This document shows, one piece after another, positions 1-64,000 of a stretch of DNA of 64,000 nucleotides. The position numbers were made by a program, and so were the translations under genes. Within the stretch, counting starts at the first letter, position 1; the number at the start of each line of letters is the position of its first letter. The notes beneath the pieces were generated by a model. It was given only the letters and a program-made list of their open reading frames with translations, was not told where the DNA came from and ran no database searches. Source of the DNA: Escherichia phage A4. The stretch lies in sequence record ON286972, one strand, 5' to 3'.

Positions 1-2
1 AG

Positions 3-239
3 TTGTTGGATGTTGAAATTGCATCATATACTGTCACAAATCAATACGTTATCGAAGATGAACTTCGCAACAAATTTGATATAACACTGTACAGTACTGA
101 AGAAGAGTTGTTTCAGTTAAGTACTATCAGTGATGTGTGCACAACTGTCGAAGAGTTAGCAGACGTTAAGAAAATTATTGACACTGTGTACAACAAGATA
201 TACAATACATTCCATATCGAGAAACAATTGAAAGGGTAA
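3..239 (+). CDS. hypothetical protein, EE-x-Y-F-Q motif family (probably 5'-truncated at window edge)
   Basis: ORF runs from window start; C-terminal TEEELFQLS motif shared with many paralogs. Confidence 0.5.
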   Translation: MLDVEIASYTVTNQYVIEDELRNKFDITLYSTEEELFQLSTISDVCTTVEELADVKKIIDTVYNKIYNTFHIEKQLKG

Positions 240-243
240 CACA

Positions 244-504
244 GTGACTACAGTAGTTCGTAAACGCCACATGATGAACATGGATGAATTCCGTACATTT
301 GACAAATATCGCACTATGTTTCGTATGCTGACACAGGGGCGACCAATTGTCATTGTAACAGAAAATTACATGTCACCGGAAATCATGTTTGGTAATTATG
401 AAAAGGTTTTCATGTTGTATGTGAAGCGTGGATTATTAACTATCAAGACCTTAGCAGAAGCAACTGATGAAGACATGGATGGTGATAACACATTCACTAT
501 GTGA
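244..504 (+). CDS. hypothetical protein
   Basis: ORF (GTG start in track) in same-strand gene train. Confidence 0.4.
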   Translation: MTTVVRKRHMMNMDEFRTFDKYRTMFRMLTQGRPIVIVTENYMSPEIMFGNYEKVFMLYVKRGLLTIKTLAEATDEDMDGDNTFTM

Positions 505-580
505 GGAACTATGAGCGAAAAACCAAAAGAACCATTAGACCGTGATGATGATTACTACGACGAACGTTATGGTGATAAAG

Positions 581-832
581 ATGAGTGAACATAGTGCAGT
601 ACTAAAAAAGATTTTAAATGATATGGGTAGTGAATTTGAAGTTTCAGACGAAGAATATGAATTTTGGAAAAAGGATTTTGAACAACTGTCCGAGAGTGAT
701 AAAGTGTTCAATATGATTGGTGTGGTCAGTCAGTACATATTAGGCGGTGGTCGTGCTAGTGCTTCAATCCTTGCATCGGCAATCATCTGTACTGCCCGAT
801 GGTGTCAAGAAAAAAGTATTGACGATTTCTAA
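581..832 (+). CDS. hypothetical protein
   Basis: ORF 542..832 trimmed to in-frame ATG (MSEHSAVLKK); start uncertain. Confidence 0.4.
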   Translation: MSEHSAVLKKILNDMGSEFEVSDEEYEFWKKDFEQLSESDKVFNMIGVVSQYILGGGRASASILASAIICTARWCQEKSIDDF

Positions 833-890
833 ATTAGGAGATATAATGTTTGTATCAGAGAGAAAGAATGTATAAGGAATTATATTTTGC

Positions 891-919
891 TTGACAATGG
901 AGCAATAATATTATACAAT
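891..919 (+). promoter_or_regulatory. sigma70-type promoter (TTGACA-N17-TACAAT)
   Basis: -35/-10 hexamers with 17-nt spacer about 200 nt upstream of methyltransferase gene. Confidence 0.4.
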
Positions 920-1066
920 TAATCAATCTTATACAACGAGGAAACTCCAATTGAAATATGTAATGATCCTTATCCCAGTGGGGTCATTCCATGAAATTCT
1001 ACCTACTGATGTACTGGATGGTCTTAAAAAGAGAAATCCACATAAGTTTTAAATAGTATTAAAAAG

Positions 1067-1094
1067 GACAATACTGGGCGAATATTCGTCCAGT
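1067..1094. promoter_or_regulatory. 28-bp near-perfect palindrome AATACTGGGCGAATATTCGTCCAGTATT (operator or leader hairpin)
   Basis: dyad symmetry followed by T-rich run, immediately upstream of the methyltransferase SD. Confidence 0.4.
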
Positions 1095-1118
1095 ATTTTA
1101 TTTTATAAAGGATTATAG

Positions 1119-3017
1119 ATGGAACCGATACGTGTACTATCACTATTCAATGGGATGAGTGTTGGGTATATGGCCTTGCAAAGTGCAGGAATACCAGTTG
1201 AAAAGTACTACTCATCTGAAATTGATAAATTTGCTATAGCTGAATCCCAGGCTAACTTTCCTGATATCATCCAATTGGGTGATGTAACTAGATGGAAAGA
1301 ATGGGATATCGAATGGGACAAGATAGATCTTCTGATGGGTGGTTTTCCTTGCTTCCCAGCAGGAACCATGATCATGACAAATGAAGGTCATAAAGATATA
1401 AAAGATATAAAAATTGGTGATATGGTTCTTACACACACTGGACAATACCAAAAAGTATTGAGTATTGGTAGCAAGATTGCACCAACAAGAATCATCACAG
1501 GTCAGGGACATATACCAATTGAATGCACTGATAATCATCCATTTTATGCGAGAAAAATGAGCAAGAAGTGGGATAATGAAAAACGACAATATGTTCGTGA
1601 ATATACAGAACCTACATGGATCGATGCACATGAACTCACAGAAGAACATGCTATATGTAATGTTCGTTGTAATGTGAATTTTCAACATAACAAGAGTGAA
1701 AGCTTTTGGTATTTCATGGGTAGATTTATGGGTGATGGATGGACTTACAAAGTAAAACGACAAAATAGAAAAAATAGTTATCAATATCGTGTTTTTATTT
1801 GCTGTGCTCATGATGAATTTGATGAATTGGTTTCATGTTTTGATGGTATGAATATGAAATATAATTTTGTTAAAGAAAGAACATCTTATAAATTCTATAT
1901 TTGTTCAAAAGAACTAGTTGAATTTTGTGAACAAATGGGTAAGGGTGCTTCAAATAAACAAGTACACCCCACACTTTTCACTGAAAGTATCGCTAATCAG
2001 AAAGCATTCATTGATGGTTATTTTGACGCAGATGGTCACCATGACAAGAAAGATGATTGTTTAAAATTTACATCAACATCAAAGAATGTTATTCTTGGTA
2101 TACAACAACTAATTATGAATGTGTATGGTCGTCATTCTAACATAACATACTTTAAACCGTCTGAAACAAAAGTTATAGAAGAACGTGTTGTTAATCAGAA
2201 GCCGTATTACGTATTAACATACAAAAAAGAAAAGCACCGAAAAGATGAAGCATTCTATGATGATGGGTCATATTCATGGGTAAAAGGTGTTAAATCGAAC
2301 ACCACAACCGGAGAATGGAAAACCGTTTACAATATTGAAGTTGCAGTAGATAACACATATACGGCGAACAATATTGTAGTTCATAACTGCCAAGCGTGGT
2401 CAGTTGCTGGGAAACAAGGCGGTGTGAATGATCCTCGTGGTATGTTATTCCATACAATGGTTGATATTTACCAGCACATAAAAAGTCTCAATCCTAACTT
2501 GAAAGTTCTTTTTGAGAATGTTAAGATGAAGGAAGATTTCAAGGATTATATCAATGGCGTGTTGGAAATGACACCAATTTTGATAAATTCACAAAATTAT
2601 ACAGCACATTATCGCCAACGTTACTACTGGTATAGCTCGGATAAGTTGTTTATTCCAAAACCTCTTATTTTAGCACCAAAATTACAAGATATACTAACTG
2701 GTAATTGGTATACTGATCGTGATAAATCATATTGCATTGACGCAAACTACTTCAAGGGTGGAGATCCGAATCAGTACTTCAATAAGTCAAGAAGACAAAT
2801 CGTTTTCAAAGACCCTGATATCAACAGGAACTTCCTGATTGAGAAGGGTAAACGAAATGTGGACTATCGTCATTTAACAGTACAAGAGTGTTGCATGTTG
2901 CAAGGAATTGATGTAAACTACTTCAAAGTTAGTAGTTCAACACAAGCGTACAAAATGCTTGGTAATGGCTGGACAGCACCTGTTATAGAACATTTACTAC
3001 GTGATATATTCTTTTAA
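1119..3017 (+). CDS. DNA (cytosine-5)-methyltransferase precursor interrupted by an intein
   Basis: N-extein ends ...LLMGGFP, C-extein starts CQAWSVAG (together motif IV GGFPCQ); ENV, RHLTVQECCMLQG and GNGW motifs in C-extein; SD AAGGA upstream. Confidence 0.85.
   Translation: MEPIRVLSLFNGMSVGYMALQSAGIPVEKYYSSEIDKFAIAESQANFPDIIQLGDVTRWKEWDIEWDKIDLLMGGFPCFPAGTMIMTNEGHKDIKDIKIGDMVLTHTGQYQKVLSIGSKIAPTRIITGQGHIPIECTDNHPFYARKMSKKWDNEKRQYVREYTEPTWIDAHELTEEHAICNVRCNVNFQHNKSESFWYFMGRFMGDGWTYKVKRQNRKNSYQYRVFICCAHDEFDELVSCFDGMNMKYNFVKERTSYKFYICSKELVEFCEQMGKGASNKQVHPTLFTESIANQKAFIDGYFDADGHHDKKDDCLKFTSTSKNVILGIQQLIMNVYGRHSNITYFKPSETKVIEERVVNQKPYYVLTYKKEKHRKDEAFYDDGSYSWVKGVKSNTTTGEWKTVYNIEVAVDNTYTANNIVVHNCQAWSVAGKQGGVNDPRGMLFHTMVDIYQHIKSLNPNLKVLFENVKMKEDFKDYINGVLEMTPILINSQNYTAHYRQRYYWYSSDKLFIPKPLILAPKLQDILTGNWYTDRDKSYCIDANYFKGGDPNQYFNKSRRQIVFKDPDINRNFLIEKGKRNVDYRHLTVQECCMLQGIDVNYFKVSSSTQAYKMLGNGWTAPVIEHLLRDIFF
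1350..2387 (+). mobile_element. intein (346 aa) with LAGLIDADG homing-endonuclease domain
   Basis: starts CFPAGTMIM, TDNHPF (block B), two LAGLIDADG-like motifs (FMGRFMGDGW, FIDGYFDADGH), ends NNIVVHN followed by Cys +1. Confidence 0.8.
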
Positions 3018-3032
3018 CCATCAGAGGCACAA

Positions 3033-4417
<1,385 letters not shown>

Positions 4418-4421
<4 letters not shown>

Positions 4422-4861
4422 CAGTACTGCACCAATTAAAGAAAGTTAAACATCCGGTAGTTTATAATGATTGGCTACGCCAGAAGGAGATGGGGGACTT
4501 TTACTACCCAAAGTCTAAAGTACTGGCAACGTCAAAAACTATATACCTGAAATATAACGATGAAGATTGTTTGTGTATTCAAATGGGATTCCATCCTAAA
4601 GTTGGATTGTTTACATCAAATCAAACATTTTATAAATTTAGAATTCAAAAAGATACATTTAGTATTCACATTGAAAAGCATGACGTAGAAGATACAATAT
4701 ATCGTGTGGAAAGTGAGCCTTTGAATCTTGTTGGGATTCCGTACAATAATTTAGAAGAAATGTACTTTCAGCAGTTGACAATACAAGAAGACTTTGGTAT
4801 GATAGGACTTCAAGAGTTAGAGATGATTAAACAAATTCGTGATATCTACTTTAAGGAGTAA
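4418..4861 (+). CDS. hypothetical protein, EE-x-Y-F-Q family (EEMYFQQ)
   Basis: track ORF starts with TTG; ATG at 4418 overlaps upstream stop (ATGA). Confidence 0.55.
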
Positions 4862-4862
4862 T

Positions 4863-5006
4863 TATGCCAGTGCGTAACAGTACATCACGCTTTACACTTC
4901 AACAGAAAGCAGATCTTCTGAATATGGCTAATAAAGATTCTAATTTTTACTATCTAGTACTTGGTGGTTCAGTTGAAAAGATTGATCTACGCGAGTGTAT
5001 GAAATA
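4863..5006 (+). CDS. small hypothetical protein (about 47 aa)
   Basis: short ORF with AAGGAG SD, not in track (<60 aa); coordinates approximate. Confidence 0.4.
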
Positions 5007-5019
5007 ATAAGGGGACAAA

Positions 5020-5190
5020 ATGAGTCTGAGTGAATCCTGGAAACAGTTCAAAGAAGAGATTGGTTATCGTGGTGTATCGAGTGAACCAATCAATCGTACT
5101 GAAAGCATTAAGGCCAGTACTAACGGTACTACCTATGACCGATATGACCCACGTTACGGGTTACATGAAGAAGTCAAAAAAGAAGATTGA
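5020..5190 (+). CDS. small hypothetical protein (about 56 aa)
   Basis: short ORF with AAGGGG SD; preferred over overlapping track ORF 5030..5230; coordinates approximate. Confidence 0.35.
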   Translation: MSLSESWKQFKEEIGYRGVSSEPINRTESIKASTNGTTYDRYDPRYGLHEEVKKED

Positions 5191-5253
5191 CAATATATCG
5201 AGAGTGTGTGATAATACTCTCGTCTTTTAATTAAACAAAAAGGTAAAATAAAA

Positions 5254-5820
5254 ATGGCTGGATGTGAAAAGATTTGTGAATACAGTGATGAATATGTTGG
5301 ACATGAAATGTATCACCATAAACGCAATCATATTCAAGTACTATCTAAGCACAGAAAACATTTCCGTGGTAAAGAGGCAACTCTTTTTGTTTTTGAAAAT
5401 GGTTTGAAAGAAGTTTGGAAATCAGGTGGTCAATCCGACGCATCATTGGAATGTGTGAATCCCAATCCAACAGAAGAGAATTGGGATAATTATGAATACT
5501 TCCGCATGTTTAAACGTACACCGTGGGGTAAATCCGAATGCTATGCTGTGTTTTTTGAAAACCTCGATGAATACAAAGCTGCACTGAAACAGTTCCAGCA
5601 ACGACTGGTAATGGAATATGCATATTACCTGTACGTACCAGATGTACCAGGTAAAGTCGGTGGTATGTATCTTAACTTCTCAACTGATCTGAGTGCAGTT
5701 AAGCGTCGTTTGCGTCGTCTGGTAGGAACACGCAATCTTAAAATCAAATACATGAAAGGTGATTTCTGCGATTTCTATAATGAACAGAAATTGATTAGAA
5801 TCGGTTCAGAGGACATGTAA
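5254..5820 (+). CDS. hypothetical protein
   Basis: ATG ORF with AAAGG SD. Confidence 0.6.
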   Translation: MAGCEKICEYSDEYVGHEMYHHKRNHIQVLSKHRKHFRGKEATLFVFENGLKEVWKSGGQSDASLECVNPNPTEENWDNYEYFRMFKRTPWGKSECYAVFFENLDEYKAALKQFQQRLVMEYAYYLYVPDVPGKVGGMYLNFSTDLSAVKRRLRRLVGTRNLKIKYMKGDFCDFYNEQKLIRIGSEDM

Positions 5821-6074
5821 TGGAACATCTTAAAACTATATGGGAACAAGTGAAAATCATCGTTGAAGGTGTTGTATTCGCTCTTATGACCTTAATCACA
5901 ATTGTAGTTGCTTTGATTCCATCCATCATTTATCAATATAATGGTGGAACTAACACTGATATTGACTTAGCATTGCGTATATTAGGTTTTGTGATTTGGT
6001 TACTATTTGTTGTTTGGGTGATGAACCGCAAAAGTCCATATGAGCAAGATGAGAAATCGGATAATGAGTATTGA
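5820..6074 (+). CDS. small membrane protein
   Basis: ATG overlapping upstream stop (TAATG); two hydrophobic segments. Confidence 0.55.
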   Translation: MEHLKTIWEQVKIIVEGVVFALMTLITIVVALIPSIIYQYNGGTNTDIDLALRILGFVIWLLFVVWVMNRKSPYEQDEKSDNEY

Positions 6075-6858
6075 AAAGATATTAAAAGATAACTTAACAA
6101 AGTACTTGATGAATTGCGACCGTGATGTACGCCGTAAATTTAACGGGTACTTAAAACGTTATCCTTACATCATGTTTTGTCCTATTAAAATTAATAACGA
6201 GGAAGAACACGATTGTCTTCACATTGGATTCACAAATCGTGTACTGAAAAAAAGTGAATTGTCTGAATCGGACGTATGGATTGAAACAGATGCACATGAG
6301 ACTAATGTTTTCTATCTGTATACTCCATATGCAGAGATTGTACATAACATATGTGATGCTGTATTCATTAGTACTGATGAGTTTCCAAAACTTTATATAA
6401 AGCCAGCACCACTTAAAGTTGCTATCAATGCACCATCTGTCGGGGAGGATGTATTTGGTACAATACAGTACTGTGTAGAAGAACATTTGGATCGTGAGAT
6501 TTCAATTGAAATGGCAGACATGCTTGCTGATGCTGTATCTGAATGTACGGCCCTTGAAAGTTACCTTATATATGATAAATCGTATTATAATTTGAATAAC
6601 ATTGTTGAAGGTGAAATCACAGTATGTATCAAATACAACAGTGAAGTTATTGGGTTTGTTCATTGTAAAGGGCATGATTTGTACCGTAAAAACATATCAG
6701 TGGTTGATCTACAGAAATGGAATCAGGTGATGGATTTAATCATTGACAACAGCGGTGTAAATGATATACTCGTTAAACAATATAGAGTAATCAACCCTAA
6801 AGATGACTGTGATTTGTACTTCCCAGTACAAGGTGTAACTGACGAGGATAAGCGATGA
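6064..6858 (+). CDS. hypothetical protein
   Basis: track ORF 6040..6858; start placed at in-frame ATG 6064 (6040 also possible). Confidence 0.5.
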   Translation: MSIEKILKDNLTKYLMNCDRDVRRKFNGYLKRYPYIMFCPIKINNEEEHDCLHIGFTNRVLKKSELSESDVWIETDAHETNVFYLYTPYAEIVHNICDAVFISTDEFPKLYIKPAPLKVAINAPSVGEDVFGTIQYCVEEHLDREISIEMADMLADAVSECTALESYLIYDKSYYNLNNIVEGEITVCIKYNSEVIGFVHCKGHDLYRKNISVVDLQKWNQVMDLIIDNSGVNDILVKQYRVINPKDDCDLYFPVQGVTDEDKR

Positions 6859-7118
6859 AAATTTTAGAATACGTATATGGCAGTGAACATCAAAGCACTC
6901 TTTATGTTGGTAATGAATTCAGTCCAGACCCTCTGGATATGTTACAACGCATTCAAGGGTTGAAGAAAGATATCAGTACTAAGGAACCGTTTGTTAAGCG
7001 TGTTGACGTTCAATCACGCAATCCAGAAGAATATATTACCACAGATGCTGATATTAAAAAACTTCTTGCAAAGAATGGTTATGTTGAGTATAATCCTCAC
7101 ATCGTCAATCTTCAATAA
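6855..7118 (+). CDS. hypothetical protein
   Basis: ATG with GAGGA SD, ATGA overlap with upstream stop. Confidence 0.5.
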   Translation: MKILEYVYGSEHQSTLYVGNEFSPDPLDMLQRIQGLKKDISTKEPFVKRVDVQSRNPEEYITTDADIKKLLAKNGYVEYNPHIVNLQ

Positions 7119-7128
7119 GGGAAAGCGA

Positions 7129-7404
7129 ATGACCGAATCAACAGAAGTACTGAAAGAACGCCTATCTAAACTCCGTGAAGAACGCCGCATTGTTCGTCTG
7201 GATTGGGATATTCTTAACCGCAAGGATGAACAATCCTATGCCAACTGGAGTTCAGATAAAGTTCGTAACGAACGTTCTAAAGAAGATGCTAAACAATTTT
7301 CAGCACTGTCCAAGCGTCTATCATGTCTGAATAGTGAGATTACTGGAATTCAAAAAGAAATCACTGAGCGTTTACTATCTGAACTGAGATCAATGTATGA
7401 ATAA
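7129..7404 (+). CDS. hypothetical charged/coiled-coil protein
   Basis: track ORF 6991..7404 trimmed to ATG after upstream stop, SD AGGGAAAG. Confidence 0.5.
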   Translation: MTESTEVLKERLSKLREERRIVRLDWDILNRKDEQSYANWSSDKVRNERSKEDAKQFSALSKRLSCLNSEITGIQKEITERLLSELRSMYE

Positions 7405-7693
7405 ACATGAAGTTCTAGTTTTTGATAATAAGTTCTATGTACCAACATGTGGAAGTACTGAATCATATTATCTAATTAATAATATCATGTCAGCAACCCA
7501 AACGTGTTGCCGTCAACGTCCAGGTGAGTACGAGTTCAGCCAGACTATCGGGTATTACCGTTATACTGAGTTGGAAAGTTTCACAATTGATTCTAAAAAA
7601 GTTATTGACGTTCTTATCAGTAACGGTTACAATGAACAAGAATCAAATAACACTGATTTACCTGTAGTTGAGATTGTTCTAAAAAATTCTTAA
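7397..7693 (+). CDS. hypothetical protein
   Basis: ATG ORF overlapping upstream stop. Confidence 0.5.
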   Translation: MNKHEVLVFDNKFYVPTCGSTESYYLINNIMSATQTCCRQRPGEYEFSQTIGYYRYTELESFTIDSKKVIDVLISNGYNEQESNNTDLPVVEIVLKNS

Positions 7694-7812
7694 GAAGTTG
7701 TGGAACAATTTCGAATCCAATGATATAATGTTTTCATCGGCAGATGTTAAAATGCAAATCACTTCCTCAATGATTGAGGGTTCTATAAAAAAGAAATAAA
7801 AGGGTATTAACA

Positions 7813-8022
7813 ATGGCACAAGAAATTAAAGCACAAGTACTAGACGTAACTGATTTTGACCGCACTGTAAACTACATTCAGTTCCAAATTCACCAAGCGG
7901 AAGAAGCACTTGCTCAATTCCACGGTACTGGTGCTAAGCCAATCATGTTCGCTCATCTCATCACTTGGAAGAAAAATCTCCAAGAAGAACTACACGAACT
8001 GCGTAAAGCAAATCGTAAGTAA
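7813..8022 (+). CDS. hypothetical protein
   Basis: ATG ORF, SD-like AAAGGG, extended -10 (TGATATAAT) upstream, terminator downstream. Confidence 0.55.
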   Translation: MAQEIKAQVLDVTDFDRTVNYIQFQIHQAEEALAQFHGTGAKPIMFAHLITWKKNLQEELHELRKANRK

Positions 8023-8028
8023 TTAGGG

Positions 8029-8058
8029 TTTATGCCCTGTCCATATGGATGGGGCTTT
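8029..8058 (+). terminator. rho-independent terminator
   Basis: GC-rich hairpin around CCATATGG followed by CTTTTT. Confidence 0.5.
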
Positions 8059-8087
8059 TTAATCAAAAGTATAGAGGAAAAAAGAAA

Positions 8088-8627
8088 ATGGGTGTAGAAT
8101 ATTATTTTTTATTTGGATGCCTTAGTGTTCTGGTGTTGATAACAGTAGGATTAATTATTAATACATGCATAAGTGGTTCTAAATATTTTCGTTCTTTCCA
8201 GTTTCTTATGTCAGCTATGTCATATAATAAAGAAGCTGATACAGCCATTAATCTATTACTAGATAAGACTGAAGCTGGAATACTTATTGCGAAATTATCA
8301 CCATCTGATGACACGATTATGTTTGTCAATCCAAACGATGAAGAAACAACACTTGTAGCAAATCAATATCGCACTAGTCATGCAGATCCACGTTATGTTA
8401 AAGTTCTTAATTCAGAAGGTGAAATCTGGATTGGTTCTAAATACTATGCTTATGGATACATCCATCGTTACTACGGTCAACGAAAGGAAGAATTTTATAA
8501 GAAACGTCCAAGTTTAAATACATTTAAACGTATTCTAAAACTTGAACACGAGTTAAAGAAACCAAGTTCAGAAAACGCAGCACCAAATCATGTGCATAAG
8601 CGTGATAGTGATATCGTGGAGTTATAA
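8088..8627 (+). CDS. membrane-anchored hypothetical protein
   Basis: track ORF 8049..8627 trimmed to ATG after AGAGGA SD; N-terminal hydrophobic helix. Confidence 0.55.
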   Translation: MGVEYYFLFGCLSVLVLITVGLIINTCISGSKYFRSFQFLMSAMSYNKEADTAINLLLDKTEAGILIAKLSPSDDTIMFVNPNDEETTLVANQYRTSHADPRYVKVLNSEGEIWIGSKYYAYGYIHRYYGQRKEEFYKKRPSLNTFKRILKLEHELKKPSSENAAPNHVHKRDSDIVEL

Positions 8628-8923
8628 TGTCACCAGATGAAGCAAGTAAAGTCCTCGTTGAAGTTCAAAATCGACTTCTACACGTAATGGACGCAGTAAA
8701 AGATTTACCACAAGGATATCAGTATAAGGTTCGCGAAATGCTTTCTTGTGCTGAAACCGTAGTCTCGATGTATTGTGATGTTCAACACGGAATTATCCCT
8801 GAAGTTCTGAAGAAAGATGTAACAGAAGAACGAGAAATCCCTGAAGAAGTTCAGGTAACACAAGTTGTTAAACAAAAAACAATCCTTGATATTAGTGATA
8901 TCAATCTAGACTTAGGAGATTAA
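8627..8923 (+). CDS. hypothetical protein
   Basis: ATG ORF, SD GGAG. Confidence 0.5.
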   Translation: MSPDEASKVLVEVQNRLLHVMDAVKDLPQGYQYKVREMLSCAETVVSMYCDVQHGIIPEVLKKDVTEEREIPEEVQVTQVVKQKTILDISDINLDLGD

Positions 8924-8926
8924 AAA

Positions 8927-9069
8927 TGAGTTCACAGAAAGTTGATTTGGTTTTAAAACTCCAAGAGATTCAAGCACTTGCAAAAAATCTCGATGAAAAA
9001 AGTACTAAAATGGTAGACGACCTCTGTGCATCTATTTTAGTAGTGTTTGCTGAAGCAGAAAAGAAATAA
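8927..9069 (+). CDS. small hypothetical protein (about 47 aa)
   Basis: short ORF with AGGAG SD followed by terminator; coordinates approximate. Confidence 0.4.
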
Positions 9070-9080
9070 AATATATTACC

Positions 9081-9107
9081 CAGTACTTAGATACTGGGTA
9101 TTTTTTT
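9081..9107 (+). terminator. rho-independent terminator
   Basis: hairpin CCCAGTACT-TAG-ATACTGGG followed by TATTTTTTT. Confidence 0.6.
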
Positions 9108-9118
9108 AAGGAAAATTC

Positions 9119-9511
9119 ATGACTGATACTGACTTACAAAAACTCATTGATTACATCTATGAAATGGTTCAAGATAAAAACAATATAAATTACATAGCTT
9201 CCGGCTCAAAACCAATTGGAAATGTAATGACATATTCTTTGTCTTTGTGGTTACATCAGTACTATAAGGTTGATTGTGTGTATTATCGCCCAGATATCAA
9301 TGCATTTTATTTTGTGAACCCAGCAGTATTGTTTGACCGAACAAAGAAGCTTCCAGATGATGAATCATTTATACCTAGTCCATTCTATGTATCCGAATCA
9401 GACGAAGACGAGTTCCAAAAAAATACTTCTTTAGAGCGTGATGCGGGATGTATCCCTTATAAACTCAAAGATAAAATTGATTTCATTGTAGAAGTTATGA
9501 AAACATGTTGA
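9119..9511 (+). CDS. hypothetical protein (DEDEFQK variant motif)
   Basis: ATG ORF with AAGGA SD. Confidence 0.55.
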   Translation: MTDTDLQKLIDYIYEMVQDKNNINYIASGSKPIGNVMTYSLSLWLHQYYKVDCVYYRPDINAFYFVNPAVLFDRTKKLPDDESFIPSPFYVSESDEDEFQKNTSLERDAGCIPYKLKDKIDFIVEVMKTC

Positions 9512-9537
9512 TAAGTACAGTGAAACTCTGATATAAT
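9508..9537 (+). promoter_or_regulatory. sigma70-type promoter (TTGATA-N18-TATAAT)
   Basis: hexamers upstream of gene 9562. Confidence 0.4.
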
Positions 9538-9561
9538 ACTATGACTTACTAAGGAGAACAT

Positions 9562-10131
9562 ATGAACTTTATTAAATTCAACACATATGAGTCAGAAGCA
9601 TACTTTAATACAAATAATAAATTTAATATTATTCTTAAAGACGGAACGGTTGTTATCGGAGTATCATTGCTTTCATTTGATGGCGAAAAACTCAAAACTG
9701 TTTATAAATTCACCAATCTTGATGGTGATTACTGGGATACGTCAGATGTATCTAAAATTTGCACACATTATGTATTTGAATCTATTGAAGTTGGTGATGG
9801 CTGGGCATTGACCTGTAATGGTAATAAAGTATTTTCTGGTAACATATTTGGAGTAATTTCCAGTAAAGAAATCGTAGACCATCATCTTCATGTTCTCAAT
9901 AATAACGCCAACACTTATACACCTGATAATATCAAAATTCACGATATTGTAACATACACTGATTATAATGGTTTCAGACATAAAGCAATCGTAACTGAAG
10001 TTAAAAAACCAAAAAATTATTTCGACCACGGTTTAATTGAAGTATATATGGTAGGTGGCGAAAAACAATACTTTGATCATTTCACTTATACTGGTTGGGA
10101 TAGATTCCTAACCGTTATTGAGGAATACTAA
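9562..10131 (+). CDS. hypothetical protein
   Basis: ATG ORF with AAGGAG SD. Confidence 0.6.
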   Translation: MNFIKFNTYESEAYFNTNNKFNIILKDGTVVIGVSLLSFDGEKLKTVYKFTNLDGDYWDTSDVSKICTHYVFESIEVGDGWALTCNGNKVFSGNIFGVISSKEIVDHHLHVLNNNANTYTPDNIKIHDIVTYTDYNGFRHKAIVTEVKKPKNYFDHGLIEVYMVGGEKQYFDHFTYTGWDRFLTVIEEY

Positions 10132-10132
10132 C

Positions 10133-10609
10133 ATGCCGATTCGTGGTGTGCCAGAACCATTAAGTGAAGTTCTTAAGAATGTCAATGTTGGAACACGAGA
10201 AGTTAATCAGCGACGTGGTAATATATATTACTTTAAAACTACAGGAATGAGTTCTATACAGGTTGTTATTGGCACATCTATTACGGTCACGCGTGTTCTT
10301 GATGGTAGTACTGACTTCGTTGGATACAATGTACTTACTAATAAAGTAACACATACATATAAATGGAGTGGTTATAAAACCATCACATATGAGTTTGACT
10401 TAGCTAGAACTGAAGAAGAACGATTTATGTTGAGTACTATTAATCCAGCAAACTATCCTGACCTTGATGCATTTTTGCTAATTTTAAAATTGTATAATGA
10501 AGCAAATGAGAAAGCTAAAGAGTATGATAGAATCATGTATGAACGTAGAAAAGAACGTTCTCAAAAAAGTTATGATCTGTATGAAAGTTACATTCATAGA
10601 TCCAAATGA
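10133..10609 (+). CDS. hypothetical protein
   Basis: track ORF starts TTG; ATG at 10133 after GAGGAA SD. Confidence 0.5.
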   Translation: MPIRGVPEPLSEVLKNVNVGTREVNQRRGNIYYFKTTGMSSIQVVIGTSITVTRVLDGSTDFVGYNVLTNKVTHTYKWSGYKTITYEFDLARTEEERFMLSTINPANYPDLDAFLLILKLYNEANEKAKEYDRIMYERRKERSQKSYDLYESYIHRSK

Positions 10610-10647
10610 AATAAATAGTTACCTATAGATTAATCTAAGGAGTAACT

Positions 10648-10998
10648 ATGTTTAAAAGTAATCTTAAAGTAGAATTAATTAATAACGAAGGTCAACGTTG
10701 GAAAGTTCTAGAAGATCTAGAATACGAGTATAACGGTATTAAAATTGTTGTTCCCGCAGGTTTCAAAACTGATTTTGCAAGCGTCCCACGTATTCGTGGT
10801 ATATTTGAACTAGTCGGTAATATGGGTCACGCCGCAGCAACAATACATGACTACTTGTATAGTACTGGTATGCTATCCCGTAAAGATAGTGATAAGGTGC
10901 TACTACAGGCTCTACGTGCTACTGAAGTTGGTAAGCCACGTAGTATGATTATGTATGCTGGTGTTCGTGTATTCGGTTGGTTGTTTTACAAAAAATAA
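10648..10998 (+). CDS. conserved phage protein with GFKTDFASVP motif (resembles DUF1353-type proteins; from memory)
   Basis: ATG ORF, SD AAGGAG; motif recalled from memory, not searched. Confidence 0.5.
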   Translation: MFKSNLKVELINNEGQRWKVLEDLEYEYNGIKIVVPAGFKTDFASVPRIRGIFELVGNMGHAAATIHDYLYSTGMLSRKDSDKVLLQALRATEVGKPRSMIMYAGVRVFGWLFYKK

Positions 10999-11007
10999 AA
11001 CTATTTA

Positions 11008-11037
11008 TGAGTACTGCTTGCAGTACTCATATTTTTA
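11008..11037 (+). terminator. rho-independent terminator
   Basis: hairpin TGAGTACTG-CTTG-CAGTACTCA followed by TATTTTT. Confidence 0.55.
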
Positions 11038-11050
11038 CTCCGAGGTACAT

Positions 11051-11266
11051 ATGAAAGTTATTATTAATCCAGCATCAAACTTTTTTGGTGAGGTTTTCGG
11101 TGCAGACAGTATTGTGCATAATTTTCCACGAATTGAAATCGACGGAATTGAAGTCCAACGATATGGCAACCTGTACTATGTAATAGATGAAAATGGTTCT
11201 ATTGTACACGACAGTGCATTCTTTACTGAAGAAGAGATGAAACACTTGATAGTACTGGACAAATAA
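11051..11266 (+). CDS. hypothetical protein
   Basis: track ORF 10955..11266 trimmed to ATG after CGAGG SD. Confidence 0.45.
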   Translation: MKVIINPASNFFGEVFGADSIVHNFPRIEIDGIEVQRYGNLYYVIDENGSIVHDSAFFTEEEMKHLIVLDK

Positions 11267-11267
11267 A

Positions 11268-11453
11268 ATGACACTAGATGAATGGCATAAAAGAAACGAT
11301 AAACTGTATGAAAATGATATTTTCTTCTTCGCATTCGGTGGTCTTGGAAGTATTTTACGTGATAGTGATGATTATTACAATTCGATCATTAGCTATTATG
11401 ATTGCTATGGGACTATGTACGCTATAGCACGAACAACGGGATGTTACACATGA
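11268..11453 (+). CDS. small protein, MT-x-x-EW family (MTLDEWHK)
   Basis: ATG ORF; N-terminus related to MTHEEWL paralogs. Confidence 0.45.
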   Translation: MTLDEWHKRNDKLYENDIFFFAFGGLGSILRDSDDYYNSIISYYDCYGTMYAIARTTGCYT

Positions 11454-11632
11454 CACATCAAGAATGGTTAGATGAATTAAAATTCAAACATGATCATTTT
11501 GGCTTTGGTGTACGCCAGGGTCATTATGATATTTTAAAAGATAAGAACAAGTTCAAATCATTTGTCTTGGATGAGGATAGTAATCGCTGGTTCATCTATG
11601 AGCTTGCGGTTAGAGGTAAAAAAATTGACTAG
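11450..11632 (+). CDS. small protein, MTHEEWL family
   Basis: ATG overlapping upstream stop (ATGA); MTHQEWLDELKFKHDHFG...GHYDIL. Confidence 0.5.
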   Translation: MTHQEWLDELKFKHDHFGFGVRQGHYDILKDKNKFKSFVLDEDSNRWFIYELAVRGKKID

Positions 11633-11677
11633 TACTGATATATATGCTATTCTTTTGTTTTAAACAGGAGTTCAATA

Positions 11678-12177
11678 ATGCTCATTACGCATGTACCGGA
11701 AAGTATTACTGAAATTTTAAATAAAATTAATGTTAATGAGTTTGAACGAACAGTTCGAAAACAGGGTACTTATCACTATAAGCACAAAGATGGTGATCAT
11801 CAAATAAGCTTAGATCAGAATTATCAAACTCTAACAATTAAAATGGTTACTCGTTGGAATTTTGTTCGTAAAGACACTATTATCTGTGATTTTGGTAAAA
11901 GTCTACTTAGAAAATGTTTCTCTGAAACAAATGGTATCTATCCAAACCCGAATAGAATTTTTACATATCGATACATCACAGATGAAGATGCACATTTCCA
12001 AGAGAGCTTGGTATGCGATAATAAGTACTTTCCCGCATTTTCTGATAATTTGAAATTAAAAGAACTATATGACTATTTCTTGAATGACAATATCCTGTGG
12101 GATGAAGAATTAAAAAAACGACAGATAGAACGTGAAAAGAAAAAAGTATGGACTGGCTCACATTGGATGCAACGTAA

Positions 12178-12181
<4 letters not shown>
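11678..12181 (+). CDS. hypothetical protein (DEDAHFQES variant motif)
   Basis: ATG ORF with CAGGAG SD. Confidence 0.55.
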
Positions 12182-12671
<490 letters not shown>

Positions 12672-12688
12672 TAATTAAAGGTTAAACC

Positions 12689-13067
<379 letters not shown>

Positions 13068-13068
13068 C

Positions 13069-14083
<1,015 letters not shown>

Positions 14084-14086
14084 TTC

Positions 14087-14242
<156 letters not shown>

Positions 14243-14270
14243 CAAAACGAAATGATAATAGGAAATTAAA

Positions 14271-14456
14271 ATGCAACTTTTAATTCTTTCAATATTGTAT
14301 ATTATTATAATGGTTCCTATATCAATACGTTTAATTATACTTGAACGATTTTTATCGAAACATGGAAATAGATCTATGATATTTGTACCAATCGGGCTTA
14401 TATTGTTTGGTATATTTGCATTTATAATGGGAATTAACGCTACATTCATTTCATAG
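14271..14456 (+). CDS. small membrane protein
   Basis: ATG ORF with AGGAAA SD; two hydrophobic helices. Confidence 0.5.
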   Translation: MQLLILSILYIIIMVPISIRLIILERFLSKHGNRSMIFVPIGLILFGIFAFIMGINATFIS

Positions 14457-14465
14457 GAAACAAAT

Positions 14466-14947
<482 letters not shown>

Positions 14948-14954
14948 AAGAACG

Positions 14955-14987
<33 letters not shown>

Positions 14988-14988
14988 C

Positions 14989-15044
<56 letters not shown>

Positions 15045-15045
15045 T

Positions 15046-15231
<186 letters not shown>

Positions 15232-15295
15232 TCATTGAATGGGGTGTATTATGGTTCAAGAAGAAAACTGGGGTTTTTAACCTAACGAGGTCAAT

Positions 15296-15438
<143 letters not shown>

Positions 15439-15439
15439 A

Positions 15440-15570
<131 letters not shown>

Positions 15571-15571
15571 T

Positions 15572-16006
<435 letters not shown>

Positions 16007-16014
<8 letters not shown>

Positions 16015-16378
16015 TCTAATAGTACGTATAATGCAAGATGTTCGAAAGAACCTTTATACAGGCAATTTTGACGATTCGAACATTAAACTATTATGTTATG
16101 ATGGTTTTACCTTGGTACATCCATCTGAATCAAATAATATATACATATCATATACTTCCAAAAATCAATTATATCAATTATATCAATTTGATATATATAG
16201 CACAATGGCTAAAATAACTTTGGACGTATCCAAGCAGCCTATCCTTATCGCTGTACCAGAATGCAATTACACTGAAGAATCACTGTTTCAGTACTCAATG
16301 ATAAATGACATTGGCGACTTGACATTAGAAGAGATTAACGCTATACTAGATGTATCACGTTTGATTAATGCCTACTAA
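16007..16378 (+). CDS. hypothetical protein, EE-x-Y-F-Q family (TEESLFQYS)
   Basis: ATG ORF overlapping upstream stop; C-terminal tail similar to 15577 gene. Confidence 0.5.
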
Positions 16379-16391
16379 TTTGGAGATTAAT

Positions 16392-16583
16392 ATGTTCTGG
16401 AATTTGTTATGTCTTTTTGGTCGTACCTTTGTTCTTGCAATTATCCATACACCAGGTATTCGTAATTTTGTTTCTTATGAATTTAAGAAAAATTATCACA
16501 ACAATACTGAAGTTCGTGCCACTAAAATGTGCAAAGACTTCAATGTAACAGTACCACCATTTAAGAAGTACGAGGATGAATAA
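16392..16583 (+). CDS. small hypothetical protein
   Basis: track ORF 16368..16583 trimmed to ATG after GGAG SD. Confidence 0.4.
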   Translation: MFWNLLCLFGRTFVLAIIHTPGIRNFVSYEFKKNYHNNTEVRATKMCKDFNVTVPPFKKYEDE

Positions 16584-16861
16584 TGGAATTCATTGTAGCT
16601 CCTGAAGAACTCAAGACCTTTAAGTTCAAAGATAATTATACGTATTCAAATCATTCCTTGAATTCAATTCATGTAATTGCAATGGTTGCATCTGAATATA
16701 AAGATAACCCGTGTATTGATTTTAAAACCACTGATGGTGAATATACATGGGTGATCCCACGAGATAAATATAGTTATCAAGGGGCAGTAGAAATTCGTGA
16801 CTCGATTCTAAAACAAATCGAAGATGGACATACTCATCCTAAACTAAACATTCAGTACTGA
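16583..16861 (+). CDS. hypothetical protein
   Basis: ATG overlapping upstream stop, SD GAGGA. Confidence 0.5.
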   Translation: MEFIVAPEELKTFKFKDNYTYSNHSLNSIHVIAMVASEYKDNPCIDFKTTDGEYTWVIPRDKYSYQGAVEIRDSILKQIEDGHTHPKLNIQY

Positions 16862-17111
16862 AAATGTTATACCGATAGCTTCTGGAGCAGTACTGAATCC
16901 TCCTTTTTCTTTCAGAAGCTATCACATATTTTGTCGTAAAATGGTACTGTGAGTGGTTTGTCTTTCCATTCTCTCCAGGTCCAGTACCTATCATTGTAGT
17001 TCTGGAGAGATATAACATGTATAATGTTTTTTACCTCCTGTTTATCATTATATATGTCACTAAACGAGTAATAACTACCCTCCCTCTAGGTTATTACTTT
17101 TGATTTTGGTA

Positions 17112-17140
17112 TTGACTTTCAATGCCGCAAATGTTATACT
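17112..17140 (+). promoter_or_regulatory. sigma70-type promoter (TTGACT-N17-TATACT)
   Basis: hexamers in 330-bp noncoding region upstream of gene 17191. Confidence 0.45.
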
Positions 17141-17143
17141 TAA

Positions 17144-17172
17144 GGCTGATTCAAATTGAATCGGCCTTTTTT
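17144..17172 (+). terminator. terminator-like hairpin in 5' leader (GGCTGATTCAAATTGAATCGGCC + T-run), possible attenuator
   Basis: hairpin plus TTTTTTCTTTTT between promoter -10 and the SD of gene 17191. Confidence 0.4.
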
Positions 17173-17190
17173 CTTTTTAAGGAGAACACC

Positions 17191-17586
17191 ATGAATTTGG
17201 TTGTAGAAGACGATATCTTTTCCGATGCTATTGAGTATATGTACAATCTTGTTAGACTTAATGAATTTGTACAACGTCATACATTGACACATAAGGATGG
17301 GATTATTACTGTTGGTGCATACATTAATGGATACTTAACCGAGTTTTACAATTGTGATAACATTTTTATAACCATTGATAACATCACTACGACTAATGAC
17401 ATATCCATTGATTTATTCAAAGATCATATTGAAATTGATATAGACAAGATGATTGCCATCGATATCGATCCTGTAATGTATGAGTTACAAGAAGAAATGT
17501 ATGAGCAATTATGCTTTGTGTATGATTTGAGTAAAATTTCATTCTTTGACTTACGCAGAATCTGTTACGTAGTAGGTAAGTTATGA
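17191..17586 (+). CDS. hypothetical protein
   Basis: track ORF 17122..17586 trimmed to ATG after AAGGAG SD. Confidence 0.5.
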   Translation: MNLVVEDDIFSDAIEYMYNLVRLNEFVQRHTLTHKDGIITVGAYINGYLTEFYNCDNIFITIDNITTTNDISIDLFKDHIEIDIDKMIAIDIDPVMYELQEEMYEQLCFVYDLSKISFFDLRRICYVVGKL

Positions 17587-18056
17587 CAAATATACGTGAT
17601 GTATTAATGCAGTACGGTATCAGTGCTGAAATGCTTTCAGATGAAATTATTAAAAACTCTAAGATAGAATTTATGTTTAATAGACACCGTTATCCAGGTG
17701 TTTATATTAATCGATCCTGTTCATTAATTTACTTTGAATACATGGATGAATATGTTATCATTGAAGAAATCAAACTCAATGGATGGCACTGTACAATTGA
17801 GTTAACGAAACCAAGAACCAAGAACAAAATAGTGATTAGTATTAATATCTATTACGATATTAGTACTGAAGATGGAGCCTCACACTTTGTTCGAGTTTTG
17901 TCATCTGATGATAATTTAAAGTTAGATTATAAATCAGAAGAAGAATACTTTCAGGAAAGTTTAATCAATGATTTAGTTTTTGATTATAACTTTTATAAAG
18001 AACTATCAAAAAACTTCGTTGAATGTATCAAACTATATGAGGAAGAGGACGAATGA
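17583..18056 (+). CDS. hypothetical protein, EE-x-Y-F-Q family (SEEEYFQES)
   Basis: ATG overlapping upstream stop (ATGA). Confidence 0.55.
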   Translation: MTNIRDVLMQYGISAEMLSDEIIKNSKIEFMFNRHRYPGVYINRSCSLIYFEYMDEYVIIEEIKLNGWHCTIELTKPRTKNKIVISINIYYDISTEDGASHFVRVLSSDDNLKLDYKSEEEYFQESLINDLVFDYNFYKELSKNFVECIKLYEEEDE

Positions 18057-18472
18057 AAAATTATAAGTTAAGTACAGAATACAATGAAATGATCATCAAT
18101 GCACTTGATAATCATGGTGAGTTTCGTTATCCAGGTGAAGGATTGAACGTTTACTTCGGAGATGAAAACTGGTGCTATCTGAATAATGGTGTTCTGACTA
18201 TCCATATTCAGGATATTAAAAGTGATGTATCATTTGGAATTCACCTAGTTCCCGGTACATTGGTTAATGACGCACGTATCAATGTTATTGTCAATGAGAA
18301 CGAATTCTTTCATGATGATTTTGAAGATGTTAAAATGGCAGCTAGTAAGTTGTATACTACTGAAGAAGAGTACTTTCAGGATAGCACTGTGAAAGATATG
18401 CGAATCCCTTATGAGTTGATGGTTTCAGTACAGAAATTTATTGAGGATTTCAGATGCGATTTGATCAAGTAG
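18053..18472 (+). CDS. hypothetical protein, EE-x-Y-F-Q family (TEEEYFQDS)
   Basis: ATG overlapping upstream stop. Confidence 0.55.
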   Translation: MKNYKLSTEYNEMIINALDNHGEFRYPGEGLNVYFGDENWCYLNNGVLTIHIQDIKSDVSFGIHLVPGTLVNDARINVIVNENEFFHDDFEDVKMAASKLYTTEEEYFQDSTVKDMRIPYELMVSVQKFIEDFRCDLIK

Positions 18473-18921
18473 TTAATCGTGAGTACTTGGGTCGTATGGT
18501 GGGTGCTGCAATTGACATGATGGTAAAAAAGATGTGCCGTTATCATCCATCACAATGGAATGCTTCATATAGCATTGAGATATATGCATATAAACTTCAT
18601 GGGGCTGCAACTTCATTTGAGAAAATTCACTCATTGAGGCTTCACATGTACAGGGGAACCGAACGTACATACACTGTAATTGTGAATTCCGGTGGTGTTA
18701 CATTACATTTAACACCATTTAATGCTGTTAATTTGGATTTAAGTTCAGTTATTGAGAGCACAGAAATCTGTCACATTGAAGTTGGTGCTAATTATCATCC
18801 ATTAACCGAAGAACAGTACTTCCAGATTCAAACTCTACATGATATCCATGACTTGACATATGAAGAAATTCGTGATTTAATAAGATTAAGTGCAATGATT
18901 CCAAATAAGGGTACAGTGTGA
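18454..18921 (+). CDS. hypothetical protein, EE-x-Y-F-Q family (TEEQYFQIQ)
   Basis: ATG with GAGGA SD. Confidence 0.5.
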   Translation: MRFDQVVNREYLGRMVGAAIDMMVKKMCRYHPSQWNASYSIEIYAYKLHGAATSFEKIHSLRLHMYRGTERTYTVIVNSGGVTLHLTPFNAVNLDLSSVIESTEICHIEVGANYHPLTEEQYFQIQTLHDIHDLTYEEIRDLIRLSAMIPNKGTV

Positions 18922-19024
18922 ACGACCACATAACTGTCTGATTTGAATGGGTTGACATTTAACCAATGTAAAAGAATTGTTTCTATATGTAATCGAATTA
19001 CATATGAGTACACGGAGATATAAA

Positions 19025-19471
19025 ATGGCATTTGGTAACATTGAAGAAGTACAACTAGTATTTGAAAACTGTGAAGTTCAAAACTTCAAGTTCACTGACA
19101 TTCTGTACATGTATGTTGGTGATGAATCGCAACGTGCATATCGTTATGCTAATGGTTTGTCAATTGAATCAGTACTGAAGAAGTTTGCTATTGTCTTTAA
19201 GAAAGACACGGAGGCTGATTTTTACAACGGAACTTCATTGGTAGATCGCCTGTCAGAGCGTGATGTTACTCATGTTGTGTTCTTCGGTGCAAATGACAAA
19301 ATGGCATCATATGTCATTGACTGGGGTGAATATGATTCATGTAATATGCAGTACTCAATCAATCAGAGGTTGCAATTTACACCTGATGGACATATCATCT
19401 TCACAAGCAGTACAGAAGATATGATTAAGATTGATGCAGAAGAGATTGATTCTTTTGCGAGGTACATGTAA
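19025..19471 (+). CDS. hypothetical protein
   Basis: track ORF 18977..19471 trimmed to ATG after GGAGAT SD. Confidence 0.5.
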   Translation: MAFGNIEEVQLVFENCEVQNFKFTDILYMYVGDESQRAYRYANGLSIESVLKKFAIVFKKDTEADFYNGTSLVDRLSERDVTHVVFFGANDKMASYVIDWGEYDSCNMQYSINQRLQFTPDGHIIFTSSTEDMIKIDAEEIDSFARYM

Positions 19472-19935
19472 TGCGTCCAGTACTGAAAGATATTAAATCC
19501 AGGAAATATTTTCCTGGGTTTATGGAGTACATCATTGGGTTAGCTGAATCCAAGACTGGACAGAAAGTTGATATCCAACTCGGTGATGTACTGATTTGTG
19601 CAAGATCTTATCGTAATAATTTCATGGACATTTTTGAAAGATCCAATTCGATTCTTGCCTCTCTTGATTTAGAGGGCTATTTAAATGCTAAATTCGTATT
19701 GGATATATACAGTCATGGGTTTTCAATAAGACCTTATAATTCACATTACAATGATGATCCCAAAAACTTCTTTGTGCATGTAGAAAATGTTGACCAATTC
19801 ACTGACCTTAGTGATGAAAGTTACTTTCAGATGCAGGTGGCATATGACCTACAGGACTTGACACGTCAAGAAATCAATGCTATCCTCTATGTATGTTCTA
19901 AATTGAAAGAAAATGAGGTAAGCGGTCGTGTCTAA
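19471..19935 (+). CDS. hypothetical protein, EE-x-Y-F-Q family (SDESYFQMQ)
   Basis: ATG overlapping upstream stop (TAATG). Confidence 0.55.
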   Translation: MRPVLKDIKSRKYFPGFMEYIIGLAESKTGQKVDIQLGDVLICARSYRNNFMDIFERSNSILASLDLEGYLNAKFVLDIYSHGFSIRPYNSHYNDDPKNFFVHVENVDQFTDLSDESYFQMQVAYDLQDLTRQEINAILYVCSKLKENEVSGRV

Positions 19936-20356
19936 TACAGCAAAGATTAAAGTTCATTTTCGTGACACATGGAAAGACGTAGATACTGGTAACGTACTAA
20001 ATGTAGAATACAGTACAGAAACAGTTCATGCCGATGATATGGGAACGGCTAAAGCTCAAGCACAGAAACTGAAAGAAACCGAAGGTGTTGCCATTTTTGA
20101 AGGTGTTGAGCATACTCGTGAATGTATCAATGTAGATGTGATTACTGAAAATGTCACAGTACTATCAAAGGAACAGATGTTTGATTTCATTTTAAATCAC
20201 ACTGTATCTATTACACCAGACAACACACTTTGGACCAAAACTGATGGCACAAAGGTACGTAATAAGTACAAAGTTATAATTGATGGTATTAACTATCAGG
20301 GTTATGACCTGGTAGATGCAATAAATGAACATACTAGTAAGAGTAGAGGTTATTGA
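19928..20356 (+). CDS. hypothetical protein
   Basis: GTG start after GAGGTAAG SD. Confidence 0.5.
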   Translation: MSNTAKIKVHFRDTWKDVDTGNVLNVEYSTETVHADDMGTAKAQAQKLKETEGVAIFEGVEHTRECINVDVITENVTVLSKEQMFDFILNHTVSITPDNTLWTKTDGTKVRNKYKVIIDGINYQGYDLVDAINEHTSKSRGY

Positions 20357-20359
20357 AAA

Positions 20360-20683
20360 ATGTATGCTATAATTATCACTGTAATTTGTTGTGCTACTAT
20401 AATCATCTGCCGTTGTATTGAAAAGAATGCACACATTCGTGGTATGGAAATTGAAAAAGACCTATATACTGAAAACATAGCAGAAAAGAAACCACAATCT
20501 CCATATAAACTTCAGAGAGATATGCATAATGAGTCAAAAACATGGGGTTATTGCATTACTCAAAACGGTAGTCGTCTAACATCAAGTTCTGGACATTATC
20601 AAATCATCCATAACATTGATGAAGCAAAAGAACTTGTTTGGGAACTAGAGGATCTTGGTGGCTATGAAAGAACGAAATTTTGA
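20360..20683 (+). CDS. small membrane-anchored protein
   Basis: ATG ORF; N-terminal hydrophobic segment. Confidence 0.5.
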   Translation: MYAIIITVICCATIIICRCIEKNAHIRGMEIEKDLYTENIAEKKPQSPYKLQRDMHNESKTWGYCITQNGSRLTSSSGHYQIIHNIDEAKELVWELEDLGGYERTKF

Positions 20684-20867
20684 AATTTACAAAACAATTC
20701 AGGAATTAAACGTAAAGCATGATATAATGCTAGATGTAGACAATAAGATTGCTTACATGAAAAAAGAAACTGTTTCAATGCTTCAGAGATTTTCACAAAA
20801 AGCATTTTTAATGAAGTTCTGTGCAGATGAGCATCTCACGGGACGAAAACTCTATAACGAGGCATAA
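20664..20867 (+). CDS. hypothetical protein
   Basis: track ORF starts TTG; trimmed to ATG. Confidence 0.45.
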   Translation: MKERNFEIYKTIQELNVKHDIMLDVDNKIAYMKKETVSMLQRFSQKAFLMKFCADEHLTGRKLYNEA

Positions 20868-20868
20868 T

Positions 20869-21210
20869 ATGGATTTAAGCTCAACAATTAATTTTTTGAG
20901 TGATAATTACGAAAAGGTCATATCAAGGGGTGGTATTATTATCCACCCTGTAACAAATGAAATGTTCATGGTTCGCTTTGATGCAAATTCATATGACCAA
21001 GTACTTGTAATATCACAATTTATCGATTATAATGAAGTTGTTCAATTTTGCTGTACTGAATTCGGAATCTATCTTAAAGATGCGGAAACTAATGAGATTG
21101 GTCATTACTTATATCAAACTCTGATGGTTACTCTAGATTTTGGACTTACTTTCGAAAATCTGGTACAATGTCACTATATGTTTAAAAACTTTCCCGCGTC
21201 TGGGAATTAA
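20869..21210 (+). CDS. hypothetical protein
   Basis: track ORF 20821..21210 trimmed to ATG after CGAGG SD. Confidence 0.5.
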   Translation: MDLSSTINFLSDNYEKVISRGGIIIHPVTNEMFMVRFDANSYDQVLVISQFIDYNEVVQFCCTEFGIYLKDAETNEIGHYLYQTLMVTLDFGLTFENLVQCHYMFKNFPASGN

Positions 21211-21220
21211 TGGAGTTCAA

Positions 21221-22063
21221 ATGTCAAACATTATCGTATTCAAAACTGTATCATTCAATAAAGATCTTTATTCTCATTCTTATGTGTCTTCCAATAATCT
21301 CATCATTGAGTTGACAAATGGGGCAACGTTGGCGGTAGAATTCGATTCTAGTATTGAATCTAACGCTGCACTAAAAGAACTAGCAATGGTATTAAATGGT
21401 GAACCAGTAAACAAATCCAAACCAACTGATGGGTTGGATATGTTGGTCAATAAGATCCTAAATGGCAAATCTTCTGAAATTGTTGAACTTCTTAAAAATT
21501 GTACTGATAAAATCACTGAAACTGTTAGTACTGCAAAATCTAAGGCTGAAGATAAGCTTTATGAAGAAGCATTTAAAGTCGTGGGGGCCGCAGCAGAATC
21601 TAAGTTAAATGGTATGATTAATAATCTTGACCAAGTGCTGTCTCATATGTTCACAAAAGAATATGAAACTGAAGAACCTGAATCCCAAGAACAACCTTCC
21701 AAAAAAGAAGATGTAAAATCTAAAGTGAAATCCGCATTTACTGGTGCTAAAAAGAAATTTGGTCTATCTGAAGATATCTTTGGATATTCTGATACCACAG
21801 CACAAACCGATGATGATTCACAGTCAGATGATATTCTGATTGGTGATATGCTTGATCGCCAGTTGCGTGCTGAAATTTCAGCATTCGTTGACAGTGTTGT
21901 TAGTTCTGAACGTGCACAAGATATGTTCGAAAGTATCAGTAAGAATTTTGGTGAAGAAGAATCGAAAGCTGCTATTGATGGATTTAAAAATCTAATTTAT
22001 TCCGTTGCAGTGCAGCACCAAGATAAAACATTAGAATATGTGATTCGCAATTACTTTATGTAA
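21221..22063 (+). CDS. hypothetical acidic protein
   Basis: track ORF 21140..22063 trimmed to ATG after GGAG SD; followed by bidirectional terminator. Confidence 0.55.
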   Translation: MSNIIVFKTVSFNKDLYSHSYVSSNNLIIELTNGATLAVEFDSSIESNAALKELAMVLNGEPVNKSKPTDGLDMLVNKILNGKSSEIVELLKNCTDKITETVSTAKSKAEDKLYEEAFKVVGAAAESKLNGMINNLDQVLSHMFTKEYETEEPESQEQPSKKEDVKSKVKSAFTGAKKKFGLSEDIFGYSDTTAQTDDDSQSDDILIGDMLDRQLRAEISAFVDSVVSSERAQDMFESISKNFGEEESKAAIDGFKNLIYSVAVQHQDKTLEYVIRNYFM

Positions 22064-22071
22064 TGAGAACG

Positions 22072-22100
22072 AAAAAGCCTCCATATGGAGGCTTTTTTTA
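22072..22100. terminator. bidirectional rho-independent terminator between convergent genes
   Basis: hairpin AAAGCCTCC-ATAT-GGAGGCTTT flanked by A-run and T-run. Confidence 0.65.
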
Positions 22101-23255
22101 TTGTTTGTCATAACCAATCACTACAATCTTAGCATCAAATGCTTCGACAGAAGTAATTGTAACATTCTCATCATCATCAAGCTGAATTTCACATTGAACT
22201 GCATCATTGTTAATATCATATACTTGAACAAAAACAAATTCTTTCAAGTGTCCAGTACTGGATATATTAATTTCATACATTTCACCATTGCGTGTCCATT
22301 CAGAAGAAGAGACATTTTGTACATATGGAGATGTTTGTAATGTACTACCCAATATACTTAGTTTTATAGGTGTATTATCATATATTGTTACTGTAATATC
22401 ACCAGTGGAGCTAACATTAATGCCAGCAGATACCAAATTATTATGATTATCATATACCTGAATAGCTAAGTTATTACCACGCCCATGTACATCACCAGGG
22501 ATTCTTGCACTATACACATCACCAGGCCCAGTACTGAATGTAGTTACTGATACAGTAGTGGTAAAGCCGTCATCATCACCAACATCTAATATATTAAAAT
22601 TAACGCTTTTTGTATTATAAAAATCAGACGTAAGAGTTATAGTTGCAGTTCCGGTTGACATAATTTCCGGTACTGTTATAATGAATTCATCATTGACTAT
22701 TGTACTCGTTGAATACTCGGACCCATCTGAAAATTTTACAGTAATTGTCATTCCTGTTGTGTTGATGGTTTGTCCAGCATTGAACAGTTTACCCGATATT
22801 TCAGTATCCCCAACATGAACCGGATTAACTAAAATATTATCTATATCACGATCAATAATTGAACAAGTTGGTGTGTACATATCAAAAGTAACATCGGAGT
22901 TTCCAAATATCGTTTTGTGTAATTGGAATTTAGTTACAAACCCTGTTGGATCTGTAGGTTTCAATTGATTAGTGTATCCACGAACAAAGAAAGTATTCTT
23001 TGCAATAACATCCAATAATTCATCATCGGATTTTTTATAGTTAAGTAAATTTCCTACCTTATCATAAGAAGTAATTTGTACGCGTCTATATATTTTGTTT
23101 GTTACAGGATCTATAATATCAAATAGTTTATAACTACGCTGTCTGTAAATTCTTATATTTTTTAATTTGGTTCCATCGATTAGTAAAGCACCATCCACGA
23201 TATAACCACATTCACCGAACTTGTATTCTCCGGCATCAGCTATGGTTCTAGACAT
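22098..23255 (-). CDS. beta-rich, Thr/Ser-rich protein (candidate virion/structural protein)
   Basis: 385-aa minus-strand ORF with GAGGGG SD, isolated among + strand genes; composition typical of fibre/Ig-like domains (inference). Confidence 0.6.
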   Translation of the reverse strand: MSRTIADAGEYKFGECGYIVDGALLIDGTKLKNIRIYRQRSYKLFDIIDPVTNKIYRRVQITSYDKVGNLLNYKKSDDELLDVIAKNTFFVRGYTNQLKPTDPTGFVTKFQLHKTIFGNSDVTFDMYTPTCSIIDRDIDNILVNPVHVGDTEISGKLFNAGQTINTTGMTITVKFSDGSEYSTSTIVNDEFIITVPEIMSTGTATITLTSDFYNTKSVNFNILDVGDDDGFTTTVSVTTFSTGPGDVYSARIPGDVHGRGNNLAIQVYDNHNNLVSAGINVSSTGDITVTIYDNTPIKLSILGSTLQTSPYVQNVSSSEWTRNGEMYEINISSTGHLKEFVFVQVYDINNDAVQCEIQLDDDENVTITSVEAFDAKIVVIGYDKQ

Positions 23256-23320
23256 AAAACAAACCCCTCATTGTTGAAATGCTTATAAAATATTTATGAT
23301 AAGGAGGGTGAAAATCGGCC

Positions 23321-23348
23321 TTGACAGACCTGTATTTTTGAGTATAAT
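23321..23348 (+). promoter_or_regulatory. sigma70-type promoter (TTGACA-N16-TATAAT)
   Basis: hexamers upstream of gene 23377. Confidence 0.5.
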
Positions 23349-23376
23349 GTACATTAATAGTGAAAAGGAGTATTTT

Positions 23377-23961
23377 ATGAATGTATTAGAAAATCGTTTA
23401 ATTGTTAAAAATGGCAAGATGACTGTGAAACTATACTCTGATGAAGCAGATTCTTTCATGGCTAAAGCAATCGAAAAGTCTGAGCGATATCAAGTTCTTG
23501 CACCTGAAAACAAATCACCTTATGGGTTTAATCACGCTCATAGTCATTTTGTTGGAATGGTTTGTGAACACGCATCGTTTGTATTGTTCTCTGAAATTGA
23601 AGCCAGTACTGGTATTAAGTTAAACATTGATCCAGCATTCCAATGTGATGGACGTGATGGTGAATGTGACATTAAAGTAAATGGGTTGCGTATAGAAGTA
23701 AAAGGTATTAAGTATAAATCATGGAAAGACTTTGGTCCATGTGTCAGTACTCGACAATTGAAAAACATTCAGAAAAAAGCTGATGTTATTCTGTGGGTCT
23801 TGTATAATGAGAAAAAACAAGAATTTACGTTTGAGGGATTCAATTACGTAAAAGACATTAGTTCGATTCCAGTAGTATTAACAGGTGTACCAGGTCGTCC
23901 ATTAATTGAGAATCACCCAGTTATTAGTATTCTTAAGCCACTACAGGAGCTACCACTATGA
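23377..23961 (+). CDS. hypothetical protein (weak D...EVK nuclease-like motif)
   Basis: track ORF 23296..23961 trimmed to ATG downstream of promoter, AAGGAG SD. Confidence 0.5.
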   Translation: MNVLENRLIVKNGKMTVKLYSDEADSFMAKAIEKSERYQVLAPENKSPYGFNHAHSHFVGMVCEHASFVLFSEIEASTGIKLNIDPAFQCDGRDGECDIKVNGLRIEVKGIKYKSWKDFGPCVSTRQLKNIQKKADVILWVLYNEKKQEFTFEGFNYVKDISSIPVVLTGVPGRPLIENHPVISILKPLQELPL

Positions 23962-24197
23962 TTAAATGTAATATTGAAGTAAATGAATACACTACTAATC
24001 AATATAACGGTGAGAAAGAGTTTTCATTTAGTACAGTACAACATGTATTGAATTTCCCAGTACTTCCATCTATTGGTTCAGTACTGACAATCACAAATAC
24101 GTATGATACCCAGTACGAGATCCTTGATATTGAGTACAGAGCAAATCTTAGTTCCAGTGCAGATGTTGAAATCTATATCATCGTAGAAGAGGTATAA
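23958..24197 (+). CDS. hypothetical protein
   Basis: ATGA overlap with upstream stop. Confidence 0.5.
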   Translation: MIKCNIEVNEYTTNQYNGEKEFSFSTVQHVLNFPVLPSIGSVLTITNTYDTQYEILDIEYRANLSSSADVEIYIIVEEV

Positions 24198-24523
24198 TGA
24201 TGTTCAAGAACTTCATTGCTATAGTAGCAGTACTATTCTTAACTACGTGCTTCATCAATCCAGTTTATGCTGATAAAGTGCGATGGAAGGATGTTAAATC
24301 ACCATCCTATTGTGCTGGTTATGCTAAGGTAAAGGATGAACAACACAATAAGCAGTACTATAAGGATATGTTTTCATTTTACAATTCTATGATTTCAGAA
24401 ACTGACTTGATGGCAAAGAGAGTTGATCGTGAAGATTTCCTTCAAGGCTATGACATGAATGATGATGAAAAAACATTAGAATGCGTAGAAGTTTTTAATT
24501 ACATACGAGGGTTTGATGAATGA
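24197..24523 (+). CDS. secreted small protein (signal peptide)
   Basis: N-terminal MMFKNFIAIVAVLFLTTCFINPVYA. Confidence 0.55.
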   Translation: MMFKNFIAIVAVLFLTTCFINPVYADKVRWKDVKSPSYCAGYAKVKDEQHNKQYYKDMFSFYNSMISETDLMAKRVDREDFLQGYDMNDDEKTLECVEVFNYIRGFDE

Positions 24524-24984
24524 CAGCACTGATATGTATTAGTCTATTTGTTATTGTATATCAATTGATTTTTTCTATCATTGATGATGTTGAACATATT
24601 GCATATAGTAAATCTATATCTAAGTTTGAGGGCAATCTTGCTTTTTTTAAATCATTATTTTGGACATATTTGTTACCAAAAGAATTTTTAGTTGTGTCTT
24701 CATATTATTCATCATATAATCTAAACTATAGTATTAGTGATTTAGCAAACATTGAACTGGTTTGTCGAAATGCTATCAACAATGTTAATGGATACAAAGT
24801 TGTGATGAAAAATCCAGGGGTGATCCATTTTATAGAACCAGGTAACAGCAGTTCTGAACTAAAACTTAGTGATATGTATCTTTCATATAACTCAATGGAA
24901 AGATTCGTTTTACCACCGTACTATATTCGTTTGATCCTAAAAGCACTACAAAATAAAACTACAGATGTTCTTGACAGGCTATAG
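24520..24984 (+). CDS. membrane-anchored protein
   Basis: ATGA overlap; N-terminal TM helix. Confidence 0.5.
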   Translation: MTALICISLFVIVYQLIFSIIDDVEHIAYSKSISKFEGNLAFFKSLFWTYLLPKEFLVVSSYYSSYNLNYSISDLANIELVCRNAINNVNGYKVVMKNPGVIHFIEPGNSSSELKLSDMYLSYNSMERFVLPPYYIRLILKALQNKTTDVLDRL

Positions 24985-25048
24985 GTGAAGTGATAAGATA
25001 GTACCAATGAAACACAACACTAATTTATAATCTAATGAGGAACCAACC

Positions 25049-25507
25049 ATGACAGTATTAGCTACCCAATTTAAACGAAATACAGAGCAACGTGAAGGTT
25101 ACTTGAGTATCAGTGAAGTGGTTGAAGGAAACTTCAAACAGTACATTTTCAATGCTTCTATTAAATTAAAAGCGACAAAATCTGATAAAGATCGTGGCTT
25201 TACTAAGTGGGTGGCTTACTGGGAAGATTCACCTGTTGCAATTGAAATGACAGTAATGACAACAGTACTGGAAACTGGATACATTAAAGCGACCATTGTA
25301 GATAAACAAGTACGAACCATTGATGAGATTGGTCCTTACCCAGCACGAAATTCTAAAGTATTTGGTAACTTGATTGATGGTAAGTTTATGTTGGATAAAG
25401 ATGCACAAGTTTATGTGATGGATAAGGTAGAAAAAGCGGCAGCTAAAAAAGAAGTTGTAAATCAAAGTCAAATTGACTTAATCAAACAAGCATGGGGTTT
25501 AAAATGA
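25049..25507 (+). CDS. hypothetical protein
   Basis: ATG ORF with GAGGAA SD. Confidence 0.55.
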   Translation: MTVLATQFKRNTEQREGYLSISEVVEGNFKQYIFNASIKLKATKSDKDRGFTKWVAYWEDSPVAIEMTVMTTVLETGYIKATIVDKQVRTIDEIGPYPARNSKVFGNLIDGKFMLDKDAQVYVMDKVEKAAAKKEVVNQSQIDLIKQAWGLK

Positions 25508-25947
25508 TTTCTATCAAATCCGTAAAATACATTTATCTTCTTGGTATTTTGTCTTGGTTTGCATTACCAGTACTGGACTTCTTTCAAGTCACAGATGATA
25601 ACAAGTACCAAACAGTAGTTTCAGTGTTTTCACTTTTATTTTTTCTTGGTGTCTTTTTTTCTAGTGCTTTTATGATCTTTAGTGATGAAGACGATGCAAG
25701 ACGTTTCTATGCAGTAGTTTTTGAATTTAAACACTATGGGTGGTATCTAACACTCCCGTTCATTCCATGTATCATTTATGCTTTCAACTATGAATACTAT
25801 TCATATATGGGCATGGCAATGATTTTGTTTATTATCCTTGAACGTATGCGAACGGTTCAAAACAAGTTTGCACAGGAGTACGAAGACATGCAAACTGCGG
25901 AAGAGATACGTAGGAAGTCAATTCCAACAACAAAGGTAGATTTATAA
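25504..25947 (+). CDS. multi-pass membrane protein
   Basis: ATG overlapping upstream stop; several hydrophobic helices. Confidence 0.5.
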   Translation: MISIKSVKYIYLLGILSWFALPVLDFFQVTDDNKYQTVVSVFSLLFFLGVFFSSAFMIFSDEDDARRFYAVVFEFKHYGWYLTLPFIPCIIYAFNYEYYSYMGMAMILFIILERMRTVQNKFAQEYEDMQTAEEIRRKSIPTTKVDL

Positions 25948-26372
25948 TGAGAACATACTATAAACTATTACTCGCTCCCTTTTCATTTGGTATTTTATGT
26001 CTAATCGACGTATTATGCACAAAGTATTCGATTAGTACAGTACTTAATCCAGCTTGGTTTACTATTGCTATTGTTGGATACTGCCTGTGTGCGGGTATGG
26101 CTGCTCTTATTACGTTACTAACAATTGCAATGGATAATGACGAGAAAGATAAAAACAGCTTTGCGAATGACTTTGGGTGGAAAACGATCAGTTCAGTAAC
26201 TATTGTACCATTTGCATTACTGACAGTTTATTTCATTCAAATGGGTGAGATCATTCCTGGTGTTGCATCATCAATACTTTTGTTAATGACAATAGTTGTT
26301 CGTTCACGACAAAATTCAATAATCCAAGAGTTTCTTGAACGAGAGGCAAGGGAAGGAACAAAAACATCTTGA
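25947..26372 (+). CDS. multi-pass membrane protein
   Basis: TAATG overlap; hydrophobic helices. Confidence 0.5.
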   Translation: MRTYYKLLLAPFSFGILCLIDVLCTKYSISTVLNPAWFTIAIVGYCLCAGMAALITLLTIAMDNDEKDKNSFANDFGWKTISSVTIVPFALLTVYFIQMGEIIPGVASSILLLMTIVVRSRQNSIIQEFLEREAREGTKTS

Positions 26373-26426
26373 CATAAAATGTGTTAAGGGATATAATTAT
26401 TTTATCAAAACAAAGGAGGGACACAT

Positions 26427-26678
26427 ATGAATCTCGAGGTGGTGAAATCATTAACTGAAGCTTTACAGAAAAATGAAGTCCAATGTCAAGAACTACGTGA
26501 CACTATTAAGGTTGAATACGCACGACTCCAAGGTATGCTTCAAGAATCAGAATGGGTAGTTACTAAAAGCATCGAAGGTATCTACAAAGATATCGAATCA
26601 ATGTTCAATAAGAAAAGTAAGATTGAATCAGATTCTTTTAACAAACGTAAAGAACTAAATGCAGTTTTAGGTATCTAA
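26427..26678 (+). CDS. hypothetical coiled-coil protein
   Basis: ATG ORF with AAGGAGG SD. Confidence 0.55.
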   Translation: MNLEVVKSLTEALQKNEVQCQELRDTIKVEYARLQGMLQESEWVVTKSIEGIYKDIESMFNKKSKIESDSFNKRKELNAVLGI

Positions 26679-26751
26679 GTACTTGACAGTACTGAAATAT
26701 AGGAGTACAATGTACTCCTACTTTAATTGAAAACCAAAAAGGAAAAACACA

Positions 26752-27027
26752 ATGAACTCTATTCTAGTAGCAGTAAACCTGGTTGCTTCTCCGTCTTTTG
26801 ATTTTAAAAAAGTTATTTCTAATAATCTTAAAAACATTTGCCCTGATACTGAACTTACTTTTTGTGTATTCGATTCTGAAAAAGTTACTAAAGTAGATCT
26901 TAATTATCTCATGAACGATGTTAAGAGTGTTCAAGGTAAAACTAATTTAGATGTAGTACGTTCTGTTGCTGACGACTACGATGATGCTCTGATCATTTCT
27001 GAATCTTTTGAAGAGGGTGTACTGTGA
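26752..27027 (+). CDS. hypothetical protein
   Basis: ATG ORF with AAAGG SD after TTGACA-N17-TACAAT. Confidence 0.55.
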   Translation: MNSILVAVNLVASPSFDFKKVISNNLKNICPDTELTFCVFDSEKVTKVDLNYLMNDVKSVQGKTNLDVVRSVADDYDDALIISESFEEGVL

Positions 27028-27491
27028 ATAAATTAGTTCAATGGGTAGAAAAAACTAAGGTCTATCCACCGTCTGAATTGTTTTTCCAAGCAGACTCTAA
27101 GCAAGCCAAGGCAGAAAAACGCGTTGTAGCCATTTGTGAAGACCTTTATAAACTTGAAGTACATACTCTTAGTGATATGCATACTGCGTTCACAGTGCTT
27201 GCCAACGCAGCTAAACGCGATATTCATAACATGAAGATGAAGTACATTGAAGAACTATGCGGTGTGCTTGCATTCCATGTTGAATATTCGGTTAATGCAT
27301 TAGATGCTATGCATAAGAAAGATCCCATCCTCCAAGCTTATTACAAAGGATGGTCAGTAAAAGCTAAAGAGCTAAAGGATGAAATCAAAGCATTACTTAT
27401 TGAATCATTCCCTGATATTGATAAGGCAATGTTACTTTCGGAGATGCAGTACTATTATGATTCTGAAAAAGATAAGGTACTTTCTAAGTAA
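27024..27491 (+). CDS. hypothetical protein
   Basis: GTG start overlapping upstream stop, SD GAGGG. Confidence 0.5.
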   Translation: MNKLVQWVEKTKVYPPSELFFQADSKQAKAEKRVVAICEDLYKLEVHTLSDMHTAFTVLANAAKRDIHNMKMKYIEELCGVLAFHVEYSVNALDAMHKKDPILQAYYKGWSVKAKELKDEIKALLIESFPDIDKAMLLSEMQYYYDSEKDKVLSK

Positions 27492-27888
27492 ACTAATTCT
27501 AAGTAAGCCCAAAGTACAAATACAAGCTCAAGAGGCTTTTGATATATACGAGGCATTGAATAATTGTAATTATGATTTACTCAATAAGCATTGTAGATCC
27601 AAAGTAGCTGTTGATTTGATATGTGAACAAATGGCAGTTAGTAACTTTTCAAAAAATTACAACATTCACTATTTTGGATTTGATGGTTCACCTACAAAAT
27701 TTGATTATAATTATGCTTATGCAGAATTGGTTAAGAGTAAGGAAAACATCAAAATAACTGAATTCATTGCCTTGTATTTTTTCACAAAACTTGGTATAGT
27801 AACTGGATGTAAAGATCCCTTCCCATTTGATAAGGTATTGAAAGGAAGAGAACTTGATATATATTCCGCATTCTTAGATAAGGTGTAG
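27457..27888 (+). CDS. hypothetical protein
   Basis: track ORF 27379..27888 trimmed to internal ATG; start uncertain. Confidence 0.4.
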   Translation: MILKKIRYFLSKLILSKPKVQIQAQEAFDIYEALNNCNYDLLNKHCRSKVAVDLICEQMAVSNFSKNYNIHYFGFDGSPTKFDYNYAYAELVKSKENIKITEFIALYFFTKLGIVTGCKDPFPFDKVLKGRELDIYSAFLDKV

Positions 27889-27889
27889 A

Positions 27890-28387
27890 ATGACTACAGT
27901 ATATGTTGACAAGCGTGTTGGATTATTGCTCACTGATTCACGAGTAACAACCACTACTGAGAGGTACTTTCTCGGATTATTCCCGTTAAAACCAAAAAAA
28001 CAATATGGTGTAGTTACTCAAAAATCATTATACATTCATGATCGTCTGTTTAGTGCCGCAGGTTCAGTGAATGAAATCAATAAAGTCTTGATGTATTTGA
28101 TATATGGTGATATAGTACTGCCCAGTAGAAAAGAGAACTGCCATTGTGTCTTGTTGTCCAAAGATTATTGTATTCACTTAGGAACAAAGAACGGGAAGTT
28201 TTTTAAGTACCTTGAGTTCATGCATGAGGAATATGTGTTCTTCATGGGGAGTGGTGGAGAGTACATGGTTGATGCTGCTGTGCATGAGAACCAAGACACA
28301 CTACTTCAAAAAATATTCAGTACTTTCAAAGAGGTAAAAAACCACGATGAATATACTGACGACAATATTAATGTATACCAATTTTGA
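27890..28387 (+). CDS. hypothetical protein
   Basis: ATG ORF. Confidence 0.55.
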   Translation: MTTVYVDKRVGLLLTDSRVTTTTERYFLGLFPLKPKKQYGVVTQKSLYIHDRLFSAAGSVNEINKVLMYLIYGDIVLPSRKENCHCVLLSKDYCIHLGTKNGKFFKYLEFMHEEYVFFMGSGGEYMVDAAVHENQDTLLQKIFSTFKEVKNHDEYTDDNINVYQF

Positions 28388-28408
28388 TTTTTTCATTAGG
28401 AGAAGTAA

Positions 28409-29371
28409 GTGAAGAAACTAGACTTAAACGCAATTTCCGAAGAAGTACTGGATGAATGTTTTGCGAATGAAGAAGTCAATCCATTGGAAGCAATTGAACC
28501 ATCAGAAGTTATTGAAGATGATATTCCACATAAAGTTCGTAGTAAAAGTAACATTAGTCTCAAGCGTCCAGTAGGTGTGACTAATGAATCCATCATCGAA
28601 GAGATTCGTGCTGGAATTAATGTAAAAAAGAACACTGACCTATTACTTCGTTATAACTATGGTATGATCGTTGATGTTGCTTCAAAGTGTACATGTTATA
28701 TTCCGTTTGAAGATAAAATTGCATATGGTGTAGAAGGTTTTATGCGAGCACTTAAAACCTTTGATCTTAGTAAGAATGTCAAATTCATTACATATGCAAC
28801 AACGTCCGTTTATATGACTATGTATAATGAAAGTTCAGATGCAAATTACATGGTGTACTTACCACGTTATATGAGCGTTCATAACATCCAAGTACGTCGA
28901 TTTAATGAATCATATCAACGTGAACACGGTAAGCGACCTACACCAGAATTAATCTCTGAGAGTACTGGTATCGAGCTTCAGCACGTTAAGAACTGTTTGT
29001 TATACCAGAATGCATATACGACTCTTGATGCACAACTGGGTTCAGATTCAGACGGAACCCTTGGGGATATTCTGAGTTCATCTGCTCGTGATTATAACCT
29101 TAATGTTGATAGCATTTGTAATCCATTACGTTATGCAATCACAGAAATCATTGACGAATTGAGTACTAAAGAACGAGAAATTATCATGCGTGTTCATGGT
29201 CTTGGGGATTACAAAGCAGAAACCCTTCGTGAAATTTCTGATAATGGATATGTTGATGATAAAGGAAACATTGTTAAGTCCCGTTCATCTGTGCACCGAA
29301 AATATAGTGAAGCTATTCAAAAGCTTAAAAAAATAGTACTTGAAAAAGGGTACGAATACGAAGATTTCTAA
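28409..29371 (+). CDS. sigma-70 family RNA polymerase sigma factor
   Basis: region 2-like LLLRYNYGMIVDVA...GVEGFMRALKTFD...KFITYATTSVYM and region 4-like HTH TKEREIIMRVHGLG...TLREIS; GTG start after AGGAG SD. Confidence 0.75.
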   Translation: MKKLDLNAISEEVLDECFANEEVNPLEAIEPSEVIEDDIPHKVRSKSNISLKRPVGVTNESIIEEIRAGINVKKNTDLLLRYNYGMIVDVASKCTCYIPFEDKIAYGVEGFMRALKTFDLSKNVKFITYATTSVYMTMYNESSDANYMVYLPRYMSVHNIQVRRFNESYQREHGKRPTPELISESTGIELQHVKNCLLYQNAYTTLDAQLGSDSDGTLGDILSSSARDYNLNVDSICNPLRYAITEIIDELSTKEREIIMRVHGLGDYKAETLREISDNGYVDDKGNIVKSRSSVHRKYSEAIQKLKKIVLEKGYEYEDF

Positions 29372-29378
29372 AGAAAAA

Positions 29379-29406
29379 GGGTTGACTTAGGTCAGCCCTT
29401 TTTTTA
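29379..29406 (+). terminator. rho-independent terminator (GGGTTGAC-TTAG-GTCAGCCC + T7), same stem family as downstream cassettes
   Basis: hairpin plus T-run right after sigma-factor stop. Confidence 0.65.
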
Positions 29407-29929
29407 TGGGACAAAATGGATGTTCATGATACAATGATATTGTACAATTCTGTTGGCATGGATGACATGAACCTGATCCACTCGAAAATGTAGAGGGCAG
29501 TTGAGCAGTCCAGCAGTGCGAAGTGCAGAAGAAACCCGTCAGATGTGGGCATATTATGAACCCCTCACGGCAATGCGGCACTATAAAGAACCACGTTAGG
29601 ATGGCTGGTGGTTCCTCGATAGACATATAAGGATAACACCTTACGAATTATCTAAGGGAGAGTTATCAAATTTTGTACAGGAAAGTTGCGTCCAAAATTT
29701 GAGTACTCACATTAAGTATTTGATTGCATAGATACTTAATGAAGATACACTATGTTTAAAAGTGTAGACCGTCATATGAAACTGAAGTAGAGAGAAACAG
29801 GATGACCCGCTTTCGTACTCATTAAGAGTAATCTTCAATGCAATAGCTCTGATACCATCAGCGTCAAATTCCCCTCCCAGCGGGGGGAAGAAAAATCCCT
29901 TCCTCAAATCCCGTCAATATTAAAAGTCC

Positions 29930-29958
29930 TTGACAGTTATTAATCATTCGCGTAGAAT
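29930..29958 (+). promoter_or_regulatory. sigma70-type promoter (TTGACA-N17-TAGAAT)
   Basis: hexamers upstream of gene 30023. Confidence 0.5.
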
Positions 29959-30022
29959 ACGTAGTATTAGAAGCGAACAGACATCTCGAAGAGATGGATG
30001 ACTAACTATTAAGGAACATTCA

Positions 30023-30232
30023 ATGAATACTACAATCTTTTTAATTGTTGCTCTTTCAATGCAATCCGGTGTACAAATTACCCCTATGAATTCATTAAAC
30101 CAATGTTTTTCTGTACGTGATAGTACATACGAACAAGTAAACAAAAATTCTTGGATGACAGTTAGTGAAGAACAAATGTGGTGTTACAAAAGTGATATTA
30201 AAGCGAAATTTATTGTAGGACAAACTCAATGA
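30023..30232 (+). CDS. secreted small protein (signal peptide)
   Basis: ATG ORF with AAGGAA SD; N-terminal hydrophobic signal. Confidence 0.55.
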   Translation: MNTTIFLIVALSMQSGVQITPMNSLNQCFSVRDSTYEQVNKNSWMTVSEEQMWCYKSDIKAKFIVGQTQ

Positions 30233-30423
30233 TTTATCGAGTGAGGTTTGAAGTTTGTAAAATTGTTTTCAATAGCAAAGGTGAAGCCTCACTAGATGAA
30301 ACTATGCACATATATAATCTCCAATTTAGGGCAAAAACAGAAGCTGATGCATTAGTAAACATGTTTAATTTCAACCATAGGTGCGGGTATCATTTAGTAA
30401 GAGTTATAGAGGTTAAAAAGTAA
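30229..30423 (+). CDS. hypothetical protein
   Basis: ATGA overlap with upstream stop. Confidence 0.5.
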   Translation: MIYRVRFEVCKIVFNSKGEASLDETMHIYNLQFRAKTEADALVNMFNFNHRCGYHLVRVIEVKK

Positions 30424-30453
30424 TCACCGAATGCAGTGAAGAGGAAATCTAAA

Positions 30454-30717
30454 ATGAGTACTATCAATGCATTCAAGCACTTAGACAAAGGTATCAAACA
30501 CTTTGATGTTGAATGTTTAAATTCAGGTATGAATCGTTTAGTACAAATTTACATGAAATCGTTTATAGGTATTGACAGTGCACGACTACCAGTATATAAT
30601 TACTTTATTGAAAGCGTAGAAGGTGAATCACTTCGTGATTATGGTGAAAGATTTAATAAGAAAGTTTTCACTGCAATAGCAAATGAGATTCATTACTATA
30701 AACCCTATGTAATTTAA
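30454..30717 (+). CDS. hypothetical protein
   Basis: track ORF 30436..30717 trimmed to ATG after GAGGAA SD. Confidence 0.5.
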   Translation: MSTINAFKHLDKGIKHFDVECLNSGMNRLVQIYMKSFIGIDSARLPVYNYFIESVEGESLRDYGERFNKKVFTAIANEIHYYKPYVI

Positions 30718-30731
30718 TTAGAGGAACTATC

Positions 30732-30899
30732 ATGCAAATCATTATCTTAATCGTTGGTATCGGTTTGGGCATCTATGGACATTCATGGGTAACTGAGAAG
30801 TTTCCTGACACCCGTCCAGATTACTGTACAACTAAAACAGAAAGTACTGAAAGTATTGGAACTAAGATCGATAAAGTAATCGAGGTGATTAAACAATGA
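30732..30899 (+). CDS. small membrane protein (about 55 aa)
   Basis: short ORF with AGAGGAA SD, N-terminal TM helix; not in track; coordinates approximate. Confidence 0.4.
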   Translation: MQIIILIVGIGLGIYGHSWVTEKFPDTRPDYCTTKTESTESIGTKIDKVIEVIKQ

Positions 30900-30987
30900 T
30901 GAAACTTAATATATTTCTGGTTGTATTCACTGTCGTTGTTATCGGTATTGGTGCACTGGCATATATCCAACCTTAAAGGAAAAATAA

Positions 30988-31188
30988 ATGTTTAAATCGA
31001 ATACAAATGTTGGTAAGCAGGTTCAATTACTTGAAGACGTATCCACTATGAGTGGAACCTTCACTAAAGGTCACATCATGACTATTATTGCCGAAACATC
31101 CCGTGGCTGGGACTTGGAAGATGCTGATGGTAATCGCATCCTTGAGGCTGGCTTCTATGGTCATCGTGAATATAAAATTATCGATTAA
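30988..31188 (+). CDS. hypothetical protein
   Basis: ATG ORF with AAAGGAAA SD. Confidence 0.55.
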   Translation: MFKSNTNVGKQVQLLEDVSTMSGTFTKGHIMTIIAETSRGWDLEDADGNRILEAGFYGHREYKIID

Positions 31189-31284
31189 GGATATAACATG
31201 ATGTTAGAGGCTATCGTTGGTATTATTAGTTTAGTCGTCTGTGTAGGTTGGTTTGGGTATCTGATGATTTTTGGCGATTAATAC

Positions 31285-31312
31285 TTGACATAAGATATCA
31301 GTACTGTATAAT
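31285..31312 (+). promoter_or_regulatory. sigma70-type promoter (TTGACA-N16-TATAAT, CAGTACTG before -10)
   Basis: shares CAGTACTGTATAATGTTTAT with promoters at 13025, 13435, 42875. Confidence 0.55.
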
Positions 31313-31356
31313 GTTTATATCAACGACACCCACTTTAACAAATAATAGGAAATATT

Positions 31357-31635
31357 ATGTCTTTTACCAAAGAAGAACGTGACCTTATTAAAAAAGCAAT
31401 CTGGTTTTATGCTAATGAAGGGGAGTGCGATGAAGAAAAAGCACGTGAACTGTGTAATATCCTTGAGCAGAAACAAGAACTGAAAGTTTATCGTATCCGT
31501 GTTTTGGATGACGGGGATCGTATTGTCCTAGCTGAAACAAAAGAAGAAGCAGAACAAATCTTCACTGATAAAAACGAAAATCCACATTGGATGGAAGAAG
31601 TCTGTGAAGTAAAAAAAGGTACTTATATCGATTGA
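31357..31635 (+). CDS. hypothetical acidic protein
   Basis: ATG ORF with AGGAAA SD. Confidence 0.55.
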   Translation: MSFTKEERDLIKKAIWFYANEGECDEEKARELCNILEQKQELKVYRIRVLDDGDRIVLAETKEEAEQIFTDKNENPHWMEEVCEVKKGTYID

Positions 31636-31660
31636 CTGTACTGAATAATAGCAGTATAAT
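31632..31660 (+). promoter_or_regulatory. sigma70-type promoter (TTGACT-N17-TATAAT)
   Basis: -35 overlaps the stop codon of the upstream gene. Confidence 0.5.
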
Positions 31661-31672
31661 GTTTATATCAAA

Positions 31673-31723
31673 GGGAATGCAGTGAAAGGAAAGACAGCAT
31701 AATCGTACTCGTCACTGCGTTCC
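31673..31723 (+). promoter_or_regulatory. long 5'-leader hairpin (13-bp stem GGGAATGCAGTGA / TCACTGCGTTCCC)
   Basis: inverted repeat between promoter -10 and SD of gene 31754. Confidence 0.4.
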
Positions 31724-31753
31724 CGCCCTTTTAAATTAAATGAGGAATTAACT

Positions 31754-32062
31754 ATGTTTCAAACTAACACTCAAGGTTTTGTAATCATCGATTTGAATCA
31801 AAACAGCGGTTATTGGATGAAACCTACTGACGCATGTATGCAGTTTGATTTCTTAGGTTACAGAATTAGTGTAAGTACTGGTGCTTCTGTACTGCGTGGT
31901 GGTTGTATCGTTGAACATCTGGTAACTGATCCAGAAGGTCGTGAGTATGAAATCGCAGGTTCAGTACAAGATGCCATTATGTTTGTATGTCAGCGTGAAA
32001 TGAATGGTTCGAATTCAAATGCACTGACTCATGCTCTTTCTCAAGAAGTGGAGGTTCGTTAA
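31754..32062 (+). CDS. hypothetical protein
   Basis: ATG ORF with GAGGAA SD. Confidence 0.55.
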   Translation: MFQTNTQGFVIIDLNQNSGYWMKPTDACMQFDFLGYRISVSTGASVLRGGCIVEHLVTDPEGREYEIAGSVQDAIMFVCQREMNGSNSNALTHALSQEVEVR

Positions 32063-32307
32063 TGAAATATATTGTAGCAGTACTAATTGCTTTCCTACTC
32101 ACTGCATGTGATGCTTCAACAAAAGAACGAACTGGTGAGTTTGTTTTACCAACTGAACTCAAAGAAGCAGGGTGTAAGATTTATCGTATGCAACAGGAAG
32201 GTGCAGGTGCAACTTTGTACACTGTTTACTGTCCTAATGCAAACACTACTACGTCTTATATGAGTGGTAAAGTTCGCGTGGATACATCTGTGGTTCATGG
32301 AGAATAA
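32062..32307 (+). CDS. putative lipoprotein
   Basis: signal peptide with lipobox-like LTAC (MKYIVAVLIAFLLTAC). Confidence 0.55.
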   Translation: MKYIVAVLIAFLLTACDASTKERTGEFVLPTELKEAGCKIYRMQQEGAGATLYTVYCPNANTTTSYMSGKVRVDTSVVHGE

Positions 32308-32309
32308 CA

Positions 32310-32678
32310 ATGAGTCTTGATACTACTCGTTCGGCAAATATCTTGGAACGTTTGAATGATGAAGAATATCTTGCTAATGCAAAATATCAGCTTGAAAAAC
32401 TCATTCGAAATGTAAAATATGTTGATATCACTACACAGCTTCCACTAGATGAATATCACAAGTTAAACGAAGATATTGTATATCACCCAAATGAAATTTG
32501 GATTGAGTGGGAATCATGGACTCATTCGGTTCTCCGTATCGAAGGATATTGTGTGAAATATGAAAGTTCACCAGGTGATTTTACAAAAAAACTGTCGATA
32601 TTGTGCACTGACACACATGAAATAGTTGAGGTGAATTTGAATCATATGAAGGGTTGCCGTTGGGGAGATGTTAAATGA
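32310..32678 (+). CDS. hypothetical protein
   Basis: ATG ORF with GGAGAA SD. Confidence 0.5.
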   Translation: MSLDTTRSANILERLNDEEYLANAKYQLEKLIRNVKYVDITTQLPLDEYHKLNEDIVYHPNEIWIEWESWTHSVLRIEGYCVKYESSPGDFTKKLSILCTDTHEIVEVNLNHMKGCRWGDVK

Positions 32679-32950
32679 TTAAAAAACTCTTGACGGTGTT
32701 TGTTGTATTCTGTACAATGTTTCTTACAGCATGTAATGATGACGGCAGGTTCAGTGCAAAAGACTTAGTTCGTCAGGATTGTACATTCACAGGTAAGTCT
32801 TTTATTAACGAATATGAAATATGTACACAAGCAGGACGTATTTGTGGGGGTTGGGAAAAACGTCAGGAGCGTCTGTATGTATATGATTGTCCAGGACACC
32901 TCAACAAAGTACTAAGCACACACAAACTTGTTTATGATAAGGTTGAATAA
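32675..32950 (+). CDS. putative lipoprotein
   Basis: signal peptide with LTAC lipobox (MIKKLLTVFVVFCTMFLTAC). Confidence 0.55.
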   Translation: MIKKLLTVFVVFCTMFLTACNDDGRFSAKDLVRQDCTFTGKSFINEYEICTQAGRICGGWEKRQERLYVYDCPGHLNKVLSTHKLVYDKVE

Positions 32951-33159
32951 TGACTACCAATGAAATGATGCAGGTTATTTGGAATAAAGGTTGTGATATT
33001 AAAATCACTAGTACTGATGTTCGTGTATTCAAAACTGAATACATGGAATACTTGGACCTTGATACTTATAATAATATTGTATCAATTGAACACAAAGGTG
33101 CAGTACTGGAAACAATTGACGTTGTTCTCAAGAAAGCAACGGATTTATTGGGAGCATAA
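32950..33159 (+). CDS. hypothetical protein
   Basis: TAATG overlap with upstream stop. Confidence 0.5.
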   Translation: MTTNEMMQVIWNKGCDIKITSTDVRVFKTEYMEYLDLDTYNNIVSIEHKGAVLETIDVVLKKATDLLGA

Positions 33160-33160
33160 G

Positions 33161-33307
33161 GTGAACAATAAAGAATGGGAAGAGTACCGCAAGAAGTGCC
33201 GAGAGTTTGATAAAGAACTCACTGGTACTGTGAACGCAGTAATGTGGGTATCTGCAATAATTGCAGTACTGGGACTGTTTGCAGTTATCATTAATAAGTT
33301 TTTTTGA
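33161..33307 (+). CDS. small membrane protein (about 48 aa)
   Basis: track ORF 32993..33307 trimmed to GTG after GGGAG SD; C-terminal TM helix. Confidence 0.4.
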   Translation: MNNKEWEEYRKKCREFDKELTGTVNAVMWVSAIIAVLGLFAVIINKFF

Positions 33308-33316
33308 GGAATACAC

Positions 33317-33517
33317 ATGTTTACTTTATATCTAGCTGTAGTACTAACAAATGGTGAAATCACACGTACATTCGGTGATGGTGTATATAAAACACCTGAG
33401 CAGTGTTATTCTGCGACACACTGGCCTCGTGATGCTGGTGACGAAACTCGTACCGAATACAAATGTATGAAGGTCAAAGGTGACTTTGTTAACCTTAAGG
33501 TCATTGAGGTGAAGTAG
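33317..33517 (+). CDS. small secreted/membrane protein
   Basis: ATG ORF, N-terminal hydrophobic stretch. Confidence 0.5.
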   Translation: MFTLYLAVVLTNGEITRTFGDGVYKTPEQCYSATHWPRDAGDETRTEYKCMKVKGDFVNLKVIEVK

Positions 33518-34023
33518 TGAATCTTAGTACTGATAAGTTTGTAAAGTTCATAGAGTTTATCAATTTCAATGAGAGCTACAATGGTACGTACAATACTATG
33601 AATATTGTATCTGATAAAGTATTTGATAGTACAATGTTCTATTTGTATGATACAAACGGTGATAAGCTGTGTGATGTTACATTCGGTATTGGTGATCTTT
33701 TTGAATCTGCGGTTTATCTATCTAAACCAACGGTGCGTGATACATATGAAATTCACTTTCATAATAGACCGAATCACAAAAACATTGTAGAATATGATAT
33801 ACCATCATCACACGAACTGTTCATTGTAGATTACAGTACTGAAGAGGGTGTATTTCAAAGTTCATTGCTATACAACTTTGAACTACACGATCCTGATATT
33901 CCTAAAGTACTGGCAATTTCGAATAAGGTATGTGAATTGCCATATAACATATACATGTCAGTTCCTGGTAAAAGAGTAGGTAATTTCTGTAAAGCCTTTG
34001 ACATACAAGCGGATGATAAATGA
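33517..34023 (+). CDS. hypothetical protein, EE-x-Y-F-Q family (TEEGVFQSS)
   Basis: GTG start after GAGGTGAAG SD. Confidence 0.5.
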   Translation: MNLSTDKFVKFIEFINFNESYNGTYNTMNIVSDKVFDSTMFYLYDTNGDKLCDVTFGIGDLFESAVYLSKPTVRDTYEIHFHNRPNHKNIVEYDIPSSHELFIVDYSTEEGVFQSSLLYNFELHDPDIPKVLAISNKVCELPYNIYMSVPGKRVGNFCKAFDIQADDK

Positions 34024-34244
34024 ACAGATACGTGATTGAATACGTGGGTATATCTGAATTTGATAACATTCGTGGCTATGAAAAGGTCATGAGTGAACGC
34101 ACGATATATGTTAGGGGTCGCGATGAAGCCCATGTTCTCTCTTTACTGTTAAATGACCTGACAAAGTTCAATACAACAAAGACACAACGTTATATTGAAA
34201 CAATTAAATCTATTAAACTTTTAGACGAGGATGATGAAGAATGA
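34020..34244 (+). CDS. hypothetical protein
   Basis: ATGA overlap. Confidence 0.5.
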   Translation: MNRYVIEYVGISEFDNIRGYEKVMSERTIYVRGRDEAHVLSLLLNDLTKFNTTKTQRYIETIKSIKLLDEDDEE

Positions 34245-34453
34245 ATTTATATCTAGTAGAAGGTACAGTGCAGGTTTTCCGTTTTGATGGTGATCGTGGT
34301 ATGCGTTTCTCACATGTTGAAGAATTTAAATTTGTCGTACATGCAGAAGGTGAGTACGAAGCTGAGATTAAAGTATCTGAATCCTTTGATAAGAAAGAAA
34401 CCGTAGATGTACAGTATCAGCAACTACAATTTAAAGTGTGGCCTACGCTTTAA
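34241..34453 (+). CDS. hypothetical protein
   Basis: ATGA overlap. Confidence 0.5.
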   Translation: MNLYLVEGTVQVFRFDGDRGMRFSHVEEFKFVVHAEGEYEAEIKVSESFDKKETVDVQYQQLQFKVWPTL

Positions 34454-34457
34454 AAAC

Positions 34458-34486
34458 TTGACACGCATGTAAAAAGCGAGTATTAT
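34458..34486 (+). promoter_or_regulatory. sigma70-type promoter (TTGACA-N17-TATTAT)
   Basis: hexamers upstream of gene 34518. Confidence 0.5.
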
Positions 34487-34517
34487 ATCTGTATTATGAA
34501 TTAACTGAGGAATACGT

Positions 34518-35183
34518 ATGCTCGCCAATTTAAGTTACATTATTAGTGATGATATGGTACAAAGTCGTGGGATGTATCTTGAGAAAGTTCCATACGATAG
34601 CGATGGTATCAAAGGAACTTTATACGAAAGTCGTTTTGACAGAAAGCATCCATTCTGGGAAAAGGCTAATCTAACGGAAGAAGATAGTAATCGTTTATTT
34701 TGTGCTGTGCAGACACCTACACCTGGTATATTAGCGGGTTATGGTATAGATAAAGTCATTAACTTTATGACAGACTATGAAGTTATTGAACGTCTTCAAT
34801 ATATTAATACGAACAATGGTGAGTTCTATAATTCTGATGATTTTCTTGCTATGTGTAGTGCTTCATATGAGAGTGAATTATTGCCAAGTGGTAGACCATT
34901 CCCATTGTCAACACATTGTAATTCCCCTTACGGTGTAGCTGACAACTTACAGCAGATCCTTAAGAAACATAAGAATGTTCTTACATCTGAAATGGAAGTT
35001 GTTATTGGATTTCATCCAGTGTACAAGGAAGATCAACCTGAACATGGTGGGTGGCGTTGGCATAAGCACGGCACATACATTGGTACTCATAAGAAAAAGC
35101 ATGAGTACTTGTATGATGAAGAAGGTATTGATGTTGTTTATTGTTACGAACTAATCCCAGTAAAGAAAAAGGAAACACTATAA
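34518..35183 (+). CDS. hypothetical protein
   Basis: ATG ORF with TGAGGAA SD. Confidence 0.6.
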   Translation: MLANLSYIISDDMVQSRGMYLEKVPYDSDGIKGTLYESRFDRKHPFWEKANLTEEDSNRLFCAVQTPTPGILAGYGIDKVINFMTDYEVIERLQYINTNNGEFYNSDDFLAMCSASYESELLPSGRPFPLSTHCNSPYGVADNLQQILKKHKNVLTSEMEVVIGFHPVYKEDQPEHGGWRWHKHGTYIGTHKKKHEYLYDEEGIDVVYCYELIPVKKKETL

Positions 35184-35425
35184 TGTTAATTTTATACGTT
35201 GTACTGATTTTATTAGTTAACTTTTCTCCAACTATTTTAACTTTAGTATGGGGTAAATTTTATGATGCTGTAAAAGTATTTCTCTTGAATACTGCATGGG
35301 TATTGGTAAGTCTGACTCTTTATTGGTCTACTGATTGGATGATGATTGTGAGTCATATACTACTATATATTTCATTCCTAATGTTGTTCCAAGAAAAAGA
35401 AGTACTTGACAAACTTGAAGGTTAG
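35183..35425 (+). CDS. small membrane protein
   Basis: track ORF 35141..35425 trimmed to ATG after AAGGAAA SD; hydrophobic helices. Confidence 0.5.
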   Translation: MLILYVVLILLVNFSPTILTLVWGKFYDAVKVFLLNTAWVLVSLTLYWSTDWMMIVSHILLYISFLMLFQEKEVLDKLEG

Positions 35426-35434
35426 ACCTATAAT
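35406..35434 (+). promoter_or_regulatory. sigma70-type promoter (TTGACA-N17-TATAAT)
   Basis: overlaps 3' end of upstream gene, precedes gene 35458. Confidence 0.5.
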
Positions 35435-35457
35435 ATCCTTCTACTAAGGGGGATATT

Positions 35458-35718
35458 ATGGCAGTAGGTTTTGGTTCACCTGATAACCACCAAGAAACAA
35501 TACAAGCAACAATTGATAATGCTATTGACTTTGCTCGCTCAAATCTGTATAGTGGTGAGTCTGAAGAGTACTGCATCGACTGTGACTGTGAGATACCAGA
35601 GAAGCGGAGGTTAGTACTGAAGGGTGTAAAACGATGTGTTCAGTGTCAATCAAAGGTTGACAAGGTATATCAAGAGCGTTATAATAGACGTGGAAGTAAA
35701 GACAGCCAACTCCGTTAA
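35458..35718 (+). CDS. DksA/TraR-family C4 zinc-finger protein
   Basis: C-x2-C...C-x2-C-Q pattern CIDCDCEIPEKRR...RCVQCQ typical of TraR/DksA; SD AGGGGG. Confidence 0.6.
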   Translation: MAVGFGSPDNHQETIQATIDNAIDFARSNLYSGESEEYCIDCDCEIPEKRRLVLKGVKRCVQCQSKVDKVYQERYNRRGSKDSQLR

Positions 35719-35738
35719 ATTAATATGAGGAACTACTA

Positions 35739-36071
35739 ATGTTATCATTTATTCTTTCTATCCCTTGTTTTGTTCTTCTTTTTGTATTACTTTTTGAAGC
35801 ATTCCAGAAAGATGAAGAAGTTAAAAATGACCTACGTAAACTATTCAATCTGGATAGTCCAGTAGTTAGGATCTTTTATGTTTTAGTATGTGTGTATGCG
35901 GTTGTGTGGCTATTGGGCTTTTTATTACCACTATCTACTGTACTTGCATGGATTTCCGTTGTTGAAAATTTAGTAGCTATTGTATGGTTTATTCAATGTT
36001 TGTTTAGTGGTTTGGTTTCTGATTGGATTTTCTTACTTAAAATGAAGTTTAAATCAAAATCTGATAAGTAA
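35739..36071 (+). CDS. multi-pass membrane protein
   Basis: ATG ORF with GAGGAA SD; hydrophobic. Confidence 0.5.
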   Translation: MLSFILSIPCFVLLFVLLFEAFQKDEEVKNDLRKLFNLDSPVVRIFYVLVCVYAVVWLLGFLLPLSTVLAWISVVENLVAIVWFIQCLFSGLVSDWIFLLKMKFKSKSDK

Positions 36072-36109
36072 TAACCAAGTACTCATATAAAATACAGAAT
36101 AGTATTAAA

Positions 36110-36145
36110 TACTTGTGTACTAGTTAAGTACGCAAGTATTTTTTT
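36110..36145 (+). terminator. rho-independent terminator
   Basis: hairpin ACTTGTGTAC...GTACGCAAGT followed by TTTTTTT. Confidence 0.5.
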
Positions 36146-36162
36146 ATTATTTTGAGGTTAAT

Positions 36163-36528
36163 ATGGGAAAGCTTACAATTATAATAGCCATGATAATGGC
36201 ACTTAATGTTATGCCAGTTGAAGCTAACGAGGACGTTGCGTGGTTCGATTGCATAGGAAATGATGGACAGTGGCATACGTTTTCCAGTGATCCATATAAT
36301 GGTACTGATATACTAATAGATGGTGAAAATTATCGTTTTGTTAGTGAAAGTAAAATTGGCAACAAAAAGGTATCGACATTTAGAACTGATTCTGGTATAA
36401 TTGCTAATGTCATAATGATAGTTGATCCTGAAAATAATACAGGGGATATATATGTAGTGGTTTACCGTGATCATTCCAATAAAAGAAGTCTGGATCTTGA
36501 TAAACTTCATTTACATTGTCAAATATAA
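36163..36528 (+). CDS. secreted protein (signal peptide)
   Basis: N-terminal MGKLTIIIAMIMALNVMPVEA; SD GAGG. Confidence 0.55.
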   Translation: MGKLTIIIAMIMALNVMPVEANEDVAWFDCIGNDGQWHTFSSDPYNGTDILIDGENYRFVSESKIGNKKVSTFRTDSGIIANVIMIVDPENNTGDIYVVVYRDHSNKRSLDLDKLHLHCQI

Positions 36529-36542
36529 TTTAAGGTAAATCT

Positions 36543-36917
36543 ATGTTCAATAGTATCATTGGGTTCTCATTAGTACTTCCACAAATCATTTTTGGTATTT
36601 GTTTTGTAACTTTTATGATGGGGTCAATCTATGGTATATGGTATTACATTTTAAAACAATCAGATGGAATCATTTTAAAAATAACAATGCATTTTGATGT
36701 GGATTCACCAGCATGGAATTCATCTATTATTACCAATACATTGTATTTTATGATGATCATTTTGGAACAATTGGGATTTGTATCTAATAGTAATGTTTCT
36801 ATGACCGCAGGTATGGCAAGTATTTGTTGTTTGTGGTATATTGTTTATAAGATTGATGTGTTGTATAATATGTATCGTGAAATGGTATTGAACAGAGATA
36901 TGCAGAGGAAAAAATGA
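36543..36917 (+). CDS. multi-pass membrane protein
   Basis: ATG ORF; hydrophobic helices. Confidence 0.5.
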   Translation: MFNSIIGFSLVLPQIIFGICFVTFMMGSIYGIWYYILKQSDGIILKITMHFDVDSPAWNSSIITNTLYFMMIILEQLGFVSNSNVSMTAGMASICCLWYIVYKIDVLYNMYREMVLNRDMQRKK

Positions 36918-37267
36918 TGAAAGTTATATTATTTTTTATGTGTATTATTATGTGTGGTGTCTCTTATGCTGCACCCTTAGCCGGATTGCTTTGTAAAGAG
37001 AATTCTGAACAACACATATTCCAAGGGGATTCAGATGACCTTGATATCATTTACATCGATGGTACTGAATATACATACGTTAAAGACCATACTGTTGGTG
37101 ATATCAGTTTCACTGAATATGCAAAAACAGGTGACACTGATTATAGAGCCTACCTTCAAGTGAATATGATAGAGGGTGAAGACGGAACACAAGAAGTCAA
37201 ACTCGTACTTAAACGTATTGGAGATAAGGAGGCTGATTTTGGAGGTGAGTGTACATATGATGATTGA
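36914..37267 (+). CDS. secreted protein (signal peptide)
   Basis: ATGA overlap; N-terminal MMKVILFFMCIIMCGVSYA. Confidence 0.55.
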   Translation: MMKVILFFMCIIMCGVSYAAPLAGLLCKENSEQHIFQGDSDDLDIIYIDGTEYTYVKDHTVGDISFTEYAKTGDTDYRAYLQVNMIEGEDGTQEVKLVLKRIGDKEADFGGECTYDD

Positions 37268-37275
37268 TTAAAAAA

Positions 37276-37308
37276 GGTTGACTAACGTCAGCCTTTTTTG
37301 TTATACTG
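37276..37308 (+). terminator. terminator-promoter stem-loop cassette (stem contains TTGACT; T-run; then TATACT)
   Basis: GGTTGAC-TAAC-GTCAGCC TTTTTTG TTATACT; TTGACT to TATACT spacing 18. Confidence 0.6.
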
Positions 37309-37316
37309 ATCCCAAT

Positions 37317-37442
37317 ATGCTTGCATTTCTTCAAGTTGATGTATATGAAGAAAGTAATGGCGAACAGTATGTTAAACTTGTGATGATGCGTAAGGCAGCA
37401 AAACAGGCAACATTCGGTGGCTTGTGTAAATATGAGGACTAA
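37317..37442 (+). pseudogene. 41-codon ORF paralogous to the C-terminus of gene 36914..37267 (partial duplicate)
   Basis: LQVDVYEESNGEQYVKLVMMRKAAKQATFGGLCKYED vs LQVNMIEGEDGTQEVKLVLKRIGDKEADFGGECTYDD; directly after cassette. Confidence 0.45.
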
Positions 37443-37446
37443 ACAT

Positions 37447-37638
37447 ATGTTGATTTATCAATGTGATAACATTCGTGTTATACAGCATCCCTACTTACAA
37501 ATCTTTGATGTGCAGCAGTATATGGAAGGTGATGACCCAAGAACCTATGGTCGTAAGTATGATTACTTCACTGTAAAGCAGTGTCGTAACATCAAAGAAG
37601 TACGACAATTAGTTCAAGAACTTCAAAATAAAGGTTGA
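37447..37638 (+). CDS. hypothetical protein
   Basis: track ORF 37417..37638 (GTG) trimmed to ATG after GAGGA SD. Confidence 0.5.
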   Translation: MLIYQCDNIRVIQHPYLQIFDVQQYMEGDDPRTYGRKYDYFTVKQCRNIKEVRQLVQELQNKG

Positions 37639-37664
37639 CTTCGGTCAGCCTTTTTTGTTATAAT
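37633..37664 (+). terminator. terminator-promoter stem-loop cassette
   Basis: GGTTGAC-TTCG-GTCAGCC TTTTTTG TTATAATCATTTCATC. Confidence 0.65.
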
Positions 37665-37693
37665 CATTTCATCTACTACTGGGGATTTTAATT

Positions 37694-38134
37694 ATGTATG
37701 TATATCGTTTTGAACTTAAATTCAGTTATATTGAACCTAACTTAGATCCTGCAAAAACAGTAGGACCGTTCGCACGGTACTCTTCGCGATACAGTACTAA
37801 AAATGGATTTGAACGTTTGTGTATGACTACACCTTCGCAATTCCAACCTGAGCCAACTGAAGATGGGATATATTCAATCAAACGTGGCTGGGTATTTGGT
37901 TGTCAGAGTTTGAATGATTTGTTTAAGTTCTTTACTATGGACTTGGGTAAATTACATCGTGCAGGGTTCGCTGTATCAGTATATGAAGTTCCTGATAACC
38001 ATGTAGACATTGGACATAACCAAGTGCAGTACTATTGTGGTAGTGCAAAACTACTTCGTATTATGTCAGTAAAGGAAGCTAAAGAAGAATTTCGTGCTAC
38101 AAGATTTAATAAGGAAGAGATGGCATATGAATAA
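37694..38134 (+). CDS. hypothetical protein
   Basis: ATG ORF downstream of cassette. Confidence 0.55.
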   Translation: MYVYRFELKFSYIEPNLDPAKTVGPFARYSSRYSTKNGFERLCMTTPSQFQPEPTEDGIYSIKRGWVFGCQSLNDLFKFFTMDLGKLHRAGFAVSVYEVPDNHVDIGHNQVQYYCGSAKLLRIMSVKEAKEEFRATRFNKEEMAYE

Positions 38135-38483
38135 AACATCAACACGATTTGCAAAGTACTTGAGTTATGAAATACCACAAGATCCGTATTTCGACCAACG
38201 TGACGATGAAGATTACATAAAGTTAACTCGTGAACTACGAAATAAGTTCCAACAGATTTTAAGTTCATACACTAATACACATCCACATTTAAAGTACTTC
38301 ATTAAGGCAGATATAGATTCAGATGATTCTGAACTATCATTCCTTGAATACACAGTTGAGTGTGTTGGGTATGTACCTGATAATAGTGTAATTAATCACA
38401 ACAAAATAAAGTTCGACTTGTACGTTATTTGTGTTATAATGAACTTAATTGCACAAATGAACAACTATTCAATAGGGGATTAA
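38127..38483 (+). CDS. hypothetical protein
   Basis: track ORF 38094..38483 trimmed to ATG after AAGGAAGAG SD. Confidence 0.5.
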   Translation: MNKTSTRFAKYLSYEIPQDPYFDQRDDEDYIKLTRELRNKFQQILSSYTNTHPHLKYFIKADIDSDDSELSFLEYTVECVGYVPDNSVINHNKIKFDLYVICVIMNLIAQMNNYSIGD

Positions 38484-38747
38484 ATGAAACTGAAATTGAA
38501 CTATCATGGTTTTCGTCTGCGTGATGATGTGGAGTTCCTTCGTCGCACACCAGGTGCTGAATTGTTTTTAACTGAAATGGGTGTCCCATTTAAAGTCGAG
38601 CACATTGGTGACAATGACTGCCTGGTATATGATAATCAACCAGATATCAACGTTCCGTGGTATTCTGAACATATGTACATTGATATGGCGGCTCGCTACA
38701 ACTGTACGTTTGAAATTACATCTAAAGGTATTGCTATTCAATTCTAA
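38484..38747 (+). CDS. hypothetical protein
   Basis: ATG ORF with AGGGGA SD. Confidence 0.5.
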   Translation: MKLKLNYHGFRLRDDVEFLRRTPGAELFLTEMGVPFKVEHIGDNDCLVYDNQPDINVPWYSEHMYIDMAARYNCTFEITSKGIAIQF

Positions 38748-38768
38748 TAGTCTGATGGACACGAGTAA

Positions 38769-38993
38769 ATGAAATACATGCTGGTGGCATTAATGTTTGT
38801 GAGCACTATAGTACAGGCCAGAATCAAGTACTTTGTGAAGTGTACAAACGTTAGCGGTGGCTACACAGAGACATATCAGGGTAAGTCGGTTAAGATGGCA
38901 ATACACAATGATAGAGGAACAGTGATTTTCCTTGTGAATGATATAATCATTTTGTACAAACCAGATGTACCATGTGAAGTAAAAAGATATTAA
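38769..38993 (+). CDS. secreted small protein (signal peptide)
   Basis: N-terminal MKYMLVALMFVSTIVQA. Confidence 0.55.
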   Translation: MKYMLVALMFVSTIVQARIKYFVKCTNVSGGYTETYQGKSVKMAIHNDRGTVIFLVNDIIILYKPDVPCEVKRY

Positions 38994-38999
38994 ACTACG

Positions 39000-39030
39000 G
39001 GGTTGACATAAGTCAGCCCTTTTGTATAAT
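39000..39030 (+). terminator. terminator-promoter stem-loop cassette
   Basis: GGGTTGAC-ATAA-GTCAGCCC TTTTG TATAAT. Confidence 0.6.
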
Positions 39031-39038
39031 GGTGACTT

Positions 39039-39617
39039 ATGAACCGTAAAGGTAAGTTTAAAGTATCAAAGAAGAATAAAAGTGGAAGGTTCAATGATAT
39101 ATGCTTAGGTTTTATCAAAGCACACAATAAACTTTCTGCCCTGAGTAGAAAGATAGTATCTAACAAGATTGATATTAGATATATAAGTACTAACAATAGT
39201 ACAGGGAAAGATGCACATCCAACTGAAAATATTATTTCAGTATCCTTCGTATACGATGGTCTGGACATTACGATAGATGATTACAGACGATACGGTACTG
39301 GGTTTATACGTATCTATTGCAGAGATGCATCTGATAAGCCGGAACGTATTCGTATTATCGGTACATTGAGTGCTGGTATATTTGAGTGGGAGATTGTTCA
39401 ACTTAAAACTATCGATGAGTACACCACAAGTTCTAATATTATTGAGTTGAATTGCAATGTGAAAGACCTCCCAAACTTGAGCGAAGAAGAATATTTTCAA
39501 GAAAGCTTGCTAACGCCAAATTTGGATGATATAATTAAACAATATAAGACGATGGTGTACTTCTTCAAATGTATCAAACCTAAGACTTGTTTGATGAATA
39601 TTGTCCGTGATCTATAA
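39039..39617 (+). CDS. hypothetical protein, EE-x-Y-F-Q family (SEEEYFQES)
   Basis: ATG ORF just downstream of cassette. Confidence 0.55.
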   Translation: MNRKGKFKVSKKNKSGRFNDICLGFIKAHNKLSALSRKIVSNKIDIRYISTNNSTGKDAHPTENIISVSFVYDGLDITIDDYRRYGTGFIRIYCRDASDKPERIRIIGTLSAGIFEWEIVQLKTIDEYTTSSNIIELNCNVKDLPNLSEEEYFQESLLTPNLDDIIKQYKTMVYFFKCIKPKTCLMNIVRDL

Positions 39618-39628
39618 CAGGAAAAAAT

Positions 39629-40060
39629 ATGTGGGTTAACGTTAATAGTACTGAACTTAATGAAATTGATATCTTTGCATTTGTTAATCTGGAAACTGAT
39701 ACCTTTGTTCGTGGACGTTTGTTCATGAGTTCTGCCTGTGTTCGCAGTATTGCAGTTATGGATGAACTCGGTCAGGTAATTGAGTGCCTACCATTACCTG
39801 CATGGGCATATAGCAGTACTGAAGAAGATGTAATGCAAAAGATCTTTGAAGGGATCAATAAGCTACCAGGTGCAGATGTGAAGAATAAGATATTCAACAT
39901 TGAGAATAAGAACTACAGTGCAGATGTATTGCGTCCTTTAGTGGATTCAGTACTACAAGCTGCATTAGCTAAACCTAAGTGCATTATTTTAAAGTACATT
40001 CCAGAACTTTCCCTAACTAAAGAGGATATGAAAGGATTTATATTCTCATCGGAGTTGTGA
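39629..40060 (+). CDS. hypothetical protein
   Basis: ATG ORF. Confidence 0.55.
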   Translation: MWVNVNSTELNEIDIFAFVNLETDTFVRGRLFMSSACVRSIAVMDELGQVIECLPLPAWAYSSTEEDVMQKIFEGINKLPGADVKNKIFNIENKNYSADVLRPLVDSVLQAALAKPKCIILKYIPELSLTKEDMKGFIFSSEL

Positions 40061-40284
40061 TGAAAAGGTATAAAATTGAATACCTACTTAAAGTAAGAGA
40101 GAAAAGTATTAGTAGTGAGAAATACACCAGTGAGATATTCGTCAGAGATGAGTATTACATTGGTGAAAATGAAGTTGAAGTACTGTTACAATGCATAGAA
40201 AATGAATTTCAAGATATGACACGTTATATGTCATTTGAGATATCGTGTGCAAAAGTTACATTCTTGAACAATACTTCATATTAA
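40057..40284 (+). CDS. hypothetical protein
   Basis: ATGA overlap. Confidence 0.5.
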   Translation: MMKRYKIEYLLKVREKSISSEKYTSEIFVRDEYYIGENEVEVLLQCIENEFQDMTRYMSFEISCAKVTFLNNTSY

Positions 40285-40288
40285 AAAA

Positions 40289-40313
40289 GGGTTGACTTTT
40301 GTTGACCCTTTTT
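40289..40313 (+). terminator. terminator stem-loop of the cassette family (GGGTTGAC-TTTT-GTTGACCC + T-run)
   Basis: hairpin with wobble pairs followed by TTTTT. Confidence 0.55.
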
Positions 40314-40320
40314 GCTATTC

Positions 40321-40328
40321 TATAAATA
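40321..40328 (+). promoter_or_regulatory. TATAAATA box (exact T4-type late-promoter consensus)
   Basis: TATAAATA about 47 nt upstream of the ATG of gene 40375, no -35 element. Confidence 0.4.
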
Positions 40329-40374
40329 TAGACATAGAGAATATATAACATGAAATCTATGGAGAGAAATCAAA

Positions 40375-41913
40375 ATGCCAGGTAAATTCACTGACAAAAA
40401 CGGCGGCAATATGGCTGGACACTCTGATAAATGGAGTGATGAGAATCGTCGCAAAAATAGTTTCCAAGCGGGGCAAGGTTCCCGTGGCTCTCGCAACCAA
40501 GGAACGGGAGAAGCTGGGAAAGCAAACACAGTTGCATCACAGGGTCTTGATACTTCAAACATGTCCCAGCATGAAAAATTGAAGTACTTCAATAGTCTTG
40601 GTCTTTTAAATCCGCAGCAGAAGCAACAACTTGCTGCACTGGATAAAGCACAAGAACAACCTAAAGCAGCACCAGAAGCACCTGCACAGCCTAAAGCGGC
40701 TAATCCGGTAAAAGAACTAAGTGATAAACTTGGGAAGATCTTTGCTAACAAACCACAACTAATTCAAGGTATCGTAAAAGCACTTCAAGCGGTTCCTAAA
40801 GAACAACTCAAGGATAAAGCACAAGCTGTTCTTGATAGTATGAAAGGGAATACCAGTACTGAACCAACTGAAGTATTCAGTACTATCATGCGTGCACTTG
40901 AAGGTAAGCCACAGGCTGATGATGATATTGAGTTTGATGAACCTGCACAAGAAGTAGCAAATCTTGACTCAATCGTTTCTACATTTGGAAAAATTGGTGC
41001 AGAAGATAAGACTAATGCACAACAAGTTAAGAATGTACAAGCTAAGTTACAAAATCGTCTTGAAGGTAAAGATGAAAAGATTAAACTTGCAGCAGATGCG
41101 TTGAAGAAAGCATTAGAATCATATAAACCTGGTGAGAAATCTCGCTTCATTACTGCAATGAATGCAGTATTCGGTGCAATGAAGAAGTATGAAGCTGAAC
41201 ACGGTGAGAAAGTAACTCCTGATGGATATCTCCTTCGCAAAGATGAAGAAGGTGCTGTTGACCAGAAGGACGCTGAACCAGACTATGGTAATTTACCAGA
41301 TACAGTTGATATGGATGGTTACATTCATCGTCCTGATATGCAAGAATTTGGTTCAGACAAAGAAGGTTTTGAACATGCTATGGCTGTGTACAAAGCATTA
41401 GTCGATAATCCACAATATGCAAATAGTTTTGTAGATGAGTTTGATAGTGCATGGAACAACTACCAAGACAAAGGATATGATTTCCCAGCAGAAGCAGCAT
41501 TCTTTGAACTAGGTAAACTTCTTGCTAAAAATGGTATTAATGTTGGTTCTAATGGTGAAGCAAACACTTCAGAAATGGACGCTGAATTGGCTAAAGATCG
41601 TGAAATGACTGATAAGTCAATTCATGAACTACAAAAGCTAATGATGTGGATTGCTGAAATTGGCAAGAAAGCTGGTGCAGATCCTAAGAGCATTAACAGC
41701 AATATTAGTTGGATTAAACATAAGGTTGATAACAATGCCCGTAAATTACAAAAGGCATGGACCGACCTAGTGAATGGTGCAGACGATGTTGATATCGATT
41801 CACCAGAAGCATACGAGTACGCATTGAACACACTTGATAACTCTTTCAAGGATTACGAAAATGGTAACGTAACTGATTGGGAAAAGGATATCATGCATAA
41901 GTACGGTAAATGA
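40375..41913 (+). CDS. large low-complexity Lys/Glu/Ala-rich protein (candidate late/internal virion protein)
   Basis: 512-aa ORF with GGAGA SD; Gly/Gln-rich N-terminus, PKAAPEAPAQPKAA linker; function inferred only. Confidence 0.6.
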   Translation: MPGKFTDKNGGNMAGHSDKWSDENRRKNSFQAGQGSRGSRNQGTGEAGKANTVASQGLDTSNMSQHEKLKYFNSLGLLNPQQKQQLAALDKAQEQPKAAPEAPAQPKAANPVKELSDKLGKIFANKPQLIQGIVKALQAVPKEQLKDKAQAVLDSMKGNTSTEPTEVFSTIMRALEGKPQADDDIEFDEPAQEVANLDSIVSTFGKIGAEDKTNAQQVKNVQAKLQNRLEGKDEKIKLAADALKKALESYKPGEKSRFITAMNAVFGAMKKYEAEHGEKVTPDGYLLRKDEEGAVDQKDAEPDYGNLPDTVDMDGYIHRPDMQEFGSDKEGFEHAMAVYKALVDNPQYANSFVDEFDSAWNNYQDKGYDFPAEAAFFELGKLLAKNGINVGSNGEANTSEMDAELAKDREMTDKSIHELQKLMMWIAEIGKKAGADPKSINSNISWIKHKVDNNARKLQKAWTDLVNGADDVDIDSPEAYEYALNTLDNSFKDYENGNVTDWEKDIMHKYGK

Positions 41914-41923
41914 TAAAAAAAGA

Positions 41924-41955
41924 GGTTGACTTCGGTCAGCCTTTTTTGCTATAAT
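41924..41955 (+). terminator. terminator-promoter stem-loop cassette
   Basis: GGTTGAC-TTCG-GTCAGCC TTTTTTG CTATAAT. Confidence 0.65.
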
Positions 41956-41983
41956 ACTCTCATAACCTAAAAGGAGAAACTCT

Positions 41984-42259
41984 ATGAACACATACGAACG
42001 TTTAGTTGGCTCAATGCGTTATGAAGAAATTTTAAGTGATATTGAAGAACTGAAAGACTCTAAAAGTTACATCCACTTAGATGAACTTATCGTGAAGTAT
42101 GGGGAGGTTGGTGCAAAAGAATTAATTTGCTTTATGGTTCATGTTCGAAATTTAAATTACTTTGATCTTTCATCGAAGAACGGTGAACCGAATCTTTATT
42201 ATCTATATTATTTGAAACATAAAGATGCATGTAATAAATTATTCTTAGAACTTTTATAA
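41984..42259 (+). CDS. hypothetical protein
   Basis: ATG ORF with AAGGAG SD. Confidence 0.55.
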   Translation: MNTYERLVGSMRYEEILSDIEELKDSKSYIHLDELIVKYGEVGAKELICFMVHVRNLNYFDLSSKNGEPNLYYLYYLKHKDACNKLFLELL

Positions 42260-42272
42260 CTGGAGATATCTA

Positions 42273-42533
42273 ATGCAAAACCCTGAATTGAAAATGTTTA
42301 CACAAATCCGTCTTGCTCGTGTTGAACATGACACTAACTATGTACTGAACGATGGTCCTCCACAACGCGTTGAAGTTGGTTATATTGACGTTGATAATTC
42401 ACAATCTCTTCTGATTACCATTGGTTCTAACTCTTACAGTGTTGCTACACTGGAGAGTGTATTGTCCCTGGCACAATCCGCAAGGATTGCCCGTAACGCT
42501 CTTATGAACTGTGATGAACCTGATAATGAATGA
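42273..42533 (+). CDS. hypothetical protein
   Basis: ATG ORF with TGGAGA SD. Confidence 0.55.
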   Translation: MQNPELKMFTQIRLARVEHDTNYVLNDGPPQRVEVGYIDVDNSQSLLITIGSNSYSVATLESVLSLAQSARIARNALMNCDEPDNE

Positions 42534-42537
42534 TTAT

Positions 42538-42864
42538 ATGTATGAATTAAACCTGGTATCGTTTATCGTATCAGGACTAGGATGGATGTACTATATGCTT
42601 GGGTATATTTTATTATTCTTCCGATACAATACATTCTACAAACGCTATTGGGATGATGCACCAATTCACTTCTTCGCATTTGTATTCTTAACTATGGCAG
42701 TGGGTGAAGTACTGCTAACTGGTATCCAAAGTACTGGTGGAATGATGTGCACACTAACAACATTCTTTGTTGTTTTTGGGACTGTAGTTTGGTTTTTCGC
42801 GTGGGGACTCTTCTCTTTGATTATGAAACTTGAGAAACTCCGAGACAAATTACCAGAGCGTTGA
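42538..42864 (+). CDS. multi-pass membrane protein
   Basis: track ORF 42511..42864; several in-frame starts (GTG 42511, ATG 42514/42526/42538); start uncertain. Confidence 0.4.
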   Translation: MYELNLVSFIVSGLGWMYYMLGYILLFFRYNTFYKRYWDDAPIHFFAFVFLTMAVGEVLLTGIQSTGGMMCTLTTFFVVFGTVVWFFAWGLFSLIMKLEKLRDKLPER

Positions 42865-42874
42865 TGAAAAGTAT

Positions 42875-42902
42875 TTGACAAACTCAACTAGTACTGTATA
42901 AT
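42875..42902 (+). promoter_or_regulatory. sigma70-type promoter (TTGACA-N16-TATAAT with CTAGTACTG before -10)
   Basis: same family as 13025 and 31285. Confidence 0.55.
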
Positions 42903-42949
42903 GTTTATCAAGGGGATGAACTTCTCATCCCTACAATCGAGGAACTACC

Positions 42950-43501
42950 ATGATTACTTTTAAGAAAACTGCCAACCACATCCATGAAATTTACATTAAC
43001 GGTCACAAAGCTGGCCTTCTTCGTTTACTCGCCCATCATCCTGATGTTACCGTATCTGATAATGAACCTAAAGATTGGCGTGTATTTTTCTTTGGAAAGT
43101 ACAGTGATTTTCAAGTATCAAACCTGAAGAACATTCGTTCAGTATGCACGTTAACTGAAATTAAAGAAAAGTTAACCAAAGCATTGAAAACTAATCCAGA
43201 TGGTGTTCTTCCACCTGATAACTTTGTAGAGAAAGGATATGCCTTAGCTCATTTCAAAGATGGTACTATTCAATCTATCAGTACTGAATATGAATACCAA
43301 TGGACTGAGTACTTCACTTATGGCTCCCGTAATACTTTGATGGCTTCACGTAGTAAATTGGAAGAAGTACTGACTCGTATGAATGAACGCGAGCGTCAGT
43401 ACTATGAACCAGAAATGTGGAGTTCAACTTACATTGACCGTATTGACTATGTTATGATGACTCCAATCTTTGACACTGCTTACTATGATTCTTTGAAATA
43501 A
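42950..43501 (+). CDS. hypothetical protein
   Basis: ATG ORF with GAGGAA SD. Confidence 0.6.
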   Translation: MITFKKTANHIHEIYINGHKAGLLRLLAHHPDVTVSDNEPKDWRVFFFGKYSDFQVSNLKNIRSVCTLTEIKEKLTKALKTNPDGVLPPDNFVEKGYALAHFKDGTIQSISTEYEYQWTEYFTYGSRNTLMASRSKLEEVLTRMNERERQYYEPEMWSSTYIDRIDYVMMTPIFDTAYYDSLK

Positions 43502-43512
43502 GGATAACTTAT

Positions 43513-43689
43513 ATGAAACTACGTACTCGCAATCGACTGATGGATGCCCTATATCATGAACAGTGTTCATTAAATGAAGTAAAGCGTCAGTTAATGTACA
43601 CATATCAGTTACCCGCTCGTGTTGCAAAACAACGTGCTAACGAATTGCTGAAAGAAGCAATCGAGTACTGGGAATCTGATTCGTACTAA
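43513..43689 (+). CDS. small basic protein (about 58 aa)
   Basis: short ORF with AAGGA SD; not in track; coordinates approximate. Confidence 0.4.
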   Translation: MKLRTRNRLMDALYHEQCSLNEVKRQLMYTYQLPARVAKQRANELLKEAIEYWESDSY

Positions 43690-43728
43690 TATTACGTGAT
43701 ATGTCACGTTAATTAAGTGAGGCGATAA

Positions 43729-43980
43729 ATGAAAATATTATTAGTTCTAATACTACTAATTGTTTTACCATTTACTTTAGTATCCCCTGAACTTGCATGG
43801 AATGTGTTTGTGTACTTAGTATGTACTATTGTAGTAAATGGTATCTTGTTCTTAGTTCTATTCATAAATGGAATAGGACACGGTGGAGGATGGACCAGTA
43901 CTGCTGATATTGTACATAAAACCACTATGTCTTTATTTGTAGTGTGGAATTTATTCTGGACTTGGTTTGTGTTCTTCTAA
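43729..43980 (+). CDS. small membrane protein
   Basis: ATG ORF with GAGG SD; hydrophobic helices. Confidence 0.5.
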   Translation: MKILLVLILLIVLPFTLVSPELAWNVFVYLVCTIVVNGILFLVLFINGIGHGGGWTSTADIVHKTTMSLFVVWNLFWTWFVFF

Positions 43981-43989
43981 TTAAAAAAT

Positions 43990-44361
43990 ATGAATATAGA
44001 TTTGAAAGGTGCAACACGAACTGTCATACTCATTGGGGAATATGCTATCAAGATTCCAACCTTCAAAAGCTGGAAGTTATTCCTAACTGGAATGATAGCT
44101 AACCTCAATGAACGCTCATGGATGCAGTACTCCAAGCGTAGTGACAGTGGGATATGTCCTACTCTGTGGTCATCGCGAACTGGCTTAATAACAGTACAGA
44201 AACGTTGTAAGCCAGTACAACATAGGGGTTTGTTTTGGGTGGAGTTGAGTGCATTAGCATTGAATTCAGAGTTGAGTACTGACTTCTTCTATTCAGATGC
44301 GAAGCCAGAAAACTTTGGATATTTGAATGGTAAGTTAGTTAAGCTTGATTATGGAGATTAA
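43990..44361 (+). CDS. protein-kinase-like mini protein (catalytic-loop DAKPEN and DYG motifs)
   Basis: AIKIP (beta3 Lys-like), YSDAKPENFG (HRDLKPEN-like), KLVKLDYGD (DFG-like) with kinase-like spacing; ORF ends right after the DYG motif. Confidence 0.45.
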   Translation: MNIDLKGATRTVILIGEYAIKIPTFKSWKLFLTGMIANLNERSWMQYSKRSDSGICPTLWSSRTGLITVQKRCKPVQHRGLFWVELSALALNSELSTDFFYSDAKPENFGYLNGKLVKLDYGD

Positions 44362-44388
44362 TATGTACGCATTGTATAATAAAGAAAA

Positions 44389-44422
44389 GGATTGACTTCA
44401 GTCAGCCCTTTTTTCTATAATC
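44389..44422 (+). terminator. terminator-promoter stem-loop cassette
   Basis: GGATTGAC-TTCA-GTCAGCCC TTTTTT CTATAATCATTTCATC. Confidence 0.6.
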
Positions 44423-44449
44423 ATTTCATCGAAACGAGAGGATGAATAC

Positions 44450-44887
44450 ATGACACGCATTAACTTAGTACATGTTAAAGAACTTGCTGACCAACATCTG
44501 ATGGCTGAATATCGTGAACTTCCACGTGTGTTTGGTGCTGTACAAAAACATGTTCAAGCACGTAAGCGTGTACGTGATTTCAAAATTAACAGTACTTATC
44601 TGTTAGGTTCAGGTCATGTAACATTCTTCTACGACAAGTTACTATACTTACAGAAGCGTCATATTGATATTGTTAACGAATGTTTGCGTCGTGGTATGAA
44701 GATTCAAAACACTGAAGTAAACGACATTAGCGGCTTCCCTGCTGAGTTTTGTAATGACTACGTACCATCGGAGTCCGAGATTAAAACATCACGCGAGCGT
44801 TTGATTGAGAAGCTTCAGATGAAGCCTAAGTGGTATAAGTTTACTGATGTTGAGCTACCTATATATTATGTTGATATGATACAATGA
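44450..44887 (+). CDS. denV: pyrimidine-dimer DNA glycosylase (T4 endonuclease V homologue)
   Basis: N-terminus [31 protein letters not shown] closely matches T4 endonuclease V as I recall it; SD GAGAGG. Confidence 0.9.
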
Positions 44888-45111
44888 ATGATGAAGAATT
44901 CAAAAAATATGCGATTGCGAAGCTTGATTCATACAAGTCACGCGAAACGTATAAATTTAATCCTGATAAAACAAAAGCATCTATAAGATGGATGATTAAT
45001 TCACCCAAATATACATTTGACGAAAAATATTCATGGATAGTGCAATGTAGTGATTATGAGGATTTGGTATATAATATTAAACTGTGTTGGTATGAATACA
45101 ACAATAAATGA
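44884..45111 (+). CDS. hypothetical protein
   Basis: ATGA overlap with denV stop. Confidence 0.5.
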
Positions 45112-45116
45112 TATAA

Positions 45117-45150
45117 GGGGTTGACTTCGGTCAGCCCTTTTTGCTATAAT
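45117..45150 (+). terminator. terminator-promoter stem-loop cassette
   Basis: GGGGTTGAC-TTCG-GTCAGCCC TTTTTG CTATAATCATTTCATC. Confidence 0.65.
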
Positions 45151-45176
45151 CATTTCATCAAATTAAGAGGTGATAC

Positions 45177-45416
45177 ATGAAACTATCTTTTATACGTTTA
45201 GCAGAATTCTTCGGTACTGATATAATTACTTTACAACAAATTGCAGACAATACTTCATTAAGTACACAAGAAGTACTTGACTTAGATGTGATAGAGTGTG
45301 ATAATACTTCTATCGATTATAAAGAAGGTCTTGTCGAAAAAGATAAGATTCAGGCTAAGATTAATGGTGCTGGACGGGTTCAGTACTGGAAAGGAGTTTT
45401 AAGTCATGCCAGCTAA
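45177..45416 (+). CDS. hypothetical protein
   Basis: ATG ORF with AGAGG SD. Confidence 0.55.
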   Translation: MKLSFIRLAEFFGTDIITLQQIADNTSLSTQEVLDLDVIECDNTSIDYKEGLVEKDKIQAKINGAGRVQYWKGVLSHAS

Positions 45417-47103
45417 ATTAACCCCTAAACAAGCAAAAGAAAAATTCAACAAAAAAGTATTAGAACATAACGTTCCAATTGAAGCTGATTATAGTAAGTA
45501 TGAAAATGCCAAATTAAAAAACATCCAAGTAGTTTGCAATGATGTATTAAAACACAAATCAGGCATATCACAAATATATCTTATGGATCACGCAAACCTC
45601 ACACACCCATCCAAAAAATTTGGTTGTCCTGAATGTGAAGACTGGTATAATGGTCATGCTAAAAGTTTAGATATTTTAATTGTTAGGGAAAGAATTAATT
45701 CTTGGATTAGTACTTATGGCGGGATTATTGATACGGTTAGTGGTGAAGTTGAAGTTTATAAAAATAATTCATCCAAAATACCATATATTTGTAAAAATGG
45801 AACTAAAAAAACGCTTACTATTTCTTCACTTGGCGATGAAATCGGTTGTAATTGTTCTAAATGTAAAGCTGAATTAATATCAGAAATCGAAGATAACAAT
45901 GAATATACATCCATGACTACTGTTGATGATTGTGTTACAATTTCCCATTTTAAATTTGGGGATGATGTTGCATTCTCGTGGATTTCACCATTGGAAATGA
46001 AAAAACATGGTTACTGTCTTGCCGAAAAAATGAAAGAAAAAGCATTGTCGGTTGGTAAAAATATTATTGGATATGCAATATCATCTCTTAGTGAATGGAA
46101 AAATGAAAAAACTCCTGTAATAACCGAACACGAAGGAGTATTATATCGTATTTCCAAAGCATCATATTTGATCAATAATAATATAGTACATAGACCACAT
46201 TATACAAAAAATAATTTTTTATATTATTTTTACAAATGTTCACCTAACAATCAACTTATTACACCAATCCTAATACCTGATGATATTGGTACAAAAAAGA
46301 AAATTAAAGTATGTTATAAATCATGTGGGTGTGAATATGATATATCTGTGGACGTTATAATGAACAGAAATTTAAAAACTTGTGGAAACTGTAAAAATAT
46401 AGATACTAATAAATTTATAGAACAGTGCTTGGAGTTCACTTCAAGTGGAGATTATATCTATGATAGAGTAAACTATATAAATCAAAGTACACCTGTAACT
46501 ATAGTTCATAAAATTTACGGCGAATTCAAAAGTACACCACAAAATCACTTAATACATTTAAAAAACGGTTTGAAATATGATACAGCTAACTTTAAAATAA
46601 AAAATTTAACTCAATTTAAAATTAAAGCAAATGAAGTTCATAATAACTTATATAATTATGATAAAGTTGATTATGTAAATTCTTCAACGAAAGTATTAAT
46701 AACTCATCCAGTATATGGAGACTTTTGGCAAACTCCAGCAAGTCACCTTGGTGGGTGTGGTCATCCACTTGCGGCTGGTCATTCTCAGCAATATGCATAT
46801 ATTCATAATATTTTGGATGGTGTTTTATCTGTAGCATTGAAATATGGGATTGAAAAGCAGAAAGGTAAGAGGGTGATGCAGCAAAATAAAAAATCCATGT
46901 TTCAAGTTCAATCTCTGTATACTTATTTTTTTCCATCTGTATACGAATGTAAGCAAGCTGAAAAAGAATGTAAGAAACTATTTGGTAAAGGTGTTTTAAC
47001 TAAACAAGAAATGCCAGACGGGTATACTGAAACAACTACACCAAACAACATAGATAAAATTATTGCCATCTATGAAAAATGGGGTGGGGTGAAACAAAAC
47101 TAA
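45406..47103 (+). CDS. Cys-rich protein with tandem internal repeats (candidate zinc-binding/DNA-binding protein)
   Basis: 565-aa ORF; multiple C-x2-C pairs (CPECEDW, CNCSKCKAE, CGCEYD, CGNCKN); repeated Y-D-x-V-x-Y-x-N-x-S-T-x-V-x-I-x-H-x-x-Y-G-x-F module. Confidence 0.6.
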   Translation: MPAKLTPKQAKEKFNKKVLEHNVPIEADYSKYENAKLKNIQVVCNDVLKHKSGISQIYLMDHANLTHPSKKFGCPECEDWYNGHAKSLDILIVRERINSWISTYGGIIDTVSGEVEVYKNNSSKIPYICKNGTKKTLTISSLGDEIGCNCSKCKAELISEIEDNNEYTSMTTVDDCVTISHFKFGDDVAFSWISPLEMKKHGYCLAEKMKEKALSVGKNIIGYAISSLSEWKNEKTPVITEHEGVLYRISKASYLINNNIVHRPHYTKNNFLYYFYKCSPNNQLITPILIPDDIGTKKKIKVCYKSCGCEYDISVDVIMNRNLKTCGNCKNIDTNKFIEQCLEFTSSGDYIYDRVNYINQSTPVTIVHKIYGEFKSTPQNHLIHLKNGLKYDTANFKIKNLTQFKIKANEVHNNLYNYDKVDYVNSSTKVLITHPVYGDFWQTPASHLGGCGHPLAAGHSQQYAYIHNILDGVLSVALKYGIEKQKGKRVMQQNKKSMFQVQSLYTYFFPSVYECKQAEKECKKLFGKGVLTKQEMPDGYTETTTPNNIDKIIAIYEKWGGVKQN

Positions 47104-47109
47104 ACAAAA

Positions 47110-47143
47110 GGGTTGACTTCGGTCAGCCCTTTTTGCTATAATT
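47110..47143 (+). terminator. terminator-promoter stem-loop cassette
   Basis: GGGTTGAC-TTCG-GTCAGCCC TTTTTG CTATAATTATTTCATC. Confidence 0.65.
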
Positions 47144-47170
47144 ATTTCATCAACTGATGAGGACAACGAA

Positions 47171-47941
47171 ATGACCAGAGAAGCACGCAGCATTCAAATT
47201 CAGAAAAACTTCAACTCCATGATGGTTGCTCTTGAGTGTTTGCTCGATGATAGCAGTACTGTAAAAAGTATGGTTGTCAGCGGTGCTCCTGGTGTTGGTA
47301 AGACTTACACCCTCTCTAAACGCCTCCAGAAAGCACATGACGCGGCAGAATGGAACGTAGCTACCATCAGTGGTAAAATGACCACTCTGGCTCTGTACGA
47401 AGTTCTGTACAAGAATCGTCATAGCACCAACGTGTTAGTACTGGATGATATGGACAGCATCTTTGATTCAGAAGACGGTATGAACCTGCTCAAAGCAGTA
47501 CTGGATAGTGGCAAGCGTACTGTTTCTTATATGACTAGCTCGAAGTATCTGAGCAGCAACGGTATCCCTAACAGCTTTGATTTTAATGGTCGCATCGTAT
47601 TCATTACTAACAAAGATTTAGCACTGAATGCTAAAGCTAAAACTAAAATGTCTGCTCACTATGCTGCTCTTATGTCTCGCTCTGTATACGTTGACTTACA
47701 GATCCAGACCAAAAGCGATATCATGATTCACATTGAGAACGTGATGAACCAGACCAACATTCTGGAATCTAAGGGTATTAACAGTAATGGTAGTAAAGCA
47801 ATCCTGAACTGGATGTTGAAGCACGAAGATTCACTTCGTTCACCTTCACTGCGTATGCCACTGTTGATTTCGGCAGTATATAACAACAACCCATACGATT
47901 GGGAAGAGCAATGTGAAAACTTGTTCCTGGAGAAAAATTAA
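47171..47941 (+). CDS. P-loop NTPase (AAA-like ATPase)
   Basis: Walker A GAPGVGKT, Walker B-like VLVLDDMD; ATG with GAGGA SD. Confidence 0.7.
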   Translation: MTREARSIQIQKNFNSMMVALECLLDDSSTVKSMVVSGAPGVGKTYTLSKRLQKAHDAAEWNVATISGKMTTLALYEVLYKNRHSTNVLVLDDMDSIFDSEDGMNLLKAVLDSGKRTVSYMTSSKYLSSNGIPNSFDFNGRIVFITNKDLALNAKAKTKMSAHYAALMSRSVYVDLQIQTKSDIMIHIENVMNQTNILESKGINSNGSKAILNWMLKHEDSLRSPSLRMPLLISAVYNNNPYDWEEQCENLFLEKN

Positions 47942-47968
47942 TTGATAACACATAACATCGATAAGGTC

Positions 47969-48160
47969 ATGTTATTATATGCATGTATTAACATGATTGT
48001 CGTTTTAGTTAAAGTTTATGGATGGTTTCATACACTTGATATTGATACTGAAAAGGAGTATAATCCTCAAGAAGCATCTCTTGGATTAAAAATTATTGTT
48101 TTAATTAGCGTAGTATCCGTATACATGGTATTACTATCAACTATGATTAAGTTCACTTAA
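47969..48160 (+). CDS. small membrane protein
   Basis: track ORF 47942..48160 (TTG) trimmed to ATG after AAGG; two TM helices. Confidence 0.45.
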   Translation: MLLYACINMIVVLVKVYGWFHTLDIDTEKEYNPQEASLGLKIIVLISVVSVYMVLLSTMIKFT

Positions 48161-48170
48161 CGAGGAACAT

Positions 48171-48503
48171 ATGATTAATTTATTTTCAACTGAGGTTATG
48201 ATTAAAATTACATTAGTATACATATGTCTATTCGTATACTACCACGCTCTCATCGGAATCTTGTGGTTCTTTAAGAAAGGTCGTATTCTTGAGAAATTGT
48301 ACCCAGACTATATGATATTGTATACAATTGTCCAGGGTGTAGGAATAGTACTGGGAATTCTAGTGCACTTGATATATTTGTTTGAACCACACCTTCCGTG
48401 TATTACACAATACATTGTATTCGGAACTACTATTATGTGGCTTGTAATGATGGGTGTGTATGGTCTGTATTTGTACAGGAAACGTATAGTGGGAGATTTC
48501 TAA
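48171..48503 (+). CDS. small multi-pass membrane protein, tandem array member 1
   Basis: ATG with GAGGAA SD; 3-4 hydrophobic helices. Confidence 0.55.
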   Translation: MINLFSTEVMIKITLVYICLFVYYHALIGILWFFKKGRILEKLYPDYMILYTIVQGVGIVLGILVHLIYLFEPHLPCITQYIVFGTTIMWLVMMGVYGLYLYRKRIVGDF

Positions 48504-48856
48504 TGCAAGAGGTTATTAAATGGTTGACAACCAGTGATATTGCTAGTACACTGAACTATGTACTCATTATCTTATATCCGTTTTTGATGGTTCTAAACTT
48601 CATTGGATGGTATTTCAAACGTCCAATTTACTACAAGATTAATAATTCAGAGTACTATGAAAGTGTTGTAATTGCAACCTCAATCACGTATACTATGGGT
48701 GCGGTTCTTACAGTCATAGGATTAGGTCAAGGTGATAATCTTAACTTTATGCTATGTACCTTTGTTATGATATGTATTCCAACACTAATTGTAATTCTAT
48801 CGAATATTGTGTGGAAAAAAATGTTATTTGCACGCAACAAAATACCGGAGGCATAA
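48503..48856 (+). CDS. small multi-pass membrane protein, tandem array member 2
   Basis: track ORF 48398..48856 trimmed to ATG overlapping upstream stop (TAATG). Confidence 0.5.
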   Translation: MQEVIKWLTTSDIASTLNYVLIILYPFLMVLNFIGWYFKRPIYYKINNSEYYESVVIATSITYTMGAVLTVIGLGQGDNLNFMLCTFVMICIPTLIVILSNIVWKKMLFARNKIPEA

Positions 48857-49191
48857 TGGAGTACTTTATCAGTTTACTACCGTGGTACTTGAAAGTAAGT
48901 ACAATTTACTACATCATTTCCGCTGGGTTTTATTTCTTGATGTGGTTCTTTAAACGTCCAATCAGTGAATTCATCGATAATCATATGATGAGTTTTAAAC
49001 TTCACTGCTGGTTTTGGTCATCGTCAGTGATGCCATTCATCCATTACGGAATTATCAGTACTGGTAAACGTTCTAATGGTGAAATCATTTCCTTGGGTTT
49101 TTACTGGATATCGACTATTGTTTACATTGGTGTGCTTTTGTATCCATTTGTAGTTAAACTACGAAACTCTATCCCAGATCACAGGAAATAA
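48856..49191 (+). CDS. small multi-pass membrane protein, tandem array member 3
   Basis: track ORF 48754..49191 trimmed to ATG overlapping upstream stop; FKRPI motif shared with member 2. Confidence 0.5.
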   Translation: MEYFISLLPWYLKVSTIYYIISAGFYFLMWFFKRPISEFIDNHMMSFKLHCWFWSSSVMPFIHYGIISTGKRSNGEIISLGFYWISTIVYIGVLLYPFVVKLRNSIPDHRK

Positions 49192-49192
49192 T

Positions 49193-49513
49193 ATGAAGAT
49201 TCAATTTATTCTTTTCACAGTAAGTGCATTCTACTTTTGGGTTTGCTGGATTGGTTTTCTCTTTGCACTAAAACCATTTGACTTCTATGCAAAGCAGTGT
49301 AAAAATGCTGCTGTTGGTAATGTAGCTTTTACATTGCTTAGTACATTATGGGTAGTACTGATTATATTCAATCCACCTGATAATGATTTGGAAATGTCAT
49401 TGTGTACATTATTTGCAGGACTGTGTGTATTCGCAGCATTCTGTAGTTATATTGGAAAGTTATGTTCTTTGGTATCAAATTTCCATCGTAAACAAAAAGA
49501 TAAGAGGGTATAA
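49193..49513 (+). CDS. small multi-pass membrane protein, tandem array member 4
   Basis: ATG ORF, hydrophobic. Confidence 0.5.
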   Translation: MKIQFILFTVSAFYFWVCWIGFLFALKPFDFYAKQCKNAAVGNVAFTLLSTLWVVLIIFNPPDNDLEMSLCTLFAGLCVFAAFCSYIGKLCSLVSNFHRKQKDKRV

Positions 49514-49896
49514 TGTACACAACAATATATGTTATTCTTAATATCCTAAGTGCATGTCTAACAATAGGTGCATTAATATACATTGGAAAGTTCTTTTGTG
49601 TAAAGTTCGTCGAAGATGTGTATGAGGATATTGAATCCGACTACGAATCTAAGTGCTTCTTCCATGTTGGATATATCATTTGCTTAGTAACCACTATCTT
49701 CACATGGATTGTATACGTATTCGGGATTGGAATCACTTCAATTGGTGAACCAGTACTGTGCATTATTGGATTAGTGTTTTCTTCAATATTCGGGTTATTG
49801 TTCATGATTATTCTTATGTATAATTTAATCTGTACTGCTATTGTTCCTTTCTTTTATGAAATTCACAATAACATTAAACGTAAGAAACGAGGTTAA
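49513..49896 (+). CDS. small multi-pass membrane protein, tandem array member 5
   Basis: TAATG overlap, hydrophobic. Confidence 0.5.
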   Translation: MYTTIYVILNILSACLTIGALIYIGKFFCVKFVEDVYEDIESDYESKCFFHVGYIICLVTTIFTWIVYVFGIGITSIGEPVLCIIGLVFSSIFGLLFMIILMYNLICTAIVPFFYEIHNNIKRKKRG

Positions 49897-49898
49897 TT

Positions 49899-50252
49899 AT
49901 GTTTTCTCCTGCTGGACAAGTTATATTCATGGTATGTACACTGGTATTCTTTATGTTGTCTGTACTATTTGTGATGAAATTCTTTCACATGAAACCATTC
50001 AGTACTTGGTATGATAATATTGTGTACTATATTGGTAATGCTATAACACTCTTTTCAGTTGCATACTATTTCGGTTATTTTGCAATGCTATTTGGGTTAT
50101 TACTTGAAGCTCGTGCATTGCTTGTAGCTGGTATGGTGGCAGATTTAATGTGTCTAACACTAGCTTGTATTGGATTTACTGTATGTATGTCGTTAACCAT
50201 TTTTGACAAATTATGTAAACTACACAAACGTTTAGGTGAGAGGATGAAATAA
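49899..50252 (+). CDS. small multi-pass membrane protein, tandem array member 6
   Basis: ATG ORF, hydrophobic. Confidence 0.5.
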   Translation: MFSPAGQVIFMVCTLVFFMLSVLFVMKFFHMKPFSTWYDNIVYYIGNAITLFSVAYYFGYFAMLFGLLLEARALLVAGMVADLMCLTLACIGFTVCMSLTIFDKLCKLHKRLGERMK

Positions 50253-50635
50253 TGACTTACCGTGATTACTTTTGTATTTTTGAAATTGCAGTATTCGCTT
50301 TAGGTTCAGTCTGGTTACTTCTATACTACTTCTGTATTAATCCAGTATTCAATTGGGTTCGTCGTGCTGAACAAAGTAGTGCTGGACAAATAGCAGTTGT
50401 TATGGGTATGACATATTATATGTTCGCCGTGGCTTCTGTTGTTATTGAAGTAATATTTGGTGGCATGAATGGTGATGATGGGGCAACGTTCTATGGATTC
50501 GTAACATTCTTTAGTGTGCTGATTCCGTGTGGTGCTCTTATTATTACTGCGTTCTATTGGCTATATCGTGGTGTTAAGAAGCTGGAATCAATTCACGTAG
50601 ATATGCGTTCAAAACGAATGGGGATTGACAAATAA
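50252..50635 (+). CDS. small multi-pass membrane protein, tandem array member 7
   Basis: TAATG overlap, hydrophobic. Confidence 0.5.
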   Translation: MTYRDYFCIFEIAVFALGSVWLLLYYFCINPVFNWVRRAEQSSAGQIAVVMGMTYYMFAVASVVIEVIFGGMNGDDGATFYGFVTFFSVLIPCGALIITAFYWLYRGVKKLESIHVDMRSKRMGIDK

Positions 50636-51186
50636 TGAAACGAAGTTCTAATGTCATTCGCGAACGATTTCGTAAAGTAAAAACTATTAAGTACGGGACT
50701 ATTGCTCTTGTACTTAGTAGTACTTTTATTATGACAGGATGTGAACGCTCTGAAGATATTTCTGTATATCAGAATGTGGACCAATGTAAAAGAAGTGGTA
50801 GCAATCCGGTACAGTGTGAAGATGATTATAAAAAAGCACTAACTGAATCGGAAAAGGTAGCACCAAAATATAGTTCACAAAGTGATTGCTCTAGTGATTT
50901 TGGTAATCAGTGTCAACAGCATAGCTCTGGATTCTTTTGGATGCCAATTATGAGTGGATTCCATAGTAGTGGTAATGGGTTTGCTAGTCAACCACTATAC
51001 AACTCTAAAGGGAACTACTATGATGCTGGTGGTAACTCCTACGGTAGCAGTACTGCAAAAGGTACAACACGTACTGTATCAAGTTCCGCATTAGCTCCAA
51101 AACCTCCTACAACGACCACAATCACCCGCAATGGGTTTGGGTCTTCAGTAGCCAGAAGTGCCGCTCACACGAGTTCTGGTGGATAA
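50635..51186 (+). CDS. putative lipoprotein with Gly/Ser/Thr-rich C-terminus
   Basis: signal peptide ...ALVLSSTFIMTGC with lipobox-like MTGC; ATGA overlap. Confidence 0.55.
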   Translation: MKRSSNVIRERFRKVKTIKYGTIALVLSSTFIMTGCERSEDISVYQNVDQCKRSGSNPVQCEDDYKKALTESEKVAPKYSSQSDCSSDFGNQCQQHSSGFFWMPIMSGFHSSGNGFASQPLYNSKGNYYDAGGNSYGSSTAKGTTRTVSSSALAPKPPTTTTITRNGFGSSVARSAAHTSSGG

Positions 51187-51189
51187 TAA

Positions 51190-51216
51190 AAAAGCCCACA
51201 TTAAGTGGGCTTTTTG
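51190..51216. terminator. bidirectional rho-independent terminator between convergent gene blocks
   Basis: hairpin AGCCCAC-ATTA-GTGGGCT flanked by AAAAA and TTTTT. Confidence 0.65.
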
Positions 51217-53241
51217 TTATTTGTGTTTTATGTGTAAAGTGTCTAATATTGTATTGAACAATGATTTAGCAGAAATCATGATTACTTGATCAAAATCTTT
51301 AGTATAAGAAATATTAGCAGTACTGGAAGAATCTTTCACCTCATCCGGTAATGCATCAAACTCTTCTTTTTCCATAATCTTTTCAAGTTCTTCACGAGAA
51401 ATGGCTTTTACGTTTTCAATAGTCCTTAGTTGTATATTATAATCTTTATAATACGAAACTAAGTTCGTTGCGTATGAACCATCTTTAGATGCTGTTCCAG
51501 TAAAATCATAACATCCTGTATCAGTACTAACCCAATCGATTTTCCCTGAACTACCACTATATACACCTTTGTTGAACTTAATGTTAACAACATCACCAAT
51601 AGTTTTCAATATACCACCTTTACATTCATTAAATGCGTTTAATTGATAACTTGTAGTCATATAGAATTTCGGTTCTAATGTAACAGTATCACCTACAGTT
51701 GCTTTCATATCAGAAACACTTAAGAACAATTCATTAAATCCTTTTGAATAAGTCTTGGTAATTGTTGTTCCATCCCTGTTAGTTACTGTGTATTCTAAGT
51801 CCAATTCACAAATACTATTCAATGATAAGTAAGGGATATCAAATTTATCAGTACTAGCATCATAAGGACATCTTGAGGATGGTAGTATACCAGTAGGGTT
51901 TGGTACGTATTGAACTTTTGTTAACTCATACCCGCTTGCATTCGCTGGTGTAACTGTAATAGACGGTGTAGATATTCCTTTCATTCCACAGAAGTATATG
52001 TTATCTGGAAAATCATTTATTACGAAGTCAGTGACAGGAATATCATAAGTATCTTTATCAGTCCAATTAAGAACAACATTAGAACTGGTTGGATCAACAA
52101 TATGTTCACTAGAACCACAGAAATATACTGATTTGGTATTAGTAATCATTAGTAATGTTTTGGATGATGAGTTCAATTCAAGAACATCTTTCACTTCAAG
52201 ACCAGATGGTAATGTCAATGGTAACTTCGTAAATGATGTTAAATCTTGTTCATCTTTAACACCACTAGTCCCCGCCGGAAACTTACCTGAACCATAGAAA
52301 ACACCTTTATTCGTCATGAAATACATGAACGGGGTTGATGTTCCTTTGTCAAATAGTTGAATGTCATCACATGTTAAACCATCAGGTAAATCCACTTTAG
52401 ATGGAGTTCTATAAACACCAGGCTTAATACCACCTTCACCATTACTTACATCACCTAGTACATATAAATCTTTACCTAGTTTCAAGAACATTGATTTATT
52501 TTTAGCACACAAGAATGTATCATATGATTTATCATCAATTGGTAGCTTGGTATATTCGGTGTATGTAGGCATTGAATCATCAATCCACGAACTATCACCA
52601 CTAATGTAAATGTGATTGTTTCTGTCAATATAATATGAATACACATCAGTACTGTTCATATATAAAGCATTTAGTGCATTTGTTTTCACTAAGTGATTGA
52701 ACTTAAGAACTTGTTTTCCATCGTACTTATGGGAGTTGACACCAATATCACCATTTAGGCTACTACCAATTGAATATATATGACCACGTGGTAATAGAAC
52801 TTGAACACCACTTTTGGTTAAATTATATTTGGAGTGCAAGAGATCGTTATATACAACTCTAACTTTCTTAAAGATATCAGTACATTCAATCCACGATTTA
52901 GATGGTGTACCATCCATTCCTATTATTGCCGGATCACCATAATAATAAGCTTTATTTTCATATGATATTTTAAAAGATGATTTACCATCTTTTGTATTAG
53001 CACTGAAGTACACATCTTTACTATCTTTAATTGGATAAGTACTATTCTCTACAAAAGTATTATATGAGATATCGTTGTTAGCACTATTAAGAACAAAAGA
53101 AGTAGATGTACTATTGGACTTATAGACTGCTACGGAAGATGTATCACTGAAATCAATTTTAGTGAACGTATCTTTGTATGTTTCGTTTAATAATCCTACA
53201 TAAAAAACATCAGTGCCATCCATCAGTAACGAATATAGCAT
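51217..53241 (-). CDS. large beta-propeller-like protein with RCC1-type motifs (array member 10, no MLPFVRM leader)
   Basis: 674-aa ORF; motifs such as KDLYVLGDVSNGEGG; start may be the in-frame ATG at 53223. Confidence 0.6.
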   Translation of the reverse strand: MLYSLLMDGTDVFYVGLLNETYKDTFTKIDFSDTSSVAVYKSNSTSTSFVLNSANNDISYNTFVENSTYPIKDSKDVYFSANTKDGKSSFKISYENKAYYYGDPAIIGMDGTPSKSWIECTDIFKKVRVVYNDLLHSKYNLTKSGVQVLLPRGHIYSIGSSLNGDIGVNSHKYDGKQVLKFNHLVKTNALNALYMNSTDVYSYYIDRNNHIYISGDSSWIDDSMPTYTEYTKLPIDDKSYDTFLCAKNKSMFLKLGKDLYVLGDVSNGEGGIKPGVYRTPSKVDLPDGLTCDDIQLFDKGTSTPFMYFMTNKGVFYGSGKFPAGTSGVKDEQDLTSFTKLPLTLPSGLEVKDVLELNSSSKTLLMITNTKSVYFCGSSEHIVDPTSSNVVLNWTDKDTYDIPVTDFVINDFPDNIYFCGMKGISTPSITVTPANASGYELTKVQYVPNPTGILPSSRCPYDASTDKFDIPYLSLNSICELDLEYTVTNRDGTTITKTYSKGFNELFLSVSDMKATVGDTVTLEPKFYMTTSYQLNAFNECKGGILKTIGDVVNIKFNKGVYSGSSGKIDWVSTDTGCYDFTGTASKDGSYATNLVSYYKDYNIQLRTIENVKAISREELEKIMEKEEFDALPDEVKDSSSTANISYTKDFDQVIMISAKSLFNTILDTLHIKHK

Positions 53242-54154
53242 TTCTATTATTACATAAAGAAGTAATATTTTTTACTACTTTATTTGAATTATAGTTTGGT
53301 AACTTCTTTAATCCACGAACAAAATTATCACAAATAATACCAGTACCATAGAAGTTATAATCTTTATCACAGTATATAAATGCTGTATCATATGGTGAAG
53401 TACTTAAATTCTTATAGAATGGGAATGGAGTGAATGTGAATTGTAGAACCTTACGCAATTCCCCTACTGTCTCTGTTGGGAATTGTCTGTTTTTATTATT
53501 ACCAATAAAAACAACTCTATCTGTTAGGAATGTGTACATAATTCCATATGGTTTTACGTACAAATCATTATATCCCAATGATAATTTAGTTGGTGATGTT
53601 AGTGGTCCTGAGTTTATTTTGGTTTGATTAATTGAAAACTCATTAGAATTATAACCAGCCCCATATGTATTACCATTAGTACTTAAATAATATACAGTAG
53701 CTTCCCCTGCTCCAAGAAAAGTCTTTACATCAGTTGCTAACGTTTTTTGGAAAGTTGGATAAAATTTATTATATGTTCCCGTTCCCATCATCAGTTCACC
53801 ATTGCGGTTATGACCACGAGCATATAGAATACCTTTGTCTGTATCTAAGAAGAACATACCATTATATGTTTTGTAAATCTTACCTTTTGTAATATCGAAA
53901 TTGGAAAAATCATCACTAATATCAATGAATATTGTCTCAAGATTATCTTCAAGGGAGTTTAGAGATTTACCACAATACCATACTGAGTTATCTTTTTTAA
54001 CAGCAACACAACCACACGGACTGGCATCAAAATATGTTACATCGGAAAGAACCAGAGATAAGTTCTTTGTACTGCAATAGTTATCCATTGCATATAAATC
54101 GGAATCTTTAAGTATATATACGGAATTCCCAACCGCTTTAATCGAATTTATCAT
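53210..54154 (-). CDS. RCC1-like beta-propeller protein (array member 9, no MLPFVRM leader)
   Basis: track ORF starts TTG at 54244; trimmed to ATG (MINSIK) after GAGGA SD; motif GILYARGHNRNGELMMG. Confidence 0.55.
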   Translation of the reverse strand: MINSIKAVGNSVYILKDSDLYAMDNYCSTKNLSLVLSDVTYFDASPCGCVAVKKDNSVWYCGKSLNSLEDNLETIFIDISDDFSNFDITKGKIYKTYNGMFFLDTDKGILYARGHNRNGELMMGTGTYNKFYPTFQKTLATDVKTFLGAGEATVYYLSTNGNTYGAGYNSNEFSINQTKINSGPLTSPTKLSLGYNDLYVKPYGIMYTFLTDRVVFIGNNKNRQFPTETVGELRKVLQFTFTPFPFYKNLSTSPYDTAFIYCDKDYNFYGTGIICDNFVRGLKKLPNYNSNKVVKNITSLCNNRNAIFVTDGWH

Positions 54155-54373
54155 GTTTATATCCTCATAAATTGATACCAATTCTAATGTATTTACCCAC
54201 TTAAAGTACAAAAAATGATCAATTAAATGGGGAATCTTTAACAAATGAATTCATGATGTACTTGATGAATTGCCCATACCAACGGATTCCTCAGTCCCAG
54301 CATACCACATGGTATTATCGAACTTTTTATCATTGTAGTATCATAACCACACCAAACATCATCAACATTAGTA

Positions 54374-55726
54374 TTACAACAATTGTATTTCTGTGAGTGT
54401 TTGATATGTTGTACCGTTGTACACACCTCTCCAATATACCCTACCTTCAGTACTAACCACTAATAATCCATATGTTGTAAACCCAAGAGTACCACCAACA
54501 TACATAGCATCTTTAATTCGAATACCAATGTCTTCATATGTAAATGAAGCGACTGCTCCCGCTTGCCACGAAGGACTAGCGTAGTAATCACTATAAACAC
54601 CATGTGCTTTATATATTGATGTTGTTCCTGGTTCAAAAATTACAGTTCCACAGTAGTTCATTCGTATTTTAGTACTGGATGAAGTCGGTACATTTATACC
54701 TATGCCATCTTTTATCCCTGTAGTTAGGACGTTAAAACCACCCGCCACACGGTTGACGTCATTCTCACCGATTAAAAACATACCAACGTTGTAGCCCATA
54801 TAATATACACTGCTACTGCCATTCCAGAAAGAAAAACCACCACCATTACCACAGCGATATAGTTGTGAATTTGAGCAGTACATCATACCTTCGTTTGTCG
54901 CATCAAATTCATCTGCTGTTCCTATTGTAGCTACAGTAGTCCACGTTTTAATCACTTGGTTTGTACTAGCTGGTGTTTGTATACCATATCGTATATTATA
55001 TCCCTTACCAACGATTGTACCATCTTCTAATTTAGCATAAAGTACAGGTCTATTACCAACAAAATACATATTATTGTGTGACATGTCTATTGTGCATCTT
55101 AATGAAACTACTTTTTGTGTCAATTGATTATCTTTAGTAAAAGAAGTAAAGTAGTAATCCGATGTTGAGTTGTTTATTAAACCTTGTATTGACAATCCCA
55201 TATACCAGATTTCACCATTGCTGTTTAATGCTGCCAAAATACAACTATATTTTGAAGTGTATGCTGGTGATGTTGTTGAAGTTGCTGGTCCTTTATCATA
55301 TCCACCACAGAATACCATCTCCACAACTTCACCTACGTTCGAAAAATAAGAAGATACATTGATAAAACCATTTGTTATAAAAGGTGCTGTATTCATACTT
55401 GAATGTGTGAATATCCCATTTGCATATACACCACAAAAATGATATGAACCATCATTATCTTGGACTATTATTCCATTTGATAGTAACCAAAAATTGTTTA
55501 CATTTTTTCTTACTAATTCAACTCCTGCACCATTGGTTGGTGTTATACCAAAAGAAACATATTTTGTTTGACCAATACCATATAAATTTCCATTAGTTGC
55601 TAGTATTGCACCAAACCAGTTCCCACCACCATTCCTATCATGACCCATACCAATGGAGTCAAATTTCTTCACAGTAGGGACTTCAACTTTATTCCCATAC
55701 TCTAGCATTCTAACAAAAGGTAACAT
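54374..55726 (-). CDS. RCC1-like beta-propeller protein with MLPFVRMLEYGN leader (array member 8)
   Basis: SD AGGAGG then ATG MLPFVRMLEYGNKVEVP; motif GNLYGIGQTKYVSFG. Confidence 0.7.
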   Translation of the reverse strand: MLPFVRMLEYGNKVEVPTVKKFDSIGMGHDRNGGGNWFGAILATNGNLYGIGQTKYVSFGITPTNGAGVELVRKNVNNFWLLSNGIIVQDNDGSYHFCGVYANGIFTHSSMNTAPFITNGFINVSSYFSNVGEVVEMVFCGGYDKGPATSTTSPAYTSKYSCILAALNSNGEIWYMGLSIQGLINNSTSDYYFTSFTKDNQLTQKVVSLRCTIDMSHNNMYFVGNRPVLYAKLEDGTIVGKGYNIRYGIQTPASTNQVIKTWTTVATIGTADEFDATNEGMMYCSNSQLYRCGNGGGFSFWNGSSSVYYMGYNVGMFLIGENDVNRVAGGFNVLTTGIKDGIGINVPTSSSTKIRMNYCGTVIFEPGTTSIYKAHGVYSDYYASPSWQAGAVASFTYEDIGIRIKDAMYVGGTLGFTTYGLLVVSTEGRVYWRGVYNGTTYQTLTEIQLL

Positions 55727-55801
55727 ATATCCTCCTTTATTCATTATATTATATTTAATCAAAAAAGAAAAGCCAGTACAGAGTACTGGCATTTAAAATA
55801 A
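55727..55801 (-). repeat. conserved intergenic cassette (terminator hairpin GCCAGTAC...GTACTGGC + T-run, AT-rich TATAAT-containing promoter-like segment, AGGAGG SD)
   Basis: minus-strand reading TTTAAATGCCAGTACTCTGTACTGGCTTTTCTTTTTTGATTAAATATAATATAATGAATAAAGGAGGATAT-ATG; recurs 6 times. Confidence 0.65.
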
Positions 55802-56977
55802 TCAAAATGTAGGAAGTTTGAATTCTCTCATAACAGATGAACTGCTTGCAGATACATTATCTGGTGATTTCCCTGCGTAGTATAATTTATTATCAATGAA
55901 CATATACAATGTTGCATCATTTCCTGCTACAAGTGATTCACTTTTCTTAAATTTAACACCACTAGGTAAAATTGCTTCAACAAATGAACCTGATTCTCTT
56001 GTAGTATTATTTGCCAATTGACCATTGTTATTATAACCAGTACTATAAATTTTACCTGAACTATAATATACGAGTCCACGAGTACTAGTGTTTTCTATTC
56101 GAATGAATTCACTATCATCTGGGACTGTAGTTGATAGAACTGGGTTTAACTTATAAGCAGATGATACATTATTATTACCCAATTGACCATAACCTTGAAA
56201 GCCTAGTGTATACATAGGACATGATTCTGGTGTGCCTTTTGTTATAATACCAATATAATTCACACTACAAAAAATGTCTATTGCTTCTGTAATAGGTGTA
56301 CCCTTATATTGAACCCAAGGGAATACATACGATTGTTGCTTACCATTTCCCAAAGTACCGGAAGTTGTTGTCCCAGTACGCCACATTGTATCATCAAGTT
56401 TAATAATCCAGTTAGCTGTCGTTATCGATGAACAGAATTTTTTAACATTATCCACTAAAAATGTAAATTGATTATAATATGATGCAGTGTTTATACCAAA
56501 CTTAGCACCAGTATTATCACCTAACAAATATAAACTATTATCTGTACCTAAAATCAAAGCATAATCATAACCCACGTATATATCTTTAATTCTTGAAATT
56601 CCAAATTGTGTAAAATAGCTTGTACATTCTGTGAATGTTGTTATATTATTGGTTGTATTATTACCTAGCCATTTATCTAAACCACTATAAAAGAATCTAT
56701 CATCATTTGTGCGTATTAGACAAAAAGCGTTCATTGTACTGCACCAAAAATCTTTAACATTGCTATATATTTTTGTCCATTCAGTTACTGCATTAGTATG
56801 ACCTAAACCAAAAATTCCACCATTCTGAAGACCAATAGCCCATATTGAACCATTTTTATCAAGCATCATTGTACATGTATGTGAATAACCACCCGATGGT
56901 GTAACTAATTTAACAAAATTGGGAATATATGGTAAAACTTTATTTCCATAATCCAACATTCTAACAAAAGGTAACAT
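55802..56977 (-). CDS. RCC1-like beta-propeller protein with MLPFVRMLDYGN leader (array member 7)
   Basis: SD AGGAGG + ATG; motifs GSIWAIGLQNGGIFGLG, GKIYSTGYNNNGQLANNT. Confidence 0.7.
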   Translation of the reverse strand: MLPFVRMLDYGNKVLPYIPNFVKLVTPSGGYSHTCTMMLDKNGSIWAIGLQNGGIFGLGHTNAVTEWTKIYSNVKDFWCSTMNAFCLIRTNDDRFFYSGLDKWLGNNTTNNITTFTECTSYFTQFGISRIKDIYVGYDYALILGTDNSLYLLGDNTGAKFGINTASYYNQFTFLVDNVKKFCSSITTANWIIKLDDTMWRTGTTTSGTLGNGKQQSYVFPWVQYKGTPITEAIDIFCSVNYIGIITKGTPESCPMYTLGFQGYGQLGNNNVSSAYKLNPVLSTTVPDDSEFIRIENTSTRGLVYYSSGKIYSTGYNNNGQLANNTTRESGSFVEAILPSGVKFKKSESLVAGNDATLYMFIDNKLYYAGKSPDNVSASSSSVMREFKLPTF

Positions 56978-57048
56978 AATTCCTCCTTTATTCATTATAC
57001 TATATTTAATCAAAAAAGAAATGCCAGCATCAAGTACTGGCATTATTG
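56978..57048 (-). repeat. conserved intergenic terminator/promoter/SD cassette
   Basis: hairpin ATGCCAG...CTGGCAT + T-run + ATATAGTATAATGAATAAAGGAGG. Confidence 0.6.
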
Positions 57049-58239
57049 TTATAGTTGTCTTGGTGTATCAAGTACATATCTATTTGTACTAGGACCACCA
57101 TCATCATACGTTCCGGTTGAATATATATTTTTCATATCAGCAGTTAGAAAAGTACGATACGAACCGCGATATATTTTTATTTTATCATACATAGAATATG
57201 ATATTTCTGCTGGCATTGGACATATAGTAAATCTACCAATAGTAACATTAGAACCAACACCCAACGAACCAGCATAACTACTCGCATTTAAACCAGTTGC
57301 ATATACACCAGTACTCGTAACTAGTATACTAGATTGTGTTGGGTATCCTGTATGAATTGAATACAAAGTTCCAGTTGGTAATGTCGTACTATTGCTCCCT
57401 AATACAGCAAGTGCCGAACTGGTTGTGGTATTGTTACCCCATGCACCATTACTCGCTAAACCACCAACTAGAAACTGACGTGCACCAGTACTTGGATTCT
57501 CAACCAAAGCACTGACTGCACCACTTGAGCATCCAGTGTATTGTAACGTTTTTGTGTATGTTGTACTTGGTTTATATAAAGTATATTCATTAAATGGTGT
57601 CCATGTGGTACTGGTACTTATACCTGACGTACCACCACCAATATATAAATTATTTTGTGTATCAAAAAACATTACACAGTTATTTGTTGACTGTATTTGT
57701 GCAATATCAACATTAGGCGTGACAGCTTTTACAAATGATCCATCTGTTATTTGTTGAGTACTACCAGTACCATCAGCGAATTGTCTAGCCCCACTCCAAC
57801 CAGTACTCCATATTGTATTATTATCCATTAATACCGTAAACCACGTAGTACCTCCATACATCTGTTTAATTGAAGTACTTGAACTTTGCGTGTACAAATT
57901 TTCAATATATTGGTTATAACTTAAAAACGTAGTAGTACTAGTTGGTAAACCAATATGATCACCATATCCACAATAAAAATAATTTGAGTCATTATCTTGT
58001 ACTAACAAAGTTCCTTGTGACACCCAGAAATCTTTAACATTTTCTCTAATTAAGGTCCATGACTTTACTGCATTACTATTTCCTATACCAAACTTCCCAA
58101 AACTATTATTTCCACGTGCGTATAGTTGACCATCCGTATAAAGAACGACAACATCTAAATCAGTTGGTGTTATTTTCTTAATTTGAATAGGGACTGGTGT
58201 TATATTCCCATAATCAAACATTCTAACAAAAGGTAACAT
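57049..58239 (-). CDS. RCC1-like beta-propeller protein with MLPFVRMFDYGN leader (array member 6)
   Basis: SD GGAGGG + ATG; motif GQLYARGNNSFGKFGIG. Confidence 0.7.
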   Translation of the reverse strand: MLPFVRMFDYGNITPVPIQIKKITPTDLDVVVLYTDGQLYARGNNSFGKFGIGNSNAVKSWTLIRENVKDFWVSQGTLLVQDNDSNYFYCGYGDHIGLPTSTTTFLSYNQYIENLYTQSSSTSIKQMYGGTTWFTVLMDNNTIWSTGWSGARQFADGTGSTQQITDGSFVKAVTPNVDIAQIQSTNNCVMFFDTQNNLYIGGGTSGISTSTTWTPFNEYTLYKPSTTYTKTLQYTGCSSGAVSALVENPSTGARQFLVGGLASNGAWGNNTTTSSALAVLGSNSTTLPTGTLYSIHTGYPTQSSILVTSTGVYATGLNASSYAGSLGVGSNVTIGRFTICPMPAEISYSMYDKIKIYRGSYRTFLTADMKNIYSTGTYDDGGPSTNRYVLDTPRQL

Positions 58240-58310
58240 ATTTCCCTCCTTTATTCATTATACTATATTTAATCAAAAAAGAAAAGCCAGTATCAAGTAC
58301 TGGCCTATAT
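58240..58310 (-). repeat. conserved intergenic terminator/promoter/SD cassette
   Basis: same cassette family (GCCAGTACTTGATACTGGC hairpin). Confidence 0.6.
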
Positions 58311-59480
58311 TTAAACTGGTGAATCTAATACAAATTCTAAACTACTAATGCCACCATATGTGACATTTGTCCCTGTGCTATATACAAAATTACCATCAGT
58401 TATATAAGTTCGGTTATACCCACCTGCCATCTGCGACTTACTATAATCAAACCCATCAGGAACGATTGCTTTGGTATATACTAATGCATTATTAGATGTA
58501 CCAATACCTAACATACCAGCTCCTGAAGATTTATTGTAGCCGCAACAATATATACCATCTGTTGTAGCAATAACTTGGTTATAATATGAAGTAATGTTAG
58601 CAATGCTTACTACATCACCGGGTGGCATTAGTGAAGCAGTTTGAACCTCAAATGCTCTATAATCACTGAGAGAACCATTTATCCCATCTGCTTGTGCACC
58701 AAATATTCTCGAACCGCCATTTGCGATGATGGTTTTACCAGTGGGATCAGTACCAATTGCCATTGCCATTGAAGTACTATTCTCCATATAGTACTTGATA
58801 TTAATTGTATTTCTTAAGCTGGTAGGAGCACCATAATATATAGTATATAACTTACCTCCTGAACTTGTAACTGCATTTACTCTTCCTGTATAAAATAGCC
58901 ATCCTTGGTTTGTAACATAACCGTGCATTAAATTACTTGCAAACAATTTAACAGGTAATTGATCTGCTGCGGTCGGAACAGTACTTTTGACGAATTTTCT
59001 AGCAACATTGTTAGTTGTTGTCCCATCACCCAACTGACCATCACCCCCTGCTCCAGTACTCCATATTGTTTGGTCTGTTAGTAATACACTTGTAGTCTGA
59101 TAACTAACTGCTATATCTAATATTGGTAATGTTAACGTATCGAATGTTGGCATAGCAGAAGTCCATATTGATACTGCTGCCCCTGGCATACCAACAGTTG
59201 TTGAACTTCCACTGTACCATATTTCATCATTGCTTTTCTTAATAACTATCGACGTGGCTCCCATCCAAAAATCTTGAACATCAGAAGTGCTAAAAGTCCA
59301 TGTAGTAACAATATTTTTGTGACCTAAACCCAAAAGACCATTTGTATTCTCACCACGCACATATAAATCACCACTGTTTGTTAAAACAGCAACATTATAG
59401 TTGTTAGCTAGTATTTTTTTAATATTTGGTTTAGCAGGTGCAATATTCCCATACTCTAACATTCTTACAAAAGGTAACAT
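58311..59480 (-). CDS. RCC1-like beta-propeller protein with MLPFVRMLEYGN leader (array member 5)
   Basis: track ORF extends upstream into cassette; trimmed to SD-proximal ATG; motif GDLYVRGENTNGLLGLG. Confidence 0.7.
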   Translation of the reverse strand: MLPFVRMLEYGNIAPAKPNIKKILANNYNVAVLTNSGDLYVRGENTNGLLGLGHKNIVTTWTFSTSDVQDFWMGATSIVIKKSNDEIWYSGSSTTVGMPGAAVSIWTSAMPTFDTLTLPILDIAVSYQTTSVLLTDQTIWSTGAGGDGQLGDGTTTNNVARKFVKSTVPTAADQLPVKLFASNLMHGYVTNQGWLFYTGRVNAVTSSGGKLYTIYYGAPTSLRNTINIKYYMENSTSMAMAIGTDPTGKTIIANGGSRIFGAQADGINGSLSDYRAFEVQTASLMPPGDVVSIANITSYYNQVIATTDGIYCCGYNKSSGAGMLGIGTSNNALVYTKAIVPDGFDYSKSQMAGGYNRTYITDGNFVYSTGTNVTYGGISSLEFVLDSPV

Positions 59481-59550
59481 AATTCCTCCTTTATTCATTA
59501 TATTATATTTAATCCAAATAAGAAAGCCAGTATCAAGTACTGGCATTGTG
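59481..59550 (-). repeat. conserved intergenic terminator/promoter/SD cassette
   Basis: same cassette family. Confidence 0.6.
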
Positions 59551-60660
59551 TTATTTCGGTAAATCAATTTTAGTAAAGACTGCAACATCCTCGCTTGCAC
59601 CGGGAATGGCGTAATACGTTCCAGTACTATATACATCTCCATTTTTGGTTAATATTGAAGTCAAACCATCACTAAAAAGAACATCCCTAATCTCACTAAC
59701 TTCAACGGGTAATTGTAAATTTGTAGCACTATATATAGCACCAGTTTGAGAATTGTTTAATCCCAAACCACGGTTCGCCCCAACACCCTTCTGATATGTA
59801 CTGGTAATTACCATTTGTGTAGCAGTATTTAATGCAGGTGAATTCGTCATAAACAACGGAGAACTATTAGGCAAAGTACTTACAGGAACTGCACGGAATG
59901 TAGTCGTACCTGAACTAAGAAAGTTTGGAGTTTGACCACATACGAAATATGATGTACCATTATAGTAATTAAATGCATTACCACCAATCGCTGCATCGAT
60001 TACACCAGAACTACGTAATCCCCAAGTGTTAATTTGTGTTTGGTCCCCTGTACCATGCTGCCCACTGCTATTCCATCCAGAACTATATAGCTTATTATCT
60101 AATGTAATATACATACTATCATTTGCATTAGTCATTACTTTACGCACGTTAGTAGCACATTGAGTTAATGTGTAAATCGATGATGAGCCAATACCTAAAG
60201 AACCACGATATCCATTATCTCCTGCACCATAGAGTACTGAACTAGTGCTAAGTACAAATATTAAACCATTTGTACATACAATATTAGCAATTTCACTCAC
60301 TGGTATAGCATTGGTAAACCAATTAGTCCTTTCAACTAATATAGTACTGTAAGAAGTAGTTGTAGAAGATGAGAACCAGTACGTTTCACCCGATGTCCAT
60401 ATCGTATTATCATTTTTAATAATAACAAGTGTACGACCACCCACGAAAAAATTAGAAACATCTGAACTTACTAATATCCATGAAGATACCGTGTTGTTAT
60501 TACCATTTCCAGATTCACCACCTTGATTTCTACCTATGTAATATAAATCATGTGAATCAGTCAATAAGAATTGACCCTGTGTAGAAGCACCAACTTTAAT
60601 TATATTTTTAGGACCGGGTACAATATTCCCGTACACTAACATTCTTCCAAAAGGTAACAT
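59551..60660 (-). CDS. RCC1-like beta-propeller protein with MLPFGRMLVYGN leader (array member 4)
   Basis: SD AGGAGG + ATG; motifs HDLYYIGRNQGGESGNG, NKLYSSGWNSSGQHGTG. Confidence 0.7.
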   Translation of the reverse strand: MLPFGRMLVYGNIVPGPKNIIKVGASTQGQFLLTDSHDLYYIGRNQGGESGNGNNNTVSSWILVSSDVSNFFVGGRTLVIIKNDNTIWTSGETYWFSSSTTTSYSTILVERTNWFTNAIPVSEIANIVCTNGLIFVLSTSSVLYGAGDNGYRGSLGIGSSSIYTLTQCATNVRKVMTNANDSMYITLDNKLYSSGWNSSGQHGTGDQTQINTWGLRSSGVIDAAIGGNAFNYYNGTSYFVCGQTPNFLSSGTTTFRAVPVSTLPNSSPLFMTNSPALNTATQMVITSTYQKGVGANRGLGLNNSQTGAIYSATNLQLPVEVSEIRDVLFSDGLTSILTKNGDVYSTGTYYAIPGASEDVAVFTKIDLPK

Positions 60661-60733
60661 AATTCCTCCTTTATTCATTATACTATATTTAATACAAAAA
60701 AGAAAAGCCAGTACTCTGTACTGGCATATTACA
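60661..60733 (-). repeat. conserved intergenic terminator/promoter/SD cassette
   Basis: same cassette family (GCCAGTACAGAGTACTGGC hairpin). Confidence 0.6.
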
Positions 60734-61876
60734 TTATTTCCACGGTAGAAGTGAATCAGGAACTCTGGTTGGTACTCTAACGGCTGGAACATTTCCAAGT
60801 TCAGGTAAACCACTCATATACAAATTGTTATTTTCATCAATTATCATTGAATAGAAATTATCAATTACGAAGCCTGAAATTCGTCTTCCTTCTAATGCAT
60901 CAAGAACCATTTCGGTGAAAGTTAGTATATTTTCGGATGTTTGATTAACACCACATGCACCATAGGTATTTCGACCACAAGTATATAACTTATTATTATT
61001 TTTAACAACACATCCATTCCCTTCGTTGTTGGATAAACCACCCACCAACTCTATTTCACCTTGGAATGATAAATTGGGAATTAATGTACTCATTGGTACT
61101 GCTGATACTGTACCTACACCAGCTTGACCATATGCATTTGGTGAAGCAACCTTCACTGAACCATCATTAAGAAATATATATGAAGTACGGTATGTATTTA
61201 CAGCTTGTATAGCATTGGTGATAGTATTGTCTTTTGTAAAACTTAATATATTTGATGTTTTTGTACTACCAGGAGCAACAGTATTTCCTGCATACCAATA
61301 GGAGCCATCATCAAGTACTAACCCAGTACTGAGCAAAGAACAGCCATAACTTTTAACATTTTCTATAGTGCTGTATCTGAACGATGTGACATTAGCTGTT
61401 GACGCGTTACCAAATACACCACCTTCGCCAGAACCACAGTAGAACCATTTTCCATTTTTTAAAAATACACGCAAATTCTGCCCAACAGCAATACCATCAA
61501 TATCATCAGCACTGACACCAAAATCAGTGAAGTACTGGGTTACATCAATCCAAACCCCATTTGTATTTGTTCCGATTTGTGGCATTACTATACTAGCACC
61601 TGTGAACCAAATAGTTCCATCATTCTTAATGGCAATGGAACCAAGAACACCACCCCAGTAACGTTCAATATTATTATTCACACGGGTCCATACGGTGGAT
61701 GATTGTAATGAACCATTACCACCTTGTCCAAATGAAGATGAACCATACCAGTACAAGTCACCATTAACATGCAAATAAAAACGAGTATTATAATTTGCTT
61801 GTAATCTATTTTTAAATAGAGGTTTTGGTTCCGGTGCAATATTCCCGTACTCTAACATTCTAACAAAAGGTAACAT
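60734..61876 (-). CDS. RCC1-like beta-propeller protein with MLPFVRMLEYGN leader (array member 3; near-duplicate of member 2)
   Basis: 380 aa; N-terminus MLPFVRMLEYGNIAPEPKP and C-terminus ...VPTRVPDSLLPWK shared with 61949..63091. Confidence 0.75.
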   Translation of the reverse strand: MLPFVRMLEYGNIAPEPKPLFKNRLQANYNTRFYLHVNGDLYWYGSSSFGQGGNGSLQSSTVWTRVNNNIERYWGGVLGSIAIKNDGTIWFTGASIVMPQIGTNTNGVWIDVTQYFTDFGVSADDIDGIAVGQNLRVFLKNGKWFYCGSGEGGVFGNASTANVTSFRYSTIENVKSYGCSLLSTGLVLDDGSYWYAGNTVAPGSTKTSNILSFTKDNTITNAIQAVNTYRTSYIFLNDGSVKVASPNAYGQAGVGTVSAVPMSTLIPNLSFQGEIELVGGLSNNEGNGCVVKNNNKLYTCGRNTYGACGVNQTSENILTFTEMVLDALEGRRISGFVIDNFYSMIIDENNNLYMSGLPELGNVPAVRVPTRVPDSLLPWK

Positions 61877-61948
61877 AATTTCCTCCTTTATTCATTATAC
61901 TATATTTAATACAAATAAGAAATGCCAGTACTCTGTACTGGCATTATA
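61877..61948 (-). repeat. conserved intergenic terminator/promoter/SD cassette
   Basis: same cassette family. Confidence 0.6.
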
Positions 61949-63091
61949 TTATTTCCACGGTAGAAGTGAATCAGGAACCCTTGTCGGTACATTTGTAGTA
62001 GACACCCCATCAAGATTTGGTACACCGCATGTATATAAATTATCAGCATCGTCAACTAACATCGTATAGTTATATCCCCTACAAAAACTACTAACATTAC
62101 GACCTTCTAATGCAGTAAGAATCATTTCAGTGAATGTTGTTATATTTGTCGAGGTTGAACCAACACCACATTGTCCATTTGAATTAAGACCACATAAAAA
62201 TAACTTATTATCATTTTTAATTATACAGGATGGTCCAGTAAGGTTTGTACCAAGCTCACCCACTAACTCTATTTCACCTTGGAATGCTAAATTTGGAATT
62301 AATGTACTCATAGGGGCTGGTGTTGTATTCCCAGTACCTGCTTGACCACGTTCGTTGGAAGATGCAACTTTAACTGTTCCATCACTAAGAAATATATAGG
62401 AAGTTTCAATTGTATTGACTGCTTTAATTGCAGTGCTGATAGAAGTTTCTTGTGTAAATCTTAGCACGTTTTGTGCTGACGTTCCCGATATAAACGTATT
62501 ACCTGCATACCAATATGTACCATCATTGAGTACTAATGCAGTACTTCGAATTGCACAACCAGCACTTCGAACATTTTCTATAGTACTGTACGTGAATTGT
62601 GAAACGCTTGCCGATGAACCATTTCCGAATACACCACCACTCCCAGCACCACAGAAGAACCACTTTCCATTTTTCAAAAATACACGCATACACGCAGATA
62701 TAACAATACTATCAATATCATCAGCACTGACACCGAAATCAGCAAAGTGCGATGTCACATCAACCCAAACACCGTTAGTGTTTGATGCAATTACTGGAAT
62801 AACAGAACTTGTACCAGTGTACCAAATAGTACCATCTTTCTTTATCGCTATTGTTCCTTGAACACCACCCCAATATCGTACAACATTTGTATTGACGAGA
62901 GTCCATGCGGTTGAAGAGTTCAATGAACCATTACCACCTTGACCATATGATGAAGAACCAAACCAATATAGATTACCATTGGTGTGTAAATAAAATTTGG
63001 CATCTGCCGAGCATTGTAACCTATTTTTTAATCGTGGTGCGGGTTCCGGTGCAATATTCCCGTACTCTAACATTCTAACAAAAGGTAACAT
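61949..63091 (-). CDS. RCC1-like beta-propeller protein with MLPFVRMLEYGN leader (array member 2)
   Basis: 380 aa; motifs GNLYWFGSSSYGQGGNG, NKLFLCGLNSNGQCGVG; only 12 bp (GGAGG SD) after upstream gene. Confidence 0.75.
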   Translation of the reverse strand: MLPFVRMLEYGNIAPEPAPRLKNRLQCSADAKFYLHTNGNLYWFGSSSYGQGGNGSLNSSTAWTLVNTNVVRYWGGVQGTIAIKKDGTIWYTGTSSVIPVIASNTNGVWVDVTSHFADFGVSADDIDSIVISACMRVFLKNGKWFFCGAGSGGVFGNGSSASVSQFTYSTIENVRSAGCAIRSTALVLNDGTYWYAGNTFISGTSAQNVLRFTQETSISTAIKAVNTIETSYIFLSDGTVKVASSNERGQAGTGNTTPAPMSTLIPNLAFQGEIELVGELGTNLTGPSCIIKNDNKLFLCGLNSNGQCGVGSTSTNITTFTEMILTALEGRNVSSFCRGYNYTMLVDDADNLYTCGVPNLDGVSTTNVPTRVPDSLLPWK

Positions 63092-63103
63092 AATTCCTCC
63101 ATA

Positions 63104-64000
63104 TTATTTAAAAACATACTGCGTATTAACACGAGTGCCATTGTCAAAACCAAGTACATAAAATATCTCAGCACTATTCTTAGAACCAAATAACGCACCA
63201 GTACTACTACTCAAAGTAGTATTAACCGCTAAGGGAATCCATATGTCTTCTTCTGCATCGTATCTCAATAAATTTAATGCACCATACGACACTGCATATA
63301 TATTTTTATCATATGTACTGTAACATATTTTACTAGGGTTATTACCACCAACTGGTGCTATGTTAGACCACACCGCACTTTGTATATGATATTTTTGTGC
63401 AGTACTAGTACCTTGACCAGTAATATATATGTAAGTACCATCCGTACACATATCACCACCTCCATTGTTATTTGTTCCATCACTTGTACCTAATGATGAC
63501 CATGTATTAGTACTTGGAGTATAACTGTATAACGAATTATTAGTAGGCGAACCCCACAAATATATCTTATCCCCAGCAGTAATCATCTTACTATACGCCA
63601 GTTGACTAGGCTTCCCAATACTGTTAGTGTTCAGAATCCATGTATTTGTACTTATATTATATACATAAAAATTATTACTACTATTACCTGAACCACCAAA
63701 CAAATATATTTTTCCCTGATAAGCACATAACGCACTACCAAATGTAGATACAGGTGCATTGGCTAATTGTGACCACGTTCTTGTAGTTAAATTAAAACTC
63801 CATAACTGATTATCCGTCTGCACCGCATTCTGTATACCACCAAATATATAAGCAATATTACTTTCCGCATCATACGTATAACCAAAGTTATTTCGTGCTG
63901 AAGGTACTGGTGATGTAGTAAATTGTGTTCGTACTCCACCATTTGGGCCAGGTAATGGACCTACATTCCCGAACTCAAACATTCTTACAAAAGGTAACAT
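63104..64000 (-). CDS. Kelch-like beta-propeller protein with MLPFVRMFEFGN leader (array member 1)
   Basis: start codon is the last 3 nt of the window; repeated ...TNTW/TRTW... blade motifs (STNTWILNT, STNTWSSLG, TRTWSQLA). Confidence 0.7.
   Translation of the reverse strand: MLPFVRMFEFGNVGPLPGPNGGVRTQFTTSPVPSARNNFGYTYDAESNIAYIFGGIQNAVQTDNQLWSFNLTTRTWSQLANAPVSTFGSALCAYQGKIYLFGGSGNSSNNFYVYNISTNTWILNTNSIGKPSQLAYSKMITAGDKIYLWGSPTNNSLYSYTPSTNTWSSLGTSDGTNNNGGGDMCTDGTYIYITGQGTSTAQKYHIQSAVWSNIAPVGGNNPSKICYSTYDKNIYAVSYGALNLLRYDAEEDIWIPLAVNTTLSSSTGALFGSKNSAEIFYVLGFDNGTRVNTQYVFK

Follow-up and report, generated by a model that had tools for sequence, protein, structure and literature searches.

The 64,000-nucleotide stretch of Escherichia phage A4 analyzed here (record ON286972; hereafter, the window) contains a 41-codon open reading frame directly downstream of a cassette in which a hairpin overlaps a predicted promoter. 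Both the frame, with its translation, and the cassette had been recorded in an initial annotation and are confirmed here. The preceding gene, X', and the genes that follow, Y and Z, are all small (Table 1). X' matches positions 2–107 of the 107 in phrog_27330 in a PHROG profile search (E 1.7e-38), a family of small secreted proteins from Asteriusvirus and Alcyoneusvirus phages, and its N-terminus carries a signal-peptide-like segment (MMKVILFFMCIIMCGVSYA|A), predicted by inspection of the sequence. The closest homologue of X' among catalogued phages shares 57% amino acid identity. A 121-aa gene located two genes upstream of X' (36163..36528, + strand) is a distant paralogue of it (phrog_27330, E 1.4e-5; 27% identity to X' by tblastn, E 0.005), and a small membrane protein is therefore flanked by two related secreted proteins. 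A Pfam scan of X', the two genes upstream, Y, Z and the corresponding X allele of phage BF17 (see below) identified no family at E ≤ 0.01, and the PHROG search returned only families of unknown function.

Table 1. Positions of genes, cassettes and junctions at the locus, numbered as in the window.
Feature	Position	Strand	Description
Membrane-like gene	36543..36917	+	124 aa; between the 121-aa gene and X'
Gene X'	36914..37267	+	117 aa; intact resident allele; small secreted protein, phrog_27330
Cassette 1	37270..37307	+	Hairpin (37270–37299) overlapping a predicted sigma70-type promoter; initially annotated as 37276..37308
Left junction	37303..37307	+	5-nt microhomology ATACT; three-way comparison of the window, the empty site (L011, L012, L014) and BF17
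X stub	37308..37442	+	Donor codons 73–116 and stop; BF17/TH47-type X allele
Stub ORF	37317..37442	+	41 codons and TAA; from the ORF list
Gene Y	37447..37638	+	63 aa; phrog_6957 (E 4e-34), function unknown
Cassette 2	37627..37664	+	Donor-type copy; loop TTCG, -10 TATAAT, -13.3 kcal/mol
Gene Z	37694..38134	+	146 aa; phrog_1106; PF26820 (Phage_T4_Y00F) in precomputed annotation
Right crossover interval	37982..37998	+	Homologous, inside Z; stretch conserved in both lineages

The hairpin of cassette 1 (GGTTGAC-TAAC-GTCAGCC) is followed by six T residues and GTTATACT. It is intrinsic-terminator-like, with an RNA folding energy of -16.2 kcal/mol (z -6.6). The predicted promoter consists of a -35 box TTGACT (37278–37283), an 18-nt spacer and an extended -10 element TGT-TATACT, the hexamer of which occupies 37302–37307. 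Transcription is predicted to start at ~37314, approximately 2–3 nt from the ATG of the 41-codon ORF.

The product of the ORF (MLAFLQVDVYEESNGEQYVK...) is homologous to the C-terminus of X', as had been proposed initially, with 21 of 44 residues identical (48%, E 7e-13 by BLASTP; E 1e-8 to 1e-9 by tblastn inside the window). It covers only positions 68–107 of the 107 in phrog_27330 (E 4.9e-17) and is thus not a full-length member. The homology begins 5' of the ATG, at 37308 (D-P-N). The homologous segment, here called the X stub, has neither a start codon nor a signal peptide and is missing the 5' 62% of the gene, such that 38% of the protein is left.

We searched positions 36100–38200 against 50,697 phage records with megablast. 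The matches were confined to Asteriusvirus and Alcyoneusvirus jumbo phages, and every match began at 37303 or 37320; the flank at 36100–37302 has only 68–70% matches in the phage collection. The nearest catalogued relatives are the Asteriusvirus jumbo phages BF17, TH47, 121Q and PBECO4. Positions 37308..37446 are identical at 139 of 139 sites to BF17 and TH47, where they form the 3' end of X, a full-length 116-aa orthologue. The BF17 protein (QXN76516, 116 aa) has the same last 44 residues as the stub. Thus, the intact arrangement that the initial annotation had suggested seeking in related phages does exist. The order X, Y (after 4–14 nt), cassette and Z is found in BF17, 121Q, JNE01, ph0011, UE-S1 and CMSTMSU, none of which has a cassette between X and Y, and Y directly follows X in all catalogued Asteriusviruses examined. 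When the whole window was compared with 40 kb of BF17 and TH47 by blastn, the background identity was ~68–79% (overall about 70–75%) with a few islands of 86–96%, and 37303–38088 formed one high-identity island of 95%. Such an island within a ~70–75% background indicates that the stub is part of a short tract imported into a divergent genome. As the stub is identical to the allele of a different lineage at all 139 positions, we consider it a xenologous remnant.

For the resident flank, the phage collection contains no record at >70% identity, and the best background identity to catalogued Asteriusviruses is ~70–79%. Near-identical DNA was found only in assemblies GCA_036253495.1, GCA_011911785.2 and GCA_025677605.1 and in metagenome/SRA assemblies. 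The window appears to belong to an uncatalogued lineage of Asteriusvirus-like jumbo coliphages, which we refer to as clade W. The informative clade W contigs were found solely by exact-protein look-up, which identified an identical X' in 11 public contigs; an exact search of the IMG/VR viral contigs with the junction sequence returned 0 matches, and a protein-based search of viral contigs confirmed no X' relatives.

Comparison of these contigs revealed a filled and an empty state of the site. Among the ~350-kb clade W contigs, JAYLON010000004.1 is filled, and AAREHQ020000002.1 and DAJODB010000002.1 are empty. The filled state is represented by L013 (100% identical to the window across 10.4 kb), L010 (a 352-kb contig with the window's arrangement, 99.3% identical) and L021 (same gene order, 100% identical), and at least five separate contigs of differing origin (L010/L019, L013/L015, L016, L017 and L018) share the identical junction. 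L011 (a 359-kb contig), L012 and L014 match the window at 95–99.6% on both sides and are without 356–357 bp. In these three and in L020 and L022 (95–99.8% identical to the window on both sides), the order is X'-cassette-Z', with neither the stub nor Y at the locus. Cassette 1 belongs to the resident lineage, since it is the same in L011 and L012 and differs in L014 by only one loop base and two extra A residues. Positions 5357–5401 of L011 align with both 37270–37314 and 37627–37671; the inserted 357 bp are therefore flanked by ~45-nt direct cassette repeats. The stub thus has the attributes of a gene remnant: the gene is full-length elsewhere, the start and the N-terminal targeting signal are missing, and an empty-site allele exists.

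The availability of the donor, empty and filled sites allowed the junctions to be placed to within 5 nt and 17 nt. At the left junction, the empty site reads ...GCCTTTTTTGTTATACT|TATTCCATATTAATTGAATAGGTGCACATCATG (the start of Z'), BF17 reads ...CTCGAATGATACT|GATCCCAATATGC, and the window combines the two as ...GCCTTTTTTGTTATACT|GATCCCAATATGC (in short form, GTTATACT|TATTCC, AATGATACT|GATCCC and GTTATACT|GATCCC, respectively). The common pentamer ATACT makes up bases 2–6 of the resident -10 hexamer and at the same time belongs to codons 71–72 of donor X (GATACT|GATCCC in the BF17 gene), with codon 72 (ACT) falling within it; in the surroundings, 11 of 14 positions match (T.ATACT.AT.CC). Since the donor partner is codon 72 of X and not a cassette, the left join is illegitimate rather than cassette-to-cassette. 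The chimeric hexamer is still TATACT, which preserves the predicted promoter of cassette 1. The initial suggestion that the fragment was left behind by recombination at the cassette is borne out, as the stub begins at the 3' edge of the -10 box and relatives with an empty site exist. The further suggestion that the event was cassette-mediated holds in part: cassettes do mark mosaic boundaries (see below), but at this junction a 5-nt microhomology links a cassette with gene-internal sequence.

The imported patch extends from 37308 to ~37990 (~680 bp) and consists of the X stub, Y, cassette 2 and the 5' two-thirds of Z. Y is identical to BF17/TH47 at 188–190 of 192 nt and is absent in L011, and cassette 2 with its leader (37639–37693) matches BF17/TH47 at 52 of 55 positions, compared to 20 of 37 for L011. 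Z is chimeric. Its 5' part (37694–37981) is donor-type (273/288, 94.8%, to BF17/TH47 versus 225/288 to L011), and its 3' third is resident-type (38016–38134: 79/119 to BF17 versus 116/119 to L011, and 116–118/119 across L010–L012). Informative positions are donor-type up to 37981 and resident-type from 37999 onwards. In L010, the left junction is shared, but the donor-type tract stops sooner, at ~37883–37902. Thus, the illegitimate junction arose once, and the allele later recombined homologously.

We conclude that the 41-codon ORF is very probably a recombination scar, namely the remnant of a BF17/TH47-type X within the imported ~680-bp tract. According to this explanation, the tract would have been copied from a BF17/TH47-type Asteriusvirus with the arrangement X-Y-cassette-Z into a clade W phage with the arrangement X'-cassette-Z'. 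The right end would be the product of ordinary homologous recombination inside Z (within 37982..37998). The left end, having no homologous partner, would have been formed by the ATACT microhomology that joins the resident -10 hexamer to codon 72 of donor X. The net gain would be 356–357 bp, made up of the 44 3'-terminal codons of donor X, gene Y in its entirety and another cassette. Two routes can be envisaged. Break repair starting from the Z side could have copied the donor leftwards past the cassette and Y into X, with the new end then captured at the resident cassette through ATACT. Alternatively, a nascent 3' end near the hairpin may have switched template.

The direction of transfer, from a BF17/TH47-type phage into clade W, is indicated by the empty state of L014, by the different leader and Z' 5' part of the empty-site genomes, by the divergent background, and by the necessary origin of a fragment from a full-length gene. 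L014 is the outgroup in both flanks, with 72–81 differences compared to 0–23 among the others. The stub and Y differ from BF17/TH47 by 0.6–1.2%, which is below the ~3% that separates L014 from the window. This polarity is, however, read from few genomes of a recombining population, in which filled and empty alleles occur on identical left flanks: the filled L010 is identical to the empty L011 and L012 over 2.4 kb. In addition, the databases lack the exact donor, and the 5' part of Z matches BF17/TH47 at just 94.8%, which means that the junction may have arisen in an intermediate lineage not yet sampled. Taken together, the sequence comparisons resolve the donor, empty and filled states and both junctions, and show this direction of transfer and that the allele persists in several samples.

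A history in which the filled state is ancestral, and the empty state arose by deletion between the cassette repeats or by replacement of the cassette and Z from a third phage (in the manner of the PeSL elements discussed below), appears very unlikely. The ~45-nt direct repeats around the 357 bp could support such a deletion, both alleles are found on identical flanks, and a cassette-to-cassette crossover would be fully homologous and hence mechanistically easier. Deletion would, however, leave the donor-type leader and the donor-type 5' part of Z in place. All five empty-site contigs instead have a different leader and a Z' whose 5' part is 78% identical to BF17, equivalent to the background divergence, and the empty state is therefore not the product of a cassette-to-cassette deletion. 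The empty outgroup L014 and the outlier status of the patch against the ~70–75% genomic background also speak against this history, which would still require an earlier illegitimate join to create the stub.

The recombination-scar explanation leaves the question of whether the 41-codon ORF is used. The stub is most likely untranslated or without function. It most likely acts as the 5' leader of a Y transcript that would originate at the cassette 1 promoter, with the putative ribosome-binding site of Y (GAGGA, 37434–37438) located in the last codons of the stub. The leader matches no Rfam family beyond weak chance hits and its folding is not unusual (z -0.16); a structured-RNA interpretation was dropped on these grounds. 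We find it very unlikely that the ORF is functional, encoding a signal-less C-terminal module of X from a leaderless or near-leaderless mRNA of cassette 1, possibly coupled to the translation of Y. The frame is intact, its ATG lies 9 nt past the -10 hexamer, its stop codon precedes the Y ATG by 4 nt as in the donor context, and the allele persists in several samples; the proximity of the ATG to the predicted transcription start would make leaderless translation possible. On the other hand, the ORF has no Shine-Dalgarno sequence and no signal peptide, corresponds to 38% of the family profile, and was skipped by the gene callers in L010 and L019. As the stub has accumulated no substitutions relative to the donor allele since the transfer, its intact frame is uninformative with respect to function and indicates neither decay nor constraint.

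The initial annotation also raised the reading that the fragment is a partial duplicate. In such a scenario, a copy of the 3' end of X' would have been placed across the cassette and would then have diverged within the genome. Adjacency, common orientation and homology at the protein level agree with such an origin. In the nucleotide comparison that had been proposed as a check, a frame-anchored alignment detected weak similarity (72 of 132 positions identical, 54.5%) that scored higher than all 20,000 shuffles, but no blastn alignment reached significance (best E 0.31). Identity is 66–68% at the first and second positions of codons, whereas third positions match at 13 of 44 sites, which is the random level and implies saturation of synonymous sites. 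Since the stub is identical to another lineage's allele at 139 of 139 positions, is absent from sister genomes with flanks 99–100% identical, and could not have given rise, as a fragment, to full-length BF17-type X alleles, we attach virtually no probability to a duplication. A chimeric assembly of two co-occurring phages, conceivable because related jumbo phages share sewage and gut samples, is equally negligible, as the junction recurs base for base in independent NCBI, ENA and Logan assemblies, including contigs of 352 kb and 154 kb.

Two other mechanisms were considered and rejected. Integration of a mini-circle carrying the stub, Y and a cassette would leave the resident leader and the resident 5' part of Z' downstream of cassette 2, both of which are donor-type in the window. 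Co-conversion by a homing endonuclease is not supported, since the patch contains no endonuclease gene, and the only endonuclease nearby, 7 kb away, is a T4 endonuclease V-like repair enzyme.

Cassettes 1 and 2 are members of a family of repeats. The common pattern is GGTTGAC-N4-GTCAGCC followed by a T run and (T/C)TATA(A/C)T, with the -35 box contained in the 5' arm of the stem. The predicted promoter of cassette 2 is TTGACT-18-TATAAT, and both cassettes have a TGn-extended -10. A 28-nt form of the pattern occurs in 6 copies in the window, compared to 0 expected. A structural search identified seven strict cassettes, all on the + strand between 37.2 and 47.2 kb, and a looser eighth at 40282–40318. 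Each of the eight is located between ORFs of mostly 40–190 aa without a Pfam family. Their hairpins have folding energies of -11.7 to -17.6 kcal/mol (z -2.7 to -6.6 relative to shuffles), and each is followed by a U tract. The loop is TTCG in four of the eight cassettes (between 37627 and 47142), corresponding to a UUCG tetraloop in the RNA; it is TAAC in cassette 1 and TAAT in its L014 counterpart. The UUCG tetraloop is very stable in RNA. One cassette (44384–44421) precedes, and may drive, a 145-aa ORF (44450–44887) with precomputed annotation as a T4 endonuclease V-like pyrimidine-dimer glycosylase (PF03013).

The cassettes coincide with boundaries of mosaicism. In the comparison with BF17, in which cassettes and their margins cover 1.4% of the region, 4 of the 13 high-identity block ends fall no further than 10 nt from a cassette (binomial P 2e-5; P 3e-4 when restricted to 37–48 kb). 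Surviving joints would, however, also be expected between genes and at cassette edges if selection acted to keep genes intact and a promoter in place. Breakpoints among close relatives are found at the cassettes at 37270–37307, 40282–40318, 41918–41955, 44384–44421 and 47105–47142.

Several of these sites show individual rearrangements. In L014, similarity falls to 54–59% directly after the -10 box of the cassette at 41926–41955 (41926–41957 in the window), as would be expected if a module bounded by cassettes had been swapped. At 8011–8512 of the same contig, a different hairpin and a 137-aa lipoprotein-like gene replace the cassette at 40282–40318 (40278–40320 in the window); downstream of that cassette, identity in L011 and L012 drops to 72% at 40345–40480. 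Just upstream of the cassette at 44384–44421, L019 carries a YecR-like lipoprotein gene, BF17 a pair of genes (510 bp) and TH47 ~2.2 kb; L020 is as the window. A second gene stub is present at the edge of this cassette (44364–44396). Its sequence, ATGTACGCATTGTATAATAAAGAAAAGGATTGA, corresponds to the first 9 codons (MYALYNKEK) of BF17 QXN76545 (90 aa) and is fused to the A-rich 5' flank of the cassette via a GAAAAG microhomology. A variable region at 45409–47100, the right edge of which is the cassette at 47105–47142, is replaced in L019 (444 aa) and L020 (375 aa), and a 483-aa protein is called there in L021.

These elements resemble the promoter-early stem-loop (PeSL) cassettes of T4-like phages (Arbiol, Comeau and Krisch 2010, PMC2839356; Comeau, Arbiol and Krisch 2014, PMC4122927). 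The PeSL study (PMC2839356) employed reporter assays, 5' end mapping and inverse PCR and reported cassette-bounded mini-circles; in the PeSL model, cassettes recombine with one another by homology, a process that the authors set against illegitimate recombination. The two kinds of cassette share a compact, repeated, intergenic design in which a sigma70-type early promoter, with sigma70-like hexamers and spacing, is combined with a stable stem-loop terminator, and the layouts described for PeSLs include one in which the stem overlaps the -35 box. Both also cluster among small genes of unknown function, and both are located at the edges of insertions, deletions and replacements between related phages. 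They differ in their carrier, an Asteriusvirus-like jumbo phage here as opposed to the T4-like phages of the described PeSLs, and in that promoter and terminator are predicted here from sequence alone. A further difference concerns the join itself: a homologous cassette-to-cassette origin, as in the PeSL model, does not apply to the left junction, where a -10 hexamer is illegitimately joined through 5 nt to the interior of a gene, and it is for this reason that a gene stub was left here. In the part of the literature that was covered, PeSL-type cassettes are not described for Asteriusvirus or RaK2-like phages, and the only related report is of RpoD-like early promoters in phage CBB.

The acquisition of Y is also reminiscent of a moron, in that a single small gene was gained between resident genes with a promoter upstream and a terminator downstream, and in that the novel joint arose through recombination at microhomology or without homology, viable products being retained by selection. 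Morons and the mosaic joints of tailed phages have reportedly been described by Hendrix and colleagues. 'Moron accretion' is summarized in PMC2839356. In contrast to a free-standing moron, Y arrived within a replacement tract whose other end is homologous, and its promoter is that of the recipient while its terminator is that of the donor. As a pseudogene stub at a transfer boundary, the feature is typical in being a 3' fragment without a start or signal peptide, identical to the donor allele and adjoining an intact divergent homologue (X'). It differs in that donor, empty site and filled site are all available.

We consider it unlikely that cassette edges are true mechanistic hot spots, rather than merely sites at which joints are tolerated by selection. 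The window does contain two gene stubs at cassette edges (37308 and 44364). In a hot-spot mechanism, replication or repair synthesis stalled by a hairpin would end there, and the end would be captured by microhomology; expression of the 41-aa stub from a near-leaderless transcript would likewise be conceivable under this view. If correct, Asteriusvirus-like jumbo phages would have a PeSL-like form of gene shuffling that also yields illegitimate joins and stubs.

The recombination scar is itself an ordinary by-product of phage mosaicism, although unusually well resolved. The remnant is xenologous and recent and lies in a PeSL-like setting; features of this kind are known, but we found no published description of one in this phage group. 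For annotation, the 41-aa ORF should be labeled a remnant, not a gene. With all three states in public data, the natural gain of a gene (Y) by a 350-kb jumbo phage can be traced here at single-base resolution, and the locus provides a worked example of a transfer with one homologous end and one 5-nt microhomology end in the -10 box of a promoter. Thus, PeSL-like cassettes, known from T4-like phages, mark module boundaries in Asteriusvirus-like jumbo phages as well, and cassette-associated events are not always cassette-to-cassette exchanges.

Follow-up and report, generated by a model that had tools for sequence, protein, structure and literature searches.

We found that the octamer TATAAATA, located at 40321..40328 on the plus strand of the stretch of Escherichia phage A4 DNA analysed here (64 kb, hereafter the window), very probably acts as a genuine late promoter of the T4 style, and that the gene it would serve encodes a conserved virion protein of 512 aa. 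This reading draws on the distribution of the octamer in the window and in a related genome, on its retention upstream of orthologous genes and on the detection of orthologous proteins in purified virions. The box adjoins a terminator cassette, and we consider probable the whole model in which cassette and late box together lead to late, perhaps also early, synthesis of the virion protein. Promoter use, start site, timing and the place of the protein in the virion are what we infer.

The source phage and its early arm

Megablast and tblastn searches matched the window only to Asteriusvirus/RaK2-like jumbo myoviruses. The nearest relatives are members of the Asteriusvirus group (121Q, PBECO4, phAPEC6, JNE01, Turkey5 and others), with at best ~80% DNA identity, and farther matches were found in RaK2/K64-1, GAP32/CBB, Serratia phage BF and Yersinia phage fHe-Yen9-04. 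The gene order of the window agrees with that of 121Q and phAPEC6. Judging from these matches, the source is a jumbo coliphage of ~350 kb belonging to the 121Q/RaK2 group. A T4-like phage proper was rejected as the source, since the BLAST matches point to the Asteriusvirus/RaK2-like jumbo group.

The window would represent part of the early, host-takeover arm of such a jumbo myovirus, with RaK2, GAP32 and CBB as more distant kin. The 512-aa gene lies outside the main structural module, and according to our promoter scan it is surrounded by small ORFs on the same strand that carry consensus sigma70 promoters. It is adjoined by early genes, among them a denV-type gene at 44450-44887, which is present in the window though the phage is not strictly T4-like.

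The late word is avoided and marks virion genes

The earlier note on this DNA had placed an exact T4-type late-promoter box at 40321..40328, directly after a hairpin at 40289..40313, and both sets of coordinates proved right, as did the ORF that follows (ATG at 40375, stop at 41913). TATAAATA reproduces the T4 late-promoter consensus exactly and stands at the -10 position. The gap between the box and the ATG is 46 nt, the first T of the box lying 54 nt before the start codon. No -35 is in register with the box: the two TTGAC motifs of the hairpin are 23 and 13 nt away and are in register only with the neighbouring hexamer TATTCT. The earlier statement that a -35 element is lacking thus holds for the box itself; it does not hold for the overlapping TGcTATTCT, with which TTGACT pairs.

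The octamer occurs once in the 64 kb, both strands included, against 11.3 +/- 3.5 copies expected from dinucleotide shuffles, and by our own reckoning the Poisson tail for one copy or fewer at a mean of 11.3 is ~1e-4. The shorter words follow the same trend, with 8 occurrences of ATAAATA versus 40 expected and 37 of TAAATA versus 120 expected. In contrast, the sigma70 -10 word TATAAT is not depleted (151 observed, 124 expected), which argues that the late word has been selected against. Across the window and phAPEC6 the depletion of late-box words is 4- to 10-fold; such avoidance is expected for a strong signal that has to be kept from firing randomly. Hence TATAAATA is avoided in the window, and its one remaining copy stands before a virion gene. 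Two other ATAAATA sites stand before late-type genes: one lies 42 nt before a minus-strand gene (22098-23255) orthologous to that of virion protein gp077, the other 37 nt before an ORF at 10648-10998 that matches the PHROG 'tail assembly chaperone' and Pfam DUF1353.

A genome-wide count of the box relative to gene starts, which the earlier note had suggested, was run on the whole phAPEC6 genome (352,598 bp), for which 62 virion proteins have been identified by ESI-MS/MS (PMC7247149). TATAAATA is found at 15 sites, where ~68 would be expected. Seven of the 15 lie 42-55 nt upstream of MS-confirmed virion genes, against an expectation of 0.05, and these genes are gp035c, gp037c, gp158c, gp225c (the major capsid protein), gp226c (the scaffold), gp238 and gp323c. 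Four further sites, in or near the structural module, precede gp232, gp234 (endonuclease VII), gp242 and gp214c; one is located 195 nt before the virion gene gp347, and three are stray. The relaxed core ATAAATA occurs 54 times versus 235 expected, and 19 of the 54 sites lie 34-69 nt upstream of MS-confirmed virion genes, whereas in 20,000 trials with randomly placed sites the number before such genes averaged 0.17 and never exceeded 3. By the distance of its first T from the ATG, the window box falls in the same class as the phAPEC6 sites. Moreover, an A is present at the predicted start offset in 7/11 gene-proximal phAPEC6 TATAAATA sites.

A candidate reader of the box is encoded by the relatives. 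In phAPEC6 this is gp237c, which carries the annotation of a late sigma factor, adjoins gp46/47-like genes and has a PHROG match to 'late sigma transcription factor' (PHROG 234, E 8e-18). A gp55-like sigma has been reported in CBB; the motif ATAAATA precedes structural genes in CBB and GAP32, and the early and middle classes of CBB were assigned other motifs (PMC5259590). For the wider phage group, a reading as late promoter has therefore been published before (PMC5259590), and the variants NATAAATA/ATAAATA have been reported in cyanomyoviruses and in the RaK2-like phages GAP32 and CBB. In CBB, no homologs of gp33 and gp45, the co-activators of T4, were detected (PMC5259590), and for this reason the activation mechanism may differ from that of T4. 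A gp44-like clamp loader is present in phAPEC6.

In the 64-kb window we did not find a gp55-like gene, and the window does not reach that part of the genome. It does encode an RpoD-family sigma with regions 2, 3 and 4 (28409-29371), and one could propose that this factor of the phage, instead of a gp55-type sigma, reads the box. We consider this quite improbable, since RpoD-type sigmas that contain region 4 normally require a -35, which most phAPEC6 boxes lack in register, since the CBB study ties ATAAATA to structural genes alongside a gp55-like sigma (PMC5259590), and since a box with the exact T4 consensus suits a sigma of the gp55 family.

The cassette upstream of the box

The hairpin that precedes the box is part of a cassette of which the plus strand of the window has nine copies (29379, 37276, 37633, 38999, 40289, 41924, 44390, 45117 and 47110). 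The canonical cassette consists of an A-run, GGGTTGAC-TTCG-GTCAGCCC, a T-run and GCTATAAT. Each copy contains a terminator hairpin whose stem carries the -35 TTGACT, and the canonical promoter, TTGACT-18-TATAAT, has its -10 after the T-run. These repeated cassettes separate gene units in the early arm of the window.

In the copy upstream of the 512-aa gene, our terminator scan identified an intrinsic terminator at 40283..40313 (plus strand), composed of an A-run, the hairpin GGGTTGAC-TTTT-GTTGACCC at 40289-40308 and a T5 tail at 40309-40313. With an RNA folding energy of -16.1 kcal/mol it lies within the range of its sister hairpins (-12.4 to -19.5), and it closes the upstream early operon (39039-40284). 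Its 5' arm contains the -35-like hexamer TTGACT (40292..40297, plus strand), common to all canonical cassettes. After a spacer of 18 nt comes TATTCT (40316-40321), which together with the TG upstream forms the extended -10-like element TGcTATTCT (40313..40321, plus strand) detected by the promoter scan. This is a degenerate sigma70 -10 (TATnnT): TATTCT matches TATAAT at 4/6 positions and is not near-consensus, whereas 6/8 of the other cassettes have TATAAT itself. The last T of TATTCT is also the first T of TATAAATA, so that the sigma70 -10 and the late box overlap by one base.

The next canonical cassette, at 41924..41955 (plus strand), has the hairpin GGTTGAC-TTCG-GTCAGCC followed by T6, and the promoter TTGACT-18-TATAAT. 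It is predicted to end the transcript of the 512-aa gene and to restart early transcription for 41984 onwards.

Conservation of the box and of the overlapping promoter

The DNA preceding the start codon was compared among 15 orthologous loci, drawn from phages in GenBank and from metagenomic contigs. Each of the 11 loci of Asteriusvirus type has TATAAATA, at a distance of 44-53 nt from the ATG and amid differing neighbouring bases, and in 10/11 aligned loci it occupies this aligned position. Five variable bases follow (tagac in this phage) and then an ATAG that is invariant in the 11 aligned loci, 9 of which have CATAG. In the window this ATAG, 5 nt after the box, corresponds to 40334..40337 (plus strand); it is probably the initiation site, and the alignment predicts A40334 as the late start. 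The 5' leader then continues to the ribosome-binding site GGAGAG (40361..40366, plus strand), which is placed 8 nt before the ATG and is kept in the Asteriusvirus orthologs. In the RaK2 ortholog we found AATAAATA at -39, and in that of Salmonella phage 7t3 CATAAATA at -37, both nearer to the ATG.

The overlapping promoter is conserved as well. The -10 of the orthologs is TATACT, TATGCT or TATTAT, 17-18 nt from TTGACT and with its last T in common with TATAAATA; 121Q-type phages carry TTGACT-17-TATACT, which is near consensus. The most critical sigma70 positions (T1, A2 and T6) are kept among the orthologs, and the TG is kept in this phage. In EJP2, the -10 (TATAAA, 17 nt from TTGACT) coincides with the DNA of the box itself, and part of the conservation of the box could therefore serve sigma70.

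One may even go further and regard the whole element (TTGACT-18-TGcTATTCT) as an early cassette read by sigma70 only, in which no late sigma would use TATAAATA, the octamer being a by-product of A+T-rich sequence at the -10 and discriminator. The gene indeed sits in an early-type region and is preceded by a sigma70-like promoter that has a TG extension, and the pattern T-A-T-n-n-T has been kept in five different ortholog versions. In addition, a sigma70 promoter close to consensus (TTGACA-18-TATAAT) precedes the orthologs in GAP32 and Serratia phage BF, where only CTAAATA stands in place of the box. However, a sigma70 promoter by itself explains neither the retention of the exact 8-mer next to a varying -10 (TATTCT, TATACT, TATGCT, TATTAT), nor the five- to ten-fold avoidance of the box word elsewhere, nor its recurrence at equal distance before the capsid, scaffold and other virion genes. 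Furthermore, at the P0036 locus the box is present without hairpin or -35. We consequently judge it very improbable that the box is only such a by-product. Conservation, avoidance, the position 42-55 nt before MS-confirmed virion genes and the gp55-family sigma of the relatives all favour the T4-type late promoter that the earlier note had proposed.

The opposite view, that the gene is a strictly late single-gene unit whose sigma70 half is a decayed relic and whose hairpin insulates it inside the early arm, deserves more weight. This is the sole cassette of the nine with a -10 two positions off TATAAT, and its 18-nt spacer is suboptimal. Several phAPEC6 late boxes likewise stand directly after terminator hairpins without any -35 (for example those of gp158c, gp245 and gp323c). 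A purely late unit with a relic promoter is thus possible, yet we find it rather doubtful, given that T1, A2 and T6 are kept, together with the TG in this phage, and that the promoter of the 121Q-type phages is near consensus.

As a conserved sigma70 promoter overlaps TATAAATA, early expression is also likely. The earlier note had described a late gene embedded among early-type genes: the neighbours with their sigma70 promoters agree with this description, whereas the overlapping promoter renders 'late only' doubtful. Early transcription of the 512-aa gene from this promoter appears plausible, and its expression may have both an early and a late phase.

We therefore favour a working model for the cassette at 40289-40328, in which a weakened -10 (TATTCT) is joined to the putative late box starting at its last base. 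The hairpin would stop early transcripts coming from the promoter at 39003. At late times of infection, the gp55-family sigma of the phage would make host RNA polymerase start at about A40334 and produce a transcript with a single gene (40375-41913), extending up to the cassette hairpin at 41924, and the product would then be incorporated into virions. The overlapping sigma70 promoter would probably add some early transcription, resulting in an early-plus-late pattern. A literature search for Asteriusvirus transcriptomics returned nothing relevant; the RaK2 paper contains no text on promoters or ORF275, and the PA5oct transcriptome paper gives no late-promoter motif.

A probable virion protein outside the structural module

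The ORF at 40375..41913 (plus strand) encodes a protein of 56.6 kDa with a pI of 5.1 and no Cys, which matches PHROG 20398 'virion structural protein' over its full length (E 1.8e-201). It is the ortholog of phAPEC6 gp035c and 121Q gp201, and has the same neighbours in both phages. Its family (PHROG 20398 / 16530) includes, besides these two, RaK2 gp260 (ORF275), GAP32_032 and CBB_38, and a profile search of 1.84 billion proteins recovered only 37 clusters. Besides phage relatives these include a few bacterial coiled-coil repeat proteins with a short NPxxE(L/I)SDxL motif in common, which we set aside as a motif-level, uninformative match.

The Asteriusvirus orthologs are full-length, with 70-77% identity. 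All RaK2-like genera share a conserved stretch, residues 1-176, with the motifs GSRGSRNQGTG and NPVKELSD...LIQGIV...EVFST, while the all-alpha helical modules of the C-terminal part are shuffled among lineages; the orthologs of GAP32, CBB and BF consist only of the ~170-aa N-terminal domain. A paralog of residues 55-156 exists in phAPEC6 (gp037c, 127 aa, E 6e-11), where it has its own TATAAATA at -44 and was detected with 5 peptides by mass spectrometry. gp037c is absent from the window, in which a 75-aa ORFan replaces the gp037c and gp036c genes of phAPEC6.

Two orthologs have been detected in virions by mass spectrometry, independently of each other, namely phAPEC6 gp035c (8 unique peptides, 28.8% coverage; PMC7247149) and CBB_38 (9 peptides, 56.6% coverage), detection here meaning association with purified virions and not a structural role. 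The comparison with relatives and the literature thus give good support to the 512-aa product being a virion protein, as the earlier note had anticipated. Its composition differs from the one described there. The protein is not Lys/Glu/Ala/Gln-rich; it is rich in K (10.9%), A (10.9%), D (8.8%), E (7.8%) and G (7.4%). Neither does 'low-complexity' describe it well: it is mostly an ordinary all-alpha protein with an entropy of 4.03 bits overall, low only at about aa 74-120 and 222-256.

The AlphaFold model, of moderate quality (pLDDT 69.6, pTM 0.29), is all-alpha, with 21 helices joined by disordered linkers, and its first 60 residues are disordered and basic. We found no Pfam domain in the protein and no match in a sequence search of the PDB. 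Foldseek returned nothing below E 0.3 against the PDB, and against BFVD only members of the RaK2-like family below E 1e-3, with no likeness to the phiKZ inner body. On this model, the function of the protein is not readable from its fold. Processing by a prohead protease was also considered and rejected: ten (L/I/V/A)xE sites are present, but the AxE count is about that expected from composition. When the 62 virion proteins of phAPEC6 were compared at their N-termini, only the RCC1-repeat paralogs had a targeting peptide in common (MLPFARMVKYGN), and the 512-aa protein does not have it.

An inner body embedded in the DNA is visible by bubblegram in 121Q and phAPEC6. It is conceivable, though we hold it to be unlikely, that the gp035c/gp037c family contributes a component of this body or an ejected protein, with the overlapping sigma70 and gp55-type promoters providing early-plus-late synthesis.

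Comparison with known systems

From sequence alone, our analysis indicates that the late-promoter word of T4 is in use in jumbo coliphages of the Asteriusvirus type. A counter-selected late word can pick out scattered late/virion genes in early arms that are largely unannotated, and in the window it flags three late/virion genes. The conserved one-base overlap between a sigma70 -10 and a late box in a PeSL-like cassette is a modest new detail; it could be a compact design for switching one gene between the early and late forms of the polymerase. By way of speculation, the 512-aa protein would be one of the few candidates for an inner-body or ejected protein encoded outside the structural module.

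In T4, the genes of the internal proteins are active in the early as well as the late phase of infection. The 512-aa gene resembles those of IPI, IPII and IPIII in its location outside the structural module, its late box, its virion-borne product and its possibly early expression. The likeness to a T4 internal protein or a scaffold suggested in the earlier note does not extend to the protein itself: we found no sequence, PHROG, Pfam or fold relation and no CTS-like N-terminus (MPGKFTDKNGG...), and IPI, IPII and IPIII are small and basic, whereas the 512-aa protein is large and acidic.

The cassettes recall the promoter-early stem-loops (PeSLs) of the T4-like phages RB49/phi1, PST and nt-1 (Arbiol 2010, PMC2839356; Comeau 2014, PMC4122927). 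As far as architecture in the published descriptions is concerned, both are repeated intergenic elements that combine a strong sigma70 promoter with a terminator stem-loop between -35 and -10. Both flank small ORFans in a plastic early region, and the content between cassettes varies among relatives. In contrast to PeSLs, the cassettes of the window have the sequence GGGTTGAC-TTCG-GTCAGCCC, place the -35 inside the stem and belong to a different phage lineage. The copy at 40289 differs further in carrying a late box: early and middle versions of PeSLs have been described, and the text 'late promoter' has no match in PMC2839356 or PMC4122927.

The closest parallel to the box is the T4-type late promoter, in which gp55-RNA polymerase reads TATAAATA. 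The two share the same 8-mer, which occupies the -10 position and has no in-register -35. It likewise lies tens of nucleotides before virion genes, its clade encodes a gp55-family sigma, and the word is avoided elsewhere. Unlike T4, the host of the element is a 350-kb jumbo phage only distantly related to T4, homologs of gp33 and gp45 have not been recognised in its relative CBB, and here the box is fused to a cassette made of a sigma70 promoter and a terminator.

Terminator/promoter cassettes and an apparent gene replacement

We found nine copies of a cassette resembling PeSL, the promoter-early stem-loop of T4-like phages in which terminator and sigma70 promoter are combined, all on the plus strand (at 29379, 37276, 37633, 38999, 40289, 41924, 44390, 45117 and 47110). 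The cassette hairpin, GGGTTGAC-TTCG-GTCAGCCC, is a terminator whose stem contains the -35 element of a sigma70 promoter, and TATAAT lies downstream of the T-run. Since the -10 element is missing from the copy at 29379, this one functions solely as a terminator. A second cassette type, in which the hairpin GCCAGTAC-nnnn-GTACTGGC is followed by a T-run and then by TAAATAtagTATAATgaataaaggagg, is located upstream of several of the RCC1-repeat paralogs, at least eight in number, that are arrayed at 51217-64000 on the minus strand. Their orthologs in the related jumbo coliphage phAPEC6 are the "DNA condensation" virion proteins, and the phAPEC6 paralogs have the N-terminus MLPFARMVKYGN in common. 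The window also encodes an RpoD-family sigma factor with regions 2, 3 and 4 (28409-29371, plus strand), 74% identical to phAPEC6 gp066c.

The window contains a 75-aa ORFan (40057-40284, plus strand), for which PHROG and Pfam searches gave no match; in its place, phAPEC6 and 121Q have a 127-aa virion protein, gp037c, and a 37-aa ORF between the same two flanking genes. The virion protein is a paralog of the 512-aa protein at 40375-41913. When this interval was compared with the gp037c/gp036c locus of phAPEC6, the difference looked like a cassette-bounded replacement. The denV-type endonuclease V (44450-44887, plus strand) is 95% identical to phAPEC6 gp022c at the protein level, against 40-75% for the neighbouring genes; this high identity may reflect either recent exchange or strong constraint. 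The C-5 cytosine DNA methylase ORF (1119-3017, plus strand; 632 aa) is split by an in-frame intein with Hint and LAGLIDADG domains (approximately aa 77-423), while its phAPEC6 ortholog, gp123c, has 286 aa and no intein.

Candidate late-type promoter boxes

Besides the gene of the 512-aa protein, two others situated in the early arm have the late-type box NATAAATA upstream: one, at a distance of 42 nt, is orthologous to the gene of virion protein gp077 (PHROG 10468; 22098-23255, minus strand), and the other, at 37 nt, is a DUF1353/"tail assembly chaperone" ORF (10648-10998, plus strand). The tRNA genes at 12491-15560 on the plus strand form a cluster of six: Ser-tga, Gly, Ser-gct, Met, Asn and Thr. 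Since two of the eight sites in the window with the relaxed core ATAAATA precede tRNA genes (at 12359, 132 nt before tRNA-Ser, and at 15409, 78 nt before tRNA-Thr), there is a hint that tRNA expression is driven by late promoters.

Likeness to bacterial proteins

The profile search with the 512-aa protein matched, among others, three long coiled-coil repeat proteins of bacterial metagenomic origin (P0086, P0088 and P0093) containing five to seven copies of a unit with the sequence ENPFAEISDQLTRLYAQKD.... This unit matches NPVKELSDKLGKIFANKP, the most conserved motif of the phage protein family, a likeness that at the level of the motif may represent homology or convergence between phage and bacterial proteins.

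Follow-up and report, generated by a model that had tools for sequence, protein, structure and literature searches.

A 123-residue coliphage protein represents a very large, unannotated phage family of half-kinases

Classical protein kinases comprise about 250 residues, and small kinase-like enzymes such as OspG, HopBF1 and Ark1 have at least about 170. Subdomain IX, the αF or F-helix, is counted as part of the core common to all ePKs and ELKs and anchors their hydrophobic spines (PMC4702295). Oruganty et al. (2016) further reported a Lys or Arg at the position of PKA K168 in all ePKs, whereas the small-molecule kinases among the ELKs generally go without it (PMC4702295).

In phages, the T7 gp0.7 kinase (T7K) and JSS1_004 have a catalytic domain that ends soon after the DFG equivalent, as does the protein described here. 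The kinase domain of T7K comprises residues 1–242, has DPV at 213–215 as its DFG equivalent and is hyperactive and promiscuous (PMC13645617); its phosphorylation targets make up most of the host proteome, and it overcomes several defence systems (PMC13645617, PMC12345140). T7K, encoded by an early gene, offers the best functional analogue of a phage kinase that lacks the C-lobe.

Here we analyse a locus in a 64,000-nt stretch of DNA from Escherichia phage A4 (ON286972; hereafter the window) that encodes a 123-residue protein, which we call the mini-kinase. Within the window, it is the founding example of a phage family of half-kinases, very large and unannotated, whose members have about 120 residues. 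The kinase fold itself is already known, and the mini-kinase is a variant of it, not a new kind of system; it is nevertheless more interesting than the label 'truncated kinase' conveys.

Architecturally, the nearest known proteins are OspG and NleH. The crystallised chain of OspG has 169 residues and keeps sequence after the DFG motif, whereas the mini-kinase has 123 and ends one residue beyond it. OspG and NleH (from Shigella and EHEC/EPEC) are secreted type III effectors that work in eukaryotic cells, in contrast to a phage protein in bacteria, and OspG is activated by host E2~ubiquitin (PMC11078946); this activator has no bacterial counterpart. Three PDB profile searches gave no OspG or NleH match at E ≤ 10. 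By sequence motif, the nearest proteins are Hanks-type Ser/Thr kinases such as TTK. Compared with Hanks-type kinases (TTK/MPS1, PknB), the mini-kinase lacks the activation segment (DFG to APE) with its APE motif, helices F, G, H and I, and the His and Arg of HRD, and its glycine-loop equivalent reads G-x-[TS]-R, not GxGxxG. The archaeal tRNA 2′-kinase ArkI/Ark1 is some 50 residues longer than the mini-kinase, with no detected sequence similarity to it; it acts on RNA, while the mini-kinase retains the catalytic-loop Lys typical of protein kinases. RIO and Bud32/PRPK, at 220–290 aa, keep αF and further C-lobe helices and show no sequence-level match to the mini-kinase. Their catalytic loops are not known to carry the K168-type Lys.

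A kinase-like reading frame upstream of denV

The mini-kinase gene occupies positions 43990–44361 of the window on the plus strand, which also carries the other features located in this section, with an ATG start, 123 codons and a TAA stop at 44359–44361. Its product (MNIDLKGATRTVILIGEYAIKIPTFKSWKLFLTGMIANLNERSWMQYSKRSDSGICPTLWSSRTGLITVQKRCKPVQHRGLFWVELSALALNSELSTDFFYSDAKPENFGYLNGKLVKLDYGD) has a mass of 14.0 kDa and a pI of 9.3 and spans Hanks subdomains I–VII only. The glycine-rich loop corresponds to G7-A-T9-R10 (44008–44019; strands 2–4 and 10–15 of the structural model described below), in which G7 and R10 are invariant across the family and position 9 is Thr or Ser. A VAIK-like β3 motif, A19-I-K21 (44044–44052), followed by P23, lies in model strand 18–23, and K21 (44050–44052) is the candidate ATP-anchoring Lys. 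The αC Glu, E41 (44110–44112), falls within helix 28–43 together with G34 and N38, which are invariant residues specific to this family. The counterpart of HRDLKPEN is the catalytic loop S102-D103-A-K105-P-E-N108 (44293–44313), part of YSDAKPENFG. This loop is of the non-RD kind, without the His and Arg of HRD and with F-G after N108, and the lack of the HRD Arg is expected of a kinase that has no activation loop to phosphorylate. The DFG equivalent, D120-Y-G122 (44347–44355), supplies the putative Mg-binding Asp and is followed only by D123 and the stop codon.

The first-pass annotation of this DNA had reported the motifs AIKIP, YSDAKPENFG and DYGD in this reading frame, with kinase-like spacing between loop and DFG and a stop directly after DYGD that leaves no room for an activation segment. 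The raw sequence and the list of open reading frames contain all three motifs, and the end of the frame bears out the last point. The spacings agree with those of PKA: D103 and D120 are 17 residues apart (18 between D166 and D184 in PKA) and K21 and E41 are 20 apart (19 between K72 and E91). When a regular expression for the catalytic loop plus DFG was run over the window's 187 six-frame ORFs of 60 aa or more, the mini-kinase was the sole match. Because this match is unique and hundreds of homologues show little or no variation in the residues concerned, the combination of motifs is not a product of chance.

The gene is the last of a four-gene cassette (42950–43501, 43513–43689, 43729–43980 and 43990–44361) headed by a sigma-70-like promoter match, TTGACA-16-TATAAT (12/12; 42875–42902). 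Such matches are not enriched in this AT-rich region (18 found, 16.3 expected in shuffled sequence), so the label 'early gene' is one that we infer, with the sequence at 42875–42902 as a putative promoter that would drive early transcription by host RNA polymerase. As the earlier annotation had noted, the next gene is denV (44450–44887), encoding a pyrimidine-dimer DNA glycosylase (Pfam Pyr_excise, E 8.8e-15; PHROG 1183, E 4e-59). The 89 nt between the mini-kinase stop and denV hold a further sigma-70-like promoter match, TTGACT-18-TATAAT (11/12; 44392–44421), which separates the cassette from denV, and, by alignment with phage 121Q, a ten-codon remnant of the homologue of 121Q gp216 (MYALYNKEKD and a stop; 44363–44395). 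The gp216 counterpart was lost in the window between two copies of AATAAAGAAAAG. This arrangement is at most suggestive of a functional link between the mini-kinase and its neighbour denV.

A split kinase, with the C-lobe supplied by a downstream gene, was also considered and rejected. The 89-aa gp216 of 121Q begins 2 nt past the stop codon of the mini-kinase orthologue, but it is deleted in the window, has no NCBIfam match and shows no relation to what follows the mini-kinase gene in other phages.

Predicted fold and nucleotide site

An AlphaFold2 model built on a 118-sequence alignment (mean pLDDT 92.6, pTM 0.82) has strands at residues 2–4, 10–15, 18–23, 58–61, 68–71, 109–112 and 115–118, a long helix at 28–43, a helix at 79–92 and short helices at 45–48 and 97–101. 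The order of these elements is that of β1–β3, αC, β4–β5, αE, the catalytic loop and β7–β8 of a protein kinase, and the modelled chain corresponds to residues ~43–186 of PKA, that is, Hanks subdomains I–VII. The model has the features of the bilobal PKL fold: a five-stranded N-lobe, αC, αE, and the catalytic and Mg-binding loops. In a Foldseek search of the PDB, the kind of structure search by which the first-pass annotation had suggested checking its proposal, the best 50 matches were all kinases, with probabilities of 0.96–1.00 and query TM-scores of 0.46–0.65; they include Lpg2603, TTK/MPS1, WbdD, RIOK2 and PRPK. Against the predicted viral structures of BFVD, Foldseek returned first small phage proteins of 117–273 aa (among them proteins of RP12, OBP, Aeromonas phages PS1 and D6, Lacusarx, PaMx11, CBB and RaK2) and then giant-virus kinases.

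The link to known kinases at the level of sequence is weak but coherent. A broad profile of 139 family sequences, searched against the PDB, ranked 22 distinct TTK sequences first, at E values of 0.013 (the best in the PDB) to 0.05, and in the HMMER alignment D103, K105, N108 and D120 fall on the HSDLKPAN and DFG motifs of TTK. Pfam kinase models gave no match to the window protein at E ≤ 10 and none to eight longer or more distant relatives; among 118 members, Pfam yielded only sub-threshold matches, to ABC1 (8 members) and PIP49_C (5 members). The earlier suggestion of a minimal kinase-like fold therefore holds for the structure predicted by AlphaFold2 and compared by Foldseek, and does not extend to a Pfam kinase assignment above threshold.

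Residue conservation, counted on 256 aligned family members, points in the same direction as the model. K21 is kept in all 254 members scored at that position, E41 in 255 of 255 and D120 in 251 of 251, with Y121 in 211 and either Gly (214) or Ala (24) at position 122. In the glycine-loop equivalent, G7 and R10 are each present in 251 of 251, and position 9 is Thr in 225 and Ser in 18; in αC, the family-specific G34 and N38 are found in 253 and 252 of 255, respectively. Position 103 is acidic in 251 of 253 members (Asp in 188, Glu in 63), K105 is kept in 222 of 256 (87%), position 108 is Asn in 194 and Ser in 56, and G110, past the catalytic loop, is present in 247. Judged by this alignment, every residue needed for binding ATP and Mg and for phosphate transfer is conserved. 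The β3 Lys/αC Glu pair, the catalytic Asp and Asn and the DFG Asp are those expected of a PKL protein, and we consider it very probable that the mini-kinase is a true member of this superfamily, minimal in size and with its nucleotide site intact.

About one-quarter of the family forms a subgroup with E-x-K-x-D-S-F-G in place of D-x-K-P-E-N, so the catalytic chemistry may differ, at least there; the window protein falls in the canonical group with D-x-K-P-E-N. In methylthioribose kinase, too, Ser stands where the Mg-binding Asn would be (PMC4702295). K105 occupies the PKA K168 position, at which ePKs carry either Lys or Arg. It has no subdomain IX, as the chain ends at DFG+1, and the absence of the F-helix is the most unusual feature of the family. 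The lack of αF counts against a stable and active enzyme; a host protein or self-association may be needed to cover the surface normally packed against that helix.

The same model could be read another way, as a nucleotide-binding pseudokinase, ATPase or scaffold that binds or sequesters a host protein, acts as a decoy for a defence sensor or partners a host kinase, and passes no phosphate to a substrate. It lacks the elements that dock substrates (activation segment, P+1 loop, helices F and G), and the exposed surface of the truncated C-lobe is a plausible protein-binding interface. Pseudokinases, however, characteristically lose at least one of the β3 Lys, the catalytic Asp and the DFG Asp, and here all three are invariant or conservatively replaced in around 250 divergent members, with the Asn and the catalytic-loop Lys likewise conserved; a pure binder would not need the D-x-K-x-x-N loop. 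Atypical kinase-like proteins such as COQ8 act as ATPases (PMC13418538), and the sub-threshold ABC1 matches in 8 of 118 members are to atypical kinases of the ABC1/UbiB type. On balance we regard a protein of this kind as rather unlikely, and a phosphate-transferring enzyme remains the reading that we prefer.

Short length is the native architecture of the family

The first-pass annotation had raised the possibility of a truncated kinase pseudogene or a sequencing frameshift, that is, a decaying remnant of a full-length kinase, and had proposed looking for a longer orthologue in related phages. The protein does terminate one residue beyond DYG, and a few homologues are longer (Kc263, 267 aa; OBP, 273 aa; P0222, 257 aa). 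Several lines of evidence nevertheless refute this explanation.

First, the gene is intact in its relatives. The window comes from an Asteriusvirus-like jumbo coliphage, and this region is 90–94% identical in DNA to Asteriusvirus jumbo coliphages such as 121Q, PBECO4, phAPEC6, G17 and Sharanji, whose genomes are about 350 kb; the orthologues of the mini-kinase in 121Q and Sharanji are gp215 and gp134, respectively, and the gene is present in full in 31 related jumbo-phage genomes.

Second, the comparison with the 121Q orthologue gives 23 synonymous and 8 non-synonymous codon differences, with nucleotide differences distributed 10/2/23 over the three codon positions, a pattern that marks a protein-coding gene under purifying selection.

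Third, the whole family is short. The mini-kinase matches PHROG 4301 (E 3e-43), which is annotated as 'unknown function'. A word-indexed profile search of 5.8 billion proteins found 148 clusters at 90% identity; nearly all of the 120 clusters listed are 110–135 aa long, and none of these has a Pfam domain. An exhaustive HMMER search of 1.84 billion 50%-identity representatives gave 1,209 family representatives at E ≤ 1e-3 and 644 at E ≤ 1e-10. The median length of the 255 representatives retrieved out of the 1,209 is 123 aa; 146 of these stop exactly at the last position of the profile and 56 are one residue longer. D-Y-G lies within three residues of the C terminus in 219 of 248 representatives (~88%).

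Fourth, what follows DYG does not resemble a lost C-lobe. In the window, the 89-nt spacer before denV contains a promoter-like site and the remnant of an unrelated gene. The tails of the Kc263, OBP and P0222 homologues are mutually dissimilar, partly of low-complexity appearance, without a Pfam match and, by eye, not C-lobe-like. More distant relatives have only 18–30 further residues after D-Y-A; among them are proteins of 142 aa in Pseudomonas phages PaMx25 and PaMx11, as well as forms of 244 aa that are extended at the N terminus.

With short length native to the family, the pseudogene or frameshift explanation is refuted, and we give it next to no credence; the half-kinase is the native form of a very large phage-borne family.

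Its more than 1,200 sequence clusters cover T4-like, rV5-like, N4-like, FelixO1-like and lambdoid phages, Pseudomonas siphoviruses and several jumbo-phage groups, and the genomic setting differs from one to the next. In the T4-like phage JS10, the gene lies between 24.3 and rnlB (RNA ligase), and in a Tequatrovirus between the region of gene 1 (dNMP kinase) and the tRNA cluster. It follows the DNA polymerase gene in a Vequintavirinae phage and lies among early genes in an N4-like phage (Gamaleyavirus); in a FelixO1-like phage it stands by itself on the opposite strand, flanked by the DNA ligase and DNA polymerase genes. Salmonella lambdoid prophages carry it between the Rz lysis gene and terminase Nu1, Acinetobacter prophages within the head–tail module, and it is also found in several jumbo phages. 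These are classic variable or moron positions. Mini-kinases at least 70% identical to one another are shared by the Tequatrovirus, the Vequintavirinae phage and the N4-like Gamaleyavirus, and by an Erwinia jumbo phage and Salmonella lambdoid prophages; identity at this level across unrelated phages indicates that the gene has recently moved by itself, through horizontal transfer, between phages that infect the same hosts. All-against-all clustering of the neighbouring ORFs in 72 loci revealed no conserved partner gene. The only recurrent neighbour is denV, in 2 of 26 kinase lineages (the Asteriusviruses and the PaMx25-like Nipunavirus).

The family is currently invisible to annotation, and once defined it would allow hundreds of phage genomes to be better annotated. 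It is without a model in Pfam, NCBIfam or PADLOC, and nearly all family records checked in GenBank are labelled 'hypothetical protein'; an automatic kinase annotation is attached to a few GenBank or UniProt members (pEa_SNUABM_5, Kc263, AH04, RP12). We found no paper describing the family, although a description in a subscription journal could have been missed. Two apparent leads were discarded: the 'virion structural protein' label under the match in SXP01 belongs to an annotated CDS that merely touches the edge of the match, and P0141, a 1,073-aa protein with 16 matching stretches, is a tandem-repeat artefact and not a multi-kinase. A scan of representative bacterial genomes with the pattern used gave no match.

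Substrate class and possible host target

Taken with the predicted fold and the conserved nucleotide site, these observations suggest that the mini-kinase is probably a functional stand-alone PKL phosphotransferase made of Hanks subdomains I–VII, most likely of the Ser/Thr type and with host proteins as its target. The 14-kDa core would consist of a five-stranded N-lobe, αC, the hinge, αE, the catalytic loop and the Mg-binding DYG, at which it ends. It would bind ATP and Mg and pass the γ-phosphate to hydroxyl groups, most likely those of Ser or Thr in proteins, an acceptor to which K105 and the DLKPEN-like loop point. Without an RD Arg or an activation segment, it should be constitutively active. 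As it has neither a P+1 loop nor helices F and G, it should also be poorly selective, or else dock through a surface that its target, a host partner or another copy of itself provides.

Whether the acceptor is a protein at all has to be weighed against a nucleic-acid or small-molecule kinase, in which the minimal PKL core would act on RNA, DNA, a nucleotide or a metabolite, in the manner of ArkI or the aminoglycoside kinases. Family members are basic (median pI 9.2, net charge +4.6), and their structural scores include Ark1- and APH-like ones. The gene adjoins rnlB in JS10, has DNA ligase or polymerase genes close by in SWJM-02 and A7_1, sits just upstream of denV in the Asteriusviruses and, in Pseudomonas phage PaMx25, encodes a 142-aa relative that overlaps denV by 4 nt. 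The basic charge and such neighbours suit a non-protein acceptor just as well. Yet denV adjacency is confined to the two lineages named above, and genes for nucleic-acid enzymes abound in the early and middle regions of phage genomes anyway. The change of N108 to Ser in part of the family has its precedent in a small-molecule enzyme, methylthioribose kinase, whereas K105, which 87% of members retain, is a residue that protein kinases typically have and small-molecule ELKs generally lack (PMC4702295). The motif D-[LA]-K-P-E-N is, moreover, nearly identical to the consensus of Ser/Thr ePKs, and the substrate-binding inserts typical of ELKs are absent. We consider this alternative unlikely; its more specific form, a nucleic-acid kinase coupled to the repair enzymes DenV or Rnl2, is more speculative.

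For a protein kinase, the promoter context, the mobility of the gene as a single unit and the lack of a phage partner make a host component the probable target, and we lean, if only slightly, towards an active protein kinase aimed at the host. By analogy with T7 gp0.7, a host target would mean host takeover or counter-defence. A stronger proposal, possible though doubtful, is that the family represents the minimal catalytically competent protein-kinase unit, a self-sufficient 14-kDa Ser/Thr kinase that spreads horizontally and modifies host proteins promiscuously. Such a kinase might, for example, be a general weapon against host defences that parallels T7K but arose independently of it, and dimerisation or binding to the target might complete its C-lobe.

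If active, the mini-kinase and its homologues would set a new lower size limit of about 120 residues for the protein-kinase fold and would be the smallest kinase-like enzymes known. Activity would also mean that a kinase can do without the F-helix, which is considered to belong to the universal kinase core and to anchor both hydrophobic spines; this bears directly on the folding, ATP binding and substrate selection of kinase cores. The family would then stand beside T7 gp0.7 as a second, independent and far more widespread family of phage kinases; T7-type kinases were recently shown to disarm many defence systems.

By the sequence comparisons made here, the mini-kinase and T7K are different families with no detectable relation. 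T7K falls into PHROG 2828/15752/18305 and the mini-kinase into PHROG 4301, and hhalign gave the mini-kinase a probability of 0.1%, whether it was compared with T7K alone or with an alignment of 17 T7K sequences. T7K has DPV where the mini-kinase has DYG, and carries an N-terminal extension of ~60 residues and a C-terminal DNA-binding shut-off domain. The window contains no T7K homologue; its one weak tblastn match (59361–59528) lies in a repeat-rich 443-aa protein without kinase motifs by eye. Asteriusviruses such as Sharanji do, however, carry a genuine T7K homologue, as noted before (PMC11895373, PMC13645617), and we considered and rejected the idea that the mini-kinase is the homologue described in jumbophage G17 (PMC13645617). 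That homologue is a separate gene, which in Sharanji is gp144: this 224-aa protein matches the T7K profile (E 2e-20) and not the mini-kinase profile, and is encoded about 3 kb from the mini-kinase gene.

Spread and sequence variation of the mini-kinase family

Mini-kinases that are at least 70% identical are carried by a Tequatrovirus, a Vequintavirinae phage and an N4-like Gamaleyavirus (loci L046, L047 and L048; ESh17, A7_1 and phi G17), and are likewise common to an Erwinia jumbo phage and Salmonella lambdoid prophages (L001, L009–L011). Such identity across unrelated phage families is evidence of recent horizontal transfer of the mini-kinase as a single gene.

In the family alignment, about one quarter of the members (for example, P0227, P0211 and P0249) carry E-x-K-x-D-S-F-G in the catalytic loop instead of D-x-K-P-E-N, replacing the catalytic Asp with Glu and the Mg-binding Asn with Ser; the β3 Lys (K21), αC Glu (E41) and DFG Asp (D120) are still invariant. 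These members may constitute a subgroup of altered chemistry. Another database protein, P0141 (1,073 aa), matched the family profile with an E value of 4e-25 through 16 repeated stretches; it is a perfect tandem repeat with a unit of around 67 aa and seems to have arisen as an artefact, in assembly or in translation, rather than to be a kinase.

Genes and promoters around the mini-kinase

The mini-kinase ORF (43990–44361, + strand) lies among short gene cassettes that follow one another, each preceded by a near-perfect sigma-70-like promoter, at 42875–42902 (12 of 12 matches), 44392–44421 (11 of 12) and 45121–45150 (11 of 12), a layout that suggests a modular early-gene cassette array with one promoter per cassette. 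The gene directly upstream (43729–43980), whose counterpart is kept in the related Asteriusvirus 121Q (gp214), encodes a very hydrophobic product of 83 aa (MKILLVLILLIVLPF...) that, judging by its sequence, is probably membrane-embedded, and stops 9 nt ahead of the mini-kinase ATG. Because no obvious Shine–Dalgarno sequence was seen upstream of this ATG, mini-kinase translation may be coupled to that of the upstream gene.

On the other side, an 89-aa gene that comes next after the mini-kinase in 121Q (gp216) and Sharanji (gp133), and for which there was no NCBIfam match, is deleted in the window (44361–44395, compared with L004 2874–3143). The deletion junction is flanked by two copies of AATAAAGAAAAG, one shortly past the start of the lost gene and the other shortly past its stop, and a 10-codon remnant ORF, MYALYNKEKD*, is left behind.

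The PaMx25-like Pseudomonas siphoviruses (Nipunavirus) encode a 142-aa distant relative of the mini-kinase, with roughly 30% identity, that overlaps the DNA glycosylase gene denV by 4 nt (PaMx25 gp65–gp66, L050 2501–3411; also L033, L034, L036–L038, L145–L149 and L152), the same adjacency as in Asteriusviruses. Found in 2 of 26 kinase lineages, this arrangement could be coincidental, or could stem from co-transfer of the two genes as one cassette or from a functional link between them.

Variable regions and unrelated ORFs

Around 3 kb upstream of its mini-kinase, Sharanji encodes a 224-aa kinase resembling T7 gp0.7 (gp144, L157 1683–2357). The corresponding region of the window (around 39000–42000) holds other genes instead, with ORFs of 192, 143, 75 and 512 aa, and no T7 gp0.7-like sequence; the window phage thus differs from Sharanji in this variable region.

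A tblastn match within 58311–60813 was spurious. On the − strand of that region lie two neighbouring paralogous ORFs of 443 and 420 aa, rich in G, S and T, which share a near-identical N-terminal stretch (...IKYxIMNKGGIMLPFxRML.YGNI...) and may be repeat or β-propeller-type proteins.

Follow-up and report, generated by a model that had tools for sequence, protein, structure and literature searches.

ICP1 and other phages carry selfish nucleases of an already described class, the T5orf172-type homing endonucleases with repeated fingers, in which recombination between the finger repeats gives rise to in-frame insertions and deletions (Barth, Dunham & Seed 2023, PMC10448857). The same authors state that homing of the ICP1 relatives "has not been experimentally verified" (PMC10448857). 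A further nuclease of ICP1, the origin-directed T5orf172 nuclease Odn (ORF88, Gp88), has been proven experimentally (Barth, Nguyen & Seed 2021, PMC8263062). The V. cholerae satellite PLE has a capsid-operon repressor, CapR, which consists of one DNA-binding domain of 15.5 kDa without a nuclease and whose CxxC...CxC motif is required for DNA binding (Netter et al. 2021, PMC8096241).

We analyzed a 64-kb stretch of DNA (the window) from an Asteriusvirus-like jumbo coliphage, in which positions 45406..47103 of the plus strand encode a 565-residue protein that combines ~7 finger units with a nuclease domain at the C terminus. We consider it about 75% probable that this protein is the product of a free-standing T5orf172-family gene of the homing-endonuclease type, with predicted activity. 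It is an ordinary member of the class already described in phages, a zinc-finger-type repeat protein that is predicted to bind DNA and is allied to the homing endonucleases, and it shares with ICP1 gp130/tcgB, gp165, and gp174 an N-terminal zinc-finger-type array and a C-terminal T5orf172-like nuclease domain. It differs from the ICP1 class in its host, an Asteriusvirus-like coliphage of ~350 kb, in the length of the array (~7 units), in the absence of the C-H-C-C set of ligands from its two best-conserved units, and in scoring below all Pfam thresholds. With CapR it has the kind of finger domain in common, but here an array of fingers is joined to a nuclease. The main value of these results is in annotation, since they assign this protein and related ones to the T5orf172 class of homing endonucleases; they extend the picture drawn for ICP1 and other phages by Barth et al. 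2023 to jumbo coliphages and leave current understanding unaltered. In public records, these proteins, which score under every Pfam threshold, go by the names "hypothetical," "exonuclease ABC C subunit," or "HNH endonuclease"; E9.1 is a phage with the last of these annotations.

An intact gene for an endonuclease-type protein

The reading frame is intact over the extent given in the original prediction, and a ribosome-binding site (AAGGAG) lies 9 nt 5' of its ATG. The protein matched PHROG 681 "endonuclease" with an E value of 7e-48. In Pfam and NCBIfam it remained below every threshold, with no T5orf172, GIY-YIG, DUF723, or CapR match, and searches of Pfam, NCBIfam, PADLOC, and PDB sequences with the protein and its seven segments returned only noise (DUF3903; CLK1 kinase, E ~0.5). 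No paralogue was detected in the 64-kb window by tblastn. The original prediction saw no obvious HNH motif, and Pfam gave no HNH match. Assignment as an HNH endonuclease was rejected on this ground and on the position of the match to phrog_559 "HNH endonuclease," which covers aa 176-384, in the finger array and not in the catalytic domain.

Comparison with the allele of phage slurp01 gave a dN/dS of 0.23 for the whole gene and of 0.14 for the nuclease domain alone. A decaying pseudogene was rejected for the 565-residue allele on the basis of this overall ratio, the intact reading frame, and the retention of the invariant residues described below. The dS was unequal along the gene: the finger array gave 0.05 and the nuclease domain 0.31, which suggests a recombination breakpoint within the gene.

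The C-terminal domain belongs to the GIY-YIG superfamily

The original prediction found no obvious GIY-YIG motif. At the level of fold and superfamily that statement was wrong: the last ~105 residues (aa 463-565; 46792..47100, plus strand) form a divergent T5orf172/MUG113-type domain of the GIY-YIG superfamily. A word-indexed search with this domain alone found a single protein, and an exhaustive HMMER search was needed to recover the family, which at E <= 1e-3 amounted to 734 representative clusters; in the top-scoring matches, the domain ends ~13 residues or less from the C terminus. Full-length members matched CapR in 115 of 140 cases, T5orf172 in 29, and MUG113 in 17. When the domains were searched in isolation, 24 of 70 still matched T5orf172 (best, 9e-6) and 13 of 70 matched MUG113 (best, 7e-7), and therefore those matches map to the C-terminal domain. 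The domain is 38% identical by tblastn to that of ICP1 gp130/tcgB, a "putative homing endonuclease."

In the AlphaFold model, the domain has a pLDDT of 90.4 and a beta-beta-alpha-beta-alpha core followed by one more helix. A Foldseek search against viral models returned proteins named "CapR homology domain-containing," "Homing endonuclease," and "GIY-YIG domain-containing," as well as T5orf172 proteins, and it also found Odn (E = 2e-4, TM 0.66). Foldseek with the full-length model against the PDB gave nothing significant, as expected for a flexible multidomain model with a pTM of 0.41.

Across 70 diverse domains of the family, six residues are invariant and all are found in the protein (Y465, K479, G481, E519, G539, and E542); R489, which is kept in at least 90% of the 70, and D538 are near-invariant and also present. 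On the model, the conserved residues map to the first two strands, the beginning of helix 1, and the loop that leads into helix 3. The equivalence of the catalytic residues to those of I-TevI or Odn is putative, because the nuclease-domain profile gave no significant hhalign alignment to the I-TevI catalytic domain (the I-TevI sequence used agreed with 1MK0/1LN0) and no match to PDB sequences. The catalytic Arg and Glu of Odn have plausible counterparts in R489 and E542. Odn and the 565-residue protein share a nuclease fold class, but Odn carries a RepA_N DNA-binding domain and is an antisatellite weapon, whereas the protein studied here carries a finger array, and nothing ties it to satellites.

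A canonical Pfam GIY-YIG domain of the I-TevI/Seg type was rejected on account of the lack of a Pfam match, the C-terminal position of the domain, and a second motif of the form K-x-G-I; only the fold is common. I-TevI and the T4 Seg proteins resemble the 565-residue protein in their beads-on-a-string modularity and in being encoded by free-standing intergenic genes of large virulent phages. In contrast, the order of the domains is reversed here, with the nuclease at the C terminus, the position of the "YIG" Tyr is taken by an invariant Lys (K-[FYLI]-G-I), and the fingers are of the DUF723 type and not NUMOD or helix-turn-helix modules.

Two well-conserved finger units precede the nuclease domain

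The region upstream of the nuclease domain had been predicted to hold three tandem modules of ~30 residues. The module is real, but the strict pattern, applied as a regular expression, matches at two sites only and not three, each ~31 residues long: aa 352-382 (YDRVNYINQSTPVTIVHKIYGEFKSTPQNHL) and aa 418-448 (YDKVDYVNSSTKVLITHPVYGDFWQTPASHL). The "D/S" position in the pattern suggests that a degenerate N-terminal unit (28-DYSKYENAKLKNIQVVC-44) had been counted as the third copy. Self-BLASTP of the protein reported no internal repeat. By Smith-Waterman alignment with shuffled controls, the internal repetition that had been predicted is significant: the two strict copies align locally with a score of 107, against a mean of 24.1, a standard deviation of 4.9, and a maximum of 53 in 2000 shuffles (z = 16.8).

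The strict module is the core of a finger unit of ~63 residues of the DUF723/DUF4379/CapR type. DUF4379 is a treble-clef zinc finger. Homologues of the protein carry three to nine such units in tandem, which Pfam calls DUF723, DUF4379, or CapR, and we built a unit HMM from homologues whose units Pfam assigns to DUF723/DUF4379. Unit 6 (aa 333-397; 46402..46596, plus strand), which holds the first module (nt 46459-46551), matched this HMM with an E value of 6.7e-21 and the unit profile with an hhalign probability of 99.2%, and its model has a pLDDT of ~90. Unit 7 (aa 398-462; 46597..46791, plus strand), which holds the second module (nt 46657-46749), matched with an E value of 8.2e-31 and has a pLDDT of 94 to 97. 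Both units have the finger architecture.

At the canonical ligand positions, unit 6 has H368 and Y371, with nothing at the remainder, and unit 7 has H434, Y437, H453, and A456. Although the canonical metal ligands are gone from both units, both are predicted to fold. Units without the C-H-C-C set are a minority in the family, at ~11-16% of 272 units tallied. It is conceivable, and in our estimation quite improbable, that such 63-residue units (H/D-Y/F-H-R/A in place of C-H-C-C) represent a metal-independent DUF723 finger in which each unit would read a fixed number of base pairs, so that gain or loss of a unit would retarget the nuclease. If true, the array would be a natural programmable DNA-recognition scaffold, in principle like zinc-finger or TALE arrays, and alleles of 565 and 628 residues, which differ by one unit gained or lost, would represent predictable retargeting of the nuclease.

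Divergent candidate units 1 to 5 and the cysteine clusters

All four of the C-x2-C-type clusters that had been noted are present, at CPEC 74-77, CNCSKC 148-153, CGC 307-309, and CGNC 326-329. These pairs resemble ligand sites in N-terminal copies of the ~63-residue finger unit that have diverged further. A single repeated unit probably accounts for both the pairs and the clean repeats, the latter as copies without canonical metal ligands. This gives ~7 finger units in all, the evidence for units 1 to 5 being weaker than that for units 6 and 7: their E values lie between 5e-4 and 0.25 and their model pLDDT between 26 and 75. The full-length AlphaFold model is confident for aa 330-565 only, and aa 1-330 are usable only as a recurring secondary-structure pattern.

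Unit 1 (aa 4-80; 45415..45645, plus strand) has the candidate ligands C44, H50, C74, and C77. It aligned to the unit profile over aa 4-45 (hhalign E = 0.009), with the GCPEC motif matched separately, and its low-confidence model consists of a helix, a hairpin, and a helix. All four candidate ligands are kept in the homologue P0134, whose first 160 residues match the protein with an E value of 1.7e-26. Unit 2 (aa 88-158; 45667..45879, plus strand), with the candidate ligands C129, C148/C150, and C153, aligned over 55 of 63 profile columns (hhalign E = 4.9e-4), and its cysteines are likewise kept in P0134. P0134 is the sole distant homologue of units 1 and 2, and Pfam gave no match on it, which leaves the two units identified indirectly; by phmmer, aa 113-172 of the query aligned to the Pfam-called DUF723 regions of two other homologues, P0081 and P0063.

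Units 3 and 4 are degenerate (aa 159-205 and 206-268; 45880..46209, plus strand). Their core strands were placed by hmmalign, hhalign gave unit 4 an E value of 0.006, and the model repeats the helix/hairpin pattern at a pLDDT below 50. Unit 3 has C176, H181, H201, and C204, the last of which is Gly in slurp01, and unit 4 has H242, H262, and H265. We infer from these weak anchors that both may be finger units. Unit 5 (aa 269-332; 46210..46401, plus strand) is a finger with C303, C307(/C309), C326, and C329; the unit HMM sets aa 295-329 in register, weakly (E = 0.1), its local alignment to unit 6 has a z score of 3.7, and it is modeled as a hairpin and helix with a pLDDT of 61 to 73. In units 1, 2, and 5, four Cys/His residues stand at the expected positions, and these units probably bind zinc.

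The predicted zinc-type DNA-binding repeats thus stand with respect to their kind, as PHROG 681 and homologues with DUF723, DUF4379, and CapR domains attest, but not as NUMOD modules: no NUMOD1, NUMOD3, or NUMOD4 match was found with the whole protein at E <= 1 or with the seven segments at E <= 10. The reading first proposed, of a NUMOD-type zinc-ribbon DNA-binding repeat protein without a nuclease domain, gains from the lack of a direct Pfam nuclease match in the protein; set against these NUMOD results and against a C-terminal domain with the GIY-YIG fold in a T5orf172/MUG113-related family, it is extremely unlikely.

Other relatives combine the same fingers with different catalytic domains. 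P0018, P0019, and P0027 share the DUF723/DUF4379 units, but have a Vsr-like/MTES_1575 or other nuclease head; such units are also found in the 372-residue protein of phages JP4/G17, which competes for the same genomic site. The catalytic domain of these relatives is of the PD-(D/E)xK/Vsr type, whereas that of the 565-residue protein is of the GIY-YIG type.

The number of finger units differs between alleles

The allele of phages slurp01 and phAPEC6 encodes 628 residues and has three strict copies of the module. The stretch that is doubled in slurp01, 46613..46737 (plus strand), forms there a perfect 125-nt direct repeat with a spacing of 189 nt and marks the junction of the one-unit (63-codon) difference between the two alleles. 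Unit copy number is therefore polymorphic, and the gene illustrates repeat-mediated change of finger number. In-frame gain or loss of units by repeat recombination is also known for ICP1 gp174. The allele of E9.1 has a frameshift at this same repeat. A change in unit number probably alters specificity.

Turnover of endonuclease genes at one site

The gene is flanked by denV and a gene for a P-loop protein and was found in only three other phage records. In fEgEco12 the locus is empty; in PBECO4, JP4/G17, and 121Q it is held by other endonuclease genes; and in WPEC5 and E9.1 it contains frameshifted remnants. Against the genomes with alternative occupants, homology stops at the ATG and restarts at the stop codon. 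Sporadic presence together with variant, decayed, and empty alleles in close relatives is a feature of the class of Barth et al.; here, as in the ICP1 class, the allele is frameshifted, deleted, or absent in some close relatives. With at least five occupants, decayed copies, and an empty site, the locus offers a clear view, in nature, of how endonuclease genes turn over at a single site.

We propose that the ~7 DUF723/DUF4379/CapR-type units, strung together like beads, would jointly read a long DNA site and position the C-terminal nuclease domain on the DNA, where a putative active site of Tyr465, Lys479, Arg489, and Glu542 would cut nearby. In a mixed infection, a relative without the gene would be cut at the denV/P-loop locus, and repair from the endonuclease-carrying genome would copy the gene into it. 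Recombination between the repeated units would change their number and so, probably, the specificity.

A 79-residue reading frame of unassigned function (phrog_34150; 45177..45416, plus strand) precedes the gene. The two are probably cotranscribed because the stop of the former overlaps the endonuclease start by 11 nt. This reading frame is 96-99% conserved 5' of three different endonuclease genes (slurp01, PBECO4, and JP4), and the other occupied genomes have a reading frame of equal size at its position. An operon with a conserved partner and a strong early-type promoter, together with purifying selection on the gene (the dN/dS given above), would fit a domesticated relative of homing endonucleases that no longer homes actively and instead serves as an anticompetitor or antisatellite nuclease, like Odn, or as a DNA-binding regulator, like CapR of PLE or I-TevI in its repressor activity. 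Co-option within the family is on record for both CapR (PMC8096241) and Odn (PMC8263062), and according to Barth et al. homing and domestication are not separable by bioinformatics alone (PMC10448857). We nevertheless regard domestication as rather unlikely: the distribution is sporadic, with three other phage records; turnover at the locus (at least four other occupants, with decayed copies and an empty site besides) is the course that a selfish element takes and not that of a fixed useful gene; PADLOC gave no match; and the intact nuclease residues speak against a pure regulator.

Repeated hairpin/promoter elements flank the gene

The exchange at the locus spans the start to the stop codon and is bounded by the conserved 79-residue reading frame and a repeated hairpin/promoter element. 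The upstream intergenic copy (45115..45183, plus strand) consists of an 8-bp GC-rich hairpin with a UUCG loop and a T-run, overlapped by a sigma-70-like promoter, and is followed by the ribosome-binding site of the 79-residue reading frame. In a promoter scan, 11 of 12 positions matched, and the -10 was of the extended type (TTGACT, an 18-nt spacer, and TG-TATAAT). The downstream copy (47104..47170, plus strand) has an RNA folding energy of -17.6 kcal/mol (z = -5.5); it probably serves both as the terminator of the endonuclease transcript and as the promoter of the next gene, that of the P-loop protein (47171..47941). The cores of the two copies, at 45119-45150 and 47111-47142, agree in all 32 nt.

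Identical elements at 45119 and 47111 that bracket the cassette offer a route of exchange without any nuclease. The presence, absence, and swapping of the cassette might, on that account, reflect ordinary homologous recombination through these elements and the 79-residue reading frame, with an enzyme that may have no activity or may cut at other places. In the empty allele of fEgEco12, one element still separates denV from the P-loop gene, and the alternative endonuclease genes swap between the conserved 79-residue reading frame and the downstream element. Arbiol et al. reportedly proposed in 2010 that promoter-stem-loop cassettes serve modular shuffling in T4-type phages, and the flanking elements here resemble them. 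Passive recombination leaves unexplained that nearly all occupants of the site are endonuclease genes and that the nuclease domain is under purifying selection, and as the whole explanation we judge it improbable. It is, moreover, compatible with homing by a T5orf172-type endonuclease, the reading that we prefer, since a double-strand break would stimulate the same recombination. The window holds five copies of the element, against none expected; another of these lies at 44390, 5' of denV, and the equivalent hairpin in phage G17 is annotated as an ARNOLD terminator.

A repeated finger unit in the 565-residue protein

The ORF at 45406..47103 (+) is real and encodes a protein of 565 residues, with a good ribosome-binding site (AAGGAG) 9 nt 5' of its ATG. 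All four cysteine clusters quoted in the original prediction were found (CPEC, residues 74-77; CNCSKC, 148-153; CGC, 307-309; CGNC, 326-329), and the internal repeat was significant, the two copies scoring 107 where 2000 shuffles averaged 24 (SD 4.9, maximum 53; z = 16.8). Three copies of the module had been proposed; searched as a regular expression, the pattern matched only twice, at residues 352-382 and 418-448, and these two clean copies are 55% identical across 33 residues in a pairwise alignment. The closest public allele, a 628-residue protein of vB_Eco_slurp01 and phAPEC6, has three strict copies. The predicted feature is real but in part misdescribed.

Direct searches of Pfam, NCBIfam, and PDB sequences with the protein gave nothing useful; in PHROGs it matched phrog_681, "endonuclease" (7e-48). 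A database search returned 28 homologues, nearly all of which align only via residues ~330-460, and each homologue matches this region 3 to 9 times with a period of ~65 residues. Pfam assigns the homologues' units to DUF723, DUF4379 ("probable treble clef zinc finger"), or the CapR homology domain. A profile of 52 such units, with the consensus KLTTEEFIEKAKEIHGDKYDYSKVEYVNSSTKVKIICPEHGEFWQTPASHLSGQGCPKCAGKK, matched the protein at residues 333-384 (E = 7e-21) and 400-459 (E = 8e-31). Since these are both module sites, the 31-residue motif is the beta-hairpin core of a ~63-residue finger unit, in place of the NUMOD-type module that had been suggested.

Across the homologues, 220 of 272 units have C-H-C-C at the four metal-ligand positions. 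The two clean units, numbered 6 and 7, carry H-Y-(none)-(none) and H-Y-H-A; as judged from sequence, they have lost the canonical zinc site. The same ligand loss is seen in ~30 units, chiefly in relatives from similar phages (D-[FY]-[HNS]-R), and both ligand-less units of the window are still folded by AlphaFold with a pLDDT of ~90-97. Ligand loss is probably the reason that the protein escapes the Pfam models; two homologues with ligand-less units, P0001 and P0003, also gave no DUF723 or CapR match in Pfam.

The C-x2-C pairs of the original prediction fall in the N-terminal 330 residues, which we read as five more divergent, putative copies of the finger unit. Four Cys/His residues stand at the consensus ligand places in unit 1 (C44/H50/C74/C77), unit 2 (C129/C148(150)/C153), and unit 5 (C303/C307/C326/C329), and unit 3 carries C176/H181/H201/C204. 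Alignment to the unit profile with hhalign gave the expected register for unit 2 (55 of 63 columns, E = 4.9e-4) and unit 1 (columns 1-38, E = 0.009), and hmmalign anchored the core strand in all seven segments. A distant homologue, P0134, shares residues 1-160 (E = 1.7e-26), and none of the candidate ligands of units 1 and 2 is changed in it. In first-round phmmer, residues 113-172 aligned to stretches of the homologues P0081 and P0063 that Pfam labels DUF723, and an iterated search from residues 1-335 alone arrived at the DUF723 repeats of many homologues. The full-length model repeats a helix, beta-hairpin, short helix pattern seven times, with low confidence at residues 1-330 (pLDDT 26-75). 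Seven units is the best reading, with firm evidence for units 6 and 7, moderate evidence for 1, 2, and 5, and weak evidence for 3 and 4.

A GIY-YIG-superfamily nuclease domain at the C terminus

Residues ~455-565 are common to the homologues P0003, P0004, P0010, and P0029. When a profile of this domain was run in an exhaustive HMMER search, 734 representative clusters reached E <= 1e-3 (50 reached E <= 1e-30), and in the best matches collected the domain ends at most ~13 residues from the C terminus. Among 140 full-length members, Pfam identified CapR in 115, DUF723 in 36, DUF4379 in 33, T5orf172 in 29, and MUG113 in 17. Isolated domains scanned alone still matched T5orf172 (24/70, best 9e-6) and MUG113 (13/70, best 7e-7); therefore, those matches belong to the C-terminal domain. 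Barth et al. (PMC10448857) regard T5orf172 and MUG113 as highly related profiles and T5orf172 as a GIY-YIG subfamily. No GIY-YIG motif had been recognized originally, but a domain of that superfamily is present at the C terminus.

An AlphaFold model of the domain, made from 70 diverse domains, reached a pLDDT of 90.4, with the order beta, beta, alpha, beta, alpha, alpha. Foldseek matched it to viral models of "CapR homology domain-containing," "Homing endonuclease," "GIY-YIG domain-containing," and "T5 Orf172" proteins and to ICP1 ORF88, which is Odn, whose T5orf172 domain cuts DNA in vitro, an activity that depends on a Glu (PMC8263062). A tblastn search located the domain in 277 phage records, including ICP1 gp130/tcgB, a "putative homing endonuclease" (38% identity). 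The residues invariant in the family are all kept: Y465 in strand 1 ("aYI"), K479 and G481 in strand 2 ("K-x-G-I"), and E519, G539, and E542 ("DGYTET"). R489, the residue that opens helix 1, is close to invariant. The domain profile failed to align to I-TevI in hhalign. We infer that Y465, K479, R489, and E542 are the predicted counterparts of the GIY-YIG core Tyr, Tyr, Arg, and Glu.

An endonuclease-gene hot spot in jumbo coliphages

The window has a GC content of ~35%, and the region is 94-97% identical to the Asteriusvirus jumbo coliphages slurp01, phAPEC6, PBECO4, and 121Q (~350 kb). The gene lies between denV (pyrimidine-dimer glycosylase, 44450..44887) upstream and a P-loop protein gene (47171..47941, +) downstream. 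Of the related phages, slurp01, phAPEC6, and E9.1 alone have it, and in E9.1 it is split by a frameshift within the repeat. Other endonuclease genes occupy the locus in PBECO4 (379 residues, fingers with another T5orf172-like head), in JP4 and G17 (372 residues, with a Vsr/DUF559-like "FEYDGSNH" head, read by eye), and in 121Q (487 residues), in each case following the same 79-residue ORF; WPEC5 has frameshifted fragments. In fEgEco12 the site is empty, denV being followed directly by one copy of a 32-nt element and then the P-loop gene. Homology to genomes with alternative occupants ends at the ATG (45408) and restarts at the stop codon (47101); the exchange boundaries are the start and stop codons, between conserved flanks. 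The locus is an endonuclease-gene hot spot: across close relatives this one position holds no fewer than four endonuclease genes that are unrelated or recombinant, a frameshifted remnant in two cases, and nothing in one.

CapR was defined as a CxxC...CxC zinc-finger DNA-binding domain and traced to ICP1 proteins having C-terminal T5orf172 domains (Netter et al. 2021, PMC8096241). CapR, DUF723, or a third DUF, spelled both "DUF4397" and "DUF4379," occurs in 87% of T5orf172 endonuclease genes; the fingers are often multiple, as "beads on a string," in-frame deletions arise by recombination between intragenic repeats, from one close relative to the next a gene may be present, frameshifted, or missing, and homing is still without experimental demonstration (Barth et al. 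2023, PMC10448857). Our protein agrees with this class on every point that could be tested. On the evidence of sequence and structural models, the gene is best read as a free-standing homing endonuclease gene of the T5orf172 type, located at a jumbo-coliphage hot spot, and as a new member of an already described class; the fingers without metal ligands, the polymorphism in unit number, and the swapping of genes from start to stop codon are minor points of interest.

Neighboring ORFs and a repeated hairpin-promoter element

The conserved 79-residue ORF (phrog_34150; 45177..45416, +) has no Pfam match, and its stop overlaps the endonuclease ATG. It precedes whichever endonuclease gene holds the locus in eight related phages, and the overlap recurs in five of the eight as well as in the window; in 121Q the endonuclease gene begins ~40 nt 3' of it, and the empty allele lacks it. 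Possibly it acts as a partner or a regulator, or marks the site beside which endonucleases insert. Just upstream, a 75-residue ORF (44884-45111, +) without a family match stands where slurp01, PBECO4, and JP4 have a 119-residue ORF, another small cassette difference adjoining the endonuclease operon. The 256-residue P-loop/AAA-like protein belongs to phrog_1250, is conserved directly 3' of the locus in all relatives, and has weak PADLOC matches (PDC-S73, GajB) confined to the P-loop region.

Identical copies of the 32-nt element GGTTGACTTCGGTCAGCCCTTTTTGCTATAAT at 45119 and 47111 flank the 79-residue ORF/endonuclease pair. The window holds five copies against 0 expected (37633-37664, 41924-41955, 44390-44421, 45119-45150, and 47111-47142, all +), each intergenic and between gene cassettes. 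With a folding energy of -17.6 kcal/mol (z = -5.5), the element makes a strong hairpin that carries a T-run, and the phage G17 annotation lists it as a terminator; its 5' arm has TTGACT, followed 18 nt on by TG-TATAAT. It is an intrinsic-terminator-like hairpin (UUCG loop and T-run) fused with a near-consensus sigma-70 promoter, the -35 box lying in the 5' arm. In this it is similar to the promoter-stem-loops for which a role in the modular shuffling of T4-type phages has been proposed.

Recombination relative to slurp01

A perfect 125-nt direct repeat, with a spacing of 189 nt, is present twice in slurp01 and once in the window (46613-46737); recombination between the repeats has therefore recently added or removed one unit, which accounts for the difference between the 565- and 628-residue alleles. 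Relative to slurp01, the whole gene has a dN/dS of 0.23 and the nuclease domain one of 0.14. With window 45406-47100 set against positions 4203-6086 of the slurp01 locus (L001), the finger array has a dS of 0.05 and the nuclease domain one of 0.31; values for the flanking genes are 0.22-0.27. The ~6-fold-lower dS of the array, from small substitution counts, suggests a possible recombination breakpoint inside the gene, with a recent exchange ending near the repeats. The match to slurp01 breaks off abruptly on both sides, before ~42875 and after 47943. On the downstream side, the window has small hydrophobic proteins and slurp01 a series of ~110-residue ORFs; with respect to this closest relative, the window is a mosaic.
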